Source: an uncultured virus (IMG/VR IMGVR_UViG_3300020207_000019) (lineage: Duplodnaviria; Heunggongvirae; Uroviricota; Caudoviricetes). Taken from it: a DNA stretch of 64,000 nucleotides. Shown here piece after piece: positions 1-64,000 of the stretch. The position numbers and the translations under genes are program-made. Each line of letters starts with the position of its first letter. The stretch's first letter is position 1. Under the pieces are notes generated by a model. It did not search any database. It was not told where the DNA came from and was given only the letters and a program-made list of their open reading frames with translations. Location of the stretch: IMG/VR virus record IMGVR_UViG_3300020207_000019; one strand, given 5' to 3'.

Positions 1-369
1 ACCACAAGAGCATTTCTATGTGTTGGTCAACTGTCATAGAAGCATGCCTTGTAGTTTCTTACCTTGTTCTGTCAATTCAGGTATAATGGCGTATGTGTTG
101 AAGTCTAATACACTCTCCTCACCTGTGTCATTGAATATCTCTCTGACCGCTGCCAATTGACCATCTTTCAGAAAGAATGGCACCCCATTCAATCGCACCA
201 CCTGAATACCATCTTGTTTCTCAAATCTAATCACGCTCATAGAACCTCCTGTTTGCATAGTCTTCAGCGAATGTCTCAAGCGCCTCTCCTGTGAGGTTGA
301 ACTCTGTCTCACCGACCTCTAGCCCCTCCTCATATGCGTTCTCTAGGAACACTGTGTTTGCATCACAAC

Positions 370-666
370 TCATATAGCCCCCTCTTTTTCTCGTAGTGCT
401 CGTCTATTGGTTGTTGTCACATAGATAGCACGATTAATGAACTGCATCACCTGGTCTAGGCGATATTTCTTTGTTTGATATGGATTGTTCTTTACAATCA
501 CATTAAGTATATCTTTCGCTTCACCAAGGATACTCTGCACAAGCATACTAGCCCCTACAGCATCGTCTTTATCAAGCAGTAGTTTGTCCATATGCTCGTC
601 TAGGTACTCAACTAAAGTACCGTAAGTTTCTTGTTCTTGGAAGAGGGTTTCGTCAGTTTTTGTCAT
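370..666 (-). CDS. hypothetical early protein
   Basis: Part of ORF 370..819. The likely start is MTKTDE (ATG at 666), after an AAGGA RBS and its own TTGACA-N17-TATCCT promoter. Confidence 0.6.
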   Translation of the reverse strand: MTKTDETLFQEQETYGTLVEYLDEHMDKLLLDKDDAVGASMLVQSILGEAKDILNVIVKNNPYQTKKYRLDQVMQFINRAIYVTTTNRRALREKEGAI

Positions 667-690
667 TTTGTTTTCCTTTTTCATGGTGAT

Positions 691-719
691 AGGATAACAT
701 AAACGGGCAAGAATGTCAA
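691..719 (-). promoter_or_regulatory. sigma70-like early promoter TTGACA-N17-TATCCT
   Basis: Read directly on the minus strand. It shares a 28-nt block with the promoter at 1855-1900. Confidence 0.7.
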
Positions 720-1012
720 GCGTATTTTTTACCTGCTTCTCGTAGCTGGTTCGCAAGTTTTTCTGTCTGGACATTATCCATGTCCTTGATACAGACCGCC
801 ATTTGATATTCCCAAACACCTGGGATTAGCACCGCTTTGTCTGTGGAGAGCATCCAGTCTCCAGTAAAGATGCCGTATTTTTTGTTCATCTGAAAAATAG
901 CATCTGACATACCATCACATTGAATGAGGTACGCTATTTTATCCACTAACATAGCAATAGTCGGACCATCGCCACCACCCATTGTTACAATTTTGTAGTC
1001 TTTTATGTTCAT
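716..1012 (-). CDS. hypothetical protein
   Basis: 98-aa ORF, coupled by TAATG to the upstream small ORF. Confidence 0.55.
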   Translation of the reverse strand: MNIKDYKIVTMGGGDGPTIAMLVDKIAYLIQCDGMSDAIFQMNKKYGIFTGDWMLSTDKAVLIPGVWEYQMAVCIKDMDNVQTEKLANQLREAGKKYA

Positions 1013-1161
1013 TATTCGAGTTCTCCGTCTAAAATTTCAACCTCTGGTTCATCATCGTCATAGGCGCTTGGCATATCTTCTTCGTCCCAAACATCTATCG
1101 GATCGTTATTGTTATCTAAAATCACTTTATATTGCCCAATCTTTTTCACTTTAAAATTCAT
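1012..1161 (-). CDS. small acidic hypothetical protein (49 aa, not in ORF track)
   Basis: MNFKVKKIGQYKVILDNNNDPIDVWDEEDMPSAYDDDEPEVEILDGELE, with a GAGGAG RBS and a promoter at 1186-1213. Confidence 0.65.
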   Translation of the reverse strand: MNFKVKKIGQYKVILDNNNDPIDVWDEEDMPSAYDDDEPEVEILDGELE

Positions 1162-1185
1162 TTTTATCTCCTCACTACATTATCC

Positions 1186-1266
1186 ATTATACAGAAAACC
1201 GGGCAATTGTCAAGGGTTTTTTAGCTAAAAATAGCGCTTGACTTTGCCTCTTTTTTGGTGTATAAT
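1186..1266. promoter_or_regulatory. back-to-back divergent sigma70-like early promoters
   Basis: Minus strand TTGACA(1213-1208)-N16-TATAAT(1191-1186). Plus strand TTGACT(1238)-N17-TATAAT(1261). Confidence 0.8.
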
Positions 1267-1297
1267 GTCCTTGTAAGTGAGAAAAGGAGACAAAAAT

Positions 1298-1564
1298 ATG
1301 AGTGCAAAACAATTAGTGCAAAATTTAGTTGAACAGCGTATTCTGGAGATTGAATATCTTTTGGATATGGATGAGATAGGGCGTGATGTGCTCTCTAATG
1401 ATAAGCAAGCGGAGTTACTGACCGAGTTAGATGGTCTGAAATTCTGGTTAAAACAGACTGCGGAAGCCCAAGGTTATTTCAACGGCAACTATGATAAGTG
1501 GGTCGCTGAGAATGCCAATGAAGTAGATGATTATGATGCCTTAATGGCGATTGCGTGTAGATAG
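1298..1564 (+). CDS. hypothetical early protein
   Basis: ATG 1298 follows AAGGAG; acidic 88-aa ORF. Confidence 0.65.
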   Translation: MSAKQLVQNLVEQRILEIEYLLDMDEIGRDVLSNDKQAELLTELDGLKFWLKQTAEAQGYFNGNYDKWVAENANEVDDYDALMAIACR

Positions 1565-1567
1565 CGC

Positions 1568-1596
1568 TTGACAAACGCTAAAAAGTGTGTTAAGCT
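1568..1596 (+). promoter_or_regulatory. sigma70-like early promoter TTGACA-N17-TAAGCT
   Basis: Preceded by the same AGCGC context as the other plus-strand early promoters. Confidence 0.65.
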
Positions 1597-1621
1597 AGCT
1601 AATTTGAGAAATGGAGATATT

Positions 1622-1810
1622 ATGAGTTGGGTAAGTAAGAAATTGAAGTATATAGAATTGAATGGTCCTAGTGATGCTGAGTTAAATGACATTGAGGCAG
1701 ACTATGACTTGCAAGAGAGTGTGAATGACTTGATGTTAGATGAGAATGACGATGAGATAGACCTCCAACTTATCGCTGACATTCCAGTCATAGGTCCATC
1801 AGAGTGGTAA
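1622..1810 (+). CDS. small acidic hypothetical protein
   Basis: ATG 1622 follows GGAG. The TTG start in the ORF track is actually the -35 box. Confidence 0.6.
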   Translation: MSWVSKKLKYIELNGPSDAELNDIEADYDLQESVNDLMLDENDDEIDLQLIADIPVIGPSEW

Positions 1811-1854
1811 CTACCAATCCACTACCTTCCTTAACCAAATATCTACGAAAGCGC

Positions 1855-1883
1855 TTGACTTTTAGGCAATTATATGTTATCCT
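1855..1883 (+). promoter_or_regulatory. sigma70-like early promoter TTGACT-N17-TATCCT
   Basis: Read directly; followed by AAGGAG and ATG 1908. Confidence 0.7.
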
Positions 1884-1907
1884 ATCACCATGAAAAAGGA
1901 GATAAAA

Positions 1908-2204
1908 ATGACAGTGTTTAAAAAAGAGTTGTTTGATTACAGTGCTGGTTGGCTAACTTATCGTAAGGATATCAAATCCAGACCTGAGTTTGTTGCACGG
2001 TTTAAGTATAATAAGAGTGATAAACCTAGTTTCGTTAAGTTTCTTATACAGAATTTCACTGTGGAAGAATACTTTGACTTAACTAATAAGAAAGGTTGGG
2101 CACCCTTACAAGCGCTCTTTACGAAAGGTTATGTACCACCAAGGTTAAAAGATGCAGTAGCAAAGGGTGAGTTTAATATGAATATGTATTTGGAGGCGAG
2201 ATAA
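1908..2204 (+). CDS. hypothetical phage protein
   Basis: ORF with an AAGGAG RBS; contains FVARFKY...FVKFLIQNFTVEEY. Confidence 0.7.
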   Translation: MTVFKKELFDYSAGWLTYRKDIKSRPEFVARFKYNKSDKPSFVKFLIQNFTVEEYFDLTNKKGWAPLQALFTKGYVPPRLKDAVAKGEFNMNMYLEAR

Positions 2205-2545
2205 TGGACATAGTGATAGAGAATAAAGAGGTGTTGGTTTTAAACAATATCAATCGGATTATCAAGCAAATGTTGGTACGGTACAGAGAATATTCTACCT
2301 TGGACTTTGACTTTGTAGTGGAAGAGGGTAAGAAATACTATAAGATAATCAACGGTTATGTATCGGAAGACGGTAGAATAAAACAGCGTGGTGTGCATGC
2401 CTTTGTTGAGAAAAGTAGTGGCGATATGTATAAACCTGCGAGTTGGAAAGCACCAGCCAAAGGTGTGAGGTTTAATGTGTTAAATGATGTGGAAATGTTA
2501 GAAAAGTTTGCTGATTGGGCAGGCGGTTACTTATATAGGAGATAG
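2204..2545 (+). CDS. conserved hypothetical phage protein
   Basis: GKKYYKI...VHAFV...GDMYKPASWKAPAKGVRFN motif, typical of large-phage early genes. Confidence 0.75.
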   Translation: MDIVIENKEVLVLNNINRIIKQMLVRYREYSTLDFDFVVEEGKKYYKIINGYVSEDGRIKQRGVHAFVEKSSGDMYKPASWKAPAKGVRFNVLNDVEMLEKFADWAGGYLYRR

Positions 2546-2859
2546 TTATGAAATTGTTAGTGATAGGTATAATGTTAGTATTAGGTGTGATATTTTGGGG
2601 TTTTGTTGGTTTAGAGAAAACAGGTCGTATGAGCGACTGTATGGTCGGAGAAGTGGTCTGGTCGTCTGATAAAGGTTTTAACCCTTGTGTAAATCTAGGA
2701 GAATAGTGTGTATAAAGTGAAAGTGATAGTGAATTATAAGGACGGTAACTTTGATGAGGTATCGACCAGCTTTAATATAAAAAACTTTGCGGATGATTGG
2801 GTAACGAAACAAATCGGAATCCTAACTTCGTATAAACCATATAAGAGTTATGCGAGTTC

Positions 2860-3465
2860 GTGCGAGGTAATGTGAGTAAAGATTGGGTAGGCAATAAAAA
2901 CGCCGTATATAGTAATATGGCGGCATCGGTTCATTCTGAATTGGATAGAGAAAAGAATGACTACTATGCGACTGACCCAGCGGCAGTGCGAATGTTATTG
3001 GAAATGGAAGAATTCTCTGGTCCAATATGGGAGTGTGCGTGTGGTGAGGGGCATTTATCCAAGGTAATGATTGACTATGGTTATGAGGTGGTGAGTTCTG
3101 ACTTAATTGATAGAGGCTATGGCACGGTACAGGACTTTCTGGATATCACCAATTTAGAAACGGATATGAATATCATTACAAATCCACCCTATCATGTACT
3201 GGACGCATGGATAGAAAAAGGTTTGAATATCTTACAGACAGGTAAGAAAATGGCATTGTTTTTACCCATACGATACTTGGAGGGTAAAGGTCGAAAGGCA
3301 TTATATTTGAGTTCACCACCCGAAACGGTGTATATCAGTTCATCAAGGATACAATGTGCGATGAATGGTGACTTTGCGAATCAGACAAGTAATGCGGTGG
3401 CCTATGGTTGGTTTGTTTGGACCAAAGGTTTTAATGGCACAACTTCTTTGAAATGGTTTAATTAA
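2860..3465 (+). CDS. DNA N6-adenine (amino) methyltransferase
   Basis: DYYATD, SAM-binding ECACGEG and catalytic ITNPPY motifs. The start may be GTG 2872 after GAGG. Confidence 0.8.
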   Translation: MRGNVSKDWVGNKNAVYSNMAASVHSELDREKNDYYATDPAAVRMLLEMEEFSGPIWECACGEGHLSKVMIDYGYEVVSSDLIDRGYGTVQDFLDITNLETDMNIITNPPYHVLDAWIEKGLNILQTGKKMALFLPIRYLEGKGRKALYLSSPPETVYISSSRIQCAMNGDFANQTSNAVAYGWFVWTKGFNGTTSLKWFN

Positions 3466-3558
3466 TATGAGTATATGGTGGTGGTTATTAGGGTTTGTAA
3501 ATGCCTGTGTATTATTAGGTTTTTATGTGTATGGTTGGTTAATTAATTTAGGATTAGT

Positions 3559-4062
3559 ATGAATAATATATTGTATTGTGATTTAGATGGTGTGGTGGTG
3601 GACTTTCATGGTTATGGTAAAAAGGTATTGGGTTATCGACCTGAAGAGCGTGGTGAATACAAATATGACCGCACAAACTGGTTAAAACTGGCTAAAGACC
3701 GAAGACTATACAGTAAGTTGCCCGTTATGGATGGGGCTCACAACTTCGTATTTAAACTCAAGCAATTTTGTGAAGAAAAGAATTTAGAGTTACGATTTCT
3801 CTCAGCGATACCAAGTGATACTCAAATGGGTTGGGCCTGGTGGGATAAATCGCATTGGGTGGAAGAATACTTTCCTGGTATTCCATTATTTTTAGGCCCA
3901 TACAGTGCTGATAAGTGGAAACATTGTCAGCCTGGTGACATTCTCATTGATGATAGAATATCCAATATCAATGACTGGACTACAAAAGCAGCGGGATATG
4001 GTATTCGTCACATGGGAGATTATGAAAAAACATTGGAGAAATTATACAAATGGACTATTTAA
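3559..4062 (+). CDS. HAD-family 5'(3')-deoxyribonucleotidase
   Basis: DLDGVVVDF motif I and ILIDDR motif IV. Confidence 0.8.
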   Translation: MNNILYCDLDGVVVDFHGYGKKVLGYRPEERGEYKYDRTNWLKLAKDRRLYSKLPVMDGAHNFVFKLKQFCEEKNLELRFLSAIPSDTQMGWAWWDKSHWVEEYFPGIPLFLGPYSADKWKHCQPGDILIDDRISNINDWTTKAAGYGIRHMGDYEKTLEKLYKWTI

Positions 4063-4268
4063 TTGCTTATTTACTGGTGGGTTTCTGTATCGCCAGTTAC
4101 ACAACACGCTATGTGAAAAACTTTCTGTTTGCTATTCATACACCGTTTGATTTTATTTGGACTATCTGTTTTTGGCCAACCAATATTGTTTATATGGTGT
4201 TTGATAGATACCGAAAGGCGTTTGAATTGAAGTTTTTGAAGAAGTATATACTGTGGTTGAAATCTTAA
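4050..4268 (+). CDS. small membrane protein
   Basis: Hydrophobic 72-aa ORF overlapping the previous stop codon. Confidence 0.45.
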   Translation: MDYLIAYLLVGFCIASYTTRYVKNFLFAIHTPFDFIWTICFWPTNIVYMVFDRYRKAFELKFLKKYILWLKS

Positions 4269-4326
4269 TTAAGGCCGGTATGGTAGGTTGTTTGTGTGGT
4301 ATTCTGTATATTCGGATTGACAATCA

Positions 4327-4701
4327 TTATTCAAGTATTATGCAACCTTCGGCCTCCATGCAAGGCCAATCGGAATACATTCGTGTTCCACAGGACTGAC
4401 CTGTAATTCTTTTCACTCTTGGTTGGTTGAGGAAGATTTCTTCAACCGACCTCTCCTTACAATCAAAAAACTTACAATCTTTTTGAGTTATTTCTGATAG
4501 TGCAATATCGGTGGTGGTTTTGCCTGTTTCTGAATACACTACGATATCAGCACCCGTTTTGGCCGCTTCTAACACTTCGTAGGTAGAATAGGTGGTCTCT
4601 GTGGCGGTTGATGTGGTGCCAACTATACCAAGTTCTTTGACTAATATACCACATCCGCTACATAGAAGGACTATAACTAATATAAATGTTTTTTGCATCA
4701 C
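4327..4701 (-). CDS. putative lipoprotein
   Basis: Signal-like N-terminus with LCSGC lipobox. Confidence 0.55.
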   Translation of the reverse strand: MMQKTFILVIVLLCSGCGILVKELGIVGTTSTATETTYSTYEVLEAAKTGADIVVYSETGKTTTDIALSEITQKDCKFFDCKERSVEEIFLNQPRVKRITGQSCGTRMYSDWPCMEAEGCIILE

Positions 4702-4924
4702 TTTTTCGTATTGCTAGCGTGGTTGTATAACCTTGACCAACAGATACTCTATAATTTCCATATAACTTACCGTCAACACGGCAAGGCATTTTACATTTAA
4801 GACCCATGGCCTGTATGCGGTCATGGTATTCTTTATCAGTTATTTTAAGACAATCAATTTCACCCTCATCATAAACATCTAATTCTGATAACGGTACAAT
4901 CACCAATCTTCTCCTTTTTCCCAA
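4658..4924 (-). CDS. hypothetical protein
   Basis: 88-aa ORF in a packed operon. Confidence 0.45.
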   Translation of the reverse strand: MGKRRRLVIVPLSELDVYDEGEIDCLKITDKEYHDRIQAMGLKCKMPCRVDGKLYGNYRVSVGQGYTTTLAIRKSDAKNIYISYSPSM

Positions 4925-5208
4925 TTGTCATAATCATCGGGCATTTCTTTAATATCAGGTATAGCAATGGCAAAATCATCTGGATTTACAGAATGACCTT
5001 CTCTTGCTAGTCTTGTTTGAGCAATTCGGTCCGGTGACTTCATCTGCTCTTTCATTGATTCTGCTATCTTTTCTTTGGCCTCTTCTGGCATCACCAATGA
5101 TCGTGAAGCACACGATTGAGAGCAATATTTACCTCGTTTACGGTGTTTGATGCCACATTTTGGACATTCTTTTTCTTTATAAACACCAGGCATTAAATTT
5201 CTATCCAA
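4900..5208 (-). CDS. zinc-finger hypothetical protein
   Basis: CPKC...YCSQSC pattern. Confidence 0.6.
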   Translation of the reverse strand: MDRNLMPGVYKEKECPKCGIKHRKRGKYCSQSCASRSLVMPEEAKEKIAESMKEQMKSPDRIAQTRLAREGHSVNPDDFAIAIPDIKEMPDDYDNWEKGEDW

Positions 5209-5765
5209 CCCGTTAGTATGTATTTTATACCATCTATGGGCGGATTGCCTCTATGAACATGAGTGAATGCTGTTGGCCAAATAACAACATCGCCCTTTTT
5301 AGGTTTGTATCTATATTGTTGATATAAAAATTCAGTTTCACCAGCCTCAAAATTATCGTTCAAATATGCTGTCCATGCTAATTTTCTATTGTTTATTGTT
5401 CTATCACCCTCTTCACAATGCCATGTATGATACCCTTGGCCAGGTAATGTTTTTTGCATCTTTATTTCATAAAAACCCAAGTCAAAATTATTTAAAATAG
5501 AATACTTTTCAATATAGGGATCCAAAGCTTTAGTTTTAAAGTTGTGGGTAAAATAATCATAATAATCTATGGCTATGTGCTCAAAGTTGAGTGATGAACA
5601 AAATAACATTTCATCGTCTTTTATGTGTGATGTTGTTTTATCAAATTTAGTTCGGCTAAAAGTAAGACCCTTTTGACTGAATTCTTCAAACAACTCAATG
5701 GTGTCATCACACCATTTTGGTTCTAAAACATTATTATAAACTTCAATAAAATTTGGTTTTTCCAT
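5193..5765 (-). CDS. 2OG-Fe(II) oxygenase
   Basis: WHCE (HxE), YLND..EAGETEF, THVHRG and KYILTGW motifs. Confidence 0.85.
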   Translation of the reverse strand: MEKPNFIEVYNNVLEPKWCDDTIELFEEFSQKGLTFSRTKFDKTTSHIKDDEMLFCSSLNFEHIAIDYYDYFTHNFKTKALDPYIEKYSILNNFDLGFYEIKMQKTLPGQGYHTWHCEEGDRTINNRKLAWTAYLNDNFEAGETEFLYQQYRYKPKKGDVVIWPTAFTHVHRGNPPIDGIKYILTGWIEI

Positions 5766-6979
5766 TATTTAAAATATGGTCCTACCATCCATGTGACAAC
5801 AGAGTATCTAATCCCTTTTGTAACAGGTTCAACACCATGTACCATAAAAGACGGGAAAACTAATACTGTTCCTGCTTGTTGTGGTGGGTAATACAGATTA
5901 CCATTTGCATTGATATAAAATTGACCGCCTTCAAAATCATCATTTAAAAATGCCAATGCGGTTAATTTGCGTGTTTCGTTACTATGTGCATGAAAGGTAT
6001 CAACATGAGAATTGTAGTGGCCGTCAGGTTCATACATTAAAAATTCTGTTTGGTTACTGTGGGTGATATCATATTGCCACCAATAGTGATTAGAATTGAG
6101 TGCTGTTGATGTAAGAATACCACCAATGCCTTGATTTTGTGGTAATAACAATCTTTGAACATCTCTTATATTTCTATCAACAGTACCACTATCACCGCTA
6201 CCTCCTATGTAAGGTTCTTCTTTAGTGTGCTTTTTCTTTGAATATTCTTTAATGATTCTTTGACAAAATTTGAGTGATAAATGGTTTTGAAATACAGCAG
6301 CATCTGTTAAAATCCTCTGTCCATCTCTTTGTGTGACATCTGTTTTTGAAATACCCAAGCTTTCACGGCCATCATATTTTTGGTCAGCGTGTGGACCATC
6401 TTGGTCAACATAATGTAAAAATACTTGTGCCTGCCATTCACCTTCAAATTCTTCACGCCAATGTATTTTATCCATGCCACGATATAAAACAGCATCACCA
6501 ACACTCATATTCACCTTTGATATATTTTTAACTTTGATATTTTCAAATTGGCCGGTGCCTTGTGATTTATATTTCTCAGCCTCACTTTCATCAAAGGCTG
6601 GGTCGGCCATGAATATTGGCCAAGCTTTTCCTTGCAACCCTAATGTAATAGTAGCACTGATTTCACAAGCTGGACGGTCTGAATGGATAGTTAGCGTCTC
6701 ACCTGGTTTATAAAGACGAGCGTATGAATATGTTGGATATAGTTTTTTACCACAGGCCTTTTCAAAGTGTGGTGTTAAATCATTAAGAAGTGTATCAAAG
6801 GTAATGTTGCCATGAATAGCCTCAGACTTAGGACATTGTGAATCCTTGGTTGTTTGGCCGGTTGCAACTAAATTTTGGAGTATTTGTGTAAGTTCACCAC
6901 AATTGTTTATATCTAAAAAATCTTTAAGATGAACATATTTGTTTTGCTCAAAGAACTTCACCGTATCTTTTGTTTTCAT
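5765..6979 (-). CDS. tandem two-domain 2OG-Fe(II) oxygenase
   Basis: Domain 1 has HSDR...HWRE...QVFLHY. Domain 2 has HVD...FLNDDFEGG...HGVEPVTKGIRYS. Confidence 0.85.
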   Translation of the reverse strand: MKTKDTVKFFEQNKYVHLKDFLDINNCGELTQILQNLVATGQTTKDSQCPKSEAIHGNITFDTLLNDLTPHFEKACGKKLYPTYSYARLYKPGETLTIHSDRPACEISATITLGLQGKAWPIFMADPAFDESEAEKYKSQGTGQFENIKVKNISKVNMSVGDAVLYRGMDKIHWREEFEGEWQAQVFLHYVDQDGPHADQKYDGRESLGISKTDVTQRDGQRILTDAAVFQNHLSLKFCQRIIKEYSKKKHTKEEPYIGGSGDSGTVDRNIRDVQRLLLPQNQGIGGILTSTALNSNHYWWQYDITHSNQTEFLMYEPDGHYNSHVDTFHAHSNETRKLTALAFLNDDFEGGQFYINANGNLYYPPQQAGTVLVFPSFMVHGVEPVTKGIRYSVVTWMVGPYFK

Positions 6980-6999
6980 AATATACTTTCAAAAAAAAA

Positions 7000-7317
7000 T
7001 TATAAAGTAACTCTAACCCAAGTTTCATTTTCCCAATCATATTCCGCTTCTTCAAGCAGATTTCCATCATCATCTGTAGCTAAATCTGGAATAGGATTAT
7101 GATTTCCAGGAAGTTTTGCACTTCCAATGTCAGACAGTTTGAATTGATTATATTGCATTGAGTACCAATAATCATCAGCTATAACATGGTCAGGACAATT
7201 TTTCCATTCTAAATTATTTGAAGTTTCATATTCATTACCTGATTCCACAACATCAACCACTCGAAACCCATAAACACCTCTAGGTTCAATGTAACTAATT
7301 AATGCTTTTTTTGCCAT
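7000..7317 (-). CDS. hypothetical protein (tail-fibre associated?)
   Basis: Follows two Gly-rich fibre-like genes and has the same AGGATATT RBS. Confidence 0.5.
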   Translation of the reverse strand: MAKKALISYIEPRGVYGFRVVDVVESGNEYETSNNLEWKNCPDHVIADDYWYSMQYNQFKLSDIGSAKLPGNHNPIPDLATDDDGNLLEEAEYDWENETWVRVTL

Positions 7318-7328
7318 TTATAATATCC

Positions 7329-8273
7329 TTAATATTCTACAATAACTATACCATTCATACCATGGTGACTATCACCATTTGGATGCGCTGTACCACCAGC
7401 ACCAATGGTTACGGATACCGGACCTGAAACAGGAATTGATTGAACTTCAGCCCAACCACCTGCACCGCCAGCATTGCCTGAGTAACTTGGATTGCCATAT
7501 GTGCCTGTTCCATCATCTCTTCTAGCAGCTGCACCGTAGGCTATGATTGGTAAGTTTGCGTTGGTTTTAACTTTTACATAATTTAGTGTTGGGCCTGTGT
7601 ATATGCCAGCCGCAAAACTTCCTTCAGCCCAAAACTGAATTTGTTCAAAAGGTGTGCCGCCACCGCTTAAATTACCATAAGCTACGGGTGTGTTAGAATT
7701 TATTTGTGGTATAGCTGGATCAATACTGTTTTGACCATAACCCGGAAAAGCACCACCTGGCAAATTGTGAACGCTTTTGCCAATCACTGTAGCCGTACCA
7801 GAATTATAGGTACTGGTTCCTGGTAAACCGTGGTTTTGTGGTGAATTTGACTGATGTGAACCAGCAACACCACCGTTGGCAGTTACAAAAGAACCAAATG
7901 ATGAAGCGGCGCCTGAGTTTCCTGTACCTTGACCGGGTTGAACACCATTTGAACCTCCACCACCAACAACCAAAACATTAACTGAACTTGTAGTAGATGG
8001 TTTTGTCCATGTTCCTGGATTCCAAAAAACTTCACGCTCTCTTGCATATGATGGTTTTGCTGATGCCCATGAACCATCACCTCTTAAATATGTGCTAGAT
8101 GATGCTGTGCCTGTTGCTGATATTTTTGGAAAAGTTACAGCGCCTGGACCTATATTTGGTGCAGTTACAGCATTTGGACCTAATTTAGCTGAGGTGACTT
8201 GACCTGGTGCAAGTTTGTCTGTTGTAATTGCACTGGTTTCTATTTGCTCAGAATTAATCTTTGTATTTGCCAT
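7329..8273 (-). CDS. glycine-rich tail fibre-like structural protein
   Basis: AITTDKLA-type repeats, LRGDGSW, a Gly-rich domain and a VIVEY C-terminus. Confidence 0.65.
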   Translation of the reverse strand: MANTKINSEQIETSAITTDKLAPGQVTSAKLGPNAVTAPNIGPGAVTFPKISATGTASSSTYLRGDGSWASAKPSYAREREVFWNPGTWTKPSTTSSVNVLVVGGGGSNGVQPGQGTGNSGAASSFGSFVTANGGVAGSHQSNSPQNHGLPGTSTYNSGTATVIGKSVHNLPGGAFPGYGQNSIDPAIPQINSNTPVAYGNLSGGGTPFEQIQFWAEGSFAAGIYTGPTLNYVKVKTNANLPIIAYGAAARRDDGTGTYGNPSYSGNAGGAGGWAEVQSIPVSGPVSVTIGAGGTAHPNGDSHHGMNGIVIVEY

Positions 8274-8283
8274 TTAAATATCC

Positions 8284-9786
8284 TTAATATTCTACTATTA
8301 CTACACCAGCGGCACCACCTCTACCTGAGGCATTGGGACTTGTTAGATTTGGACCAGCTGAGCCAACAGTTATTGGAACCGGCGATGTTGGTATTGCCAT
8401 AACTTCAATGGCTGTTCCACCACCAGCACCACCAAAACCACCACCAGTATTAGATACGCTGGCATCTGTCCAACCTCCGCCACCATACACAGCATTTGAA
8501 GTTGAAGAGGCACCTCTTCCTATGTAAGTATCGCCGCCTCGACTAAAATCTTGAGGACCGCTAGGTTGCGGTGCGCCACGAGGAACATTACTTAAACTAC
8601 CTGATGAATCAAACCATTGAGTACCCGGAATATTTAAATCACCACCTGTACCAGCACCACCTAAACCTCCACCAGGAGCAATTGATATGACAGCTGTGGC
8701 AGGTGTGGTTGTGCTCCAACCTGTGCCTCCAGTAGCGGAACAATAAGAACCGAAAGAAGATGTACCACCGGGTGTTGTTGTTTGAGTTCCCACGGGCCAA
8801 CTGCCTGGTTGAACAAAATATCCACTACCACCACCCACAACAGTGACTTTAACCTTTGTAACTTGGCCTGGATTGGTCCATGTTCCTGGAGATGTAAACA
8901 CTTCCATATTGGAAAAACCACCAGCAGCTTGCCAAGCACCATCACCTCTTAAAAATGTACCAGATGAAGCGGTGCCCGTTGCTGATATTTTTGCGACAGT
9001 AACCTCACCATCACCAATTTTAGCTGTTGTAACAGCAGAATCAGCAAGTTTAGCTGTTGTAACATTAGCATCCGCAATTCCAGATGTTTGAACAACTAGG
9101 TTAGTTAAGTCTGAACCAACCTCTGCAATAGCATCTTGAACATTATTTGCTGTTACATCACTTGTCGGTGAAAATATGACATCGGTAGCATTAACAGTAT
9201 AATCAATATAACCATCAACTTCAGCTAAAACAACACTTCCCGATGCAACACCTGTACTTAAAGTAAATGATGTATTACTTGTTTCTGTATAAGCACTTGG
9301 AAATTGTCTCACACCGTTGATGTAAACTCTTAATTGGTTAGCGCCTTGTGTATAAGTTGGAGTGGTGAATACGGTTTGAGAAGCAGTAGCTGTTGTTATG
9401 ATTCTGGTTGAATTTACTATTGAACCAACCGATGTATTAGATGATGTTACATTAGCAGAACCCCAATAATATGAACCAGCACCACCGGTTTTAAGGACAT
9501 ATCCCGAAGCCTCGCCACCAGGTAGAAGATTGTCTAGTGCTGATGTTGAACTGGTTGCGCCTGTACCACCATAGGCTATATCTAATGTTGTTGTAATTGT
9601 AGCCGCTGTGCCAGTTACATTACCTGTCACATCACCGGTTACGGCACCTGTGTGATTACCAAAAGAATCACCCGTTAAATTACCAGTCACATCACCAGTC
9701 AAGTTTCCGGTTACATTACCCGTTAGTGTTCCTGTTATGGTTATATCATCTTCAAGTATACCGGAAGTAATTCGTTGAATTGCCAT
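8284..9786 (-). CDS. glycine-rich tail fibre-like structural protein
   Basis: TGNV/TGDV repeats, VYINGVRQ, VTTAKLAD repeats and a Gly-rich C-terminal domain. A late promoter lies upstream. Confidence 0.7.
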   Translation of the reverse strand: MAIQRITSGILEDDITITGTLTGNVTGNLTGDVTGNLTGDSFGNHTGAVTGDVTGNVTGTAATITTTLDIAYGGTGATSSTSALDNLLPGGEASGYVLKTGGAGSYYWGSANVTSSNTSVGSIVNSTRIITTATASQTVFTTPTYTQGANQLRVYINGVRQFPSAYTETSNTSFTLSTGVASGSVVLAEVDGYIDYTVNATDVIFSPTSDVTANNVQDAIAEVGSDLTNLVVQTSGIADANVTTAKLADSAVTTAKIGDGEVTVAKISATGTASSGTFLRGDGAWQAAGGFSNMEVFTSPGTWTNPGQVTKVKVTVVGGGSGYFVQPGSWPVGTQTTTPGGTSSFGSYCSATGGTGWSTTTPATAVISIAPGGGLGGAGTGGDLNIPGTQWFDSSGSLSNVPRGAPQPSGPQDFSRGGDTYIGRGASSTSNAVYGGGGWTDASVSNTGGGFGGAGGGTAIEVMAIPTSPVPITVGSAGPNLTSPNASGRGGAAGVVIVEY

Positions 9787-9820
9787 TTATTCAGTCCTGT
9801 GAAATGTATGATTTATACTC

Positions 9821-9828
9821 TATTTATA
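9821..9828 (-). promoter_or_regulatory. T4-type late promoter TATAAATA
   Basis: Exact consensus about 35 nt upstream of the structural gene start; gp55 is present in the window. Confidence 0.75.
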
Positions 9829-10107
9829 AAACAAATTAAGTATAAAATGCAATATTCTCCAAATAATATACACTGAAATATAAATGGGAAGTATAAAAAA
9901 GGCTAGTGTTATAATACACAGGAGCATCATAAAATCAATAAATTTATCAATCATCTTCTTTTATTTCAAGCTTATCAAGCCTATCACGGTAAAAATTAAG
10001 TATATGGTGTAACTTTTGTCTCACTCCAACATCATCAACTTGGTATATGTGAGTTCTTAAATCAACAATCAAACTGTTTAATAACATTACAAGTTCTTTA
10101 CAGTCTT

Positions 10108-10323
10108 TTAAAACCATTTGTCATTATTCCTTCCAACAATATCGTCAATGATATCAACATATTGTCTGTCTTCGGGTTCTAGTAGAGAATAATATTTATG
10201 TATTTCTTCAAGCAACTTTCGGACACGATATTGATCCACTTGATGTAGATTAAGTTCTACATATCTTTCAAGTAGATTCATTTTCTCATTAATTTTATCT
10301 CGGATAGATATGACATTGGTCAT
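10108..10323 (-). CDS. hypothetical protein
   Basis: 71-aa ORF coupled by ATGA overlap. Confidence 0.5.
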   Translation of the reverse strand: MTNVISIRDKINEKMNLLERYVELNLHQVDQYRVRKLLEEIHKYYSLLEPEDRQYVDIIDDIVGRNNDKWF

Positions 10324-10721
10324 AAGAGGCCCGCTTCCTTAACTAATTGATGAGTAATATTAGGATATAATTTTCCCAAGTTTTGGTCCTTTATTGCCAG
10401 TAAAATTTTTGCTTCTGAAATATGAATATCGGAAAGCAAACTTATAAAGTGCATTTCTCTTTTGAAAGGCTCCATGTTCGGGTTCTCTTTTGTATAGACA
10501 TAGAGCTTTCGTATTTCTGGTTTAAATAGACCATGTGTCTCACCAATCTCGTTAGGATCGGGTGTAAAGGGTGGGTCACCTTCAGGTAACAGAAACTTAT
10601 ATTCAGGATCAAAAGCGTATTTGAATAAAAGTTTTAACGCACCATCTTCTTTGAATTCGTTTATTTTAGTTGTATCTGTATTTATTGCCTCAAGTTGCTC
10701 TGGAATATAACGATATCTCAT
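10320..10721 (-). CDS. conserved T4-like phage protein
   Basis: FLLPEGDPPF...KREMHFISLL..IH..EA..L..IKD pattern. Confidence 0.7.
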   Translation of the reverse strand: MRYRYIPEQLEAINTDTTKINEFKEDGALKLLFKYAFDPEYKFLLPEGDPPFTPDPNEIGETHGLFKPEIRKLYVYTKENPNMEPFKREMHFISLLSDIHISEAKILLAIKDQNLGKLYPNITHQLVKEAGLL

Positions 10722-10945
10722 TTTATAAGCCAGACATAAGCGCCAATAGAATTAAGTCCAATAAAATAACAATTCTGTATAAACAGAGGCAGATTTTTAT
10801 GCCTCATACTAAATTCATAAGCCAATATCGTATGTGCTAATACAAATATTGGAAAACAATACTCAAAGTTTTGAACCTTGAGTGATAATGCTGTTGCACC
10901 ACCAATTAATAAAGTGGTTGAAATCCATTTGATATCAAAGGTCAT
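10718..10945 (-). CDS. small membrane protein
   Basis: Three hydrophobic segments and IKWIST N-terminus; resembles 12650..12886. Confidence 0.6.
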   Translation of the reverse strand: MTFDIKWISTTLLIGGATALSLKVQNFEYCFPIFVLAHTILAYEFSMRHKNLPLFIQNCYFIGLNSIGAYVWLIK

Positions 10946-11196
10946 TTGATACCTAGTGTTTCTTTTCTATCTTTGACCCACTGTTTTTCTTCTGCAAATG
11001 TAGGAAGAGTTTTCATTTGAGATTGTAGTTCCCAAATAATCTCATACATTTTCTTTTTATGAGCCCATCCTTCTTCTGGATTACTTGCATAAAATCCTAG
11101 GTCATCAATGTAATCATAAATTTGACCTTCTTGTTGTGAGTTTTCAAACATATCAATCATATTATACTCCCATTCCGAGTGTAGCACACTCTTCAC
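10942..11196 (-). CDS. hypothetical protein
   Basis: Packed ORF with an uncertain start. Confidence 0.5.
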   Translation of the reverse strand: MKSVLHSEWEYNMIDMFENSQQEGQIYDYIDDLGFYASNPEEGWAHKKKMYEIIWELQSQMKTLPTFAEEKQWVKDRKETLGIK

Positions 11197-11328
11197 ATAA
11201 AATAACTTCTTCTAATATTTTCAATCTATCACCCACTTTTATTTTTTGTTTTGTTAGGGTGATATATTTTTCTTTTTGGTCTTTTTTACCACAGACCGCA
11301 CATTTTTTTGTTTTCTTGTATTTAATGT

Positions 11329-11544
11329 TCATAATTTCCACCAACTATCTTGTTTATCAAAATTACGACATCTGGTCACCCATTCTTCACCAGTCTCGTT
11401 AGGCCAATCTGTGTTTATCCATTTAATCAATGGAATAAATTGTAATGTGTTACCTACTATAAACCAAAACCACAAATGATAATCAATTGATGATGGTAAA
11501 GGTTCTTTAGCCAATTCAATATATTGATTCCAACACTCAATCAT
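11329..11544 (-). CDS. hypothetical Trp-rich protein
   Basis: 71-aa ORF overlapping the dsbA-like stop. Confidence 0.45.
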   Translation of the reverse strand: MIECWNQYIELAKEPLPSSIDYHLWFWFIVGNTLQFIPLIKWINTDWPNETGEEWVTRCRNFDKQDSWWKL

Positions 11545-11791
11545 TTGTTCCGGTTATGATATGATATAGTTCTTCAAATTCTTGGTGTGTAGCTTTTTCT
11601 TCTGCAAAGTTTTGTTTATGATAAACTCTTGCCATTTTACCTAGAACTTTTTTAGGAATCTTTAATTCTTCAAATAAATCATTAATAATCGTTTTCTGTA
11701 AATCTTTTTCTGCTTCAACTCTTAACATACTACCACTCATTTCTGTCATGGCACCAATAATTCTTTTTTTAGCATCATCACTCAACAACAT
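11537..11791 (-). CDS. dsbA: T4 DsbA-like dsDNA-binding protein
   Basis: KVLGKMARVYHKQNFAEE..EFEELY resembles T4-type DsbA; AAGGAG RBS. Confidence 0.7.
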   Translation of the reverse strand: MLLSDDAKKRIIGAMTEMSGSMLRVEAEKDLQKTIINDLFEELKIPKKVLGKMARVYHKQNFAEEKATHQEFEELYHIITGTND

Positions 11792-11930
11792 CTAAATTCT
11801 CCTTGTGTTTAACCTTGCGATTGTATTTTGTTTTATCTTTTTCTACTTTGTGGCCATATGGCAAATCACCACGAAACAATGCGTATTGTGTGGCGATTCT
11901 TTGTTTTATTCTTTTATGTTGTTTGGTCAT
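11778..11930 (-). CDS. small basic protein with ArfA-like motif (50 aa, not in ORF track)
   Basis: MTKQHKRIKQRIATQYALFRGDLPYGHKVEKDKTKYNRKVKHKENLDVVE; it fills the gap between neighbouring genes. Confidence 0.55.
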   Translation of the reverse strand: MTKQHKRIKQRIATQYALFRGDLPYGHKVEKDKTKYNRKVKHKENLDVVE

Positions 11931-12216
11931 AAGGATCATCATCTATGCTGTTTAAATACTCAAACACTTTAATATGTGCTTCGTCTTCATTAGCTGCCAA
12001 AACTTTAAATTTGGCTTCACCATCATTAATTAATACCTCAAAAGGTATATTTTTTGGGAGTTTATACGGGTGTGCAAAACTTACATCAACCTCGTAAAAT
12101 TTTGAATTCTTTATTCTATCTAATATACTAATAACATTGTTAGCATCATTCATCATATATGGGTGTGATGGTTGAGCGCCACTCTTCACTTTCAACACTA
12201 ATTTTATTTTCCTCAA
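11914..12216 (-). CDS. hypothetical protein
   Basis: Likely start at MMNDANN. Confidence 0.5.
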   Translation of the reverse strand: MRKIKLVLKVKSGAQPSHPYMMNDANNVISILDRIKNSKFYEVDVSFAHPYKLPKNIPFEVLINDGEAKFKVLAANEDEAHIKVFEYLNSIDDDPYDQTT

Positions 12217-12296
12217 TTCGTGTTCTACCTTGAACTTTAACTATACCAATAATAACACAAATGAGTAATAAAAGAGGCAAATATAATTTCATATGA

Positions 12297-12452
12297 TTAA
12301 CCGCAGTCAGAAAAAGCTTCGACCATTCTCTCCATTTCTGATTTTTTAGATTTAGAAAACTGTTCAAGCTCTTCTTTGGCTTTGTCTTCGTTGAGTTTTG
12401 TTTGGGCAAGTTCCAGTAAGGCTTCTGTGCCGCTTGATTGATAACCTGGCAT
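12297..12452 (-). CDS. small hypothetical late protein (51 aa, not in ORF track)
   Basis: MPGYQSSGTEALLELAQ..., with an AAGGA RBS and TATAAATA at 12504-12511 upstream. Confidence 0.5.
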   Translation of the reverse strand: MPGYQSSGTEALLELAQTKLNEDKAKEELEQFSKSKKSEMERMVEAFSDCG

Positions 12453-12649
12453 TTTATTTTCCTTTTGAGAAATAATTTAAATTAGACTTTTGGTCTTTGT
12501 CAATATTTATACCTTACCTTTTCGTTTTAGGTAATAATTATACATTTTTAAGTAAAATAATGAACGCTTAGGTTCGTGGATTGGATTAGGTAATTTGCCG
12601 TATAGATATTCCATGTCTTCAATTATTTTTTCAGCCTCATCATCAGAAA

Positions 12650-12886
12650 TCATATAAACGACCTAATTATACCTGCACCGTAAATAACTGCCATCATTAC
12701 ATTAATTATAATAATACTCGATTCTTTCCATAGATAACCAATATAAACCCAACCTATGCCTGCAAGGCAACCTAACCACACATTAAGTGGATACCAGTCC
12801 ATTGCACTTGCAAATGCACAACCGCAGGCACCAATTGTTGATAACCACTTAATGCAAAACACAAATGTAGTTTCGTTTTTTATCAT
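12650..12886 (-). CDS. small membrane protein
   Basis: Three TM-like segments with IKWLST; promoter TTGACA-N17-TATAAT directly upstream. Confidence 0.65.
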   Translation of the reverse strand: MIKNETTFVFCIKWLSTIGACGCAFASAMDWYPLNVWLGCLAGIGWVYIGYLWKESSIIIINVMMAVIYGAGIIRSFI

Positions 12887-12899
12887 CGTGGATTATATA

Positions 12900-13175
12900 T
12901 TATTTTGATTTTTTTGTCAAGCGAGTTTTAGGCAATTTTGGTTCTTTTGTATTGAGCGGAAGAGATGGGTCTTGGTGAAATAACCAATTGATGAAATAAA
13001 CAGCATTATTTTCGTCAGTAAAATATCTGGTCATTGTTTCACCTGTAATAATAGAGCCAACGAATAATAATATATTGCCTTTGTAGTTAGAAAATTTAAC
13101 CCACCAATAGTCTCTTATGACTGGATGCCAAGTTCTTATTTCTTTTTCTATATCTTTTTTGATATCTTCGTTCAT
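12900..13175 (-). CDS. hypothetical protein
   Basis: 91-aa ORF. Confidence 0.55.
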   Translation of the reverse strand: MNEDIKKDIEKEIRTWHPVIRDYWWVKFSNYKGNILLFVGSIITGETMTRYFTDENNAVYFINWLFHQDPSLPLNTKEPKLPKTRLTKKSK

Positions 13176-13398
13176 TATTACCTATTCCGAGCAGCAATAT
13201 TTTATACATAGCTTATGTCCGGTGCTGAGGTAGCTCCAGGTCCAATTCCTCAACAATCGTTGAAAAATTCTTTATATAAATTCTACCATCTTTCTCAATT
13301 AAATATATTGGTTCAGGTGGTTTTTTATATATAATCACCCTTGGTGTATATTCATCAACATCATACCAAAAAGGTATTGTTTCTTTATCTAAGTCCAT

Positions 13399-13860
13399 TC
13401 AATGATAAGGTCTTGTATTTTGTGAGCGTTTAAGTTTAGGAGCAAACCTAATAGAATCCGGCTTCTTCTCAAGGTGGTTCTTTCTTACTTTACAACTAAC
13501 CCAATCATTATAGTATTCATCAGTTCTTAAAGCGTGACGATTGAATATTTCGTATGTTTCCCAATAAGATAATTCACCTTTTGTTTTACACAAATGTAAA
13601 ATTTCTCGTGTGAATTTTTCCTCACCTTGTTTTTCTACATCTTCTTGGAGTATTTTATTACTACCCCAATATGATAACCAATTGGACGGTTTTCTCGTTT
13701 TCTTTATTTTGCCTTTGATTTGTCGGCGAGCTGCCTGTGTGAAAAACTTTTTGCCAACATATTTGCGGCCTGTTTGTAGGTTTGTTATAAGATAAACGAT
13801 ACCAAAATATTCGCCAATGTGTTCCTCAGTAAATTCTTTACCATTATATGTCCAACTCAA
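13399..13860 (-). CDS. GIY-YIG family endonuclease
   Basis: FGIVYLITN...KYVGKK, YWGS, FTREIL and YYN motifs. Confidence 0.8.
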   Translation of the reverse strand: MSWTYNGKEFTEEHIGEYFGIVYLITNLQTGRKYVGKKFFTQAARRQIKGKIKKTRKPSNWLSYWGSNKILQEDVEKQGEEKFTREILHLCKTKGELSYWETYEIFNRHALRTDEYYNDWVSCKVRKNHLEKKPDSIRFAPKLKRSQNTRPYH

Positions 13861-14036
13861 TATTCTTCCTCATCCTCTCCATAAGTGTTGTTCATACTTT
13901 TATTTAGGTCCTCATCAAGCACCAAGTATTCACCACAAAATGGACAAAAGGATGGGTCAGATTCACATACAGTTTCTATATAATTAATTGCAAACTCAGA
14001 TTGACAATTATGACAGGTATGGTCAAGTGTTTTCAT
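13857..14036 (-). CDS. zinc-ribbon protein (59 aa, not in ORF track)
   Basis: CHNC...FCPFCGE with an acidic tail; AGGAG RBS. Confidence 0.7.
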   Translation of the reverse strand: MKTLDHTCHNCQSEFAINYIETVCESDPSFCPFCGEYLVLDEDLNKSMNNTYGEDEEEY

Positions 14037-14449
14037 TATACTCCTACAACTGGTATAGATAGGTCTTTTTGACTTTGTTTCTTTTTATAATCTTGTATTG
14101 CTGATTTTATCGCATCTTCCGCCAAAACTGAACAGTGGATTTTAACAGGTGGCAGAGATAGTTCTTCTGCGATTGCTGAATTTCTAATTGTTTCTGCTTC
14201 TGTAAGCGTCTTTCCCTTGAGTAATTCAGTGACAAGAGACGAGCTTGCAATCGCTGAGCCACAGCCGTAAGTCTTGAACTTCGCATTAGTGATAACTCCT
14301 TCATCGTTGACTTGTATCTGCAACTTCATTACATCACCACAGGCAGGAGCACCAACCATACCAGTACCAACAGTTGGATCATTTTTATCCAATGAACCCA
14401 CATTTCTTGGATTTTCGTAATGGTCTAAAACTTTATCTGAATAAGCCAT
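14036..14449 (-). CDS. iscU: Fe-S cluster scaffold IscU
   Basis: MAYSDKVLDHYENPRNVG, APACGDVM, GCGSAIASSS and LPPVKIHC. Confidence 0.95.
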   Translation of the reverse strand: MAYSDKVLDHYENPRNVGSLDKNDPTVGTGMVGAPACGDVMKLQIQVNDEGVITNAKFKTYGCGSAIASSSLVTELLKGKTLTEAETIRNSAIAEELSLPPVKIHCSVLAEDAIKSAIQDYKKKQSQKDLSIPVVGV

Positions 14450-14456
14450 TTAACTC

Positions 14457-14792
14457 CTATACTGCAAAACTAGAACCACAACCGCATTTTGAAGAAGCGT
14501 TTGGATTTTTAATTTCAAATTGTTCAGCCATCATTGATTTGGTATATTTGATAGTTGAACCTTGTAGATATTGTGATGACATAGCATCAACAATAACTTT
14601 AAGTTCCGTGCCTTCTAAATCAAACACGAAATCATCTTCATTTATTTCTTGGTCCCATGTGAAACCATATTGAAAACCTGAACATCCACCACCTTCAACA
14701 AATAATCTTAAACCTTTTATTTTATCCTTGTCTTCTTCGTCTTGGATAAGGTTTATGATTTTATCGGTGGCAGATTGTTCAATGGTTATCAT
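14457..14792 (-). CDS. erpA: A-type Fe-S carrier (ErpA/IscA/HesB family)
   Basis: GGGCSGFQY and NPNA..KCGCGSSF. Confidence 0.9.
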   Translation of the reverse strand: MITIEQSATDKIINLIQDEEDKDKIKGLRLFVEGGGCSGFQYGFTWDQEINEDDFVFDLEGTELKVIVDAMSSQYLQGSTIKYTKSMMAEQFEIKNPNASSKCGCGSSFAV

Positions 14793-14795
14793 ATA

Positions 14796-15005
14796 TTATT
14801 TTTTCTTTTTGGTATCTTCTTTTTTCCAAAGAGTCCATGCACCGTAACCAACGGCTACCCATGATGCAAGTTTAACTAATGGACTGGCAAGTAAGCCTAA
14901 AACACCAACGGCAATAAGAACTGTACCGTCCCATGATGTTCTTTCAGCCCAGCGAGCCATTACCCAATCTTTTAAAAAAGATACTTTTGATACTAAATCT
15001 AACAT
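14796..15005 (-). CDS. small membrane protein
   Basis: ERTSWDG followed by two hydrophobic segments; AAGGAG RBS. Confidence 0.65.
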   Translation of the reverse strand: MLDLVSKVSFLKDWVMARWAERTSWDGTVLIAVGVLGLLASPLVKLASWVAVGYGAWTLWKKEDTKKKK

Positions 15006-15017
15006 ATTTTCTCCTTG

Positions 15018-16007
15018 TTATGCAGCCTGACCCCAAACATCTTCCCAAGAACCTTTCAAAGCACCTTTTGCATAATCAGTGGCACGGTTCTCAAAGAAAT
15101 TGGTGTGGGTAGGTGCGTTAATCATTTCTTCAACCCATAAGAGTGGATTCTTCTTCACCTTATACACCCCTTTTAGGCCTAATGAAATAAGTCGTCTATC
15201 ACAAATGTAACGAATATAATGTTTAACTTGGTCGGCAGTCAAATCAGGCATGTCACCCATTTCAAAAGCTAAATCAATAAATTTATCTTCAAGTTCGACC
15301 ATTTTCTCTGCAATAGTATATATACGAGACTTTAAAGTGTCGTTCCAAATAGATTTATTTTCCTCTATGTATGTTCGGAACAATTTAATCATATTTTCGG
15401 TGTGCATGGTTTCATCAACAATAGACCATGTCACAATCTGACCCATGCCTTTCATTAAACCATGGCGTGGGAAGTTTAATAACATAATGAATGATGAAAA
15501 CAATTGCATACCTTCCGTAAAGGCAGAGAACACAGCAATATGAGTAGCAGTGGATTGTTTATCACCATTTCTTGAGCTAATGTCTAACACATAATCGTGT
15601 TTGTTTTTCATCGCTTCATATTCTAGGAATTCGTTGTATGTGGATTCTGGCATACCTAAAGTTTCAATCAGATGAGAATAAGCGGCAACATGAAGTGCTT
15701 CACGAGCAGCAAAACCTAATAGCATCATACGAACTTCTGGTTGTTGAAAATATGGAAGATAATTCTTTACATAACCACCAGCAACATCAACATCACCTTG
15801 TGTGAAGAAACGAAAGATGTTCGTCAGAAAATGTTTTTGTGGTTGTGTGAGTTTATTTTTCCAATCTTTTACATCTTCTGCCATTGGAACTTCTGAATGT
15901 AACCAATGTGACTGTTCGTGTTTTAACCAGGCATCATATGCCCAAGGATAGTAGAAAGGTTTAAAACTGCTTCGTTCTTTAAGTAGATTAACTTCATCTT
16001 TAGCCAT
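15018..16007 (-). CDS. nrdB: class I ribonucleotide reductase beta subunit
   Basis: FFTQGD, EALH..AY, EGMQLF, DETMH and NFFE motifs. Confidence 0.95.
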   Translation of the reverse strand: MAKDEVNLLKERSSFKPFYYPWAYDAWLKHEQSHWLHSEVPMAEDVKDWKNKLTQPQKHFLTNIFRFFTQGDVDVAGGYVKNYLPYFQQPEVRMMLLGFAAREALHVAAYSHLIETLGMPESTYNEFLEYEAMKNKHDYVLDISSRNGDKQSTATHIAVFSAFTEGMQLFSSFIMLLNFPRHGLMKGMGQIVTWSIVDETMHTENMIKLFRTYIEENKSIWNDTLKSRIYTIAEKMVELEDKFIDLAFEMGDMPDLTADQVKHYIRYICDRRLISLGLKGVYKVKKNPLLWVEEMINAPTHTNFFENRATDYAKGALKGSWEDVWGQAA

Positions 16008-16248
16008 TTATCCATGCCTCCAGTTGTGTTGATGATTGCATACCTGTTACTCGTTTTACCTCTTTATCATCATCTAACATAACTAGAGTTGGTACTGAAC
16101 GAATTTGATACTGTATTGCTAATTCTTCCTGTTCGTCAATGTCAATTTCTTCAATTTGTGTTTCTATTTCCATTCCTGCAATTGTCTTGCTCAGCATTTT
16201 ACATGGCTGACACCAAGAAGCTGCAAACTTTAAAATCTTTTTGCTCAT
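16000..16248 (-). CDS. thioredoxin
   Basis: WCQPC active site and SVPT cis-Pro loop. Confidence 0.9.
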   Translation of the reverse strand: MSKKILKFAASWCQPCKMLSKTIAGMEIETQIEEIDIDEQEELAIQYQIRSVPTLVMLDDDKEVKRVTGMQSSTQLEAWING

Positions 16249-16258
16249 TTAGTTCCTC

Positions 16259-16507
16259 TTATCCATTTAACCAATCATTTATCTCTGGTATGGATTTCAT
16301 ACCAACAAATCTATTAACTTCCACGCCATCTTCCAATAATACAAAAGTTGGAATTTGTGTTACATTGTATGTTTCAGCTGTTGCTGAATTTTCATCAATA
16401 TCAACAACCGAAACGGAAAGTTCACTGTCAGCTGTTGTAACATTTTCAGCAAGTGTTGCACCTATGGTATCCCAAGATGCTGTAAATCGTATAGCAGATT
16501 TTGCCAT
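16259..16507 (-). CDS. thioredoxin-fold protein lacking CxxC
   Basis: Aligns with the neighbour (FTASW, DIDE, QIPT, G.EV.R..G) but has WDTIG and no Cys; AAGGAG RBS. Confidence 0.75.
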   Translation of the reverse strand: MAKSAIRFTASWDTIGATLAENVTTADSELSVSVVDIDENSATAETYNVTQIPTFVLLEDGVEVNRFVGMKSIPEINDWLNG

Positions 16508-16525
16508 AGTTATTCTCCTTTAAAT

Positions 16526-18337
16526 TTATCCTTCACACGCAATACACACGGTTTCTTCCTGTGCAATTTGTGTTAAATCAATTTCTTTAATTACTTCTCT
16601 TTCAATTTTTTTGGCGACTTTATCGGCCTTGCCAATCTTTTCACTTCTACAATAATACATGGTTTTCAAACCAGCTTTCCATGCTAAGAAGTGTATAGCA
16701 TGAATATATCTTATATCAGCATCAGGTCTAAAAAATACATTTAGGCTTTGTGCTTGGTCAATCCATTCTTGTCTATCAGCTGCATGTTGTATTACCCAGC
16801 GTTGATCTAGTTCCATTGCTGTTTTAAATACATCTTTTTGCCAATCGTCAAGTAAATCTAAATGTTGAACTGAACCATCGTTTGCAATAATAGATGACCA
16901 GATTTCATTGTAATCTAATTTACCATCATTATCACAAGCTTTCTTAATAATCTTATCCAAGAATTTGTTTTTGTTTAGATAAGCACCAGATAGCGTATCT
17001 TGTCTATAAGCATTTGCACGATAGGGTTCAATACTTGGTGATGTATTACCCATAATAATGCTTGATGAAGCATTTGGTGCAATCGCCATTAAATGTGAGA
17101 AGCGATTACCTGTGCCTTTGGCATCGGGCGCTGAACCTCTTTTACGACCAAGTTCTTTGTTTGCTTCATTTAATTTGGTTCGTATGTGTTCAAATGCTCG
17201 TTTGTTTTTACCAACAGCCTGTGCTGATTCCCATGGAATATTATTCTTTTGTAGATAGGCATGCCAACCTAATGCACCAATTCCAATACTTCGTTCTTGT
17301 GTAGCTGAATATTTTGCTCGTGCAACCTGGTCAGGAGCGTTATCAATAAAATGTTGTAACACATTGTCCAACATTTCAGCAACATCTTTTAAAAACAATT
17401 CATCTTTTTTCCAATCATCATAGTATTCCAAATTAACAGAAGATAGACAACATACAGCTGTTCGTTCTTCGTTGGTTGGTAAAATGATTTCAGAACAAAG
17501 GTTAGATTGTCTGATTGACAGGCCTAAATCTTTTTGCCATTGTGGCATTTTATCATTTGATGTATCAATAAAATGTAAGTAGGGTTCGCCAGTCTGCATA
17601 CGAATTTCAAGTATGCGTTGCCAAAGTTCTTTTGCTGATACAATTTCTTTTGTTAGACCGGTGTGTGGGTCTTTGAGGTGCCATGAATCATCTGCATCAG
17701 CATCAATCATACACCTCTCAATAATCCGCATAAAATCATCAGTGATGTTGATACCGTGATGTAGATTCAGGCATCGCATATTCTGGTCACCTGTTGGCCT
17801 TCTCATCTCTAGGAACATTTCAATATCTGGATGAGATATGTCTAGGTAACACGCATAGGAACCTCTCCTTGTTCTTCCTTGACGATAAGCCAATGAAGAA
17901 GCATCATATGTTCTAAGGTGGGGCATAACACCAACAGACTTATCATCTGATGAACGGATGCCGATACCAATACCGACACCACCACCTAACATTGACAACC
18001 AATTTACTTCTGATAGTGTTTCAACCAGACCTTCTGCCGAATCATCAAGATAGGGTAGAAAACAAGATATAGGCAGACCACGCTTACTGCGGCCATAACT
18101 GAGGATAGGAGTAGAATAAGACAACCAATGCTTAGAACTATATTCGTAAAGCCGTTGAGCATGGTCTTTGTTACTTGCAAAAGCACTTGATACATAAGCG
18201 AACCTTTCTTGTGGAGAATTCTCATCATCTTTCATGTAACTTTCTTTTAATCTTTTGAGACCTAGTTGGTCAAATAGTGAATCTCGTGTGTAATCTACAT
18301 TGATACCATGAACAAAGTTGTCCATTAAATACTCCAA
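16526..18337 (-). CDS. nrdA: class I ribonucleotide reductase alpha subunit
   Basis: PISCF, SNLCSEI, AVCCLSS, APNASS, KTMYYCR and C-terminal CIAC. Confidence 0.95.
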   Translation of the reverse strand: MEYLMDNFVHGINVDYTRDSLFDQLGLKRLKESYMKDDENSPQERFAYVSSAFASNKDHAQRLYEYSSKHWLSYSTPILSYGRSKRGLPISCFLPYLDDSAEGLVETLSEVNWLSMLGGGVGIGIGIRSSDDKSVGVMPHLRTYDASSLAYRQGRTRRGSYACYLDISHPDIEMFLEMRRPTGDQNMRCLNLHHGINITDDFMRIIERCMIDADADDSWHLKDPHTGLTKEIVSAKELWQRILEIRMQTGEPYLHFIDTSNDKMPQWQKDLGLSIRQSNLCSEIILPTNEERTAVCCLSSVNLEYYDDWKKDELFLKDVAEMLDNVLQHFIDNAPDQVARAKYSATQERSIGIGALGWHAYLQKNNIPWESAQAVGKNKRAFEHIRTKLNEANKELGRKRGSAPDAKGTGNRFSHLMAIAPNASSSIIMGNTSPSIEPYRANAYRQDTLSGAYLNKNKFLDKIIKKACDNDGKLDYNEIWSSIIANDGSVQHLDLLDDWQKDVFKTAMELDQRWVIQHAADRQEWIDQAQSLNVFFRPDADIRYIHAIHFLAWKAGLKTMYYCRSEKIGKADKVAKKIEREVIKEIDLTQIAQEETVCIACEG

Positions 18338-18358
18338 ATCTAATAATTTAAAACAAGT

Positions 18359-19009
18359 TTATATAAATTCTTTTGCCATTGGAAACACTTTGGATATGAC
18401 CTCTGCACAGGCGAATGCTATTTCTTGGTGTTCTTTTTGTGTTCCGTTTGCGGCTCGTAGTTGTATATAGTGGATCCAACTTCTTAATGTTCCATTCATA
18501 TACAATTTTGATACAGTATTACCTTCGGGCAAAACAGAGCGAGCTTGCTCTTTTGCAATACCATTTTCTATTGCCCACTGATATGCGTTTTTGGAAGTTT
18601 GAATAACTTTAAGTTGTTCTTGTTCCCATCTTTCTTTTATATATTCATTATCAGTATCAATAGAATTTTGTCTATTTTTTGTGTCTTGTAGTCGGGCTTC
18701 TCTAACCACAAAGTCAAGTTCTTTCACAGGATCAGCATATCTTTGACTGAATTCCTGAAATGAAAAGGACCGGTGTCGCAACATTTGTCTTGCGATATCT
18801 CGGGTTGTCTCTATTTCAAGACACATATGTACCATCTCTAACGGAGACCAGTGTTGATGACTAATCAAGTAGCGAATCAACTTCTCGCTGGTTTCTTTAT
18901 TGCTCTGATTACCGGGATTCGAGACCCTAGCGCAGTAAGCTACCAAATCAGTAATATTGTCTGCATCTTCGATGGCAGAATTAGAAAAACTCACTAAATT
19001 AATTTTCAT
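18359..19009 (-). CDS. thyX: flavin-dependent thymidylate synthase
   Basis: HWSPLE and RHRSFSFQEFSQRY signature. Confidence 0.95.
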   Translation of the reverse strand: MKINLVSFSNSAIEDADNITDLVAYCARVSNPGNQSNKETSEKLIRYLISHQHWSPLEMVHMCLEIETTRDIARQMLRHRSFSFQEFSQRYADPVKELDFVVREARLQDTKNRQNSIDTDNEYIKERWEQEQLKVIQTSKNAYQWAIENGIAKEQARSVLPEGNTVSKLYMNGTLRSWIHYIQLRAANGTQKEHQEIAFACAEVISKVFPMAKEFI

Positions 19010-19010
19010 A

Positions 19011-20045
19011 TTATACTTTTTTCCAATATACTAGATTTGTCTTTGCCTCCAAACCAGAGAAGGTATTACTACTTATAATTTTTTCTATCTCATCCACGGC
19101 CATACCGGACAAAATCATATCATTTATATCTTTTTTGCCAGATAGTTTTTTCGGCCAAATGACTACATTTTGGTTTGAATTGACTGCATCCTCTATTAAC
19201 TTGACGACTTCTTTGTTTCTTGGCTCATTATCAAACACCAGCACTTTACTAGCACATTCAATGCTTTTTGACGCTAAAAATAAATTAGCATCCGCTGAAG
19301 CCACACAATTACTTAAGAATAGACTATCAAGAGGTCCTTCAACAATTTTGACAGTCTTGGATAAATCAACTCTATCTAAACCATACAAAAGTTTCTTATC
19401 ACTCTCAACAGTTCTTATAGTTACATAACGAATAAGTTTGTCACCAGTCTCTAAGGCACGACCGGAAACAGCAACTAGATTGTTATACTCATCATAGAAA
19501 GGTATAACTAACCTGGCGTCATCCAGTAGTTGCTTATCATGGTTTGGAACAAGATTATCAATGAACTGTTTATATTTTGGTGCAAACAGTAATCGACCCC
19601 AATGTTCTTTTGGTATCTTTCGACCTTTTATATAGTCAATTACCCAATGATTATCAGGCAATTGATTACACCATTCTGCATGGTCAAACACCTTTTGTTT
19701 TTCTACTTTATCAAACTTGGGTGGTCGTATATCTATGGCTTTTCTTTTATAGTTTTTAGTTCTTTGTGTGCCATTCTTATATCGTTCTAGGATATACTCT
19801 TTATGTAGAGATGGATCCACAAATTTGACTAAATTGCCGACATTCGTACCTGCACTACAATTATGGCACATATAGAATAGATTATTGCCTTTTTGATAGA
19901 CATAACCTCTGGCCTTTCTTTGGTTTGTGGCAGAATCGCCACAGAACGGGCAAGAAAAGTTGAATAGATAATCTTTCTTTTGCTTGAAGTTTCTCAAGCG
20001 GTAAGAAATCATCTTTGTATATTTGGAATCTATAATGAGTGACAT
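19011..20045 (-). CDS. T4 gp61-like DNA primase
   Basis: CPFCGDS...CHNC zinc finger, EGPLDSLF, FDNEPRN and KDIND. Confidence 0.92.
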   Translation of the reverse strand: MSLIIDSKYTKMISYRLRNFKQKKDYLFNFSCPFCGDSATNQRKARGYVYQKGNNLFYMCHNCSAGTNVGNLVKFVDPSLHKEYILERYKNGTQRTKNYKRKAIDIRPPKFDKVEKQKVFDHAEWCNQLPDNHWVIDYIKGRKIPKEHWGRLLFAPKYKQFIDNLVPNHDKQLLDDARLVIPFYDEYNNLVAVSGRALETGDKLIRYVTIRTVESDKKLLYGLDRVDLSKTVKIVEGPLDSLFLSNCVASADANLFLASKSIECASKVLVFDNEPRNKEVVKLIEDAVNSNQNVVIWPKKLSGKKDINDMILSGMAVDEIEKIISSNTFSGLEAKTNLVYWKKV

Positions 20046-20081
20046 AGTGAAACCATATCACAAATGAAATATATTGTCAAG

Positions 20082-20531
20082 TTAAATTAAGGAAAAGATA
20101 TCAATTTTACCTAATAAAAAACCAATGGCTAAAACAACACCAATTAAAAACCATTTGACTTTATCAATATCTGCCCATTTGACAAAAGGGTTTCTATCTT
20201 CTTGTTTGTGTTTCATTAAATCTGACCGAAGTTCATCTATTCTTTGAGTGATATGATGTTCTACTTGGTCAATTCTATCATGTATCTCACGGTTAAGTGT
20301 GGTGATTCTGGAATGTAAATCTTTTACATCATCATCTAAATCTTCTTCAATCTTTTCGTGTTGGTCATGGCGCTGTTCGTGTAATGATATCATCTTTACA
20401 AGGTTTTGATTAGCCTCTTGTAATTTTTCAATAGATGCTGTAATCCTATCACAAATGGTGTCAAACTGCTCAACATCTCGTTTGAGCAGTTCAACATCTA
20501 ATTTAAGATTGTTTATTTTCTCTTCAGGCAT
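20082..20531 (-). CDS. coiled-coil protein with C-terminal TM segment
   Basis: Heptad pattern and hydrophobic C-terminus. Confidence 0.65.
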   Translation of the reverse strand: MPEEKINNLKLDVELLKRDVEQFDTICDRITASIEKLQEANQNLVKMISLHEQRHDQHEKIEEDLDDDVKDLHSRITTLNREIHDRIDQVEHHITQRIDELRSDLMKHKQEDRNPFVKWADIDKVKWFLIGVVLAIGFLLGKIDIFSLI

Positions 20532-20668
20532 TATTCTTCATCACAAATGACACATGAACATTCATTACATTCCCAACATTCCATGCAAGTAATACCACAA
20601 TGTGCTTTGCACTTACAGTTCTTACATCTAATTTCTTCGGAGGTTGTTGTTTCTTCTAATGTGCTCAT
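20531..20668 (-). CDS. Cys-rich metallothionein-like peptide (45 aa, not in ORF track)
   Basis: MSTLEETTTSEEIRCKNCKCKAHCGITCMECWECNECSCVICDEE; coupled to both neighbours (ATGA and TAATG). Confidence 0.65.
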   Translation of the reverse strand: MSTLEETTTSEEIRCKNCKCKAHCGITCMECWECNECSCVICDEE

Positions 20669-21003
20669 TTGTCTGTATTATTTTTACTTTCGTATGCAGT
20701 TTTACCAAAAAACGCCATAACGATAGCTGCAACTGAAACAAAGTATGTTGCGGCCATATCGCCTAGAATTTTACTTGCACCGTCTAAACCAACCAATTGT
20801 GCAAGAACAACTGCGAATGGATAAAGTAACATACCAAACAAAGCAAACCATGTCATTACTCGTTGAGCATCACGCATAGCATCTTCATCTTCTAAACGCT
20901 TACGCTTAAACTCTAGGTACATTTGTTGTTCAGCTTTGGTTACCTTACCATCACCATTGGTGTCTGCTGGATGGAATCCAGCTTTTTTAATATCTTCTCC
21001 CAT
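20665..21003 (-). CDS. two-TM membrane protein with EF-hand-like loop (holin candidate)
   Basis: DTNGDGKVT motif, two TM segments and a charged C-terminus; near the spanins. Confidence 0.5.
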   Translation of the reverse strand: MGEDIKKAGFHPADTNGDGKVTKAEQQMYLEFKRKRLEDEDAMRDAQRVMTWFALFGMLLYPFAVVLAQLVGLDGASKILGDMAATYFVSVAAIVMAFFGKTAYESKNNTDK

Positions 21004-21016
21004 GTTTTCTCCTAAA

Positions 21017-21268
21017 TTAAACCACTAGAGAACCAACAGTAATCATAGTTGAAATCAATTCATTTAATTTAGTTCTAACATTCAAATCACCGGCTGCTGC
21101 TTCAATAACTTTTGTATTTTCTAAATCTAATAATAATTCTTTGTATTCATCATGTGTGATTTCTTTAGCATCAAACATATCTTTATAGTTTTGTGCTTCA
21201 ACTACAAAATCAGTTACGCTTGTATTATCAGACTTAAGTAATTCTTCTAATTGTTCTTCTAAACTCAT
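21017..21268 (-). CDS. hypothetical protein
   Basis: 83-aa ORF. Confidence 0.55.
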   Translation of the reverse strand: MSLEEQLEELLKSDNTSVTDFVVEAQNYKDMFDAKEITHDEYKELLLDLENTKVIEAAAGDLNVRTKLNELISTMITVGSLVV

Positions 21269-21666
21269 CGTGGTTTCCCTCCAACTACATTTTGAATGGT
21301 TACTGCATTTTTCTTAATTGATTCAAATTTAGCTTCGCAGTAATGTTTGCTTACATTGTCCTCTTTTTCATACTTGTCATTTAAACCTTTTGTGATTTTC
21401 AACAATGCAACGGACATTGTAACGGTTTCCTCATTATTAGGTATTGATGATGAGTAATTTGCAAACTCATTTGAATGTCTCCAAATATTACCAACATAAT
21501 ACTTAACCTTTGGATTACCACATTCTTCTTTACCTAAAACAGCATTAGTATGAATTTTGTTGATTAAATAGTATTCATTATTATCAAATTTGGCCATGTT
21601 GTATGCGTCCCAAGCCGCACAACTAGATAATAATAAAACTGATAGTGTGATTATTAGTTTTTTCAT
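21265..21666 (-). CDS. lipoprotein
   Basis: MKK, hydrophobic stretch, then LSSC lipobox. Confidence 0.7.
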   Translation of the reverse strand: MKKLIITLSVLLLSSCAAWDAYNMAKFDNNEYYLINKIHTNAVLGKEECGNPKVKYYVGNIWRHSNEFANYSSSIPNNEETVTMSVALLKITKGLNDKYEKEDNVSKHYCEAKFESIKKNAVTIQNVVGGKPR

Positions 21667-22094
21667 TTACACCAACTCTCCTTTTTATCGCCATAGTATT
21701 CTCTGGCATAACCTTGGTCAATTAATAATTTTCTTAAACTATTACCTTCAATAAGAACATCACCTAAAACTCTACCACCATACTTATCCCAATCCATAAT
21801 TACAACCTGAACATGGGTGGCTTTCTTTAATACCATTTTTGTAAATTTTGATGCAGCCTCACCTAGTTCTTTTTCCTTATCACATTGACCACGCCAACTT
21901 TTTTCTGGTGTATCAACACCATATACACGAATACTCAATTCTTTTTTCAATGGGTCAGGTAAAAAGGGCGCTTCAAAAGCCACAGTATCACCATCAATCA
22001 CTCGTGTTATTTTATAGTCATAGGTTACACCATCTTTATCTTTAGCAAAGGCAAATAATGGTAAAAATAGTAATAAAATTAAAAATTGTTTCAC
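21663..22094 (-). CDS. secreted thermonuclease (SNase-like)
   Basis: Signal peptide; VIDGDT, IRVYGVDTPE and DKYGGRVLG. Confidence 0.9.
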   Translation of the reverse strand: MKQFLILLLFLPLFAFAKDKDGVTYDYKITRVIDGDTVAFEAPFLPDPLKKELSIRVYGVDTPEKSWRGQCDKEKELGEAASKFTKMVLKKATHVQVVIMDWDKYGGRVLGDVLIEGNSLRKLLIDQGYAREYYGDKKESWCK

Positions 22095-22501
22095 TTTGTT
22101 TCCTTTTTCTCTGGTTCGTAGTATTCTTTATATTTTACAATAATTACTTTTTGTGCTTTTATATAGTTTCTTATTTCCGCCATTGTAACTGATAGTTCCT
22201 CGTAACCATCATCAGTGACAGCAAATAAAACCAAATCTGCATTTTGTTCTTTCAGTTTAGCCCACACCTCTTCAACATTTTCTGGTGTAACCACATACCA
22301 TGTTGGTGTTCTTGGTTTTATAGATGGTGGGTCAGGCAGATTGAGTGGTGTTCTTTCAACAGCCTTTGTCTGTATCTCTATTGGTTCAACATCATCGTCA
22401 CCCCATAACTTAAAGGTGGCACAACCCGTTAAACTAATTAGTAGGAACAGTAGGAATAAAATTCGGATTTGCGATATCAGGACATTCACGGTTAGTCTCA
22501 C
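22091..22501 (-). CDS. o-spanin (Rz1-like lipoprotein)
   Basis: LTGC lipobox and Pro-rich segment; overlaps the 3' end of the upstream coiled-coil gene. Confidence 0.7.
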   Translation of the reverse strand: MRLTVNVLISQIRILFLLFLLISLTGCATFKLWGDDDVEPIEIQTKAVERTPLNLPDPPSIKPRTPTWYVVTPENVEEVWAKLKEQNADLVLFAVTDDGYEELSVTMAEIRNYIKAQKVIIVKYKEYYEPEKKETK

Positions 22502-22937
22502 TTGTCAATTTAGCATTTAATTCTTTTTCAGTATGTGAAGCGCCAGTCAATAGTTCTAAACATCTAACTACATTTTGTGTTCCACGATTAACCAATCTCT
22601 CAATTGATTTTGGTTTTGAGGCTGCAATTGCACCAAAATCTCTTTTTTCACCTTTTGCATTAACACTAAATTTATCAGTCAGTTGCTTTAACTGCTCTTG
22701 ATTTTTAGTATTAACATCTTGTAATTCTCTATTGATATGTTGAATTTGTTCAATGTCTTGTTGCATTAATTCAACAAGTTCTTTTTGCTTTTGAATTCCA
22801 TCTTCTAACTTAGCATTATTAGCTTCTGATATTGCAAGGTTTGCTTTTAGATTTGAAATATGCCAAAAACCTCCTGCAAGCACTAAAACAATAATTAAGA
22901 TAGCAACGATTTTAATCACTCCACCAATACCAAACAT
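22434..22937 (-). CDS. i-spanin (Rz-like)
   Basis: N-terminal TM segment followed by a coiled coil; overlapping spanin-pair architecture. Confidence 0.7.
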   Translation of the reverse strand: MFGIGGVIKIVAILIIVLVLAGGFWHISNLKANLAISEANNAKLEDGIQKQKELVELMQQDIEQIQHINRELQDVNTKNQEQLKQLTDKFSVNAKGEKRDFGAIAASKPKSIERLVNRGTQNVVRCLELLTGASHTEKELNAKLTSETNRECPDIANPNFIPTVPTN

Positions 22938-23278
22938 TATTTTGTTCTTCTCCTTACAAAGGCATAAAATGGTAACAATTGACCTCTTTCATGTCTTTTT
23001 CTTTTTTTAATACCGGGTTCGCCTTGAGCACCAACACCCAAACCTGCCACTTGACCACCACCCACATTTACGGTTGGTGCATCTTCTTTAATCTTTTTAT
23101 CAAACTTGGCCATTTTTTTAGGTGCAACTTGATCAATAAATGATTTACCCATCATTTTTTTATATCTTTCCATTTCAGCTTTATGTTTTGCTTGTATTTG
23201 GCTTCCAGGCATGGCCTTCATAGCCTTTACAAAATGTTTATGATACATTTTTCTTGGATTTTCTTCTTCTTTTATCAT
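22937..23278 (-). CDS. basic hypothetical virion/internal protein
   Basis: IKEDAPTVNVGGG..AGL...EPG motif. Confidence 0.55.
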   Translation of the reverse strand: MIKEEENPRKMYHKHFVKAMKAMPGSQIQAKHKAEMERYKKMMGKSFIDQVAPKKMAKFDKKIKEDAPTVNVGGGQVAGLGVGAQGEPGIKKRKRHERGQLLPFYAFVRRRTK

Positions 23279-23667
23279 TTTATTGTTCTTAACAAATTAA
23301 CTATTGTAATGTCTAATGGTATTTCAGATGAAACTATATCTTTACCTTTAATGCCTCTTACATAATTTGGCATAACATTTAAAAAGGTTAAGTATGTTTT
23401 CAACACCGAGTAATCTTCTTTTGCCATTTTATAAAATAACAGCCTTGTTGCTATTTCTGGTGTAAAAACATTACAAAGAACAACTAAATGATTTATCACC
23501 AATCGTTCTCTTATTTCACCTAAACTACGATATCTTTTAAACAGTCTTTTAAGATAATTGAATCTTTTCATATCATCTTTAAATTCGCTCATAATACAAT
23601 TTGGTTTATCATAAGCTTTAACTGCATATATCATCACATTATCATTATTCAAATCATTAAATAACAT
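23275..23667 (-). CDS. conserved T4-like phage protein
   Basis: YA.K.YD.P.C...EF.DD.KRF.YLKRL...ERLVINH pattern. Confidence 0.75.
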   Translation of the reverse strand: MLFNDLNNDNVMIYAVKAYDKPNCIMSEFKDDMKRFNYLKRLFKRYRSLGEIRERLVINHLVVLCNVFTPEIATRLLFYKMAKEDYSVLKTYLTFLNVMPNYVRGIKGKDIVSSEIPLDITIVNLLRTIK

Positions 23668-23668
23668 T

Positions 23669-24169
23669 CTATTCTAAATCTTCGTCATCTTCCTCATCAT
23701 CATTGATAATATAATCTAAACCTTCTTCATCGACAATTTCTGCATGAAAATCATATTGTCCTCTATCATCCAAGTAGTATATTATATAAATGTAATGAAC
23801 TTGTGGATCTTTTGAAACCTCGTCAGTTTTTCCAAACTCATTGGTTTCATCATAATTAAAAACATGACCAAACTGGTCAAGTTCTATAGCTAACTCATCA
23901 CCCTCTGGATCGATATCGTAAAGTGCTGGTAAGTCTAATGAAAACTCATGCAACACTTTACGAATCGCTTGTATGCCAGAATGTGGAGTAAGATGGTTAC
24001 CTACAAAACTTCTTAAAAAACCCAATTGGGTTAGCAGGCGTAGATTAATCTCCGCTCTAATCTTTGGATTAGAAATGGATGACGAACCCTCATTTGTTGG
24101 TTCGTGTTTCTTTTCCGCCTGTCCTTGATCTATGTTATAGAGTTCGGACAAATATTGTCTGAATCTCAT
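23669..24169 (-). CDS. hypothetical protein with capsid-targeting-like N-terminus
   Basis: N-terminus MRFRQYLSE. Confidence 0.6.
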   Translation of the reverse strand: MRFRQYLSELYNIDQGQAEKKHEPTNEGSSSISNPKIRAEINLRLLTQLGFLRSFVGNHLTPHSGIQAIRKVLHEFSLDLPALYDIDPEGDELAIELDQFGHVFNYDETNEFGKTDEVSKDPQVHYIYIIYYLDDRGQYDFHAEIVDEEGLDYIINDDEEDDEDLE

Positions 24170-24174
24170 ATATC

Positions 24175-24516
24175 TTAACTATCTGCAAATGTTACATCAT
24201 CGTTAGCAACAGCACCACCATCACCAGTCATAGAACCCATTGCAACTAAAGTTTCGATGTGAACACGACCTGAACGACCACCTGTGCCTTCTGTTCTCAT
24301 AACCCATCCTGCGTGACCGCCTTTTGGATTATTTGCAACGCCTTGTTCTGTTGTATCAACACCAAATACACCTTTTTTAGCACCAGCGATAAAGGCACCG
24401 GTTGTTGTATTGGCATAAAGCAAATTACTATTTGCCTGTGTGTTTGATAGATTAACTAATGAAGGTGCGGACTTAGGCACACTTGTATTAGCATCTGTGT
24501 TTGACCATAAAGCCAT
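24175..24516 (-). CDS. virion structural protein
   Basis: MALW...GVFGVD..E...HAGWV...GRV..ETLVAM, a pattern typical of T4-like marine phage structural proteins. Confidence 0.65.
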   Translation of the reverse strand: MALWSNTDANTSVPKSAPSLVNLSNTQANSNLLYANTTTGAFIAGAKKGVFGVDTTEQGVANNPKGGHAGWVMRTEGTGGRSGRVHIETLVAMGSMTGDGGAVANDDVTFADS

Positions 24517-24579
24517 CTTTTTTCTCCTAATTTAAATTTTTAAATTATAATGTATTTAGTTTTCACTCAATATTAATTA

Positions 24580-26244
24580 TTATTGAACATCTTTATTAAT
24601 GTCCGATTTCAATTCTGGTTCAGCCTGAAATGTTTCGGGCTTTTCCTTCATTTTCTTTTTAGCATTTTTATATGCTTCTTTAACCGTATTCACTTTACTT
24701 AAGTCAATAGGTTCTTTTCTTTTTACTTGTGAATAATCAGGCACTTTAATATTAGATGCCCAATTTTTCTCGGATTGTTTTTGTTTAAGCAACTTTAACA
24801 TACGGTCTGCAGCTGATTCTTTATAAACTTGGCCTTCACCTCTTGTTGCTGAAAAACCAGGATGTTTCTTTTTCATCACAGCAGAGGCTTGTTTATGTGC
24901 TTCCATTTCACTGTGTCCTTTTTTAGTAGCAGCTTTGTGAGCATTATCATAAACAGATTGTGCCTTGTAGGTATCTGGATGAACTTCTTCATTTGGACCA
25001 TAACCCTTAGGTGTTTTATCTTGCCATTTTGGAAGAGGATGTTTTTTATCCCATTCTCTGGCCTTTTTAAGAAGGTCAGGATGCGGACCTTTCGCAAAAC
25101 CTGTTGAAGCCTTTTTCTGTTTTGCTAATCTCTCATCTTCCATTTTATTAATCTGTTGAGTTTTGTAATAGCCTTCTTCAACAGGTTTTTTCATAAGAGC
25201 GGGTATTTCAGCATCTTCTTTTGCTAACTTATTAACAGCTTGAGATAAACCTTGTTTTCTATTTTTAATCTTACGATTAAGTTCATCTCTTTCTGCTCTG
25301 TCTTTTGTTAAAGCACGGTCAGCAGCCATACCGGTAAGATTACTCATACCTTTTTTCACATAACTATGAGCAGTTTGTTTTGAAATTTCATCAATTTGTT
25401 TTACTTCTTCATCAATATCTTTCATTTGAACTTTTCTCACACTTTTAACTTGATATGGATTACCATAACTTAAAAATTTAGATTCTGCGTGTTTCTCATT
25501 TTTTGCTTTGATTACATGAGCACGATGGTTTTTATATTGTGGGTGTTTATAAACCACTTCATAATGACCTTCTTCTAAATCTACTTCCTCGCCATGAATT
25601 TTATTAGCACGAGCTGTGTTATGTGCTTTAGACCAATCTAAATGTTCTTTTGAACCTCTAGGATGTGGATTCTCGCCATATTTTTTACCAGATTTAGCAG
25701 CTGTATAACCAGCATCATAAGCTGAACTTGGACCTTTTACTTTTAAGAATGATTTTGGATTCAATCTTACAACAGCTTCAGTATAGGTTGCTTCTTCATT
25801 AGTAGCTTTTTTAACTAATTTGTTTGTAGCTGTATTAACACCTTTTTGGCGATTTTGAATTTTGCGTTCTCTATCTTCCAAATCTTTATCAGCATCAGGA
25901 TCATGACCTGGAGTTCCATATTGGCGATGTTCATCATCACCATGGTCAAAAGAATGGTCAGAAGCATCTTTTGATGCTTTCTTAACATATGAACCTAAAG
26001 TTTTAGGTGATAACTCTGTTAGGTGTTCTACTTCTTCACTGACCGTCTTCCAACCGCCACCTTTTGACTTATACCATTTTGATGCCCAACCATTTGCATA
26101 TGCGGACGGATAAACATCAAACTTTTTCTTAGCCATTGATTTAGCACGAGCCCAAAGTTCAGGATTGGTTGGTTTGTTTCCTTCTTCAACAACCGCCTGA
26201 GCTTCAGTTAGTTTGTGTGATAATTCTCTGAATCGTTTAGACAT
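24580..26244 (-). CDS. putative internal head polyprotein with repeated modules
   Basis: Basic modules separated by (L/I/V)xE sites; internal repeat LTELSPKTLGSYVKK / IDEISKQTAHSYVKK. Confidence 0.6.
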   Translation of the reverse strand: MSKRFRELSHKLTEAQAVVEEGNKPTNPELWARAKSMAKKKFDVYPSAYANGWASKWYKSKGGGWKTVSEEVEHLTELSPKTLGSYVKKASKDASDHSFDHGDDEHRQYGTPGHDPDADKDLEDRERKIQNRQKGVNTATNKLVKKATNEEATYTEAVVRLNPKSFLKVKGPSSAYDAGYTAAKSGKKYGENPHPRGSKEHLDWSKAHNTARANKIHGEEVDLEEGHYEVVYKHPQYKNHRAHVIKAKNEKHAESKFLSYGNPYQVKSVRKVQMKDIDEEVKQIDEISKQTAHSYVKKGMSNLTGMAADRALTKDRAERDELNRKIKNRKQGLSQAVNKLAKEDAEIPALMKKPVEEGYYKTQQINKMEDERLAKQKKASTGFAKGPHPDLLKKAREWDKKHPLPKWQDKTPKGYGPNEEVHPDTYKAQSVYDNAHKAATKKGHSEMEAHKQASAVMKKKHPGFSATRGEGQVYKESAADRMLKLLKQKQSEKNWASNIKVPDYSQVKRKEPIDLSKVNTVKEAYKNAKKKMKEKPETFQAEPELKSDINKDVQ

Positions 26245-26248
26245 TTTT

Positions 26249-27271
26249 TTATTCCTCGTCCTCTTTCATCGCTTGTTTAGTAGCAGTAGCATACATTACT
26301 TGTTTTGCTTTATCACCGTATCTATCTTTAAACCCATTAAGACTTTTTTTCATACCTTTAACAATATCCTCACGCTTTGCCATTTCAGCATCAGTCATAG
26401 GTCTTTCATTGATTTGCTCAACTTCTTCTTCAATTTTAACTGATTGAACAGCAGCTTTTGCTACACCAGCTTCTTCTTCGGGTGTTTTCTTTTCTGTTGC
26501 TTTCTTTTTAGCCTTAGTGACTTCTTTTTCATAAGTCTCTTGGTCAGGTTCTTCTGTCATTGTCATTTCTGCTAATGATTTTAAACCTTTTTCAGCATAC
26601 AACTCTAACATTTCTTTGAATGGTTTTTTCTTATCCATTTTTTCTAGTTCCTTCCTAGTTGGACCTTTCATCGTATCAACTGCGTGTTTTTCTGGTTTAG
26701 AAGCACCATAAGCACGACCTTGAATACGAGTAACGCCACTTTCATGTGGTTTATATTCATCAAGTTGTTCAGTTTCTTCGTTTTGTTTTCTTAACTCATC
26801 AGAAACTTTTGGATGACCTGCAAGGCCTTTGTTAATTTTATTCATAGCCTTAACTGCACCTGTCATATTACCACCAGCATAGCGTTTGTCACGAGCAATA
26901 CCAATTGCTTGTTTCACTTGTTGTCTTGTTGGTGTTTTTTCATCTAATTGTTCAACTTCTTCACATTTACATTCATCTTCACCTGTAACAGGACATTTAT
27001 CTTCTTTTTTCACTTTATGGTCTTTACCACAAGATTCTTCCATGTGATAACCTTTGTTGTCACAATGCTCACAACCTTTACCATTACATTTAGAACATTC
27101 AACTTTTTCCTCTTTGATGTCCTTTTCTTTTCTTAACATTTCAAAATCATGAGCATCAATCTTGTTGTTTTTGTTTTTGTCGATTTTATGCTGGTCACCC
27201 TTTAAGGCTTCTCCCACCATAATGCTTCGAGCAACATCTGCAACAGCTCTTAAAGTTTTATTATCTGACAT
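26249..27271 (-). CDS. putative internal head/prohead core-like protein
   Basis: Repeated EEVEQLDE spacers, KIDKNKNNKIDAHDF and VMYATATKQA modules. Confidence 0.6.
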   Translation of the reverse strand: MSDNKTLRAVADVARSIMVGEALKGDQHKIDKNKNNKIDAHDFEMLRKEKDIKEEKVECSKCNGKGCEHCDNKGYHMEESCGKDHKVKKEDKCPVTGEDECKCEEVEQLDEKTPTRQQVKQAIGIARDKRYAGGNMTGAVKAMNKINKGLAGHPKVSDELRKQNEETEQLDEYKPHESGVTRIQGRAYGASKPEKHAVDTMKGPTRKELEKMDKKKPFKEMLELYAEKGLKSLAEMTMTEEPDQETYEKEVTKAKKKATEKKTPEEEAGVAKAAVQSVKIEEEVEQINERPMTDAEMAKREDIVKGMKKSLNGFKDRYGDKAKQVMYATATKQAMKEDEE

Positions 27272-27289
27272 TTATAGTCTCCTTTTATT

Positions 27290-28171
27290 TTAATTCTGTA
27301 TAAGCAATAAATCAAATGCAGCCGTAACTCTAGCGTTATTAGAACGAACAGTTACTCTTACATCAATATCGGATTTTTCAGGTATCGCCACTGGCACACT
27401 GAAAGGATAAATGTATTGTCCTCCAGCACCTGAAACCTCAAAACTGTGGCCAACTCTAAATGTATCTTGGCCAAAATATCTTACAAACATATCACCCGTT
27501 GCATCAGCACCATACTGAACTGAAGCGGTTCCTTGTAACAAATAACCAGTATAACCAGCAGGAACAGTATAAATTGCCATTAGCGTTTGAGATTTGCCAA
27601 TGTTAATTCTCAATACTTCTGTTGCACCACGAGATACTCTTATCTGCGTTTGATTAGAACTCGCACCATCTGTTACATAAGCACGATATAATCTTTTAAA
27701 CACTTGAGTGCCTGTTGCACTTGAACCACTAATCGTAAGTGTTTCAGTTGCAGCTTCATAATTATCATCTAAACCAACTAATGTAACAGATAGACCATTA
27801 TCAAGTGTTGATGTTGATCCATTTACTGCGGTTGTTGCTATTGTTACATTACCTGCTGTATCCCATGCACTCCATGGATATATTGTATCATCTTTATCCC
27901 AAACACTGCCTGTTTGGTTTTGTGACATAGAAGGAGCAGCACCAAATTTATGAATGTTACTATAACCTGGTATATTTCCTAATGCTACATCTAAACCCCA
28001 ATTACCACTACTGACAGTATTTGAACTACCATATTTAATGACTGCATCAACTGGTAATCTATTATCTGTTGATACTATATCACCATTAGCACCATTTGCT
28101 GTATAAACAACTTCGTAAATATTACGATTGTTATTTAAAAAATCATTTGTCTGTGTGCTATATTGTGTCAC
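27290..28171 (-). CDS. putative virion structural protein
   Basis: Thr/Gly/Ser-rich, beta-type composition, located in a late cluster. Confidence 0.55.
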   Translation of the reverse strand: MTQYSTQTNDFLNNNRNIYEVVYTANGANGDIVSTDNRLPVDAVIKYGSSNTVSSGNWGLDVALGNIPGYSNIHKFGAAPSMSQNQTGSVWDKDDTIYPWSAWDTAGNVTIATTAVNGSTSTLDNGLSVTLVGLDDNYEAATETLTISGSSATGTQVFKRLYRAYVTDGASSNQTQIRVSRGATEVLRINIGKSQTLMAIYTVPAGYTGYLLQGTASVQYGADATGDMFVRYFGQDTFRVGHSFEVSGAGGQYIYPFSVPVAIPEKSDIDVRVTVRSNNARVTAAFDLLLIQN

Positions 28172-28174
28172 TTA

Positions 28175-28471
28175 TCAGCAATTCCATCGTCTTAATGCCT
28201 TATTAATCGCTGAATCTGGATCCCTAGCGTTTTCTGGCTTTGTCAATCTTTTCTTCATACCTTTCATTCTACGGCAGAATGATAATCTTCTTTTTGCTGA
28301 TTTAGAACCCTTTTTCAATTTTTTAGGGTCTTTTGTCACAGCCGTTTGTAATTTAGAACCTGGATTTTCTCTACGATAAGCATCAACAGCTTTTTGTGAG
28401 AGTCCATCAGTATTATCAGATTTATTTACTTTCTGCCAGTCTTCTGAAATAAATTGTTTAAAGTTAATCAT
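28175..28471 (-). CDS. basic internal-protein-like protein
   Basis: MINFKQFISE N-terminus; ENPGSKL...SFC.RM.G...RWNC module. Confidence 0.65.
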   Translation of the reverse strand: MINFKQFISEDWQKVNKSDNTDGLSQKAVDAYRRENPGSKLQTAVTKDPKKLKKGSKSAKRRLSFCRRMKGMKKRLTKPENARDPDSAINKALRRWNC

Positions 28472-30684
28472 CCTATTGGCCTCTTTGCTCTAAATGAAAT
28501 TAAATCAATACCTCGTCTTTTTAATTCGCCTTGTTTTTGTGCTGATAGTGATTCTGTTCCAGCATCAGCAGTATAAGATTCAAATGGTTTTTTCTTAGCT
28601 TTGTTAGATTGTGTATTTGGTCTAACTAAATTTTCACCAGAAGCTGCCATTGAAATACCCACTTCTGTTCCTTTGTCAATTGATTCTGATATTTTACCTT
28701 TACCAAAGTTAGAAACATTAACTGGTTTTCCACCTTTACCTTTTCTGTCAGCAACAGGATCATGTTTGCGTTTAACTTTAACAGCATTGGCTCTTTCTTT
28801 AGGTGTTAATAAAGAACGCTTTTTATTGCTCATACATTTTGGTTTGGGTTCGCCAGGTTCTCTTGCACAATCACCTTTGACATTACCTTTTGAATCAATT
28901 CTTTTCCAACCACCATCTGGATGATTTGGATTAAACCAATTTCTTAAATCTTCGTTTAATTTGTATTCTCTTCTAAAAGTTAATAATGTTCTTGCATCTG
29001 GTTCTGATAAAGCATAATGTTCTTCAACTTCTTCCTGTTCTTCTTCATCCGCTTTGAGTTTCTTAATCATTTTAGAAACTTCATCAGCATTATCACCGGT
29101 AATTGTAACCGATACTTGCTCGTTTAAGAATTCCTCAAACTGCTCATTAACTTTTTTCTCCATCTTAGGTTCAATTTCATTTTTTACAACTTGAACTAAA
29201 GTATCACCAACAACACGGTGTGTCACCGCACCATCTTTACCATATCGACCAAAGCCGTAGTATTCTAAACCAAGTCGTCCAGCTTCTTCTTTTGCTTTTG
29301 AGTTTGGATGAGCTTCTTGTCCAGTATCAGGCATTTGTTTAAGTGAAGCTGTTTTATCTTTTGCTTGTAGTTCTTTTGCAATCCATTTTTGTGAGCGTGG
29401 TGATTGTGGTTGTTCTTCAACAAACTTACTCACATAATCAAATATTTGATTCATCTCATCTTTTTTCTGTTTGACCACATCAGGACCAGCTTTTCTTAAG
29501 TCTTCCGAATTATCAAACTCCATGTATTTGTCACCAAACAATTCTGCAAATACTGGTCTAGCCTTTTGAACTCCATCCCATTTTTGTTTTCTGATATCTT
29601 CTGGAATAGTTCGGCCACCATTTTGACCTCGTTCTACATTTCGTTGTTTAGATACTTCATCAGCCGTATTCACCATAATCATAGCTGAATCATAACCTAA
29701 TTGGTCAAGAGCGCCTTTAATTCTTCTAATCTTATCAAGGTCTTCGCCTGTACCATTGATGATTAAACCATTTCTACCCATCAATGCAAGTTTTTGTTTT
29801 AACTCTGTTATGTTTTTTGCACGACCACGAACAAAGTTTCTTTTTTCTGTTTCACTAGGATCTGGATTTAACATCACTTTAGATATTTTATTTTTATCTA
29901 AAAGATATTCAAATGCTTTGTCTGAATTGATTTCTGTTAAACCATGGCCTTGTAGTGTGTTTGCTAAAACATAATCTTTACCTGAGCCAGGACCACCTGC
30001 CAAAAATACAGCTTTAAATATTCCTTTATCATGAACTCCTTCAGATAGAAGTTCTTCAAACTCAAAATTAATATCAATGTCTTCTTTAATGTTCATACCT
30101 TTTCTCAAGTCATGAAAAAGTTCTTTTGCATGGTGTTCAGGCACATGGCGTGGAACACCTTTTTTAAATTCATTAAAATTACCTTTAGCTGCATGAGAAC
30201 GCAATTTAGAACCAGACATACCTGAAATACCAGGTGCATCGGGGTCTCTTTGTCCGGCAGAATGAACCCGAATACCTTTGAAATTAAACAATGCGCCTTT
30301 GTGGGTGCCGTTGTATTTGTTTAATAACTTATGATATTCACCTGTTCTATCTGAACCTGCAACCATATGTAAGTGTGTCACACCACTTTTATGTAACTTT
30401 TCTGCTTGTTTTAAAAAGTTTGGGTGACTGCTAGATGATGTTGTTATATTTGTATGTGGAAAAAATCGTCTAGCGTGTTTAACTTTTTGTTTTGCTGAGA
30501 GAGGATTTTGTTTAGGGTCGTTAGAATGTGATAGAACGACATGATGACTAGCATTATGTTGTTTTGCTACACTTTTAACTTTATTGACTAGAGCCTCATG
30601 ACCTGTTGTTGGTGGTTGTAACCTACCAAAAGCCATTACGGCATGGCGCTCTGGCGCCTCTTGTATATAATCTCTAAATTTCAT
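28468..30684 (-). CDS. multidomain nucleotidyltransferase (cytidyltransferase-like) + P-loop kinase (zeta-toxin/PNK-like)
   Basis: FGRLQPPTTGH and VAGSDR motifs; AVFLAGGPGSGKD Walker A; N-terminus MKFRDYIQE. Confidence 0.75.
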   Translation of the reverse strand: MKFRDYIQEAPERHAVMAFGRLQPPTTGHEALVNKVKSVAKQHNASHHVVLSHSNDPKQNPLSAKQKVKHARRFFPHTNITTSSSSHPNFLKQAEKLHKSGVTHLHMVAGSDRTGEYHKLLNKYNGTHKGALFNFKGIRVHSAGQRDPDAPGISGMSGSKLRSHAAKGNFNEFKKGVPRHVPEHHAKELFHDLRKGMNIKEDIDINFEFEELLSEGVHDKGIFKAVFLAGGPGSGKDYVLANTLQGHGLTEINSDKAFEYLLDKNKISKVMLNPDPSETEKRNFVRGRAKNITELKQKLALMGRNGLIINGTGEDLDKIRRIKGALDQLGYDSAMIMVNTADEVSKQRNVERGQNGGRTIPEDIRKQKWDGVQKARPVFAELFGDKYMEFDNSEDLRKAGPDVVKQKKDEMNQIFDYVSKFVEEQPQSPRSQKWIAKELQAKDKTASLKQMPDTGQEAHPNSKAKEEAGRLGLEYYGFGRYGKDGAVTHRVVGDTLVQVVKNEIEPKMEKKVNEQFEEFLNEQVSVTITGDNADEVSKMIKKLKADEEEQEEVEEHYALSEPDARTLLTFRREYKLNEDLRNWFNPNHPDGGWKRIDSKGNVKGDCAREPGEPKPKCMSNKKRSLLTPKERANAVKVKRKHDPVADRKGKGGKPVNVSNFGKGKISESIDKGTEVGISMAASGENLVRPNTQSNKAKKKPFESYTADAGTESLSAQKQGELKRRGIDLISFRAKRPIG

Positions 30685-30719
30685 TCCCGCCTCTACAGCA
30701 GTTTATTAATATTTACTTC

Positions 30720-30727
30720 TATTTATA
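30720..30727 (-). promoter_or_regulatory. T4-type late promoter TATAAATA
   Basis: Exact consensus about 35 nt upstream of the 30684 start. Confidence 0.75.
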
Positions 30728-30731
30728 ATAT

Positions 30732-31298
30732 TTAAGATTTTACTTTATGTAACCAAGAGACACCATACATTTCAAAATCTGTTCCGAATCTTTCATCAAC
30801 GGCACGATATACACCATATTGGCCTCGAACATAATCATGACCACCAATATAACCGCCAATTTTAACTTTCGGAAACCAAGTCTGAATATCATCTCTAATA
30901 GATTCATATTCATGGTTAGCATCAATATAGACAAAGTCTAAGCTTCTGTCTTCATATAATTTAGCTGCTTCAAGACTTGCTGATTTAATTGGATTATAAT
31001 ATCCTTCAGCTGGTTTCATGTTCTCTAAAAATACATCATATGCAGTATCATTAACCATATCCTCTCTATGGTCCCATCCACCTTCTTGGTGTTCTGGACT
31101 ACCACGCCAGGTATCAATCACATCAAACTTAATATTTTTTCCACTGTTTGCTATTTCAACCGCCATGTAAGCGGCACTTCTACCATAATAGGCTCCAACT
31201 TCAATAAAATGTGATTCTGTTGGATGAATATTCACCATTTTGCTATATAAATTTTGAAAGTCAAACCATCCATGAATTGTTGTATAAAAATGTTCCAT
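30732..31298 (-). CDS. class I SAM methyltransferase (Methyltransf_24-like)
   Basis: IEVGAYYGRS, VYIDANHEY and GGHDY. Confidence 0.85.
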   Translation of the reverse strand: MEHFYTTIHGWFDFQNLYSKMVNIHPTESHFIEVGAYYGRSAAYMAVEIANSGKNIKFDVIDTWRGSPEHQEGGWDHREDMVNDTAYDVFLENMKPAEGYYNPIKSASLEAAKLYEDRSLDFVYIDANHEYESIRDDIQTWFPKVKIGGYIGGHDYVRGQYGVYRAVDERFGTDFEMYGVSWLHKVKS

Positions 31299-31307
31299 TT
31301 TTTCCTT

Positions 31308-31946
31308 TTATTCTGCAACTATGAACGCATTTCCATGAGGATGGTCATGTGTCCAATTTTCTTTAAGGTGACCAAATTCATAATCAAAATATTTGATTTT
31401 AAATCCAGCTTCTACGATAGTTGTCAACCACCATTCTTCTGGTTCTCTGACAACATGAGTTACATCCATTTCATATTCACGAATACGATATCTTTTACCA
31501 TCACCAAGTGGAACAGCAACAAATAAGTTTTTACATCTTCGCCTAAACCCAGCTAATACGGATGGAATATTTTCTTTTGGAATATGTTCTAATACATCTT
31601 TTGCAATAATTAAATCCCAACCACCTTGAATGTCTTCAACATTGTCTATTTTTTTTAAATATTGTTTAATTTTTTCATGGCCATTTGTAACAGCATATTC
31701 TGATACATCAACACCGTGTGCATCTTTTCCCAATAATCTCATGGCATAAACCATAAAACCTTTTGCACAACCAAAATCTAATACATTATCAAATTCAATA
31801 TTATTTATTATCGAAGAAGCTTCTCGTATGGTTCTTTCTGGCATCCATCGATAGTTCTCATAAGCACTTACACGATTACGAACACCGTCCTCAAAATATT
31901 TTTCATCAAAGACTTTTTTAATATCTTCAGCATTTTCAAATTTCAT
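31308..31946 (-). CDS. class I SAM methyltransferase
   Basis: VLDFGCAKG, GVDVS and DVLEHI. Confidence 0.85.
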   Translation of the reverse strand: MKFENAEDIKKVFDEKYFEDGVRNRVSAYENYRWMPERTIREASSIINNIEFDNVLDFGCAKGFMVYAMRLLGKDAHGVDVSEYAVTNGHEKIKQYLKKIDNVEDIQGGWDLIIAKDVLEHIPKENIPSVLAGFRRRCKNLFVAVPLGDGKRYRIREYEMDVTHVVREPEEWWLTTIVEAGFKIKYFDYEFGHLKENWTHDHPHGNAFIVAE

Positions 31947-31949
31947 AAT

Positions 31950-32594
31950 TTATTCCTCAAATTCATAACCAAATATTTCACAATCAAGCTTACACTTTTC
32001 AATTAATTCATTTTTATATTCTTTTGGAATAATCTCACTATAATGTCTTTCATCTTTTTTTGGATTTTTGTTTTCAAAATATAATTTAAATCTAGGAGAA
32101 AGTTTTTCTTTTAATGTTTTTTCCATAAACTGTAAATCTTCAAATCTAAAAACATCATCAACAAGAAGATTTTGACCGTCATATAAAAATGTATGTTGTT
32201 CATGAAAGTGAATCCATTTTCGTGAATTGTCATGATATTGTTCTAACAATAATTTCCATGTTATTGTATCATTAGGTTTTATTTTTTGAAGGAAATAATA
32301 TTCACTAACAAACCTATCAAAAGGATTTCTAACAATAGAAAATTTATATTTAGCTTCTGTAAACTCTTTTAAATGACTTTCAATAGCAAATTTTGATTTC
32401 ATATGTTGACATAAATCACCTAATCCTTCAACATAACCAAATAAAAAATTTCTTGATTCATACTGTGAATATTTATTTGTAAAAATTAAATCTTTATTTG
32501 GAAATCCATTAGCGTCCCATAACCATTTTTCAACAGAAGAACCAGCTGTCTTTGGTACATGAACAAAAAATGTATTGTGAACAGGCGAGTACAC
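31950..32594 (-). CDS. sulfotransferase family 2 protein
   Basis: HVPKTAGSS (PAPS 5'-PSB loop) and VRNPFDRFVSEY. Confidence 0.85.
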   Translation of the reverse strand: MYSPVHNTFFVHVPKTAGSSVEKWLWDANGFPNKDLIFTNKYSQYESRNFLFGYVEGLGDLCQHMKSKFAIESHLKEFTEAKYKFSIVRNPFDRFVSEYYFLQKIKPNDTITWKLLLEQYHDNSRKWIHFHEQHTFLYDGQNLLVDDVFRFEDLQFMEKTLKEKLSPRFKLYFENKNPKKDERHYSEIIPKEYKNELIEKCKLDCEIFGYEFEE

Positions 32595-33730
32595 TAAGCA
32601 AAATCATTATGTTTAGTTGGCATCAATACATCATCAATCAATTCGTTTTGATAAGCATACTTACAGAATGAACAATCATGGTGTCTTCTAAATTCATCTG
32701 CACCACCTACTTGTGAATTATAAAAATCTGTAATGCCTTCAATATCACACAATTTAAATTCATCATTAACTGCATAATTATTTTCTGGTGCTAACTCAGC
32801 AGATGGACAAACATATACATTACCATCTGTAAAGACACAAGGCTTAACTGTGTGCATATAACAGTGATTGTTTCGTCTTTCGCCCTTAAAATTAAAATCA
32901 GATAAGAAAGCGTATTGTAATTTACCATGTTCCGCTTCATGTTTAGCAATTAAACCTTTAATGGTTTCAATGTCTTGAGCCACAATTTTGGTGTCTTTGA
33001 TGGCATTGAAAGCAATACGACATGGTATTTTATGGTCTTCAACCCACTTCAACATCTTCATAAAGTTTTCTTCTTTATATTCGTTGGTTGCAAGTTTCTT
33101 CGCATGGTCATCTAACCATTCGCCTGTGATATTTGGATTCGTGGAGGTGTCTGTGGCACCGTCCCACACATATGCGGCTGTGATTTCTATATCTAAACCA
33201 TCAAACACATCAAGGTGATATTCATAGGGTTTCTTTTCATCAAATGAATACATTCCTAAACGAACCCATGACATCATGTGCCAATTCTTAATCTTTCTTA
33301 ATTTAGAACCATTGGTACAGATACCCATTTTGAAACCTTTATTGTAGGCATATTCAATGACTTCATCAAGTTTTGGATGTAATGTTGGTTCGCCACCACC
33401 CGTAAATTCCATGCCTCTCACGCCTAGGTCCCAAAATTGGTCAATCGCTGATTTCATTTGTTCAACAGTAAGCATCTCTTTCATGGCACGATTGGCAAAA
33501 CAGCAGAATGAACAAGTTAGATTACAAGGATTACATGGTGACATATGAAACATCACAGGTCTTGGTCTTTTACCTTCTTGTAATTCAATCAATCTGTCCA
33601 TGTGTTTCAGTAACTTAGCATGATTACTTGAGAAACTACGGCCTTTAATTTGATTATCAACTACATAATCTTTCTTTGTTTCTTTACTCAATGAACCTAG
33701 AGCGGTTTTTAGTTTAATAACTTCTGCCAT
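32594..33730 (-). CDS. radical SAM enzyme with C-terminal SPASM/twitch-like Cys motif
   Basis: CNLTCSFC, TGGGEPT, TNG, and C..DGNVYVC...CSFC. Confidence 0.9.
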   Translation of the reverse strand: MAEVIKLKTALGSLSKETKKDYVVDNQIKGRSFSSNHAKLLKHMDRLIELQEGKRPRPVMFHMSPCNPCNLTCSFCCFANRAMKEMLTVEQMKSAIDQFWDLGVRGMEFTGGGEPTLHPKLDEVIEYAYNKGFKMGICTNGSKLRKIKNWHMMSWVRLGMYSFDEKKPYEYHLDVFDGLDIEITAAYVWDGATDTSTNPNITGEWLDDHAKKLATNEYKEENFMKMLKWVEDHKIPCRIAFNAIKDTKIVAQDIETIKGLIAKHEAEHGKLQYAFLSDFNFKGERRNNHCYMHTVKPCVFTDGNVYVCPSAELAPENNYAVNDEFKLCDIEGITDFYNSQVGGADEFRRHHDCSFCKYAYQNELIDDVLMPTKHNDFA

Positions 33731-33732
33731 AA

Positions 33733-34473
33733 TTATACCTTTATTGTAGTTTCATATAATTTATATTCTGCTTGAAATGGTCCAGTTTCTTCATCATAAA
33801 CCTCTTTCATGTATTTCGGATATATGTTTTGAAAAATATCTGCCATTTCTTTATTTGCTTCGCTAACATCATAATATGTTTGTTTGCCAGGATGATACAT
33901 TGAAACTTCATGTATCACGCCACATTTTTCTTTTGTGATTGATGAAAATATCCAATCAAAACCATATCCACTTTTTACCTCATGATACTCAAAAAACTTT
34001 AATAGTTTAGGTATCAATGATGAATGAAAGAAAACACCCATGCCTTCATTGAAATTTGTAAGTGAATATTTACAGGTTTGGTCTTGATGTAAAATACCAT
34101 GACTTGAATCAGAACCAGCGATTGTAGATAACTGCCATATTTTTATATCATTTTCTTTTGCAATTTCTAAACCACGATTGACACTTTCTATATCAGTAAC
34201 AAGGTCATCGTCCCAAAAACCTATGTAATCATAATCACGATAATCATAAGTTTCCATAAAATGTCTAGCCATATCCCATTTAAAACCTTTATCTTTTATA
34301 AGGATATCATAAGTACCATCTTCTATGTGGTAATCATTAAAATTATAAACAACGGTCTGATAGTTTCTGGTGACTTTTGTATATCGCCAATGATTGTCTT
34401 TATCATAGGCATCATGAAAGTTTAGTGGTATTCCAACCGGCACAAAAATAATATTATTCATATTTTTTCTCAA
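33733..34473 (-). CDS. glycosyltransferase-like protein (DUF707-like)
   Basis: YDYIGFWDDD (DxD), KGFKW and SGYGFDW. Confidence 0.65.
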   Translation of the reverse strand: MRKNMNNIIFVPVGIPLNFHDAYDKDNHWRYTKVTRNYQTVVYNFNDYHIEDGTYDILIKDKGFKWDMARHFMETYDYRDYDYIGFWDDDLVTDIESVNRGLEIAKENDIKIWQLSTIAGSDSSHGILHQDQTCKYSLTNFNEGMGVFFHSSLIPKLLKFFEYHEVKSGYGFDWIFSSITKEKCGVIHEVSMYHPGKQTYYDVSEANKEMADIFQNIYPKYMKEVYDEETGPFQAEYKLYETTIKV

Positions 34474-35320
34474 TCATTTCTTTCCACTCAGGCACACGGT
34501 CATATTGATGTACCAATGCAAATGGTGTTCCAGTTGATGTGCAAACCATACCATCTTTCATTATTGGACTTGGTTCAACAACCTTATCTCCATATTGGTC
34601 TTTAATTTGTGGTCCTGTTGTTCCTAACTGTGCAGCCCAACCGTCTTCTGATTTTGCAAAGTTTGTAATGTCTTTGTATGATTTCATATTAAGTAAAACA
34701 TTTAATGCGGCTTGGTCTGGTCCGCCACCACCTTCAATAAGGTGTTGTGTGCCATTACAAAGCATATAGATGTTCAAAAAGAAATCAACCATTGTATCAA
34801 ATTTACCAGAGATAGTACCTGCATTATAGATGAGATTGTCATTACATTCTTCATGTATCAATGCACCAAAAGATTTCATTAAGTTGTTGGTGCCCCAATT
34901 CTCATCTTTGTATTTTATAGATTCACATGCAACATTGATTTCTTTATCACCAATGTTTTTTTCTAACCATTCTGATGGATTGGTCTGAAAGATAACATCT
35001 TTGACATCGGTTGTAATGATGTATCTATATTGTCCTTTAAATCGTTTGAGTAGGTACCAGAGATGTAGAAATCTTTCCACAACAATTGAAAAGTTTTCTT
35101 TGGGATATTTGAGTGTTTTGTTTTCTTCGTCTTTACCAAAAGCAAGAATTGAATAGTTTCTTTTAATCAATTCATCAACCGTATCATAGTCAACATTATA
35201 ACATATCATTGCTTTTGTGCCGGTAAAACCAGATTGGTCTAATGAATTGACCCAAGGTTTTATTTTATCAAAATCATAACCAGTAATAGTACCAACCACA
35301 ATATCATTAAGTAAAATCAT
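34454..35320 (-). CDS. GT-A fold glycosyltransferase-like protein
   Basis: TDVKDVIFQTNP, NAGTI, DQAALN and VHQYDR. Confidence 0.7.
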   Translation of the reverse strand: MILLNDIVVGTITGYDFDKIKPWVNSLDQSGFTGTKAMICYNVDYDTVDELIKRNYSILAFGKDEENKTLKYPKENFSIVVERFLHLWYLLKRFKGQYRYIITTDVKDVIFQTNPSEWLEKNIGDKEINVACESIKYKDENWGTNNLMKSFGALIHEECNDNLIYNAGTISGKFDTMVDFFLNIYMLCNGTQHLIEGGGGPDQAALNVLLNMKSYKDITNFAKSEDGWAAQLGTTGPQIKDQYGDKVVEPSPIMKDGMVCTSTGTPFALVHQYDRVPEWKEMIEKKYE

Positions 35321-35329
35321 AATAAAATC

Positions 35330-36049
35330 CTATACTTTTTTTTCTTTTTTCTTTTTTGGCCTTGAATAGGGTGTATCGTCTAAATATTTATTCAGTAATT
35401 CTGATGTGCCCCATTCACCAGCACCATGTTCTTCTTTAATTGTTTTTACTGAACCATCATCTTTAGCATAAAATGCTTGAAACTCAACTTTTGGAAAATA
35501 TCTTTTTAAACTTAAAAACTTTTTAAGGTTCTCAACACTATCATCAAATAATCTAACACGACCAAATTGTCCTGTTTTTAAATAATTATAAATGATGATT
35601 GCTTTTTGTTGTGCTGTTCCTGATACATCAGCGAGGCGACCAGCTCGTTCAACTCTAACTCGTTCAATTGGAAAACCATGTTGTTTAAATGTATCTAAAA
35701 ATACTTGTTTGTTGTCCATGTTATTTCGTGCAGTCACAACAATTACTTTACTTTTTGGTTTTCTCATGGCATTTTGAAGAATAGCTTTGGCTTTTGCCAT
35801 CATTCTTCTGATTGGTCTCGATTCTTTCTGAAACTTTAACGCATCTTTAAATTCAGAGAAGTCAAAGCTCTCACCATTTTTCAAGCGATAGTTATTGTAT
35901 TCACCCGTTTTGAGTTCTTTGACCTTTTTACCACCCTTAACAACATTAACTCTTGCTGTTGTTTTGAAGAGAGTATCATCAATGTCAAAAATGGTTAGAC
36001 CACCTTTGTCATCTTTTCCTTCGGTCAAAAATTCACCAAATGTTTCCAT
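35330..36049 (-). CDS. HAD phosphatase with capsid-targeting-like N-terminus
   Basis: FDIDDTL, VTAR and LFDD motifs; N-terminus METFGEFLTE. Confidence 0.75.
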   Translation of the reverse strand: METFGEFLTEGKDDKGGLTIFDIDDTLFKTTARVNVVKGGKKVKELKTGEYNNYRLKNGESFDFSEFKDALKFQKESRPIRRMMAKAKAILQNAMRKPKSKVIVVTARNNMDNKQVFLDTFKQHGFPIERVRVERAGRLADVSGTAQQKAIIIYNYLKTGQFGRVRLFDDSVENLKKFLSLKRYFPKVEFQAFYAKDDGSVKTIKEEHGAGEWGTSELLNKYLDDTPYSRPKKKKEKKV

Positions 36050-36340
36050 TTAACCTCGTGTAATTTGTAATATTTTTTGTATTTGTGCTTCAACAGCCGC
36101 AGTTCTATTTGGCCAATAAATGTATTCTTTATCAGCTGTCTTAAGTAATTTGGTGAAGAAAGGTAAAACAAGTTTCTCAAGTTGTTGCATTTTTTGAGAA
36201 GTGATTGCTGTATCTTCTGCTTTTACTTCTTCAACAATTTTTGTGTTGTATTCTGCTTCCGATACGGTAGAAAAATCGGTTGAGAAACCAAAATCATCTG
36301 TACCATATTGAGCTATAATTTGATTTAAATCGTATGCCAT
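36050..36340 (-). CDS. conserved hypothetical protein
   Basis: DDFGFS and KEYIYWPNR. Confidence 0.65.
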   Translation of the reverse strand: MAYDLNQIIAQYGTDDFGFSTDFSTVSEAEYNTKIVEEVKAEDTAITSQKMQQLEKLVLPFFTKLLKTADKEYIYWPNRTAAVEAQIQKILQITRG

Positions 36341-37570
36341 TTATTTACTCCAGTTTTTAGCTGCATTGAAATTAGCCTGACTAAACTCTAGTCTATCAAC
36401 CAACTTCACTGCGTTTCCTTTTAAATGATCCACTGCAACAAATCCTTCTGGTGCAGTTATTCTATATCCAGAATCCGTTTTGATGAATGTTCTTGCAACT
36501 TGTTCTACTTGTTGTAACTTACGAACTATCATCATTTTAGCCTCAATCAAACCATTCTGAATATCAAACATCTTTTTGAGTTCAATTGCATATGTTCGGA
36601 AAAAACGCATAATCTCCGTCTTCTCTGCTTGACGGTTGCGTTTTGTTTCTTCTCGTTTTGCGTCCAAAATATTATCATTCATTTGTTTTTCAACATCAAG
36701 TATAAGTTCTCTTGTATGTGAAATAGTATCTCTAATTGGTTCGCCTTCTCTTACTTTTTTATTATTAAATGTTTTAATAAAGTTTCTTATCTTATCATTA
36801 TTTGCAACACGATTCATTGCTAATGGATTAGTTTTCTTAAATAATGAACCAACATCTGATAATACTCTTGTAATATTTTTTGTTTCTTGTAATGTAAATG
36901 TTGCTGTACCTGAAGCATCAGTATAGTCTGCATCACGGAACCAAACATCTCTTGTTGTTGCTAAATTCTTAATGTCAATGTTGAAACTGGCTTTCATATC
37001 TTCCATTTTTTGACCTGTGTAAGAAGTATGAAAGACAATTCCAACTTGAGCGGCCTGCATATTACTTGCTAACTTTGAATCAGCTGGTACGGCATAGGTG
37101 ATTGTGTTTGGTGTAAATGTAACCATTTTCTCACCATCAATAACTTCTGATTTAATATCACCTTTACTAAACATCATATCGCCTTGTAGAATACCTTTGA
37201 TACCAAGTTTTGGTAGATATCTCAATGCTAGTTTTAATTTCTTATTTAAACCTGGATTTGGATGATTCTTATCAACATCTTGTGGTGTGTAATTAAGTTT
37301 GGCGTTTTTAGCAAATACACCTTTTGTTCCAACAAAGAACTTGCCATTTTCTGGATTAATACCTGCAAACACAGCAGGCGCACCGTCCCATTTTGTTGTA
37401 ACATTGATATGAGAAATAGAATTACCTGCTAACATATCTCTTAAAGATTGTAAAAAGTTAATAGCATCTCTGGCGCCTGTGACACCACGGTTTAATACTT
37501 CATCTTCCAAATGTTCTAAATGAACATTCTTTGATAAGTTAGCTTCTGTTAAGTAATCTGAAAATTTCAT
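36341..37570 (-). CDS. ligase-like (covalent nucleotidyltransferase superfamily) protein with capsid-targeting-like N-terminus
   Basis: TTKWDGAP (KxDG), LQGDMMF and PEGFV..D...VKLV; N-terminus MKFSDYLTE. Confidence 0.55.
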   Translation of the reverse strand: MKFSDYLTEANLSKNVHLEHLEDEVLNRGVTGARDAINFLQSLRDMLAGNSISHINVTTKWDGAPAVFAGINPENGKFFVGTKGVFAKNAKLNYTPQDVDKNHPNPGLNKKLKLALRYLPKLGIKGILQGDMMFSKGDIKSEVIDGEKMVTFTPNTITYAVPADSKLASNMQAAQVGIVFHTSYTGQKMEDMKASFNIDIKNLATTRDVWFRDADYTDASGTATFTLQETKNITRVLSDVGSLFKKTNPLAMNRVANNDKIRNFIKTFNNKKVREGEPIRDTISHTRELILDVEKQMNDNILDAKREETKRNRQAEKTEIMRFFRTYAIELKKMFDIQNGLIEAKMMIVRKLQQVEQVARTFIKTDSGYRITAPEGFVAVDHLKGNAVKLVDRLEFSQANFNAAKNWSK

Positions 37571-38616
37571 TATTGTATGCCGCTATATTGTAGTTTTAAC
37601 ATGGTGTATTTTCCTAATCTGCCTTGCTGACTTGGTTTTTTTTCTGCTCTAACGCCAGAATCACTTCTGATTGTCATAATTAATGTTTTTTTAATATTGC
37701 CTGATTGAACATCAATAAACCATCCTTGAACAGAACTTTTGTTTAAATAAGCTTTAAACTTTTTTATTGATGGTAATAAAGAAGCCAAATCATCCGATTT
37801 TTGACTTGCAGTTTTTCCAACAGCTTTAACTAATATTAAAGGCACCTCTACTTTGTTTGATTGTAAATTAAAATTATTTCTAATCCAATCTTTAAATTCT
37901 TTCAAAGAAAGTCTATTAATTACATCACATATTTGCTGACGAGAAACCAATAACATTTGATTATATAATTCATCAGCTTCTTTTTGATGATGTGTAAAAT
38001 ATGTAACATACAACGAAGTGACTTCATTTTTCTTTGTCATATAATTTGCTTTTGATGCTATGTCTTTTGCACCTGGAACTTTGGAATAAACTTTATTCCA
38101 CAATTCATCTTCAAGTTTTTTTAGTTCTTTTTCTTTTTTTAACTTTTTATATGTTGTTGCTACATATGTGTTTAAAAGAGGTTCTTTTGATGTTACTGTA
38201 CCAGCCTTTAAACTTATTCCTATTTTTTGTTTTGATTTAAAAAATACAAAAATATCTCCTGCGTGATTTGATGGAATACCAATAGGTTTTTCTCTGTATC
38301 CCCAAATAACCTTTTCAATAGGATTACTTTTATTCAATTCAAACAAAAAGTTACTAATACCTATTGCATTTTCCATTTTATCTTTATAGATAGCGGGCTT
38401 CATGGTATCTAAATTCTGAATCACTTTTTTACCGGCATCTATATTTGATGTATTAACAAATGTCTTTTTCACATTTGTGGTTGAAAAGTTTATTTTTTCC
38501 AAATATTTTCTTAAGTGTTCAACGGTTGAGCATTTATAATTGTTATTAAAAACCAATGCTGGAAAAAGTTCTGTAACACTAGCATTTTGTGTAGTATCAA
38601 CTCTTTTATCAACCAA
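37570..38616 (-). CDS. Lys-rich PD-(D/E)xK-like nuclease candidate
   Basis: TE near the N-terminus and GDIFV...GISLKAG; TTG start with AAGGAG RBS. Confidence 0.45.
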   Translation of the reverse strand: MVDKRVDTTQNASVTELFPALVFNNNYKCSTVEHLRKYLEKINFSTTNVKKTFVNTSNIDAGKKVIQNLDTMKPAIYKDKMENAIGISNFLFELNKSNPIEKVIWGYREKPIGIPSNHAGDIFVFFKSKQKIGISLKAGTVTSKEPLLNTYVATTYKKLKKEKELKKLEDELWNKVYSKVPGAKDIASKANYMTKKNEVTSLYVTYFTHHQKEADELYNQMLLVSRQQICDVINRLSLKEFKDWIRNNFNLQSNKVEVPLILVKAVGKTASQKSDDLASLLPSIKKFKAYLNKSSVQGWFIDVQSGNIKKTLIMTIRSDSGVRAEKKPSQQGRLGKYTMLKLQYSGIQ

Positions 38617-38622
38617 TTAAAA

Positions 38623-38650
38623 ACTCCTTTAATTTAATGGAGTATTTATG
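38623..38650 (-). promoter_or_regulatory. late promoter variant CATAAATA overlapping an RBS-sequestering hairpin
   Basis: Minus strand reads CATAAATA-CTCCATTAAATTAAAGGAGT-TTTAA-TTG. Confidence 0.55.
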
Positions 38651-38659
38651 CTAACATAA

Positions 38660-39778
38660 TTACCGTATTATGTCAAGCTCTTTATCGCCAGTCCAAACTT
38701 CTATATCAGTTCTAAGTCTTTGTTCTTCTACTAACTTATCATATCGGTTAGCTGCTTTATTCTTCCACCATTCTACAATGTTTTCTAAATGGTGTTTATC
38801 ATAGTTCTCTTTGTCTTCTATTAACTTATCAGTCTTACCTGTAACAACATCAACAAAGTTACTGAAACCATAATTTGAAGCATAATATCTTTTCTTTTCA
38901 GTTAGATTCAAAGCGTTCTGAATAGTTTTCATAAACTTATCATATTCAGGTTCGCCTTTGAGTGCAACTTTAGTGAGTGATATTATCTTGTTTGATATTT
39001 TAAGTTTGCGTGATGAGGCATCTAACGGAACAATTTCATCACCAATGGCTTCTTCAACATATGATTTAAGGTCATCATATGGTTTGCCGTGCATCATTGG
39101 TAAAAAGTCTGAATCTGTTAGACCTTTGAAACGAAGATATGGCTTCATACCATCGTATTGTGAGGACGCCTTGGAACTTCCATATAAACTTGTTGTTTCA
39201 AACAAACAGGTATTCATATTATATTTGGCATTTAGCCTTTCACGAACCCAATGTGAACAACAAATGGCAGCCAGCAATTTACCGCCAAGATAATTAAAAC
39301 CAAAAGGCTGAGATGGCACAATCACAAAGCCCATTATTGAGGTTTTATTAAATGCTTCAGCTCCTTCTTTGGTTTGGGTGAAAACCTGGCCTAGCATTTC
39401 ATTTCTTGGTTTCATGTTAATTACTGGAGAACCAAGGCGTATAAACCCAACCCACTTCTTTGTATGTTTTTCCAAAACGGCCAATCTTAAACAGCGACCG
39501 GGAATACTTGTCATATTAGAGTGAGATGAAATCATATTGAGATAGATATCCCAATTTTCTTGTGGCAATTCTACAATCTCAAAATCCATATCATGTGGAT
39601 GAATTGTAAAATCGGAAAATAAATCTTCTTCTGGTCCCATACCAGGCAGAACAAACGGTCTATCTGATAATGAGTTTAGTTTTTGGTCACGAATATAGTC
39701 ATCAATGCGTTCAAATCGGTCAAAGTAATTAGAATAGGCTTGGGCACAATGAAGTGCTTGGTCTTTAGTTAGCTTCAT
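38660..39778 (-). CDS. DruA/DUF4338-like (Mom-related GNAT-fold) protein
   Basis: GFIRLGSP...PRN, IVPSQPFGFNYLGGKLLA, ETTSLYG...SQYD. Confidence 0.65.
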   Translation of the reverse strand: MKLTKDQALHCAQAYSNYFDRFERIDDYIRDQKLNSLSDRPFVLPGMGPEEDLFSDFTIHPHDMDFEIVELPQENWDIYLNMISSHSNMTSIPGRCLRLAVLEKHTKKWVGFIRLGSPVINMKPRNEMLGQVFTQTKEGAEAFNKTSIMGFVIVPSQPFGFNYLGGKLLAAICCSHWVRERLNAKYNMNTCLFETTSLYGSSKASSQYDGMKPYLRFKGLTDSDFLPMMHGKPYDDLKSYVEEAIGDEIVPLDASSRKLKISNKIISLTKVALKGEPEYDKFMKTIQNALNLTEKKRYYASNYGFSNFVDVVTGKTDKLIEDKENYDKHHLENIVEWWKNKAANRYDKLVEEQRLRTDIEVWTGDKELDIIR

Positions 39779-41178
39779 ACTTTAAAGTCATCAAATGATT
39801 TATTGAATTTGTTTTCTCTGTCACCAAATGTGTTGATTGGTTTGTCATCGTCATCATTACCAACATCAGCAAGACCAATCTGAGCAGATGATTCAGCATC
39901 ATACAATCTCATTTTACCTCTATCGATACCAACGACAAAGCGTTTGTAATAGTTTGGGTCAGAATAACGATTCTTCAATTGTTTAATCATTATTTGACCA
40001 AGGTTATCAAGTTCTTCATTTGATATTAAGGCAAACATAAAGTCAGCGGTCGCTGGAAGACCAAATGATTCTGAGGTATCTTCAAGACCTGGATCCGAAT
40101 TGGTAAAACCAGACCTTGTTGTTTGTGTTGCTGATACGATTGGAACATTTGCCTCGACTGCCAGGCCTCTTAACTCTTCAGCGATAGACTTGATGTATGA
40201 ATAAGTATTTACATTTGAACCAGGTCTTACCCTTGCTGATGTGCATATGTTTAGATAATCAATAAAGATAATATCAGGTTTAAATGTTTTCTTTAATGCA
40301 AGTTCATTAATCAAAGACCTGAAATGTAAAGCTGAAGCAGCCGCAGTTGGATATTCTTTGATGATTAATTTGCCATGAGTTTTACTTCTAAGCATTTCAA
40401 ACTTACGATTATAATCTTTTTTACTCATGGTGTGAAGCTCTGTCATAGATACATCAAGTAAGTTAGCATCAATTCTTTCAGCAATCTTTTCTTCGGCCAT
40501 TTCTAATGTGATATACAAAACATTATGGCCTTGTGATAAACAACCAGCCGCCATATGACACATAAACAAAGATTTACCAACACCGGTACCAGCAAGTGCG
40601 ATGTTCAAAGTTTTAACTGGCAGACCGCCTTTGGTAATTTTGTTGAATAAGTCCAAATCAAAACGAATTCTGGATTCTACTTTATGATAAGAATCGAATC
40701 GTGTATCAGAATCTTCCGTGTAATCATGGCCAACATGACTATCAAATGAAACACCAAGAGCGTCAGACAATAATTTTGGTATCTCACCTTTTGTTTTGCC
40801 TTGTTGTTTGTTATCTAGGATTGATACAGAATCCATGATGGCGTTATAGATGGCTTTATCTTGGCAAAACTTTTCAGTTTCACCAATTAACCAGTTTGTG
40901 TCGGTTGGTTCATCTTTAGCCAGATGGATTTCTTTGAGTAATTCAATTGAATCACCAACTTGTGTTTCTGATAAATCTTTTTTCTCTGTAAAATTAATTA
41001 CAAGAGCTTCATGTGTTGGTGGATTTTTGAACTTCTGAATGAAGTCAAAAATTTCTTGGAAAACTATCTTTTCAGTGTTGTCTGAAAAGTAATCTTGTTT
41101 TACAAACGGTAAAACCTTTCTAGTGTATTCTTCATTGTAAATGAGATTCTTTAAAATTGTTGATTCTAGTCTGTTCAT
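39775..41178 (-). CDS. T4 gp41-like replicative helicase
   Basis: AGTGVGKS, IDYLNI and SESFGLPATAD. Confidence 0.95.
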   Translation of the reverse strand: MNRLESTILKNLIYNEEYTRKVLPFVKQDYFSDNTEKIVFQEIFDFIQKFKNPPTHEALVINFTEKKDLSETQVGDSIELLKEIHLAKDEPTDTNWLIGETEKFCQDKAIYNAIMDSVSILDNKQQGKTKGEIPKLLSDALGVSFDSHVGHDYTEDSDTRFDSYHKVESRIRFDLDLFNKITKGGLPVKTLNIALAGTGVGKSLFMCHMAAGCLSQGHNVLYITLEMAEEKIAERIDANLLDVSMTELHTMSKKDYNRKFEMLRSKTHGKLIIKEYPTAAASALHFRSLINELALKKTFKPDIIFIDYLNICTSARVRPGSNVNTYSYIKSIAEELRGLAVEANVPIVSATQTTRSGFTNSDPGLEDTSESFGLPATADFMFALISNEELDNLGQIMIKQLKNRYSDPNYYKRFVVGIDRGKMRLYDAESSAQIGLADVGNDDDDKPINTFGDRENKFNKSFDDFKV

Positions 41179-41551
41179 CTTGTTTTTGTGCCATTATAAT
41201 ATCTGAAAGTATATCACCCATAATGGTAATAAACTTTTCATCTTTTGTCAAGTCATCTATATCATGTTCGCCAGGTTGTAATATAGTATAACCAAACTCT
41301 AATTTAGCACCCTCGCCTTGCTCAACAACTCTCGCTTTGTGATAGTGATATAAAACACCCTTATATTCCTCTATAAACAAACCAATCGCTGTTACAGGTG
41401 CATCTTCAAAAGTATAACCGTCAGGATTGACAAATTGCCAATCTATTCCTTCTTCATACTTAACTTTCTGTTGTTTCTTCGTCATCTTGTTCCATAATAG
41501 GCTGAGATGATAAATCAATCTCTCCCATAATGTTAGAGTAGGCAATTTCAT
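41132..41551 (-). CDS. hypothetical protein at the T4 gp40 position
   Basis: Lies between uvsX and gp41; the real start is probably downstream (MTKKQQ). Confidence 0.5.
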   Translation of the reverse strand: MKLPTLTLWERLIYHLSLLWNKMTKKQQKVKYEEGIDWQFVNPDGYTFEDAPVTAIGLFIEEYKGVLYHYHKARVVEQGEGAKLEFGYTILQPGEHDIDDLTKDEKFITIMGDILSDIIMAQKQDEQTRINNFKESHLQ

Positions 41552-42542
41552 ATTTTTTCTTCACATAGTCTTGGAATTCAGGATTATCTAAAAGCGATTG
41601 CATAAATTGTTTTGTCTGTGTATCAGCCATTCTTACTTTATCGCCAAGCTCACCAGTCTTTTTATCAACCTTAGCATACCAACCTGGACTTGGTTTATGA
41701 ACAAAACCACCTTCAAGTGCAATATCAATCAAACCAGAATATTTCTGTATGCCGCCTTCCCATGATACTGTAATAGGAATTTTAGATTTCTCTTTTACAT
41801 ATCTAGATTTTTCAACATTGATAATAAAGTTGTAACCTTTAATTTCTGTTCCATCTTTTTCTTGCTGGCGGCCAAGAATGTAGATATTGTCAGCAGAATA
41901 GTATGAACCTGTTCCACCACCAACGATATCTTTAGGGAACATTCCAATCTCTTTGTATGTATGATTTACTACAACCATTGGAATATCTTTTAGATTTAAA
42001 TGAGGTGTAATCATTCTAAACAATGACTTAACTTGTTTTGCACGAGACATATCTGCCACTGATTTACCATCAAGAGCATCATCAACTTCTTTTTTGGATG
42101 CCAAATTACCAATTGAATCAATGACAACAATAAGCTTATCACCTCGTTCAATGCTTTCTAATTGAGCCATCACATCAAATTTGAGTTCTTCAATATTGGT
42201 CAATGGACTATGTAACACTCTTTCCATATCAATACCAAATGTCTCAAAGTATTTTACAGGAGTACCAAACTCTGAATCATAAAACAATAACACAGCATCT
42301 TTATATTTGTCCATGTATGATTTTGCCATCAATAAACTAAATGCTGTCTTAAAGTGCTTAGAAGGCCCAGCCCACATTGTTAGACCCGGCGTCAGGCCAC
42401 CATCTAATCGACCAGATAGTGCAACATTGACCATTGGTATTGATGTTGTTACAATATCTTTTTCTGTAAAATATTTGGATTTGGAAAGAATAGAACTCTC
42501 TTTGATAGTTGAGTTCTTTTTAAGTTTTTCAAGTATGCTCAT
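41460..42542 (-). CDS. uvsX: UvsX RecA-like recombinase
   Basis: AGPSKHFKT, YDSEFG and DSIGNLAS. Confidence 0.95.
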   Translation of the reverse strand: MSILEKLKKNSTIKESSILSKSKYFTEKDIVTTSIPMVNVALSGRLDGGLTPGLTMWAGPSKHFKTAFSLLMAKSYMDKYKDAVLLFYDSEFGTPVKYFETFGIDMERVLHSPLTNIEELKFDVMAQLESIERGDKLIVVIDSIGNLASKKEVDDALDGKSVADMSRAKQVKSLFRMITPHLNLKDIPMVVVNHTYKEIGMFPKDIVGGGTGSYYSADNIYILGRQQEKDGTEIKGYNFIINVEKSRYVKEKSKIPITVSWEGGIQKYSGLIDIALEGGFVHKPSPGWYAKVDKKTGELGDKVRMADTQTKQFMQSLLDNPEFQDYVKKKYEIAYSNIMGEIDLSSQPIMEQDDEETTES

Positions 42543-42626
42543 TTAGAATGACCTCATAAGTATGATTGTATTATTATACACCTAAATTGTGTTTTATGTC
42601 AAGCATAAAATGGTTATTTACCTCAA

Positions 42627-43175
42627 TCATGGGTTTGATTTATGGTGGGGAACATCAAACACAAAAGTAATTCTTGTGCAGCCACCCACATTTTTTGTTC
42701 CGTGAGATAACTTATTATTGAACCACAGTAATGTGCCAGGTTCAACTCTATAAGTTTCTCCGCCAACGGTATAGTCGTATGTTCCTTGAATTGATAGGTG
42801 ATATCTGTCTTTGGAAAGATAGTAAGTGCCTTCATCAATATGTTGTCCAACTTCTGCATCTTTTTCAATAGATATAAATCCACATCGGCAATGGTTATGA
42901 AAGTTTCTTTTTAGAAATCTAACAATTTCAGTGTGTCTTTCATAAGCGGGTGTCTTTATATTTATCTCTGAATCTCCAACAAATTCATCAGGTCGTTCTA
43001 CACCACCAACTATCAATTGTAATACACCAGCTGAAAGATACATATAACCTCGGTCAAGTAATGATTCTTTTCCGTCAAGGTCTTTTTGTGATTCCCAATC
43101 ATCTGGATATTGTTCAAGTTGTTTCATTATCTTTGAAACATTAATACCTGTTTTTATGACACGAATATTATCCAA
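42627..43175 (-). CDS. aspartyl/asparaginyl beta-hydroxylase-like 2OG oxygenase
   Basis: HIDEG.YY...RYHL, WFNNK..H and RITFVFD. Confidence 0.8.
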   Translation of the reverse strand: MDNIRVIKTGINVSKIMKQLEQYPDDWESQKDLDGKESLLDRGYMYLSAGVLQLIVGGVERPDEFVGDSEINIKTPAYERHTEIVRFLKRNFHNHCRCGFISIEKDAEVGQHIDEGTYYLSKDRYHLSIQGTYDYTVGGETYRVEPGTLLWFNNKLSHGTKNVGGCTRITFVFDVPHHKSNP

Positions 43176-45711
43176 AGAAATCCTCCAATGAATTTACTTT
43201 TTCAGTTTGCCAACCAACACAATCTAAAATAATTTTAAGTGGGTCAAGGAAAGATTTCTCAAACTGTAATTCATAATCAACAAATTCATTAATACGAAAC
43301 TCTTTTGGTAAAGTGTTTGTAAATGAAATAACATCTGTTTTAAATATGTTTGGTTCTTTTAGATAGATAAACTTAATCTTTTCACCATCATTAATCTTTT
43401 GAAATCTTTTATTAAGTTTCATTTGTTCTATCATGTGATTGAAGACCAATGCACCTCGAACATGAATAGGTGTGCCTTTTGCCCATATTGTTTTACTGTT
43501 TGAATATTCTTTGAGACCATTCATTGACCTAGGGAAGGCAATATCTTCAACTCGAAGTGTTTTAAATTCTTGTCTGAATTCTTCAATATAATCTTGTAAT
43601 TTACTTTCATCACCAGATAATAATATCTTAAGTGATTCTTTAATCTTTTCTCTACAAGCAGCTGGTGTTGAAGATTTAATTGCTTCAAGACCTTGAATCT
43701 TCATTTGTGGTTCTGTAAATTGAACACCTTCTGAATTATGAACATTGAGAATATATCTTTTCTTGGCAGTCCAAACTGCTTTGTCAGCCAAGACTTCTCG
43801 CTTCATAGTCATCTTTTGACCATATGCGTTAATATATTGTGCAAGGTCAGAATAACTTTTATCAATAAAAGGTTGAATCTTTTCTTCACAAAATTTATCC
43901 ATGATTTCGATGGCTTTTGTGTTATCAATTTGTTTGCCTTCGTAAATTTTAGATATAAACGGTTCAAGGTTGAGATAAACCGAATCAGTATCCGATGCCA
44001 GAACATAGTCCATTCCTTGTGTCTGTAATATTTTATTTAAGAATTCATTTAGTCTTTTTTCAATCCAACGGATTGATAATTGACCAGCAAGTGTGATGCC
44101 TTCTGCCTGTCTTATGTCAAAGAAACGGAAGTATTCAGAGCCTAATGCACCGTAAGCTGAGTTTAAACATTCTTTTTTAGTTAATTGTAGATTAGCATAA
44201 CGAGAAACCAAAGCGCCATAGTCCGCTTTCTCTTGCGGTGTTTTAGCATTTTCATAATCTTGTTTTGCCTTTAACATAGCTGTCTTATACTTCGTTCTAT
44301 CATTATACATTTTTTCCAAGACTTCTGGTAGAAAACCTTGTTTGTCTTTTCTAAAGAACTGGCCATTTGGTGTCAGTGTATAATCTTTTACTTTTGATAA
44401 GTCAATTTCTTTTCGTAAAAGTTTTTCGATTGATATATTAGATGAGATAACATCTCGCATATCTTGTGTATAGTCTTCAGGATTGACAATTGTTTCTGGC
44501 GAAATGTTGTATTGCATCATCAAATGTGGATACAGTGAGTTCAAGTCAAACGATGCCACCCAATCAAACATACCGATTTGTGGGTCTTTTACATATGCAC
44601 CTTCATAAGCAGAACTTTTTCGATTGCCACTTTTTGGTGGTATTGCAATCTTTTTCTTATACAAATAATCGTGTGTGATAGCGTCCCACATTCTTACTTG
44701 AGTGAATATGTCATCATAATTTACCTTAGCATCATAAGCAATTGTAAGTGCCATTTCAATCAGTCGGCCTTTTTCATTAAGTTTTTCAACAAGTTCAACA
44801 TCTCGTATGTTATACTCAATGAATAACTGATAGTTCTTTTTATATAAGTCAAACAGACCTTCATATTCATCATATGCTATCTTTTTACCAACACCTTCTG
44901 CTTGTGCAACAGTGTCTAAACGATAGTTTTCTTGGTTTCTGTTTGGTGAAAACCGTCTAAACAATCTCATATAGTCTAGTGTGGCTACACCAGCAATTGT
45001 GCCAGTAACCATTGTTCGACCATAGAAAGTATCTTCTCTTGTTGATACTAGATTCCATGGTGATAATTTTTTCATCATGTCTTCACCAGCAATCTTGGTA
45101 AAACGATTGATGATATAAGGTATATCAAAACCATAAACATTCCAACCGGTGATTCCGTCTGGATAGTTTTTCTGCCAGAGAAACATAAATGCCTTAATCA
45201 AACTATATTCATCAGGACATTTTGTATAACTTACATCGTCACGGTGTTTTTGATAATCGCCTGTGCCAAAGACATAATAAGTTGGTTGATTTGAAAATTT
45301 GATTGTAATGGCTGTGATGGGTTCTGATGCTGTTTTAGGTTCAGGAAAACCATTCTCTGAACCAACTTCAATATCAATGTTAGCGATACAAAGGTCTGAA
45401 TAATTCCAATCTATAATTTCTTCTGGATTATTTTGTGAGATAAAAGGATATTCAAATCTATCGTTGCCGTAGATTTTGAAGTTATTGACATCTTTATATT
45501 TTTTTATAAAGTCACGAGCTTCACGAATAGAACCAAACTTCATAGGTTCTACTGGCTCGTTATGTAATGATTTCCATTCTGATTTCTTATTTGATGGAAC
45601 AAATAGTGTTGGAGAGTAATTTATTTTTTCTCTATGTCTTACTCCGTTTTTAACACCTCGGTAATATATGTTGTTTCCATAAACAAGAACATTAGTAAAG
45701 TAATTTCGCAT
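43168..45711 (-). CDS. T4 gp43-like family B DNA polymerase
   Basis: DIEV exonuclease motif, SFDLNSLYPH, K..LNSAYG and DTDS. Confidence 0.97.
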   Translation of the reverse strand: MRNYFTNVLVYGNNIYYRGVKNGVRHREKINYSPTLFVPSNKKSEWKSLHNEPVEPMKFGSIREARDFIKKYKDVNNFKIYGNDRFEYPFISQNNPEEIIDWNYSDLCIANIDIEVGSENGFPEPKTASEPITAITIKFSNQPTYYVFGTGDYQKHRDDVSYTKCPDEYSLIKAFMFLWQKNYPDGITGWNVYGFDIPYIINRFTKIAGEDMMKKLSPWNLVSTREDTFYGRTMVTGTIAGVATLDYMRLFRRFSPNRNQENYRLDTVAQAEGVGKKIAYDEYEGLFDLYKKNYQLFIEYNIRDVELVEKLNEKGRLIEMALTIAYDAKVNYDDIFTQVRMWDAITHDYLYKKKIAIPPKSGNRKSSAYEGAYVKDPQIGMFDWVASFDLNSLYPHLMMQYNISPETIVNPEDYTQDMRDVISSNISIEKLLRKEIDLSKVKDYTLTPNGQFFRKDKQGFLPEVLEKMYNDRTKYKTAMLKAKQDYENAKTPQEKADYGALVSRYANLQLTKKECLNSAYGALGSEYFRFFDIRQAEGITLAGQLSIRWIEKRLNEFLNKILQTQGMDYVLASDTDSVYLNLEPFISKIYEGKQIDNTKAIEIMDKFCEEKIQPFIDKSYSDLAQYINAYGQKMTMKREVLADKAVWTAKKRYILNVHNSEGVQFTEPQMKIQGLEAIKSSTPAACREKIKESLKILLSGDESKLQDYIEEFRQEFKTLRVEDIAFPRSMNGLKEYSNSKTIWAKGTPIHVRGALVFNHMIEQMKLNKRFQKINDGEKIKFIYLKEPNIFKTDVISFTNTLPKEFRINEFVDYELQFEKSFLDPLKIILDCVGWQTEKVNSLEDFFG

Positions 45712-46031
45712 TAAGTCGCTTTTCTAATTGCTTGTAGTTCTTCTGGTGTAGCCATTTGAATGCCTGAACCAAATATCTTACTGTATTGATTCACAACATC
45801 TTTGATTGGTGTGGTGATACACAAAACATTATCCATATCAAATTCAATACCCGTTTTAAACTCTTCACTAAATTCTAAAAACGGTGCAAAACCCATCATC
45901 GCTTGACCGTCTTTGCCCATTTGTGAATATATCTGAACGGGTTTTTTGATTTTAACTTTGTTTTCTTTTGTGCAATCAACTTGGCCAATGATTGACTGGT
46001 TTGTTTTAAATGTAATTATTAAAGTATCCAT
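45711..46031 (-). CDS. conserved T4-like hypothetical protein
   Basis: Typical small gene upstream of gp43; QY.KIFGSGI. Confidence 0.65.
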   Translation of the reverse strand: MDTLIITFKTNQSIIGQVDCTKENKVKIKKPVQIYSQMGKDGQAMMGFAPFLEFSEEFKTGIEFDMDNVLCITTPIKDVVNQYSKIFGSGIQMATPEELQAIRKAT

Positions 46032-46051
46032 ATGTGTCCATTATAATATAT

Positions 46052-46510
46052 TTAATCTTTATTTGAGGTAATCTTTTCAAGTTGACTTTGATATGTCCTA
46101 TTTCTTAATTCGGTTGAACTAAATCGGTGAGAACGGCCATTGAATACTATATCAATGTTTCTTTCTACACAAATATTTTTACCCGTAAATTCTTTGTCTC
46201 TGTATTCCTCACCAATAATACGAACATTGAGTGGTAAGAACATAAGTAAATCTTCTAAATCTTTTTCCGTTTCATAGACGATAATTTCATCAACATATTT
46301 TACGGCAGATAGTTGAACATAGCGCTCAACAATAGATTGAATTGGTTTGCTTTTTAAATCCGGCCTGTCAATAGATGGATTAGTTTGTAAACCACATATG
46401 AGATAATCACAATATTGTTTTGCTTCTTCGAGCATCAAAATGTGGCCTGCATGAAGTAAGTCAAATGTAGAGCAGGTAAATCCAACTCCGTTTTTTGGTC
46501 TTGTCATCAT
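46052..46510 (-). CDS. TagD-like cytidylyltransferase
   Basis: FDLLHAGH, KYVDEII and RSHRFSSTELR. Confidence 0.85.
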   Translation of the reverse strand: MMTRPKNGVGFTCSTFDLLHAGHILMLEEAKQYCDYLICGLQTNPSIDRPDLKSKPIQSIVERYVQLSAVKYVDEIIVYETEKDLEDLLMFLPLNVRIIGEEYRDKEFTGKNICVERNIDIVFNGRSHRFSSTELRNRTYQSQLEKITSNKD

Positions 46511-46522
46511 ATAGTAAACTCC

Positions 46523-46551
46523 AAAAAATAAAGGGAACCGAAGTTCCCTCT
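46523..46551 (-). terminator. intrinsic terminator with cUUCGg loop after pqqA
   Basis: AGGGAAC-TTCG-GTTCCCT followed by TTATTTTT. Confidence 0.85.
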
Positions 46552-46578
46552 ATTACTTTTTTTCTTAACAGAAAATGA

Positions 46579-46650
46579 TTACTTGTTCATTACATACATT
46601 GTAACTTCGAAGCCAAAACGCATTTCTGTTGCAGCTGGTTTAGTCCACAT
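46579..46650 (-). CDS. pqqA: PQQ precursor peptide PqqA (23 aa, not in ORF track)
   Basis: MWTKPAATEMRFGFEVTMYVMNK contains the W..P...R.GFEVT.Y pattern (ExxxY). AAGGAG RBS is 7 nt upstream. Confidence 0.95.
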   Translation of the reverse strand: MWTKPAATEMRFGFEVTMYVMNK

Positions 46651-46654
46651 AGTG

Positions 46655-46790
46655 TTTCTCCTTGATTAGGTTTTAAAATCTAATCAGCTCAGCAGAGAGT
46701 ATTTCTACAAAGTCTGCCTTGAGATTCATCAAATAACATAATTTATTTGACGCTACTATATTATACCAAAACTCAGCTAAAAGCAATAGA
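46655..46790 (-). promoter_or_regulatory. pqqA promoter and structured 5' leader
   Basis: TTGCTT...TGGTATAAT (extended -10), followed by three hairpins before the RBS. Confidence 0.6.
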
Positions 46791-46808
46791 GAAAATCATT
46801 AATTAAAA

Positions 46809-47021
46809 CTAATTAACTGTTTTTTTAGACTTTTTTGTTTCTTTAGTGTCTTCTTCGGTTGTAGCTGTTTGTTCAGCTTCTTGTTGCATAGCAGCAAATT
46901 GTGGTTCAGCTTGTTCTTTAATTTTACGAATTAGGTTAAAAACCTCATCAAAGGGGTGTTTACCTAGTGATCTAAGAACGGTGTTAATTTCCTGCACTTC
47001 AAGTTCTAATTTTAAAGCCAT
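46809..47021 (-). CDS. small hypothetical protein
   Basis: LG..PF.EV..LI.KI..QA..Q motif; AAGGA RBS. Confidence 0.65.
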   Translation of the reverse strand: MALKLELEVQEINTVLRSLGKHPFDEVFNLIRKIKEQAEPQFAAMQQEAEQTATTEEDTKETKKSKKTVN

Positions 47022-47032
47022 AGTTATTTTCC

Positions 47033-47497
47033 TTATTTAATTAAACCAGTTTTATAAACAGTTCTGCCATCTTCTTTCATAGCAGTTAAAGCAAGTTTTC
47101 GGTTATCACCGTTTGCTTTATATGAAACATGAACCCAACCAGAATCAGGAATACCCGGTGTATAAAATTCTAAAATGACTTGGTCGAATTCTGTATTTTT
47201 TACAATCCATTCTGCCACTTCGGCATTTGGAACTCCCGGCACCTCAATATCAACCGCTTCACCATAACAATGTTGGCTAGTTGGTGTTCCGCCAACAGCT
47301 TCATTAAGTTTAGGTCCTCTATAACCAGAATTGATAACTGTTGGACCAAATCGGTCTCTTACAGGTTGAACAACATTTTCAAACAAAGCTTTAGCTGCCG
47401 TTAGATGTTGGTCATTTGGAGTGTTATCAATATCCAAACGAAGAGCTGTTTGGCTCTTTGTATATTCTGCTAATGTAAAATTTTTTGATAAGTTCAT
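47033..47497 (-). CDS. peptidase M15A-family endolysin
   Basis: LSKNFTL.E, SGYR...N..VGG...SQH..GEAVD and WVHVS. Confidence 0.9.
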   Translation of the reverse strand: MNLSKNFTLAEYTKSQTALRLDIDNTPNDQHLTAAKALFENVVQPVRDRFGPTVINSGYRGPKLNEAVGGTPTSQHCYGEAVDIEVPGVPNAEVAEWIVKNTEFDQVILEFYTPGIPDSGWVHVSYKANGDNRKLALTAMKEDGRTVYKTGLIK

Positions 47498-47511
47498 AAT
47501 CTTTTTCCTAT

Positions 47512-47537
47512 AAAATAAAGGGGTGATTTCTCACCCC
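47512..47537 (-). terminator. intrinsic terminator
   Basis: GGGGTGA-GAAA-TCACCCC followed by a T-rich tail. Confidence 0.8.
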
Positions 47538-47544
47538 GTTATAT

Positions 47545-47805
47545 TTATTTCTGATTAATAAAGCTATACATCTTCTCAGCTGTTTGAAGAACCATGTCGA
47601 GACCTGGATACTGAGGCATATCAACTTTAGTTACAACCTCACCAGTTGTTGCATCTTTTTTGGTTGTTAATTCCCAACCAGCGAATTTTGTATGGTATTC
47701 ATCCAAAACCAATTCTTTAGCCATTGCTAAAACATCAGTGCGGATTTCGTAACCTGTTTTGTTGAATTTTACTTCTGGTAATTTTGGTGTTTCAAATTTA
47801 GACAT
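47545..47805 (-). CDS. conserved hypothetical protein
   Basis: GYEIR..VL.MAK...AEKMYSF; AAGGAG RBS. Confidence 0.7.
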   Translation of the reverse strand: MSKFETPKLPEVKFNKTGYEIRTDVLAMAKELVLDEYHTKFAGWELTTKKDATTGEVVTKVDMPQYPGLDMVLQTAEKMYSFINQK

Positions 47806-47837
47806 AATTTTCTCCTTGTGTGTCTGTGTTTGTGTGT

Positions 47838-47870
47838 AAAAAAGATGGGAGTAGTTATACCCCCACCTTT
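47838..47870 (-). terminator. intrinsic terminator after hsp20
   Basis: AAGGTGGGGGTA-TAAC-TACTCCCATCTT followed by a T run. Confidence 0.7.
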
Positions 47871-48358
47871 CATTTAGTTTCTTTCAAAAGCTCTTGCTTG
47901 TGTAGTTTAAGTTCTTTACCAATTTCAATTTTACGAGGTTTTTTATTTTCAGGAATTACATTCTCTAAACCAATTCGTAAAATACCATCTTTATATTCGG
48001 CACCATGAACTTCTACTGTGTCAGCAATTTTCAATGTCTTTGTGAAAGCTCTGAGACCAATGCCTTTGTGTAGATATGTGATATCTGCCAAATCAGCATT
48101 TTTCTCATCTTTGTTGCCCTTTACAATTAAATGTCCGTCATCAACAGTAATGTCAATTTCATCTTTTGAATAACCAGCAACCGCTAGTTCAACGACATAA
48201 TGATAGTCATCAACTTTAACGATATTGTGTGGTGGAAAAGAGTGATTTGTTTTTTCTGTTGTAGCTTCTAACATTCTCTCAACTTCATTAAATAAATTTT
48301 CAAACCCAAGTGTTGAGTGATATAAAGGTGTAAATGAAAAGCGATTTGCTAATGTCAT
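47870..48358 (-). CDS. small heat-shock protein Hsp20 (IbpA-like)
   Basis: FPPHNI, ELAVAG, YLHKGI..RAF and DGIL...PE.KKPRKI. Confidence 0.93.
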   Translation of the reverse strand: MTLANRFSFTPLYHSTLGFENLFNEVERMLEATTEKTNHSFPPHNIVKVDDYHYVVELAVAGYSKDEIDITVDDGHLIVKGNKDEKNADLADITYLHKGIGLRAFTKTLKIADTVEVHGAEYKDGILRIGLENVIPENKKPRKIEIGKELKLHKQELLKETK

Positions 48359-48453
48359 GTTATATTCTCCTTATTAAGCAAGATTAAAAAAGCGAGACCC
48401 TAGTTAGGCATCTCGCTTATATTTATAACATATTTGGTCTAAAAATGAGGCAA

Positions 48454-48861
48454 TTAATGTTGTTCGCCTGGTTTTTTTCCAATATTATATTTTGCAATTA
48501 AATCCCAATCGTCTTTTTCTTTGAACGATATGATTTTAATTTGATGTAAAGGTGCTACATTGTCCTCAAGTAATTTTGGGTTCATAATTTTAATCAGACC
48601 CCATTCTTCTAACAACTTAGCTATTGCGTTTCTTCTTTGAATGTCATTCTCGGATATATTTGATGGTTTGCCGTCAAGAGCAAACAGTTCTTTAAAATGA
48701 ACGATATAATACTTGCCTTGCTTATGTAAAATGTGGCAAGACTGATAAAGAACTTTTTCTTTGCGTGAAGAGACCCCAATTCGGGTTAAAGTCTCTCTCA
48801 CTTTTAGAAAGTCATCTTGGTGTTTGAGTGTGACTTCTATAAAATTGTTTAAATCTACCAT
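48454..48861 (-). CDS. regA: translational repressor RegA
   Basis: DFLKVRETLTRIG, LYQSCHILHKQG.YYIVHFKELF. Confidence 0.95.
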   Translation of the reverse strand: MVDLNNFIEVTLKHQDDFLKVRETLTRIGVSSRKEKVLYQSCHILHKQGKYYIVHFKELFALDGKPSNISENDIQRRNAIAKLLEEWGLIKIMNPKLLEDNVAPLHQIKIISFKEKDDWDLIAKYNIGKKPGEQH

Positions 48862-48862
48862 T

Positions 48863-49255
48863 TTATTTTTTCTTTCCTAAACCGCCAGTGTTAGCCATTT
48901 GTTTTAATTCTTCTATCTGTTGTTGTGTGAGTATAGACAGGACTTCTTTGGCTTTTTGGTCGGAGATATGATACACTTGCTTTATACATTCTATATCATC
49001 ACTCTTTACAGTCTTAACCCACTTAGCAAATGGTCTTTTATTTTTTCTTACTATATTTAGTAAAAAATCATTTTGTAACTTGTTATCCAAGTGATGGTGT
49101 TGATTCATTTCATTAGCATAAAAGATACAATCACGGTGATAAGATAATGAACGGTTTGTGAGAAATGGCTTGTATTCTTTTTCAGTTAGTTCATCAACAA
49201 TAAGTTGTTTGTTACCTGAAAGAATCTCTTTTACATAATCAAAAGGGCTACTCAT
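48863..49255 (-). CDS. clamp loader small subunit (gp62-like)
   Basis: Y.PF..NR.LS...D....ANEMN; synteny between gp44 and regA. Confidence 0.88.
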   Translation of the reverse strand: MSSPFDYVKEILSGNKQLIVDELTEKEYKPFLTNRSLSYHRDCIFYANEMNQHHHLDNKLQNDFLLNIVRKNKRPFAKWVKTVKSDDIECIKQVYHISDQKAKEVLSILTQQQIEELKQMANTGGLGKKK

Positions 49256-50187
49256 TACTTGAACTCACAATTTGCCATGAGTTCGGTCAAACAAGCCACT
49301 AGATTAATTTCACCATCAGCAACAAAAGCATTTTTGTATTGATAGTCAGCAATAATTAAAACAGCTTGTGGTATTGATTTTGGTTTCATCGTTTCATACA
49401 AGGCATCATATAGTTGCCTAAAGAAAGTATTTGAATCAATATCATTAACACCAACCCATTTACGAATAGCACCAAAGTCTTTTGCTTTGATATGTTTAAT
49501 AATATCATCAAGTTTAGCATCACCAATCTGAGCAAGAATGCCAGTATCAATTTTACCAAATTGAGAGTATCTTTGTAGTTCATTGATTACTCTTCTGAAA
49601 TCTGGAAAATGTTTTGTAATCAGATTAGCAATTACTGGTTTTTCAAACTCAACCTTTTCAATATTCAAAACATATTCAATTCTTTGCATGAATTGTTTTG
49701 CCATTTCAGCCTTTTCATTATTCTTCAATGCAAAATCAACAACCGCACATCGACTATGTAAAGGTTCGATAATACGATTCTTATAATTACAAGTAAAAAT
49801 AAATGAACAATTACCAGCAAACTCTTCAATTGCATTACGAAGAGCTGGTTGAGTTGAGTTTGGATTTAGATAATCTGCCTCATCAATGATAATAACTTTT
49901 CTGCCACCGGCAAGTGACATAGATGAAGCATAGTTTTTGATTTTGGTTCTGAAAGTATCAATGCCACTTTCATCTGAACCATTGATAACTAGATAATCAC
50001 AACCAATCTCTTCACACATAGCTTTTGCAACGGTGGTTTTACCAACGCCTGCGCCGCCAGATAAAAGGAGATTAGGGATATTCTTTTGATTGACATATTC
50101 TTGAAATGGTTTTTGTAACCTTTCAGGTAATATACAATCAACAATCTTTTTAGGTCGGTATTTCTCCGTCCATAATAAATGTTCCAT
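49255..50187 (-). CDS. clamp loader large subunit (gp44-like)
   Basis: EKYRP, GVGKTT, DEAD and SRC. Confidence 0.95.
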   Translation of the reverse strand: MEHLLWTEKYRPKKIVDCILPERLQKPFQEYVNQKNIPNLLLSGGAGVGKTTVAKAMCEEIGCDYLVINGSDESGIDTFRTKIKNYASSMSLAGGRKVIIIDEADYLNPNSTQPALRNAIEEFAGNCSFIFTCNYKNRIIEPLHSRCAVVDFALKNNEKAEMAKQFMQRIEYVLNIEKVEFEKPVIANLITKHFPDFRRVINELQRYSQFGKIDTGILAQIGDAKLDDIIKHIKAKDFGAIRKWVGVNDIDSNTFFRQLYDALYETMKPKSIPQAVLIIADYQYKNAFVADGEINLVACLTELMANCEFK

Positions 50188-50216
50188 TCACACACCTCAT
50201 AATATAATAATAAAAA

Positions 50217-50894
50217 TTAAGCACCAAATTTAGAACCTTGTTCAGTTGTAACCCAATATTGTAAGTCGGCGTCTTTGTTTTTAAAATGTGAGATACCTTT
50301 TGATGAGATATTCACACTATAATTACCTGGTAAAATCTTTGATAGATTTTCTGTTTTGAAAATCATTTTATAAACTTTACCATCACCGTCACCAAGTTCG
50401 AGTGTGTTTGTATGAGCAGAATCATTTGCTGTATCTAATGTAGCAAGATTAACTTTTTTACCATCAGATTCAACAGCAATTTGTGGAGAAGAAAGAACAG
50501 AAGCTGTTCTCATAATATCATCAAAGTCATCTTCTGATAATGAGATTGAGATTTCAGGATCAGGCATTGCTAATTCTTTTTCAGGAGGTGTAACAATCAT
50601 TGTTGGCTCACAAAAACGATACTTTGTTTTAGAACGACCTTTGTTGCCAACAATCACAACATTCTTATCTTCAAATTCAAATGTTGGATCAGCACTCAAT
50701 GAGATTACTGATAAAAAGTTATTTAAATCATAAACACCAAATTCGGCAGGAACTTCTTCATTAATATTTGCTTGTGCAAGAATATTTTTATGAGAAGAAA
50801 CCGTCTTTAGTGTTTTACCTTTCTTAAAGAAGATGCCTTGGTTGATAGCACCAAAGTTCTTTAAGATTGATATAGTTTGTGTAGATAATTTCAT
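50217..50894 (-). CDS. sliding clamp (gp45-like)
   Basis: MKLS..T..ILKNF..IN and FGVYDLN.FL; synteny. Confidence 0.92.
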   Translation of the reverse strand: MKLSTQTISILKNFGAINQGIFFKKGKTLKTVSSHKNILAQANINEEVPAEFGVYDLNNFLSVISLSADPTFEFEDKNVVIVGNKGRSKTKYRFCEPTMIVTPPEKELAMPDPEISISLSEDDFDDIMRTASVLSSPQIAVESDGKKVNLATLDTANDSAHTNTLELGDGDGKVYKMIFKTENLSKILPGNYSVNISSKGISHFKNKDADLQYWVTTEQGSKFGA

Positions 50895-51169
50895 AATGTA
50901 TTTTCCTTCGTCAAGTCATGATTGTGTAACGCTATAATACCATAGTGTAACACTTTTAAAAGGTCTTTGCGGTTATAACCATCTTTTTTGCCGTATCTTT
51001 GGGCATATTTCATGATATTACCAATACAAAAACCGTCACCGTGGCCACTGTCGAGAATAAATTCAGTTGCCTGAAACTTATTTTTGGAATAATGCTCACC
51101 ATAAGTTTCATCGATATACTTTTTTAATTCTTTAAGTAACCTATCTTCACTATATTTGTAGTTTATCAT
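50891..51169 (-). CDS. DUF3310-like protein
   Basis: GFCIGNIMKYAQRYGKK.G...DL.K..HY. Confidence 0.75.
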   Translation of the reverse strand: MINYKYSEDRLLKELKKYIDETYGEHYSKNKFQATEFILDSGHGDGFCIGNIMKYAQRYGKKDGYNRKDLLKVLHYGIIALHNHDLTKENTL

Positions 51170-51981
51170 AATTTACCTGTGTATTTTGCCACAGCAGGCA
51201 TATCACCAGCAAATGCGTAAGTACCAATATGTTGGTTTTTCATCCAAGGACACATCCAAATTTCACCACCAATCTTACGCCACATTTGGCAGAACATATA
51301 ATCTTCTGAAAGATATCTATCTGAACCACCACCAGTAGGACTATCTTTAGAATCAATTACTGTATCAAAGTAAGCGTGAATATATCTTGAACCGTCAAAG
51401 TTTGCTTGGCCTATATGGTCTGGTTTGTATTGAATTTTTGGATATGCTTTTGCAATCTTATCAAACACTTCTCTTTTCACCATCATATGACCAGTACCAA
51501 TTTCTAACACCTCAATTGGTTCAGTTACTTGAAATTGTTTTGTGCCTTTTACAACATTAAAAACATATTCACCAACTAAACTTGGTAATTCTTTTGCATC
51601 CATATTTGGATGTTTTCTTGCAGCTTCAGCAATATTTCTCCAATTAATTGATTTTTTAGGGTAAGGGCCACCAATTACATCTTTATCCAATGCTAAAAGA
51701 GCTAATATGTCTTGTGGATTAAAATGAATATCAGAATCGATAAACATTAAATGTGTATATCCCGACCTTAAAAATTCATCAACAAGGTAATTTCTTGCTC
51801 GAGTAATTAATGATTCATTAAAAAGAAATGAGAATTTGGTTTCAATACCATATTTTGATAATATGGTTTGGGTATCTAAAGCCGCCTTTGCGTAAAGACC
51901 GTAACATTGGCCGCCATACATTGGCGTAGCAATAAACAGTTTATGTTTCTTCAACTCATCAACATTGATTTTTATTTCCAT
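51166..51981 (-). CDS. GT-A fold glycosyltransferase-like protein
   Basis: ATPMYGG, ESLITRARN, FIDSDI and LSEDY.FC. Confidence 0.7.
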   Translation of the reverse strand: MEIKINVDELKKHKLFIATPMYGGQCYGLYAKAALDTQTILSKYGIETKFSFLFNESLITRARNYLVDEFLRSGYTHLMFIDSDIHFNPQDILALLALDKDVIGGPYPKKSINWRNIAEAARKHPNMDAKELPSLVGEYVFNVVKGTKQFQVTEPIEVLEIGTGHMMVKREVFDKIAKAYPKIQYKPDHIGQANFDGSRYIHAYFDTVIDSKDSPTGGGSDRYLSEDYMFCQMWRKIGGEIWMCPWMKNQHIGTYAFAGDMPAVAKYTGKL

Positions 51982-51998
51982 AATATAATTCCATAATT

Positions 51999-52038
51999 AA
52001 AAAAAAGAGTGGCATAATTATATATGCCACCCTCTTTT
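51999..52038 (-). terminator. intrinsic terminator
   Basis: GTGGCATA...TATGCCAC hairpin flanked by A and T runs. Confidence 0.7.
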
Positions 52039-52054
52039 AGATTAAGCATTAGTT

Positions 52055-52399
52055 TTAGGCAAATGCTTTCTCACCTTGTTGGCGTAGGTACTCAACACCA
52101 GCCGCAACGACTTTGCGAGATGGTGTGCCCAAACGATAGAAATTAACTTTTTTACCATTAACTTTTTTAGAGTTCATGTAAATAGCGTGACCTTCTTTGC
52201 GAAGTTCATCGATACGAGCAGCAACATTCTTGATACCGAACATTGATTGAGCTTTAGCAACTGTTAATGTATTATAGCCAGATGTTTTCGAAAGATAGCC
52301 TAGCATTTTATACTTAGCTGCATTTGATACTTTAGTCATTAGTATGTCTCCATAATGTAATGTCGCAGGTAAAAAACATTCTGGTGTTGCGACCTTCAC
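52055..52399 (-). CDS. winged-HTH DNA-binding protein
   Basis: FGI.NV.ARI.ELR.EG..I...YRLGTPSR. The likely start is MTKVSN after GGAG. Confidence 0.7.
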   Translation of the reverse strand: MKVATPECFLPATLHYGDILMTKVSNAAKYKMLGYLSKTSGYNTLTVAKAQSMFGIKNVAARIDELRKEGHAIYMNSKKVNGKKVNFYRLGTPSRKVVAAGVEYLRQQGEKAFA

Positions 52400-52445
52400 C
52401 AGAATGTTATTATTATATCAAATTTAATTTAAAATTGAGGCAAAG

Positions 52446-53666
52446 TTAAAAAGGATTTCCGTCAGATTCAATCTCATCTGTTTCGGGTTCCTCTTCAACT
52501 TCAGGTTCTTCAACTTTGAGAATATCATCTACTGAAGCACCAGCATCAACTTTTGAATACAAGTCAATGAATGAGAATTTGGTTTCATCATCAAACCTGT
52601 TTAAGCAGTATGATAATGCTTTAGTTTTATCACCAAAGATACTGAATGTTTCAACAATTTGAACCAATCTTCTGGTTGAAACAACCTCATCACAACCACC
52701 TTCATTGAAAGTTTTTCTGATGGCGTCTGCCCATGTTACAAGTTTATCAGAAAAATCTTCATCAGTAAGACCCGCTTTGGCTAGTTCACCATTGATAATT
52801 TTTTTCTCAACAGCGGCGGGTGGCCAATCTTGTTCGTAAGTGTTTCTGAACCTTTCAAGGAATGCTTCGTTCAGAACATTTGTGAAAATATAACGGCCGT
52901 CCTCAGAACCTTTGCCTTTTGTGTTAGCTGTGGCAAAAATAGTGAAACCCGGAGATGGGGTAACCATTTCGCCTTTTTTCTTCAGCATAAATGGTTTGCC
53001 TTCTAACACACGCTGAAGACAACTTAGGTTCTGAGCGCCGTAATCAATTTCGTCAATACATAATACCGCACCTTCACGAGCGGCAGTTGTTACAGGACCA
53101 TCTCTCCACTCCATCTGACCGTCTATGAGAACATAGTTACCAAGCAAATCTGCTTCATCGGTTTCTGGTGTCATGGACACAATAACAAATTTTCGTTTTA
53201 ATTTTGCACAAGCCTGTTCGATAGACATTGTTTTACCGTTGCCTGACTGACCTGAAACAAAAACAGGAAAGAATTTACCAGACTTGATAATGGCAACAAT
53301 ATCACTGAAATTACCAAACGGTACATAATTATCATAAACAGCAGGAACCAAATCAGTCATCGATAATTCAGTAGTCACATTAGCGATACGATTGCCTGAA
53401 GTTTTAATGGTTACATTTGGCATTGGAACAACTTTGTTAATTATAGGTTTCACTGAAACTGCTGGTTGTAAAGCAATTGCAACATCAGTTGGAACCTTGT
53501 AAAGTCCTCGTGATAATTTGTTGTCGGACTTTTTGGTAAACCAACCAAAACTTTTCAAACCGACTTCTTTACCAATTTTATTGATTTCGGTTCGAGTGAG
53601 TGAAACTTTACCAGTTTCTTTTAACTTTTCTAAAAAAAGTTTTCTATCGTTTTTCAAATTAGACAT
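52446..53666 (-). CDS. CobS/MoxR-like AAA+ ATPase
   Basis: GQSGNGKT, IDEID, ATANTKG, NEAFLERF and STRRL. Confidence 0.9.
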   Translation of the reverse strand: MSNLKNDRKLFLEKLKETGKVSLTRTEINKIGKEVGLKSFGWFTKKSDNKLSRGLYKVPTDVAIALQPAVSVKPIINKVVPMPNVTIKTSGNRIANVTTELSMTDLVPAVYDNYVPFGNFSDIVAIIKSGKFFPVFVSGQSGNGKTMSIEQACAKLKRKFVIVSMTPETDEADLLGNYVLIDGQMEWRDGPVTTAAREGAVLCIDEIDYGAQNLSCLQRVLEGKPFMLKKKGEMVTPSPGFTIFATANTKGKGSEDGRYIFTNVLNEAFLERFRNTYEQDWPPAAVEKKIINGELAKAGLTDEDFSDKLVTWADAIRKTFNEGGCDEVVSTRRLVQIVETFSIFGDKTKALSYCLNRFDDETKFSFIDLYSKVDAGASVDDILKVEEPEVEEEPETDEIESDGNPF

Positions 53667-53702
53667 GATATAATCTCCTTTATTTCACTATCTTATGTGG
53701 CC

Positions 53703-53730
53703 ATTATAACACAACTGGACCAAAAGTCAA
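53703..53730 (-). promoter_or_regulatory. sigma70-like promoter TTGACT-N16-TATAAT
   Basis: Upstream of the CobS-like gene. Confidence 0.7.
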
Positions 53731-53734
53731 GCCC

Positions 53735-56044
53735 CTAAGCAGCAATTTTTTCAATAAATTTACTGACCAGAACCCTATTTACTTGCTTACTTTTATTTAC
53801 TTTCATAAATGCTGTTTTTAATTTACTTGCAGTAATTTTACCATTTACTTCAATCTCGGGGTCTTTTACTTTGAGTGATTTACCACCAAGAATTAAATAA
53901 AAGTCATTGAAGCCTTTTTTATTACCAATAAGCATTTTATCTTTTCTGAATTTTTTAACAGCTTCTTTTATTTCATTCCAATCATATCTGTAACCGTCTG
54001 TATGGTCCAGATATTCTCTATCAACAGCAGATTTAACATCTCTTGAGCTAGAACCATCTACAATGTAAAAACCAATTACTTTTGAACCGGTATATTTTTT
54101 ATACCATTGAACGGTTGTATTAAAAATGAAATCATAAGAATCATATTCATCACCAAGTTTTGATTGAAATTGAATTCTATTATCTCTAACAATAATATTT
54201 TCTTCATTTTGTAACCAGTGTTTGTGATACCATCTCTCTTCGTTTGAAGAACTGAACGGGTCAAGACCATAATATTGATATTGTCTTACTCCGTCAGCAT
54301 CACCATCATGCACAACCACCAGATTAACAAGGTCAAGATTTTTAGATTTTTTAAAACCTTTTGTATAATCACCTAAACAATAAATTGCCTGGCTGAGTGG
54401 CGTGTTTGTAAGTTTTTCATTATTTGGAACATTAGGATAAGTTCTGTAATTTTCAAAAGAATTTCTCCAATCACTTCTATGTTCCCAAGCTTTCATTAAC
54501 AACACCATATTCTTGGCAGCTTTTGTATATTCAACATTATTCATATCAGAATTGATGTATTCTCTTAATTGAACTATATCCCAAGCAATCGTGTTTGTTT
54601 TTTTCTCAAAAATTTCTGGTTTGATATCTTCTTCAATATCTCTATCATATTGCCACACGCTTCTGTCATTACTGAATGTCATCACGGTAAATGGAATATT
54701 TACTTTACGGCAGAAACCAGCAAGAACTAAAATCTGCTCAATTGAACCTGCTAGATTTGAATACATTGAACCAGAATAGTCAAGTAACAATATAAGTCCG
54801 TGTGATTTACCTTTTGGAACAATCATCGCTTTTCTGAAAATGTTATCATCAAATTTATAACTAGCAAGTTTATTGATATCTAATTCACCAGTGCTTGATA
54901 CTTTTCTTTTTGCAAATACTTTTGCCGCTTTTTTCATTTCAAATTCTTTAGCAAGAAGCGAAATGTATTTGTCATTTTTCTTTTTGAATTCATTATAAAA
55001 CTTATCAATGTTTTCTCTTGGAAACCAATCATCTGATATTTGTTTTTCAAAATCTTTTGTTAAAAGCTCTTGAACTCGTTTAGCTGGTGTAATAACATCT
55101 TTATAATTTTTAACTTTTGGAAATTCAAGGTAACGATAAGGCTTACATTGTTCATCAACTAATCTACCTTCGTTATCTCTGTAATTCTCATCTGTTTGGC
55201 AAGACGGTGTGAATTCTTGGTCAAATTCAGAAGCATTATCTTCTTTAACTCTATTGATAACTTGTTGTTTGGATTCAAACCAGGGGGTGTCTTCTTCACC
55301 ATCATCATTATTCCCACTAGAAGCTTGACTATCGTCTTCAACTTCTTTTTTATCTTCTGCTTCAGGTTCGATTGTGTTTTCATTATCTTCACTATCAAAT
55401 TCATCACCATCTTCGAGTTCTTCATCATCACCTAAATTGATATCAAATGAAAGTTCGTCTTCATAATCTAATTGTTCGTCTTTAGAATAATCATAAATTT
55501 CTTTTGTAACAGCAACAACATCGTCCCAACTTTCTGCAGCTTTTACTTTTTCTAAAAGTTTAGTTTCATATTCATTGAAATCAACAGGCAGAACATATTG
55601 AGATTTTGTGAAAAGATTTAATCTATCGATAAAAGGAAAACTATTGATATCTCTTTTACCAATACCAAAGAAGTCTTTTTTCATTAAGTCAGCATATGCT
55701 TTTTTGAATGATTGTTTAAGACCTGGATATTTTCTTTGAACACGCTTTTCAATTCTAGCGTCTTCAACCACATTTAAAAAGTTTTTGTAGTTTTTACCTT
55801 TAGCTTTATCAACAACAGCATCATGCCATCCTTCTTCAGGCGTAAAGAGTGCGTGACCAACTTCGTGACCACATAATAAGTCATATGTATAACCAGTCAT
55901 ATCAGTCCAGATTGGAAGATATAACACACGATTTTTTACATCAAATTTTGCTGTTGAGATTTTTTGGTGTTCGATTTGAATATTCTCGTTTGCCATCAGT
56001 TTGGCAAGTTGAGATTTGAACTCTTTTAGATTTGTATCTGCCAT
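53735..56044 (-). CDS. CobT-like metallopeptidase-VWA protein
   Basis: HEVGH, NVVEDARIE, acidic linker and LLDYSGSM MIDAS motif; start MADTNL at 56044. Confidence 0.85.
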   Translation of the reverse strand: MADTNLKEFKSQLAKLMANENIQIEHQKISTAKFDVKNRVLYLPIWTDMTGYTYDLLCGHEVGHALFTPEEGWHDAVVDKAKGKNYKNFLNVVEDARIEKRVQRKYPGLKQSFKKAYADLMKKDFFGIGKRDINSFPFIDRLNLFTKSQYVLPVDFNEYETKLLEKVKAAESWDDVVAVTKEIYDYSKDEQLDYEDELSFDINLGDDEELEDGDEFDSEDNENTIEPEAEDKKEVEDDSQASSGNNDDGEEDTPWFESKQQVINRVKEDNASEFDQEFTPSCQTDENYRDNEGRLVDEQCKPYRYLEFPKVKNYKDVITPAKRVQELLTKDFEKQISDDWFPRENIDKFYNEFKKKNDKYISLLAKEFEMKKAAKVFAKRKVSSTGELDINKLASYKFDDNIFRKAMIVPKGKSHGLILLLDYSGSMYSNLAGSIEQILVLAGFCRKVNIPFTVMTFSNDRSVWQYDRDIEEDIKPEIFEKKTNTIAWDIVQLREYINSDMNNVEYTKAAKNMVLLMKAWEHRSDWRNSFENYRTYPNVPNNEKLTNTPLSQAIYCLGDYTKGFKKSKNLDLVNLVVVHDGDADGVRQYQYYGLDPFSSSNEERWYHKHWLQNEENIIVRDNRIQFQSKLGDEYDSYDFIFNTTVQWYKKYTGSKVIGFYIVDGSSSRDVKSAVDREYLDHTDGYRYDWNEIKEAVKKFRKDKMLIGNKKGFNDFYLILGGKSLKVKDPEIEVNGKITASKLKTAFMKVNKSKQVNRVLVSKFIEKIAA

Positions 56045-56074
56045 TTTTTCTCTCTTTTTCACTATCATATGGAT

Positions 56075-56112
56075 AGGATACATCAAAAAAGGCCTTTTGT
56101 CAAGGCCTTTTT
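56075..56112. promoter_or_regulatory. terminator-like hairpin overlapping a minus-strand TTGACA-N17-TATCCT promoter
   Basis: AAAAAGGCCTT-TTGTC-AAGGCCTTTTT palindrome; the -35 box spans the loop. Confidence 0.65.
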
Positions 56113-56141
56113 AGCATTTTTTAGGAGAGTAAAATGAAATT

Positions 56142-56208
56142 TGGAGCGGGGTGTTGGACTTACACCAACTAACTAGATGGGGAACCTAGTTCGATTAACT
56201 CCCCCCGC
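56142..56208 (-). tRNA. non-canonical 67-nt tRNA-Gly(CCC)-like RNA
   Basis: GCGGGGG GA GTTAATCGAA CTAGG TTCCCCA TCTAG TTA GTTGG TGTAAGT CCAAC ACCCCGC T CCA. Acceptor, anticodon and T stems pair, and CCA is encoded. Confidence 0.8.
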
Positions 56209-56221
56209 ATTTTCAGTAACC

Positions 56222-56249
56222 ATTATACACAGATTTTTATAAAAGTCAA
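56222..56249 (-). promoter_or_regulatory. sigma70-like promoter for the tRNA-like gene
   Basis: TTGACT-N16-TATAAT ends 13 nt before G1. Confidence 0.75.
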
Positions 56250-56264
56250 GCATTATTTTTATTA

Positions 56265-57548
56265 TTACCGACCAACCTGTGTTAGATATTTTTCTTTAGT
56301 TTCGTCCCAAGACAAGGTAATCAAGTCATCATAGAATAAAGTCTCATTGGACACTCTTCCTTGTTCTTTCAGATTGGTTATCCTCTTGGTTGCATACTTC
56401 TCTTTCCATATATTTACAAGAGCTTCAGTTGATGTGTCAAACGATTTGACCAATTTGTCTTCTGTTATATCACCACGGAGAAACTCTGCTGTGTTATCAT
56501 ATAAAGGTGAGAAGTAAATACCTCTAGCGTGTTCTGAACGAATCAGTGTCTTATCTAATTTCATTTGAGAATAGGCAAACTGTAAAGACCTGTTTTTATG
56601 GTCTCGTTTATGTGGCTGACCACTTGGTTTCTTTGCAACATACCAATCAAAATATTTTCTTGTATGGTTTTTCTTTAACCAATGATTAATTCGATATCTT
56701 GTTTTTCTTGTTGGTTCAAATGCAACCGAACCAGCTGTAAAACCCATTTTCTTCCAATGTGATAGTCTATCGTATTGTGATAGACCTCCTGTCTTTGTCT
56801 TACCGTAGAGCGATGTGGTGGTTACACCAACAAGTTTGTCGCCATATAACTCCTGCCATAATTGTTGTATCTTATCGTCTAAACATAATAAGGCTAACAA
56901 TTTACCACCTGTGTAATTATAACCTAAAGGTTGGAGAGGAACAATCGTGGATCCAATTGCTGTGTGGTTAATCATTGATCCTTGCGTTTTAAGTTCTCTA
57001 CTCCAACCAATAAAGTTATCTCTTGGTGTTAAGTCTAAAAAGTCTGAGGAAATACAAATAACACCAAGATACTGTTTGGTCGGTTTATCTCTTACCACAA
57101 AATTAAGATTACGACCAATATTAGAATTGTTTTTCATTGTTGATGAGAATGTTCGTATTACATTCCAGAGTTCAGGTAAATCATCTTGCTTGTTCGCATA
57201 AATGAGTTCTGGTTCCAATTTCATGTAAGTATCTACATCAGCTGGATTCCAAATATTAGTTTTGACTTCTTGTATGGCACGGCGTTGTTTCTCATCTTCT
57301 AATACTTTAGTTTCGCCTTCCCATAAATCATTGACGGTCACAAATGGATATTTTTCTTGCACCTCACACCATTTCTGATAGAGTGTGTATTCTTTTACAT
57401 CCATTTGAGAAACAAATTCTAGGTCTTTAATGGTCTCTTGCTTAACTTCTTCAAAATCAATTTCAGGCATTTTAGCCACAGGATTAGCATCTGACCATTT
57501 TTGCCATTGTGTTTCTACATCATCTTTTGGGTCCCAAGCGTAACTCAT
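56265..57548 (-). CDS. DruA/DUF4338-like (Mom-related GNAT-fold) protein
   Basis: GRNLNFVVRD...LGVI...RDNFIGW, IVPLQPLGYNYTGGKLLALL, TTTSLYG...SQYDRL..WKKMGFT.G. Confidence 0.7.
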   Translation of the reverse strand: MSYAWDPKDDVETQWQKWSDANPVAKMPEIDFEEVKQETIKDLEFVSQMDVKEYTLYQKWCEVQEKYPFVTVNDLWEGETKVLEDEKQRRAIQEVKTNIWNPADVDTYMKLEPELIYANKQDDLPELWNVIRTFSSTMKNNSNIGRNLNFVVRDKPTKQYLGVICISSDFLDLTPRDNFIGWSRELKTQGSMINHTAIGSTIVPLQPLGYNYTGGKLLALLCLDDKIQQLWQELYGDKLVGVTTTSLYGKTKTGGLSQYDRLSHWKKMGFTAGSVAFEPTRKTRYRINHWLKKNHTRKYFDWYVAKKPSGQPHKRDHKNRSLQFAYSQMKLDKTLIRSEHARGIYFSPLYDNTAEFLRGDITEDKLVKSFDTSTEALVNIWKEKYATKRITNLKEQGRVSNETLFYDDLITLSWDETKEKYLTQVGR

Positions 57549-58135
57549 CGTTTTTTCTGTCTCTGTATTTTTTTAATCATCTTTTGTCGTTTTTGTTCAG
57601 CCATTTTTAATGAAACTGGACCAACATGGCTTGTAAATTTAACTCCGTTCATATGGTCGAGTTCGTGTAGAAAACATCTTGCTACCAAATCGGTGAGTGT
57701 TTCATTATGCACCTTACCCGATTCATCTGCAAATTCTACATCAATGCTTAATGGTCTTTCTATTTTAAGATATAAACCGGGAAAAGAGAGGCAACCTTCA
57801 CCACTTTTTTCCACTTCTGCCGATTCTTTAATAACTTTTGGATTGATACAAACGAGTTGTTTGTCTTCGGTGCCAATAATAAAAACCCTTGCACGAACAT
57901 TACACTGATTAGCTGACAGGCCAATGCCACCAAACTGTTTCATTGTCATTTTAAGTTGTTTGACAAGATTTGACATAGATTGATTTGGCAATTGTTTTGT
58001 ATCATAATGGGGCATCACTTCTGATAACATTGGTAAAGTATCAGCATATAATGGTAACGGTTCAAGCTTGACTTCTTTTTCTGGTAATTTTACAGAATCT
58101 TCCGTGTTTATAACTAAAATATTATCTTCACTCAT
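57545..58135 (-). CDS. def: peptide deformylase
   Basis: GIGLSANQ, EGCLS and HELDH. Confidence 0.95.
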   Translation of the reverse strand: MSEDNILVINTEDSVKLPEKEVKLEPLPLYADTLPMLSEVMPHYDTKQLPNQSMSNLVKQLKMTMKQFGGIGLSANQCNVRARVFIIGTEDKQLVCINPKVIKESAEVEKSGEGCLSFPGLYLKIERPLSIDVEFADESGKVHNETLTDLVARCFLHELDHMNGVKFTSHVGPVSLKMAEQKRQKMIKKIQRQKKR

Positions 58136-59844
58136 TGTATTATCCTAGAAAAGTTTTTAATCTTATCAAACTTAATTACTGATTCAAATTTATCTTGTAG
58201 TATATCACCTTTGTGTGATATCACAAAAATATTTACATCATCTAATGAATGTAAAATCTTAATTAATTCATCTACACCAGTAGCATCTAATGATGAATCA
58301 AAGGTCTCATCCAATATTAGTAGATTCGTGTTGGTTGAGTTTTTCAATCTAGCAACAGCTCGCCATGTGAGCATCAATGCCATATCAATTCTTTGTTTCT
58401 CGCCTTGTGAAAAGTTATTATAACTAAATTCATCTCTAAATCTGGACTTAATGGTCTCTTTAAAGGTTTCATCTAAATTAAAATTAACAAAAAAATCCAA
58501 TTTGCCAAGATAACTATTGACCAAACGATTAATCACAGGCAAATATTGTTTAATAATTTTTGTTTTGATACCTGTATCTTTTAATAAAGCACCAGCAACT
58601 TCATAATATGTTTTTTCTTCAAGCAGTTCTTTAAACTCTTTTTCTTTTTGGTCTATTTCAACTTTAAGCTCTTTTAGTTTTTGTTCTTCTGTATCAGATA
58701 TTGTTTTATTGGTTTGAAGTTGTTCAATATCTTTTTTAATTCTATCAATGTATCTGTTTATCTCGGTAATTGATGTATTGTTTGTAGCAATCTTTATTTG
58801 TAATTCTTGTATCTTCTTTTGTTTTTCTGATATATCATTGAGTTTAGCTTGTTCTTCATTTATCATCTCATCAAGTTGAGATAGTCCGTGGCCACATTCT
58901 TCTATTTTTTCTCTTAAGCTTTTAACTTCACCGTCTTTAAATGCCTGTTCAATATGTTGTCGGCAAGTTGGACAGTTATCATTATGCTCAAAGAAATCTA
59001 CATCACCTTTATACTTTGTGAGATTGGTTTCAATTTGTGCTTCTAGTTGATTGAATTTTTTTACTCGCTTTTCTGATTCAATTCTTCCATCAACATCTTT
59101 TTGAAGCGTAGATACTTGAGATCCAATTGTCTCAATTTCTTCAGTGAGATTTGATATATTAGTTTTGTTGGTAGAAATATCTGTTTCATGTTCTTGTATC
59201 TTTTCATCGTTGTTTTGTTTTAAGTCTTGAAGCCTTTTTTCTTCAAAGTCATATTGTTGTTGTGTTAGTTGAATGTTGTGTCTTTTGTCATTCAACATAT
59301 CTTTATTGCTAATGAGTTTGTCTTTGGTCAGTTTATTCATTACTGAGAATATTTGAATATCTAATAAGTCTTCAATAATATCTCGCCTATCTCTATTTGA
59401 TAGTTGCATAAATGGAGTAAATGAAGCTGAACCAAGAACCACAATTTGTGTAAAAGATTTGTAGTTCATCTTAAGAACAAACTTTTCTAATTGCTCTTGA
59501 TAGTCTTTAACAGTTGCATCTTGGTCTAACAGTTCATCATCGACATATATTTCAAACTTGTTCGGTTTAATACCACGAATAACCTTATAAGCTTTATTGT
59601 TGGTATCAAATTCAACTTCGACCTCAAGATTCTTGCCATTGATTGAGTTAATTAGATTAGCTTTTTGAATTGAACGAAACGGTTTGCCAAACAAACCAAA
59701 ACACAAAGCATCAAGCAGTGTTGATTTGCCTGAACCATTAGAACCAACAATCAAAGATTGATTGGTCTTGTCTAATTCAATTTCAGAAAAATGGTTGCCA
59801 GTTGAAAGTAGATTCTTCCAACGGACCTTGCGAAATAATATCAA
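58132..59844 (-). CDS. T4 gp46-like recombination ATPase (Rad50/SbcC)
   Basis: GSNGSGKS, CPTC hook, FSQGE and ILDE. Confidence 0.95.
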   Translation of the reverse strand: MILFRKVRWKNLLSTGNHFSEIELDKTNQSLIVGSNGSGKSTLLDALCFGLFGKPFRSIQKANLINSINGKNLEVEVEFDTNNKAYKVIRGIKPNKFEIYVDDELLDQDATVKDYQEQLEKFVLKMNYKSFTQIVVLGSASFTPFMQLSNRDRRDIIEDLLDIQIFSVMNKLTKDKLISNKDMLNDKRHNIQLTQQQYDFEEKRLQDLKQNNDEKIQEHETDISTNKTNISNLTEEIETIGSQVSTLQKDVDGRIESEKRVKKFNQLEAQIETNLTKYKGDVDFFEHNDNCPTCRQHIEQAFKDGEVKSLREKIEECGHGLSQLDEMINEEQAKLNDISEKQKKIQELQIKIATNNTSITEINRYIDRIKKDIEQLQTNKTISDTEEQKLKELKVEIDQKEKEFKELLEEKTYYEVAGALLKDTGIKTKIIKQYLPVINRLVNSYLGKLDFFVNFNLDETFKETIKSRFRDEFSYNNFSQGEKQRIDMALMLTWRAVARLKNSTNTNLLILDETFDSSLDATGVDELIKILHSLDDVNIFVISHKGDILQDKFESVIKFDKIKNFSRIIQ

Positions 59845-60911
59845 TCAGTTTCTTCCGTATGTAATGCTTCAACATATAACTCTCGCATTAATGTTTTTAA
59901 CTTTTCAGGCTCAACATTGAGAGTTAGTCCATCAATATATTTGGATAATATAGTCATTGTATCTTCTGCTTGATTTACAATATCATTATCATCAGCAATT
60001 ATATCGTCATTATAATCTTCAACAATTGCAACATCAGCTGCACCTATCTTATATAAATTATCAGTTAGATAATCAAATAAAAATGGATTTTGTTTATTCA
60101 ATACAACCACTTTCACATAGTTGTCTTTGTATTGTTCAAAATCTATCTTTTGAAAGTCTTCTAATGATTTTCCATTATCATCATAATTTATTTTATGAAA
60201 TATCTCATAAGGATTTTTTATAAATTCAAGTTCTCTTGTTTCGGTATCAAAAATATGAAAACCTCTTTGGTCTTTATAATCAGCCCATGTCATTTGTGTT
60301 GGAGTGCCAACATAAAAAACATGGCCATCATCAGACTTATGATGAAAATGGCCAGTTAAGACGATATCATACTTGTTTAAAACAGTTTTGTCAATACCTG
60401 TATATGAAACATTGCCTTTGTCCATTTCAAAACCTTGTATCTCAAAATGACCAAAACAAATTTGTGACCGGCTGTTTTTAATCTTTTCTAATATTTCTTC
60501 TTCGTTTTCATCACACAACCAAGGAACAACATCAACAGAAACGCCATCAAAATCTACGGTTGTAAATTTATCATAGATAGTAAAATCTTTATATTCATTA
60601 AGTAATAGTTGAGAAGAATTAACTTTGAGTGTATTGCGATAGGTAATATCATGGTTACCCAACATTGAGTAAAACTTGATATTGTTTTTTTCTACTTCGT
60701 CAAAAAAATAATTGCGACACTGGTAAAGGCTATTAAAGTTAATAAACTTCCGCCTATCAAACAAATCACCCATTTGAAATATTTGAGTAATGTTGTTTTC
60801 TTTAAGATATGGGAAAAGAATGTTCTCATAGAATTTTCTTATATAGTTATGGAAGATAATACTATCACCACGCATACCGAAATGCGTATCACCAAGAATA
60901 CATAATTTCAT
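59841..60911 (-). CDS. T4 gp47-like recombination nuclease (Mre11/SbcD)
   Basis: DTHFG, GDLFD, GNHD and GHFH. Confidence 0.95.
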   Translation of the reverse strand: MKLCILGDTHFGMRGDSIIFHNYIRKFYENILFPYLKENNITQIFQMGDLFDRRKFINFNSLYQCRNYFFDEVEKNNIKFYSMLGNHDITYRNTLKVNSSQLLLNEYKDFTIYDKFTTVDFDGVSVDVVPWLCDENEEEILEKIKNSRSQICFGHFEIQGFEMDKGNVSYTGIDKTVLNKYDIVLTGHFHHKSDDGHVFYVGTPTQMTWADYKDQRGFHIFDTETRELEFIKNPYEIFHKINYDDNGKSLEDFQKIDFEQYKDNYVKVVVLNKQNPFLFDYLTDNLYKIGAADVAIVEDYNDDIIADDNDIVNQAEDTMTILSKYIDGLTLNVEPEKLKTLMRELYVEALHTEETD

Positions 60912-60912
60912 A

Positions 60913-61077
60913 TTATAATTGTTTTGTTAGTTTTTCTATTTGGTCTTTAAGTTGAAGTTTTTGTAATTTCATTTTAGTTAAGCTTGTATCTGATAGGTAG
61001 TTTGTATATCCTTTTTTAATCTGTTCATCTAATTCACGGTGTTTTGTTTTTAAAGATTCGAGATGGTCTGCTATCAC
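60913..61077 (-). CDS. DUF465/YdcH-like small protein (54 aa, not in ORF track)
   Basis: GTG start after AAGGAG; HLESLKTKHRELDEQI...MKLQKLQLKDQI. Confidence 0.65.
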   Translation of the reverse strand: MIADHLESLKTKHRELDEQIKKGYTNYLSDTSLTKMKLQKLQLKDQIEKLTKQL

Positions 61078-61209
61078 TAAAATTCTCCTTTATAAACGGG
61101 TATATCATTACATTTTGTTGAATAGTTTGGATCTTTAGTATCACACTTGTTAAAAAATCCTGCACATGAACTAATCATAACACAAAACAATAATAAGAGA
61201 GGCAATTTT

Positions 61210-61740
61210 TTATTCACCAACAAACTTATCAACTCCTTTTACCTTTGCTTCTTTTTTCTTTTTCTTTGTCTCTTCAAAGTTTTGAATAAACTCGGAAATA
61301 TTATCATACAATTCAAACTGTCTTGTGTTGCCATCAGCATCTTCAAGTAATTCAAATTCATCTAAAATACCAATTTGTTCTGTAGCTTTATACTTCACAT
61401 ATAACTGTTTTTTCTCTCGTGTGATTCTACGAAGAAAAGCATAGTAAATAATTTGTGTGAAGTAAGCAAATGGATTTTTAGATTTATCTGGATTAAAATT
61501 ACGGAAATACATCATACAGTTTTCAATACCATCAGCAATCATTTCATCTCTAAATGAATATGATGCAAAGTTTGGTTTGCGTGATAAGTGTTCTGCAATT
61601 TTTAGAAAACATTCACCGACATAATTAGGTATTTGTGGTTGAGGCTTATTCTTTTTATCAGCTTCTTCACATTTACTTTTATATTCAATTAATGCTTTTA
61701 AAAAATCCCCATTATTAACATAGTGTTTTTCTTTTGCCAT
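61210..61740 (-). CDS. T4 gp55-like late sigma factor
   Basis: HYVNN, GECFLKIA..LS..PNF..Y and NPFAYFTQIIYYAFLRRI..EKKQ; likely start MAKEKH at 61740. Confidence 0.95.
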   Translation of the reverse strand: MAKEKHYVNNGDFLKALIEYKSKCEEADKKNKPQPQIPNYVGECFLKIAEHLSRKPNFASYSFRDEMIADGIENCMMYFRNFNPDKSKNPFAYFTQIIYYAFLRRITREKKQLYVKYKATEQIGILDEFELLEDADGNTRQFELYDNISEFIQNFEETKKKKKEAKVKGVDKFVGE

Positions 61741-61775
61741 AATATACCTTCTTTCATGTTTGCCTGGTTTAGGCC

Positions 61776-61804
61776 TTGACAAATTTGTTTTTTGTCATTA
61801 TAAT
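61776..61804 (+). promoter_or_regulatory. perfect-consensus sigma70 promoter oriented antisense
   Basis: TTGACA(61776)-N17-TATAAT(61799) on the plus strand. Confidence 0.6.
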
Positions 61805-61806
61805 CC

Positions 61807-62190
61807 TTATGTCGCCAGATGAGGCTGGATCCTTCCAAGGAGGGTTAATACTCTTTTTCTATAATCAAAACCTAACATTGATGCTTTCTGTCCTTTATTC
61901 CAAGGAGGATGCCTGTTTTGAGAGGTGTATTGGTCAGATGTTAAATCAATAATACGATTCTGATTGTCAACACACCACCAGTGCCAAATGCCCTCATCAT
62001 CTAAAGCACGATGTAGTTTTAATTCTTGTGTTCCAAATATTTTTTGTAAACAGGCAGATGCTGTATGGCAGTGACCAAACATTGGGTTGGTACTGTTGCG
62101 TTCTACCCATTTTTTAGGTAATAAATCGGGTGTTAAATTTTTTAATATTAAATTGGTTACAATTCTCAAATTATCAATATTATATTCCAT
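61807..62190 (-). CDS. hypothetical protein
   Basis: GHC..AS...HWW....IIDLT..Q motif. Confidence 0.65.
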   Translation of the reverse strand: MEYNIDNLRIVTNLILKNLTPDLLPKKWVERNSTNPMFGHCHTASACLQKIFGTQELKLHRALDDEGIWHWWCVDNQNRIIDLTSDQYTSQNRHPPWNKGQKASMLGFDYRKRVLTLLGRIQPHLAT

Positions 62191-62192
62191 GG

Positions 62193-62684
62193 TTAATGTA
62201 TTTGACCTTTATCCTTTGCTATATTAAATTTATCAAGTAATTCATCCATTGTTGTCATGTCATCATCATATTCATCAACATAAACAGAAGATTCTAAACT
62301 GTCTTTATATGATTTGTTTTCTTTTTTTATCATCTCATCACTATATTTAATTTCTTTTGAAACTTCATGAACCATATTTAAATAATATTCAATAAGACTG
62401 TCTTTTGGATTTGTATATGTAACTATTTCTGAATTATTTAATGTAGCTATATTATCAGATATAATCTCAACTGGCAACCATGGTACCATCATCATTACCG
62501 ATCCTTTACCTGACCGTCTAAGCAAAACAACCATAGGATTATTTAAAATGGTGTTTTCTTTATCTGCTATAACATCAGCGATAACATCTTCACCAGATTG
62601 AAGTCTAACAACTTTTATATTAAGTGTTTCAGCCATTCTTGAGTTCGATATTGTAGAACTTGTATTTGAACTTCTCTTCATCAT
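62193..62684 (-). CDS. conserved T4-like hypothetical protein
   Basis: VVRLQSGEDVI...PW.P; the likely start is MAETLN. Confidence 0.7.
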   Translation of the reverse strand: MMKRSSNTSSTISNSRMAETLNIKVVRLQSGEDVIADVIADKENTILNNPMVVLLRRSGKGSVMMMVPWLPVEIISDNIATLNNSEIVTYTNPKDSLIEYYLNMVHEVSKEIKYSDEMIKKENKSYKDSLESSVYVDEYDDDMTTMDELLDKFNIAKDKGQIH

Positions 62685-63996
62685 ATATTTTCATTCTTTC
62701 AATAAAATGTTTTAGTGTATAATTGGTAAATTTACCAACTCTAAAATCATCAGCGATATCAAACAAAGTCGCTACTTCTTTATTATCTCCTACTCTTAAA
62801 CCTCGACCGATAGATTGAAGATTACGAATACGAGACTTACTCGGCGAGGCAAAGATAATATTATGTAAGTTCCTTATATTTATACCCGTAGAAAAAGTAC
62901 CATATGATGCTACGATAATAGCATCTTTTTCTCTTTCAGTAATTGACCGAACAGCTTCACGAGATTCTGTATCGGTTCCACCAAAAACAAAAAATGTTTT
63001 TCTTTTTTTCGCCTTTTCTTTAATGACCTCATATAAATCTTTTCCATGTTTTTCAACAAACTGAAAAAGTATAAGAGAGTTTCCATTTAATGATAAGGCT
63101 AAGTTTCTTATAAATTCGTTTCGTGCTTTGTTTTGAACAATATAATCTATTTCAGTATTATAATCCCATTCTTTCGCTTGTTTGCAAACCGATTCTGGAT
63201 ATTTCAACACTAAACATTTGATTTTAAAATCCGCCAAATGTTTTTGTTCAATAAGTTCAGATGTAGTTGTTGCACGATAAACAGGACCAAATAAACCTTC
63301 TAATACTAAGCGATGTGTTTGTGTACCGTCTAAAGTGCCTGTTGTTCCTATCCTATATTTAGCACTAGAACAACCTGACATAATTGTTGTTAAAGACTTA
63401 GCTTTAAATTGGTGAGCTTCGTCACCTAAAACAAAATCAAACTGTTCAAAATATTCTGGAGGATTTTTATAAACAGATTGCCAGGTTGTAATAGTGATAA
63501 AACTGTTTGTGTGTTTTTCTTTACCTGAATATTGTCTATGGCAGTATTTGTCTGAATCATAACCATACGATTTAAAATCACTAAACATTTGTTCGACTAA
63601 TGAGGTTGTTGGCACAATCATTAGTCCTTTCTTATAATCAGAGCTTTGGAGATATCTCACTATCAGGTATAGTATTAAGGACTTACCAGATGCAGTTGGA
63701 GACAGTAGGAGAACCCTTTTATTGCGAATTCCTGTGATAAAAGACTTGAGTTGGTAGTCACGGACCTTGTAAGGTAAATTTAAAGATTCAATAAATTCTT
63801 TAGCTTCATGTACCGAAAAGCTCTCTGTTGAACTAACTTCTTTATCTATTTCAAGCTTATAATTTCTTTCTTCACAAAACTTTTGTATATAAGCTACAAG
63901 ACCATGATATATGGTAAAGTTTCTCAAATCTAAAAGCCTTATCTTTCCATCCCAAGCTCGCATCTTATATGCCGGTGTGAATTGATAACCAGGCAC
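62629..63996 (-). CDS. uvsW: UvsW DNA helicase (5' end outside window)
   Basis: WDGKIRL, SPTASGKS, DEAH and LQSIGRGLR. Confidence 0.93.
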   Translation of the reverse strand: MPGYQFTPAYKMRAWDGKIRLLDLRNFTIYHGLVAYIQKFCEERNYKLEIDKEVSSTESFSVHEAKEFIESLNLPYKVRDYQLKSFITGIRNKRVLLLSPTASGKSLILYLIVRYLQSSDYKKGLMIVPTTSLVEQMFSDFKSYGYDSDKYCHRQYSGKEKHTNSFITITTWQSVYKNPPEYFEQFDFVLGDEAHQFKAKSLTTIMSGCSSAKYRIGTTGTLDGTQTHRLVLEGLFGPVYRATTTSELIEQKHLADFKIKCLVLKYPESVCKQAKEWDYNTEIDYIVQNKARNEFIRNLALSLNGNSLILFQFVEKHGKDLYEVIKEKAKKRKTFFVFGGTDTESREAVRSITEREKDAIIVASYGTFSTGINIRNLHNIIFASPSKSRIRNLQSIGRGLRVGDNKEVATLFDIADDFRVGKFTNYTLKHFIERMKIYDEEKFKYKFYNIELKNG

Positions 63997-64000
63997 AAAG

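Follow-up and report, generated by a model that had tools for sequence, protein, structure and literature searches.

On the minus strand of the window, by which we mean the whole 64,000-nt stretch of DNA analyzed here, positions 46579..46650 contain an open reading frame (ORF) of 23 codons followed by TAA (72 nt) that encodes the peptide MWTKPAATEMRFGFEVTMYVMNK. This peptide scores 42.4 bits with the Pfam model of PqqA (PF08042; cutoff 21.1, E = 6.4e-11) and 40.4 bits with the NCBIfam equivalog TIGR02107 (cutoff 20, E = 1.8e-10), far beyond chance expectation. The first-pass annotation had read the ORF as pqqA and recommended a scan with the PqqA hidden Markov model; both curated cutoffs are exceeded about twofold, and the identification holds. 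In the synthesis of PQQ, the Glu and Tyr of the E-x3-Y motif of PqqA become cross-linked, and the 23-residue peptide, which falls within the expected PqqA length of ~20-30 residues, carries this pair as E15-V-T-M-Y19. The invariance of Glu15 and Tyr19 in our comparison sets was set by the search pattern and hence provides no independent evidence.

No other pqq gene was detected in the window, in agreement with the initial reading, either with Pfam (92 ORFs) or with NCBIfam, and tblastn searches with the PqqB, PqqC, PqqD, and PqqE sequences of a host operon, itself confirmed by NCBIfam, found no homologs in either the window or the 418 kb of viral loci searched. The radical SAM protein of the window was considered as a stand-in for PqqE and rejected, given its score of 29.5 bits against the PqqE cutoff of 381 and the lack of a tblastn match to host PqqE. 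The association with pqqBCDE is likewise missing for most cellular pqqA copies of Methylophilaceae; because genomes of this family contain several pqqA genes along with one pqqBCDE set, such linkage is not required for membership in the PqqA family.

The pqqA gene is flanked by T4-type phage genes and is thus located within a bona fide phage genome, not in contaminating host DNA. Pfam searches identified a T4-type replication module consisting of family B DNA polymerase, RegA, the clamp, both clamp-loader subunits, UvsX, UvsW, a gp41-like helicase, a gp46/47-like nuclease pair, and DsbA. Also encoded in the window are ribonucleotide reductase, ThyX, thioredoxins, IscU, IscA, peptide deformylase, Hsp20, and a CobS-like ATPase. 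The polymerase is at most ~50% identical to any in the GenBank phage collection, with the nearest relatives found in cyanomyoviruses, indicating that the window represents a lineage without a cultured member that is distinct from Melnitz. The ORF is, accordingly, a real, intact pqqA gene in a marine T4-like phage.

Several other features of the window were recorded in the course of the annotation. A ROSE_3 RNA thermometer (RF02523; 52.5 bits against a gathering score of 43) was detected at 48353-48417 on the minus strand, directly upstream of a phage Hsp20/IbpA-like gene (47870-48358, minus strand), so that a heat-shock gene of the phage may here be controlled by an RNA thermometer of host type; the Hsp20 cluster is present in 11 of the 81 viral pqqA loci among the matches listed. 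The genes for IscU (NifU_N, 177.7 bits) and an IscA-like Fe-S assembly protein lie at 14036-14792 (minus strand), and a SegE-type GIY-YIG homing endonuclease (121.7 bits; 13399-13860, minus strand) is encoded among small genes beside them. Two methyltransferases, a sulfotransferase, a radical SAM protein, and a DUF707-like protein are encoded in a row at 30732-35320 (minus strand), a cluster that may function in sugar or nucleotide modification. Matches to the Pfam family DruA, known from Druantia defense, were found at 38660-39778 and 56265-57548 (both minus strand; 40.9 and 74.1 bits, respectively), and a 738-residue protein (28468-30684, minus strand) contains a zeta-toxin/AAA_33 kinase-like domain at residues 224-375.

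The pqqA gene is embedded in a compact unit, all elements of which are on the minus strand. The next ORF upstream ends at 46809, and the gap that follows contains a weak -35-like hexamer, TTGCTT (46781..46786), of putative function, which is part of a conserved upstream block and precedes the TATAAT hexamer by 14 nt, and an extended -10 promoter box, TGGTATAAT (46760..46768). Between this box and pqqA lies a leader of ~100 nt with two hairpins, the first of which (GGCAGA, a 16-nt loop, and UCUGCU; 46691..46718) is the consensus fold of five phage leaders, whereas the second (GAUUAG...CUAAUC; 46664..46685) ends 1 nt before the ribosome-binding site. The Shine-Dalgarno sequence AAGGAG (46658..46663) is positioned 7 nt before the ATG. 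The coding sequence is followed by an intrinsic-terminator-like hairpin with a 7-bp stem and a UUCG loop, AGGGAAC-UUCG-GUUCCCU, and a T-run, UUAUUUUUU (46523..46549), and directly after this hairpin comes the ribosome-binding site of a cytidylyltransferase-like gene that starts at 46510. The predicted 236-nt RNA of the pqqA unit folds better than shuffled sequences (z = -2.74).

To compare these elements, we aligned the pqqA unit of the window with three related viral loci, of which L121 is identical to the window over this stretch, whereas L037 and L046 differ. Across the three distinct sequences (window/L121, L037, and L046), the block ATGATTTTCTCTATTGCTTTTA...TTTGGTATAATATA does not vary, whereas adjacent positions do. 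The extended -10 motif of the TGGTATAAT type occurs six times in the window, compared with 6.25 occurrences expected; with no such enrichment, TGNTATAAT was dropped as evidence by itself, and the support for the promoter box comes from conservation, not from motif frequency. A consensus promoter scan of the window did not list the TGGTATAAT box because its -35 element is poor. The upstream block TTGCTTTTA (46778-46786, minus strand) ends 12 nt before the -10 hexamer and resembles the MotA box of T4 middle promoters; no match to the MotA or AsiA families was found among the 92 window ORFs scanned with Pfam.

The structural elements of the unit are retained in the relatives with substitutions that preserve pairing. 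The terminator stem shows a compensatory change from A-U to G-C in L037; the scan of the window for structures and promoters reported this hairpin for the plus strand only. In hairpin 1, the middle pair alternates between C-G and U-A with changes on both sides (three U-A and two C-G among the five leaders), and the hairpin-1 motif is also found in L018 and L104, behind a different upstream sequence. The stem of hairpin 2 is retained in L037 and L046, with a different loop. Inspection by eye further showed an AGGAG- or AAGGA-like site before most viral pqqA copies among the matches listed. Of the signals initially proposed for this unit, the strong AAGGAG ribosome-binding site and the cUUCGg terminator are both present as described, the latter reinforced by the compensatory change; the TGnTATAAT promoter stands insofar as the box is present and invariant in the relatives, but the motif itself occurs at chance frequency and is accompanied by a poor -35 element.

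Transcription of the region was assessed using RNA libraries. Four metatranscriptome runs yielded contigs that are 99-100% identical to the window across the region, three of which, spanning 46104-48255, 46579-48361, and 46621-48324, include pqqA in whole or in part, and the fourth, spanning 46774-48324, stops upstream of it; parts of the examined stretch have no RNA-contig cover. The word depth of the RNA contigs is 12-16, compared with 2-4 over the polymerase gene. These contigs, which carry no information on strand, ends, or the time of infection and may include DNA, fit transcription of the stretch from the Hsp20 gene to pqqA. Three of them bridge pqqA to the upstream genes, and one runs through the terminator. 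Given that all neighbors of pqqA in the window are on the same strand and that RNA contigs extend from the Hsp20 gene through pqqA, cotranscription is possible. The contig ends at 46579, 46621, and 46774 were rejected as transcript ends, because many genomes share the conserved coding sequence, at which assemblies probably break off. The claim of the first-pass annotation that pqqA forms a stand-alone unit therefore survives in part: the relatives retain both the promoter-like box and the terminator, making stand-alone transcription plausible, but the RNA contigs bridge the upstream genes, and one passes the terminator. Where pqqA is antisense to both neighbors, as in 21 of the 81 viral loci (among the matches listed) and in Venkman, its transcription must be autonomous.

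In two RNA runs (X10 and X11), short contigs are piled up on the pqqA coding sequence in the bin 46505-46671, with bin means of 1630 and 7892, including one contig of 33 nt at a depth of 9000. Several of these deep short contigs continue into sequence unlike that of the window; they derive from other genomes, and their depth suggests a very high abundance of pqqA messages in the communities sampled.

To examine how common pqqA is among viruses, we scanned IMG/VR with a sequence pattern and retrieved at least 120 loci; all matches listed lie in a PqqA-like ORF, most of them behind a ribosome-binding site. The 121 pattern matches in L001-L121 were reduced to 112 ORFs of 23 codons with an M start and then to 105 nonredundant copies, with the 8 residues fixed by the search pattern not counted as conserved. 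Among the matches listed, these 105 copies represent 99 distinct coding sequences, and yet residues free in the pattern are nearly fixed, namely, T17 in 105/105 copies (encoded by four different codons), F14 in 104/105, and T3 in 101/105. Viral pqqA, as represented by copies collected with the 8-residue pattern, is under purifying selection.

The genomic neighborhoods of pqqA were analyzed in 81 loci, 80 from the IMG/VR scan and L121 from the nearest virus record (the latter overlapping L033). Among these listed matches, 69 different pairs of neighbors surround pqqA, and phage hallmark clusters are present in 71 of the 81 loci, 22 of which are T4-like and 26 of the Sak/Erf/RecE type, with none being both. 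The median gap upstream of viral pqqA is 126 nt (81 loci, among the matches listed). A terminator-like hairpin follows 49/111 viral copies among the matches listed, compared with 7/380 control windows, so that the architecture of the unit is not universal. Overall, pqqA in phages is widespread, solo, conserved, and usually unannotated, with a host-like leader and terminator.

A tblastn search of 50,697 GenBank phage records, a check suggested at the outset, recovered 12 records, 10 of which are genuine phages carrying the gene. Nine of these are named phages of cultured Methylophilales/Methylophilaceae strains (Venkman, P19250A, MEP301, MEP401, MEP402, and four Melnitz records); the last of the ten, from a spring, is an uncultured podovirus. 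The NCBI taxonomy names additional phages for these hosts, HIM624-A, pHIMB624-A, MEP431-434, Venkman EXVC038S, MG-MTP1, and RSA-MFP1, that were not among the tblastn matches; they are either outside the collection or devoid of the gene, and the presence of pqqA in all such phages can therefore not be claimed. The two remaining matches, both labeled "Acinetobacter phage MD-2021a," were rejected as phage cases, given that the contigs carry pqqB, pqqC, and pqqD together with ppk, other cellular genes, and, where pqqE would be expected, a radical SAM gene; one of them, L255 (CAKLQF020000010.1), with pqqB, pqqC, pqqD, ppk, and 5'-nucleotidase, resembles a piece of a bacterial chromosome.

Across the six GenBank phage records inspected, pqqA is either unannotated or overlapped by an opposite-strand "hypothetical protein." Such an opposite-strand call overlaps the unannotated pqqA ORF in Melnitz-1 (L249, MZ577095.1) and in L251 (MW202481.1). 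In Melnitz-1, a tRNA-Leu gene lies ~15 nt or less after pqqA.

For comparison with cellular genes, we scanned one genome per prokaryote species with a degenerate pattern, obtaining at least 126 loci. The titles of nearly all cellular loci listed refer to Methylophilus, Methylotenera, Methylobacillus, Methylovorus, Novimethylophilus, Candidatus Methylopumilus, or unclassified Burkholderiales/Betaproteobacteria. The exact window peptide MWTKPAATEMRFGFEVTMYVMNK was found in at least 57 cellular and at least 29 viral copies and is the commonest PqqA form among the cellular matches listed, including those from Methylophilus, Methylotenera, and Ca. Methylopumilus, as expected from its initial description as a Methylophilaceae-type PqqA. 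Among the matches listed, a terminator-like hairpin follows 105/131 cellular copies, compared with 15/435 control windows, and inspection by eye revealed a hairpin in many of the cellular upstream leaders compared.

A locus titled Ca. Methylopumilus led to a genome whose family comprises 81 genomes. All 81 contain pqqA according to the PqqA model, in 1-12 matches per genome (392 in total); the 1.3-Mb genomes of this family have two or three matches. PqqE was detected above its cutoff in 80 of the 81 genomes, and on this count Methylophilaceae are not hosts lacking pqqBCDE, a concern raised by the first-pass annotation. These results agree with published accounts, as far as the accessible text goes, of 3-12 pqqA copies and a single pqqBCDEFG set in Methylophilaceae (Beck et al. 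2014, PMC4109929) and of five pqqA copies, three of them separate, in a PQQ-producing methylotroph strain (PMC9851590). Methylophilaceae hosts appear able to use a phage PqqA and seem to value pqqA dosage.

The prediction of an OM43/LD28-like methylotroph host is compatible with the nine phages of cultured Methylophilales/Methylophilaceae strains and with the habitat of the sequencing runs that hold the stretch 44000-49000, which are labeled salt marsh, estuary, or marine, some possibly being the source of the DNA itself. It also fits the 83-84% identity between the phage IscU and copies in three small Methylophilaceae-type genomes, although this is a weak sign of a probable host relationship because IscU is generally conserved. 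Two other host markers were tried and set aside: Hsp20 matched only one of five small Methylophilaceae-type genomes, at 52% identity, and is uninformative on the host; and the nucleotide identity of the coding sequence, with the best cellular copy at 69/72 and many at 64-67, does not single out a host species.

The host-identical peptide, the purifying selection, the solo state of the gene, its recurrence in unrelated phages, the multicopy habit of the hosts, and the presence in RNA libraries jointly suggest, with a probability that we put at roughly 0.75, that the window pqqA is a functional auxiliary metabolic gene of host origin, supplying a consumed precursor to the host PqqBCDE. The peptide is letter for letter the commonest PqqA of Methylophilaceae, and hence a substrate-like copy, not a divergent one. 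From the observed gene identity, conservation under selection, solo state in viruses, pathway in the host family, and RNA-library presence, we infer the translation of the gene, the processing of its product to PQQ, its timing, and its benefit as follows. The T4-like phage, whose hosts would be OM43-like Methylophilaceae of marine or brackish water, would express a small pqqA message of ~235 nt, comprising the predicted promoter, the ~100-nt leader with two hairpins, the strong ribosome-binding site, the 23 codons, and the terminator. Host PqqD/PqqE would then cross-link Glu15 to Tyr19 of the phage peptide, and PqqB, PqqC, and a protease would finish the cross-linked peptide to PQQ, the cofactor of the XoxF/MxaF methanol dehydrogenases, with one peptide spent per PQQ made. 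In this way, the 72-nt substrate gene alone could keep up the supply of the precursor, and hence of methanol-derived energy, when host transcription falters. Because PQQ is not consumed in catalysis, fresh synthesis within a single latent period is an assumption of this scheme.

Among the alternatives, a different action of the peptide or its RNA, such as a decoy for PqqD/PqqE, provision of PQQ for other quinoproteins or redox protection, or a regulatory RNA, fares best, while still being unlikely. The conservation of the leader hairpins would be compatible with a regulatory function, but searches of the pqqA unit against Rfam gave no family at threshold, the best being PhrS (19.8 bits against 37), followed by CrcZ (17.7 bits). 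Ser6, within the sequence SAT at residues 6-8, is present in 24/98 nonredundant viral copies and 0/132 cellular copies retrieved with the same pattern (among the matches listed; L001-L121 versus L122-L247), a contrast that could mean altered handling by PqqD and may reflect either a virus-specific leader allele or a sampling effect. The classification of viral pqqA, pqqD, and pqqE as phosphate-solubilizing genes in a 2026 report (PMC13188868, accessible text) would also fit a use of PQQ outside methanol oxidation. The identity of the window peptide to the host form, by contrast, is what is expected of a substrate, not of an inhibitor.

Distinctly less probable is that pqqA is a neutral passenger, that is, host DNA that recombined into phage genomes at the dispersed host pqqA copies and brings the phage no benefit. 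The gene is tiny and cheap to carry, hosts contain 1-12 dispersed copies of similar small-unit architecture, and the nucleotide identity to cellular copies reaches 69/72, all of which would be expected under such a scenario. Drift of a passenger, however, is hard to square with the saturation of synonymous sites in the 105 viral copies listed, in which the peptide and the ribosome-binding site are kept, with the persistence of pqqA in unrelated phage types across 69 neighbor contexts among the matches listed, or with the conservation of the whole unit, including compensatory stem changes, in diverged relatives. That a temperate phage inserting into a host pqqA carries the copy as the integration-site half that restores the gene is highly improbable: insertion classically targets short multicopy genes that have a terminator behind them and many viral loci come from recombinase-bearing phage types, but the window has a T4-like replication module and no match to an integrase family among the 92 ORFs scanned, its copy is complete with its own ribosome-binding site and leader, and only the coding sequence and ribosome-binding site, not the flanks, match other phages.

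The reading of pqqA as an auxiliary gene that supplies precursor to the host pathway can be extended, more tentatively and at somewhat less than even odds, to the proposition that pqqA is a signature auxiliary gene of Methylophilaceae phages, acquired or moved many times (in T4-like, Sak/Erf-type, and other phages) always without the enzymes of the pathway and often accompanied by a leader and a terminator resembling those of the hosts. If so, PQQ-dependent methylotrophy during infection would be limited by the supply of the peptide rather than by the enzymes; the 72-nt gene could be used as a marker for host prediction in uncultured viruses; and leader variants enriched in viruses, Ser6 among them, might adjust how PqqD recognizes the peptide. 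Much of the methanol that phytoplankton release is turned over by OM43 and related Methylophilaceae. Should phages routinely resupply PqqA, infection would sustain C1 oxidation instead of stopping it, and precursor supply would emerge as the weak point of the PQQ pathway. In practical terms, pqqA is missed by gene callers, as in the six GenBank phage records, and could serve to flag methylotroph phages in viromes.

A phage pqqA is not new in kind, having been published in 2020 (PMC7678222). In our literature searches, that report was the only one to combine pqqA with a virus and Methylophilaceae; no report of pqqA in phages of OM43 was found, and no further viral case was apparent from the titles and abstracts of the papers on pqqA and phages, among those listed. 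The word "pyrroloquinoline" was not found in the accessible text of the papers on MEP301, MEP401/402, and Venkman, and in the accessible text of the Melnitz paper PQQ figures solely as an additive to the medium (PMC9004378). A 2024 paper on ribosomal peptides was rejected as a viral case, since PqqA is there, in the portion available, a bacterial gene coexpressed with defense systems. What we did not find in print is the breadth of the phenomenon, with at least 120 IMG/VR contigs, 69 neighbor contexts, and 9 GenBank records of named methylotroph phages. The window thus adds an uncultured T4-like lineage, and the present analysis adds breadth and anatomy to a principle already described.

The closest published system is a T4-like viral population from Lake Baikal, predicted to infect Methylophilaceae, that encodes PqqA, for which it was proposed that the viral PqqA boosts PQQ for methanol dehydrogenase (Coutinho et al. 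2020, Microbiome 8:163, PMC7678222). As described in the accessible text of that paper, the Baikal phage resembles the window in being a T4-like phage of ~35% G+C that carries PqqA; a peptide deformylase and a glycerol-3-phosphate cytidylyltransferase are also cited in the paper, and genes of these two kinds are present in the window as well (PMC7678222). The two differ in that the Baikal case comes from fresh water, whereas the DNA of the window is found in salt-marsh, estuary, and marine runs, and in that, comparing by description, the paired Baikal population encodes a methanol dehydrogenase, whereas the window does not (PMC7678222). For its own phage, the Baikal paper further proposes, in the same text, a radical SAM protein as a stand-in for PqqE (PMC7678222).

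The orphan chromosomal pqqA copies of Methylophilaceae also resemble the window gene, with an identical peptide encoded away from pqqBCDE (PMC4109929 and PMC9851590, in part). They share the layout as well, in which a gap and a hairpin-bearing leader precede a strong ribosome-binding site, 23 codons, and a terminator-like hairpin; unlike the orphan copies, the window gene lies between phage genes, and its leader sequence is not shared with the cellular copies compared. Among the phages of OM43/LD28 (Venkman, Melnitz, MEP301, MEP401/402, and P19250A), the likeness consists in a 23-codon PqqA with 77-96% identity to that of the window that stands solo among phage genes, but these phages belong to different lineages, with the window polymerase only ~50% identical to that of any cultured phage. 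The pqqA of Venkman is antisense to all neighbors examined, whereas that of the window is co-oriented with its neighbors, and in the Melnitz-1 record an ORF is called on the strand opposite pqqA, which itself is left unannotated.

In its logic, the window pqqA is comparable to the psbA gene of cyanophages, through which the phage resupplies a fast-turnover host component and prolongs energy generation during infection. In both cases, a host component that is consumed or rapidly turned over would be replenished by the phage, but the product of the window gene would be neither an enzyme nor a structural subunit but a sacrificial peptide substrate of a host cofactor pathway.
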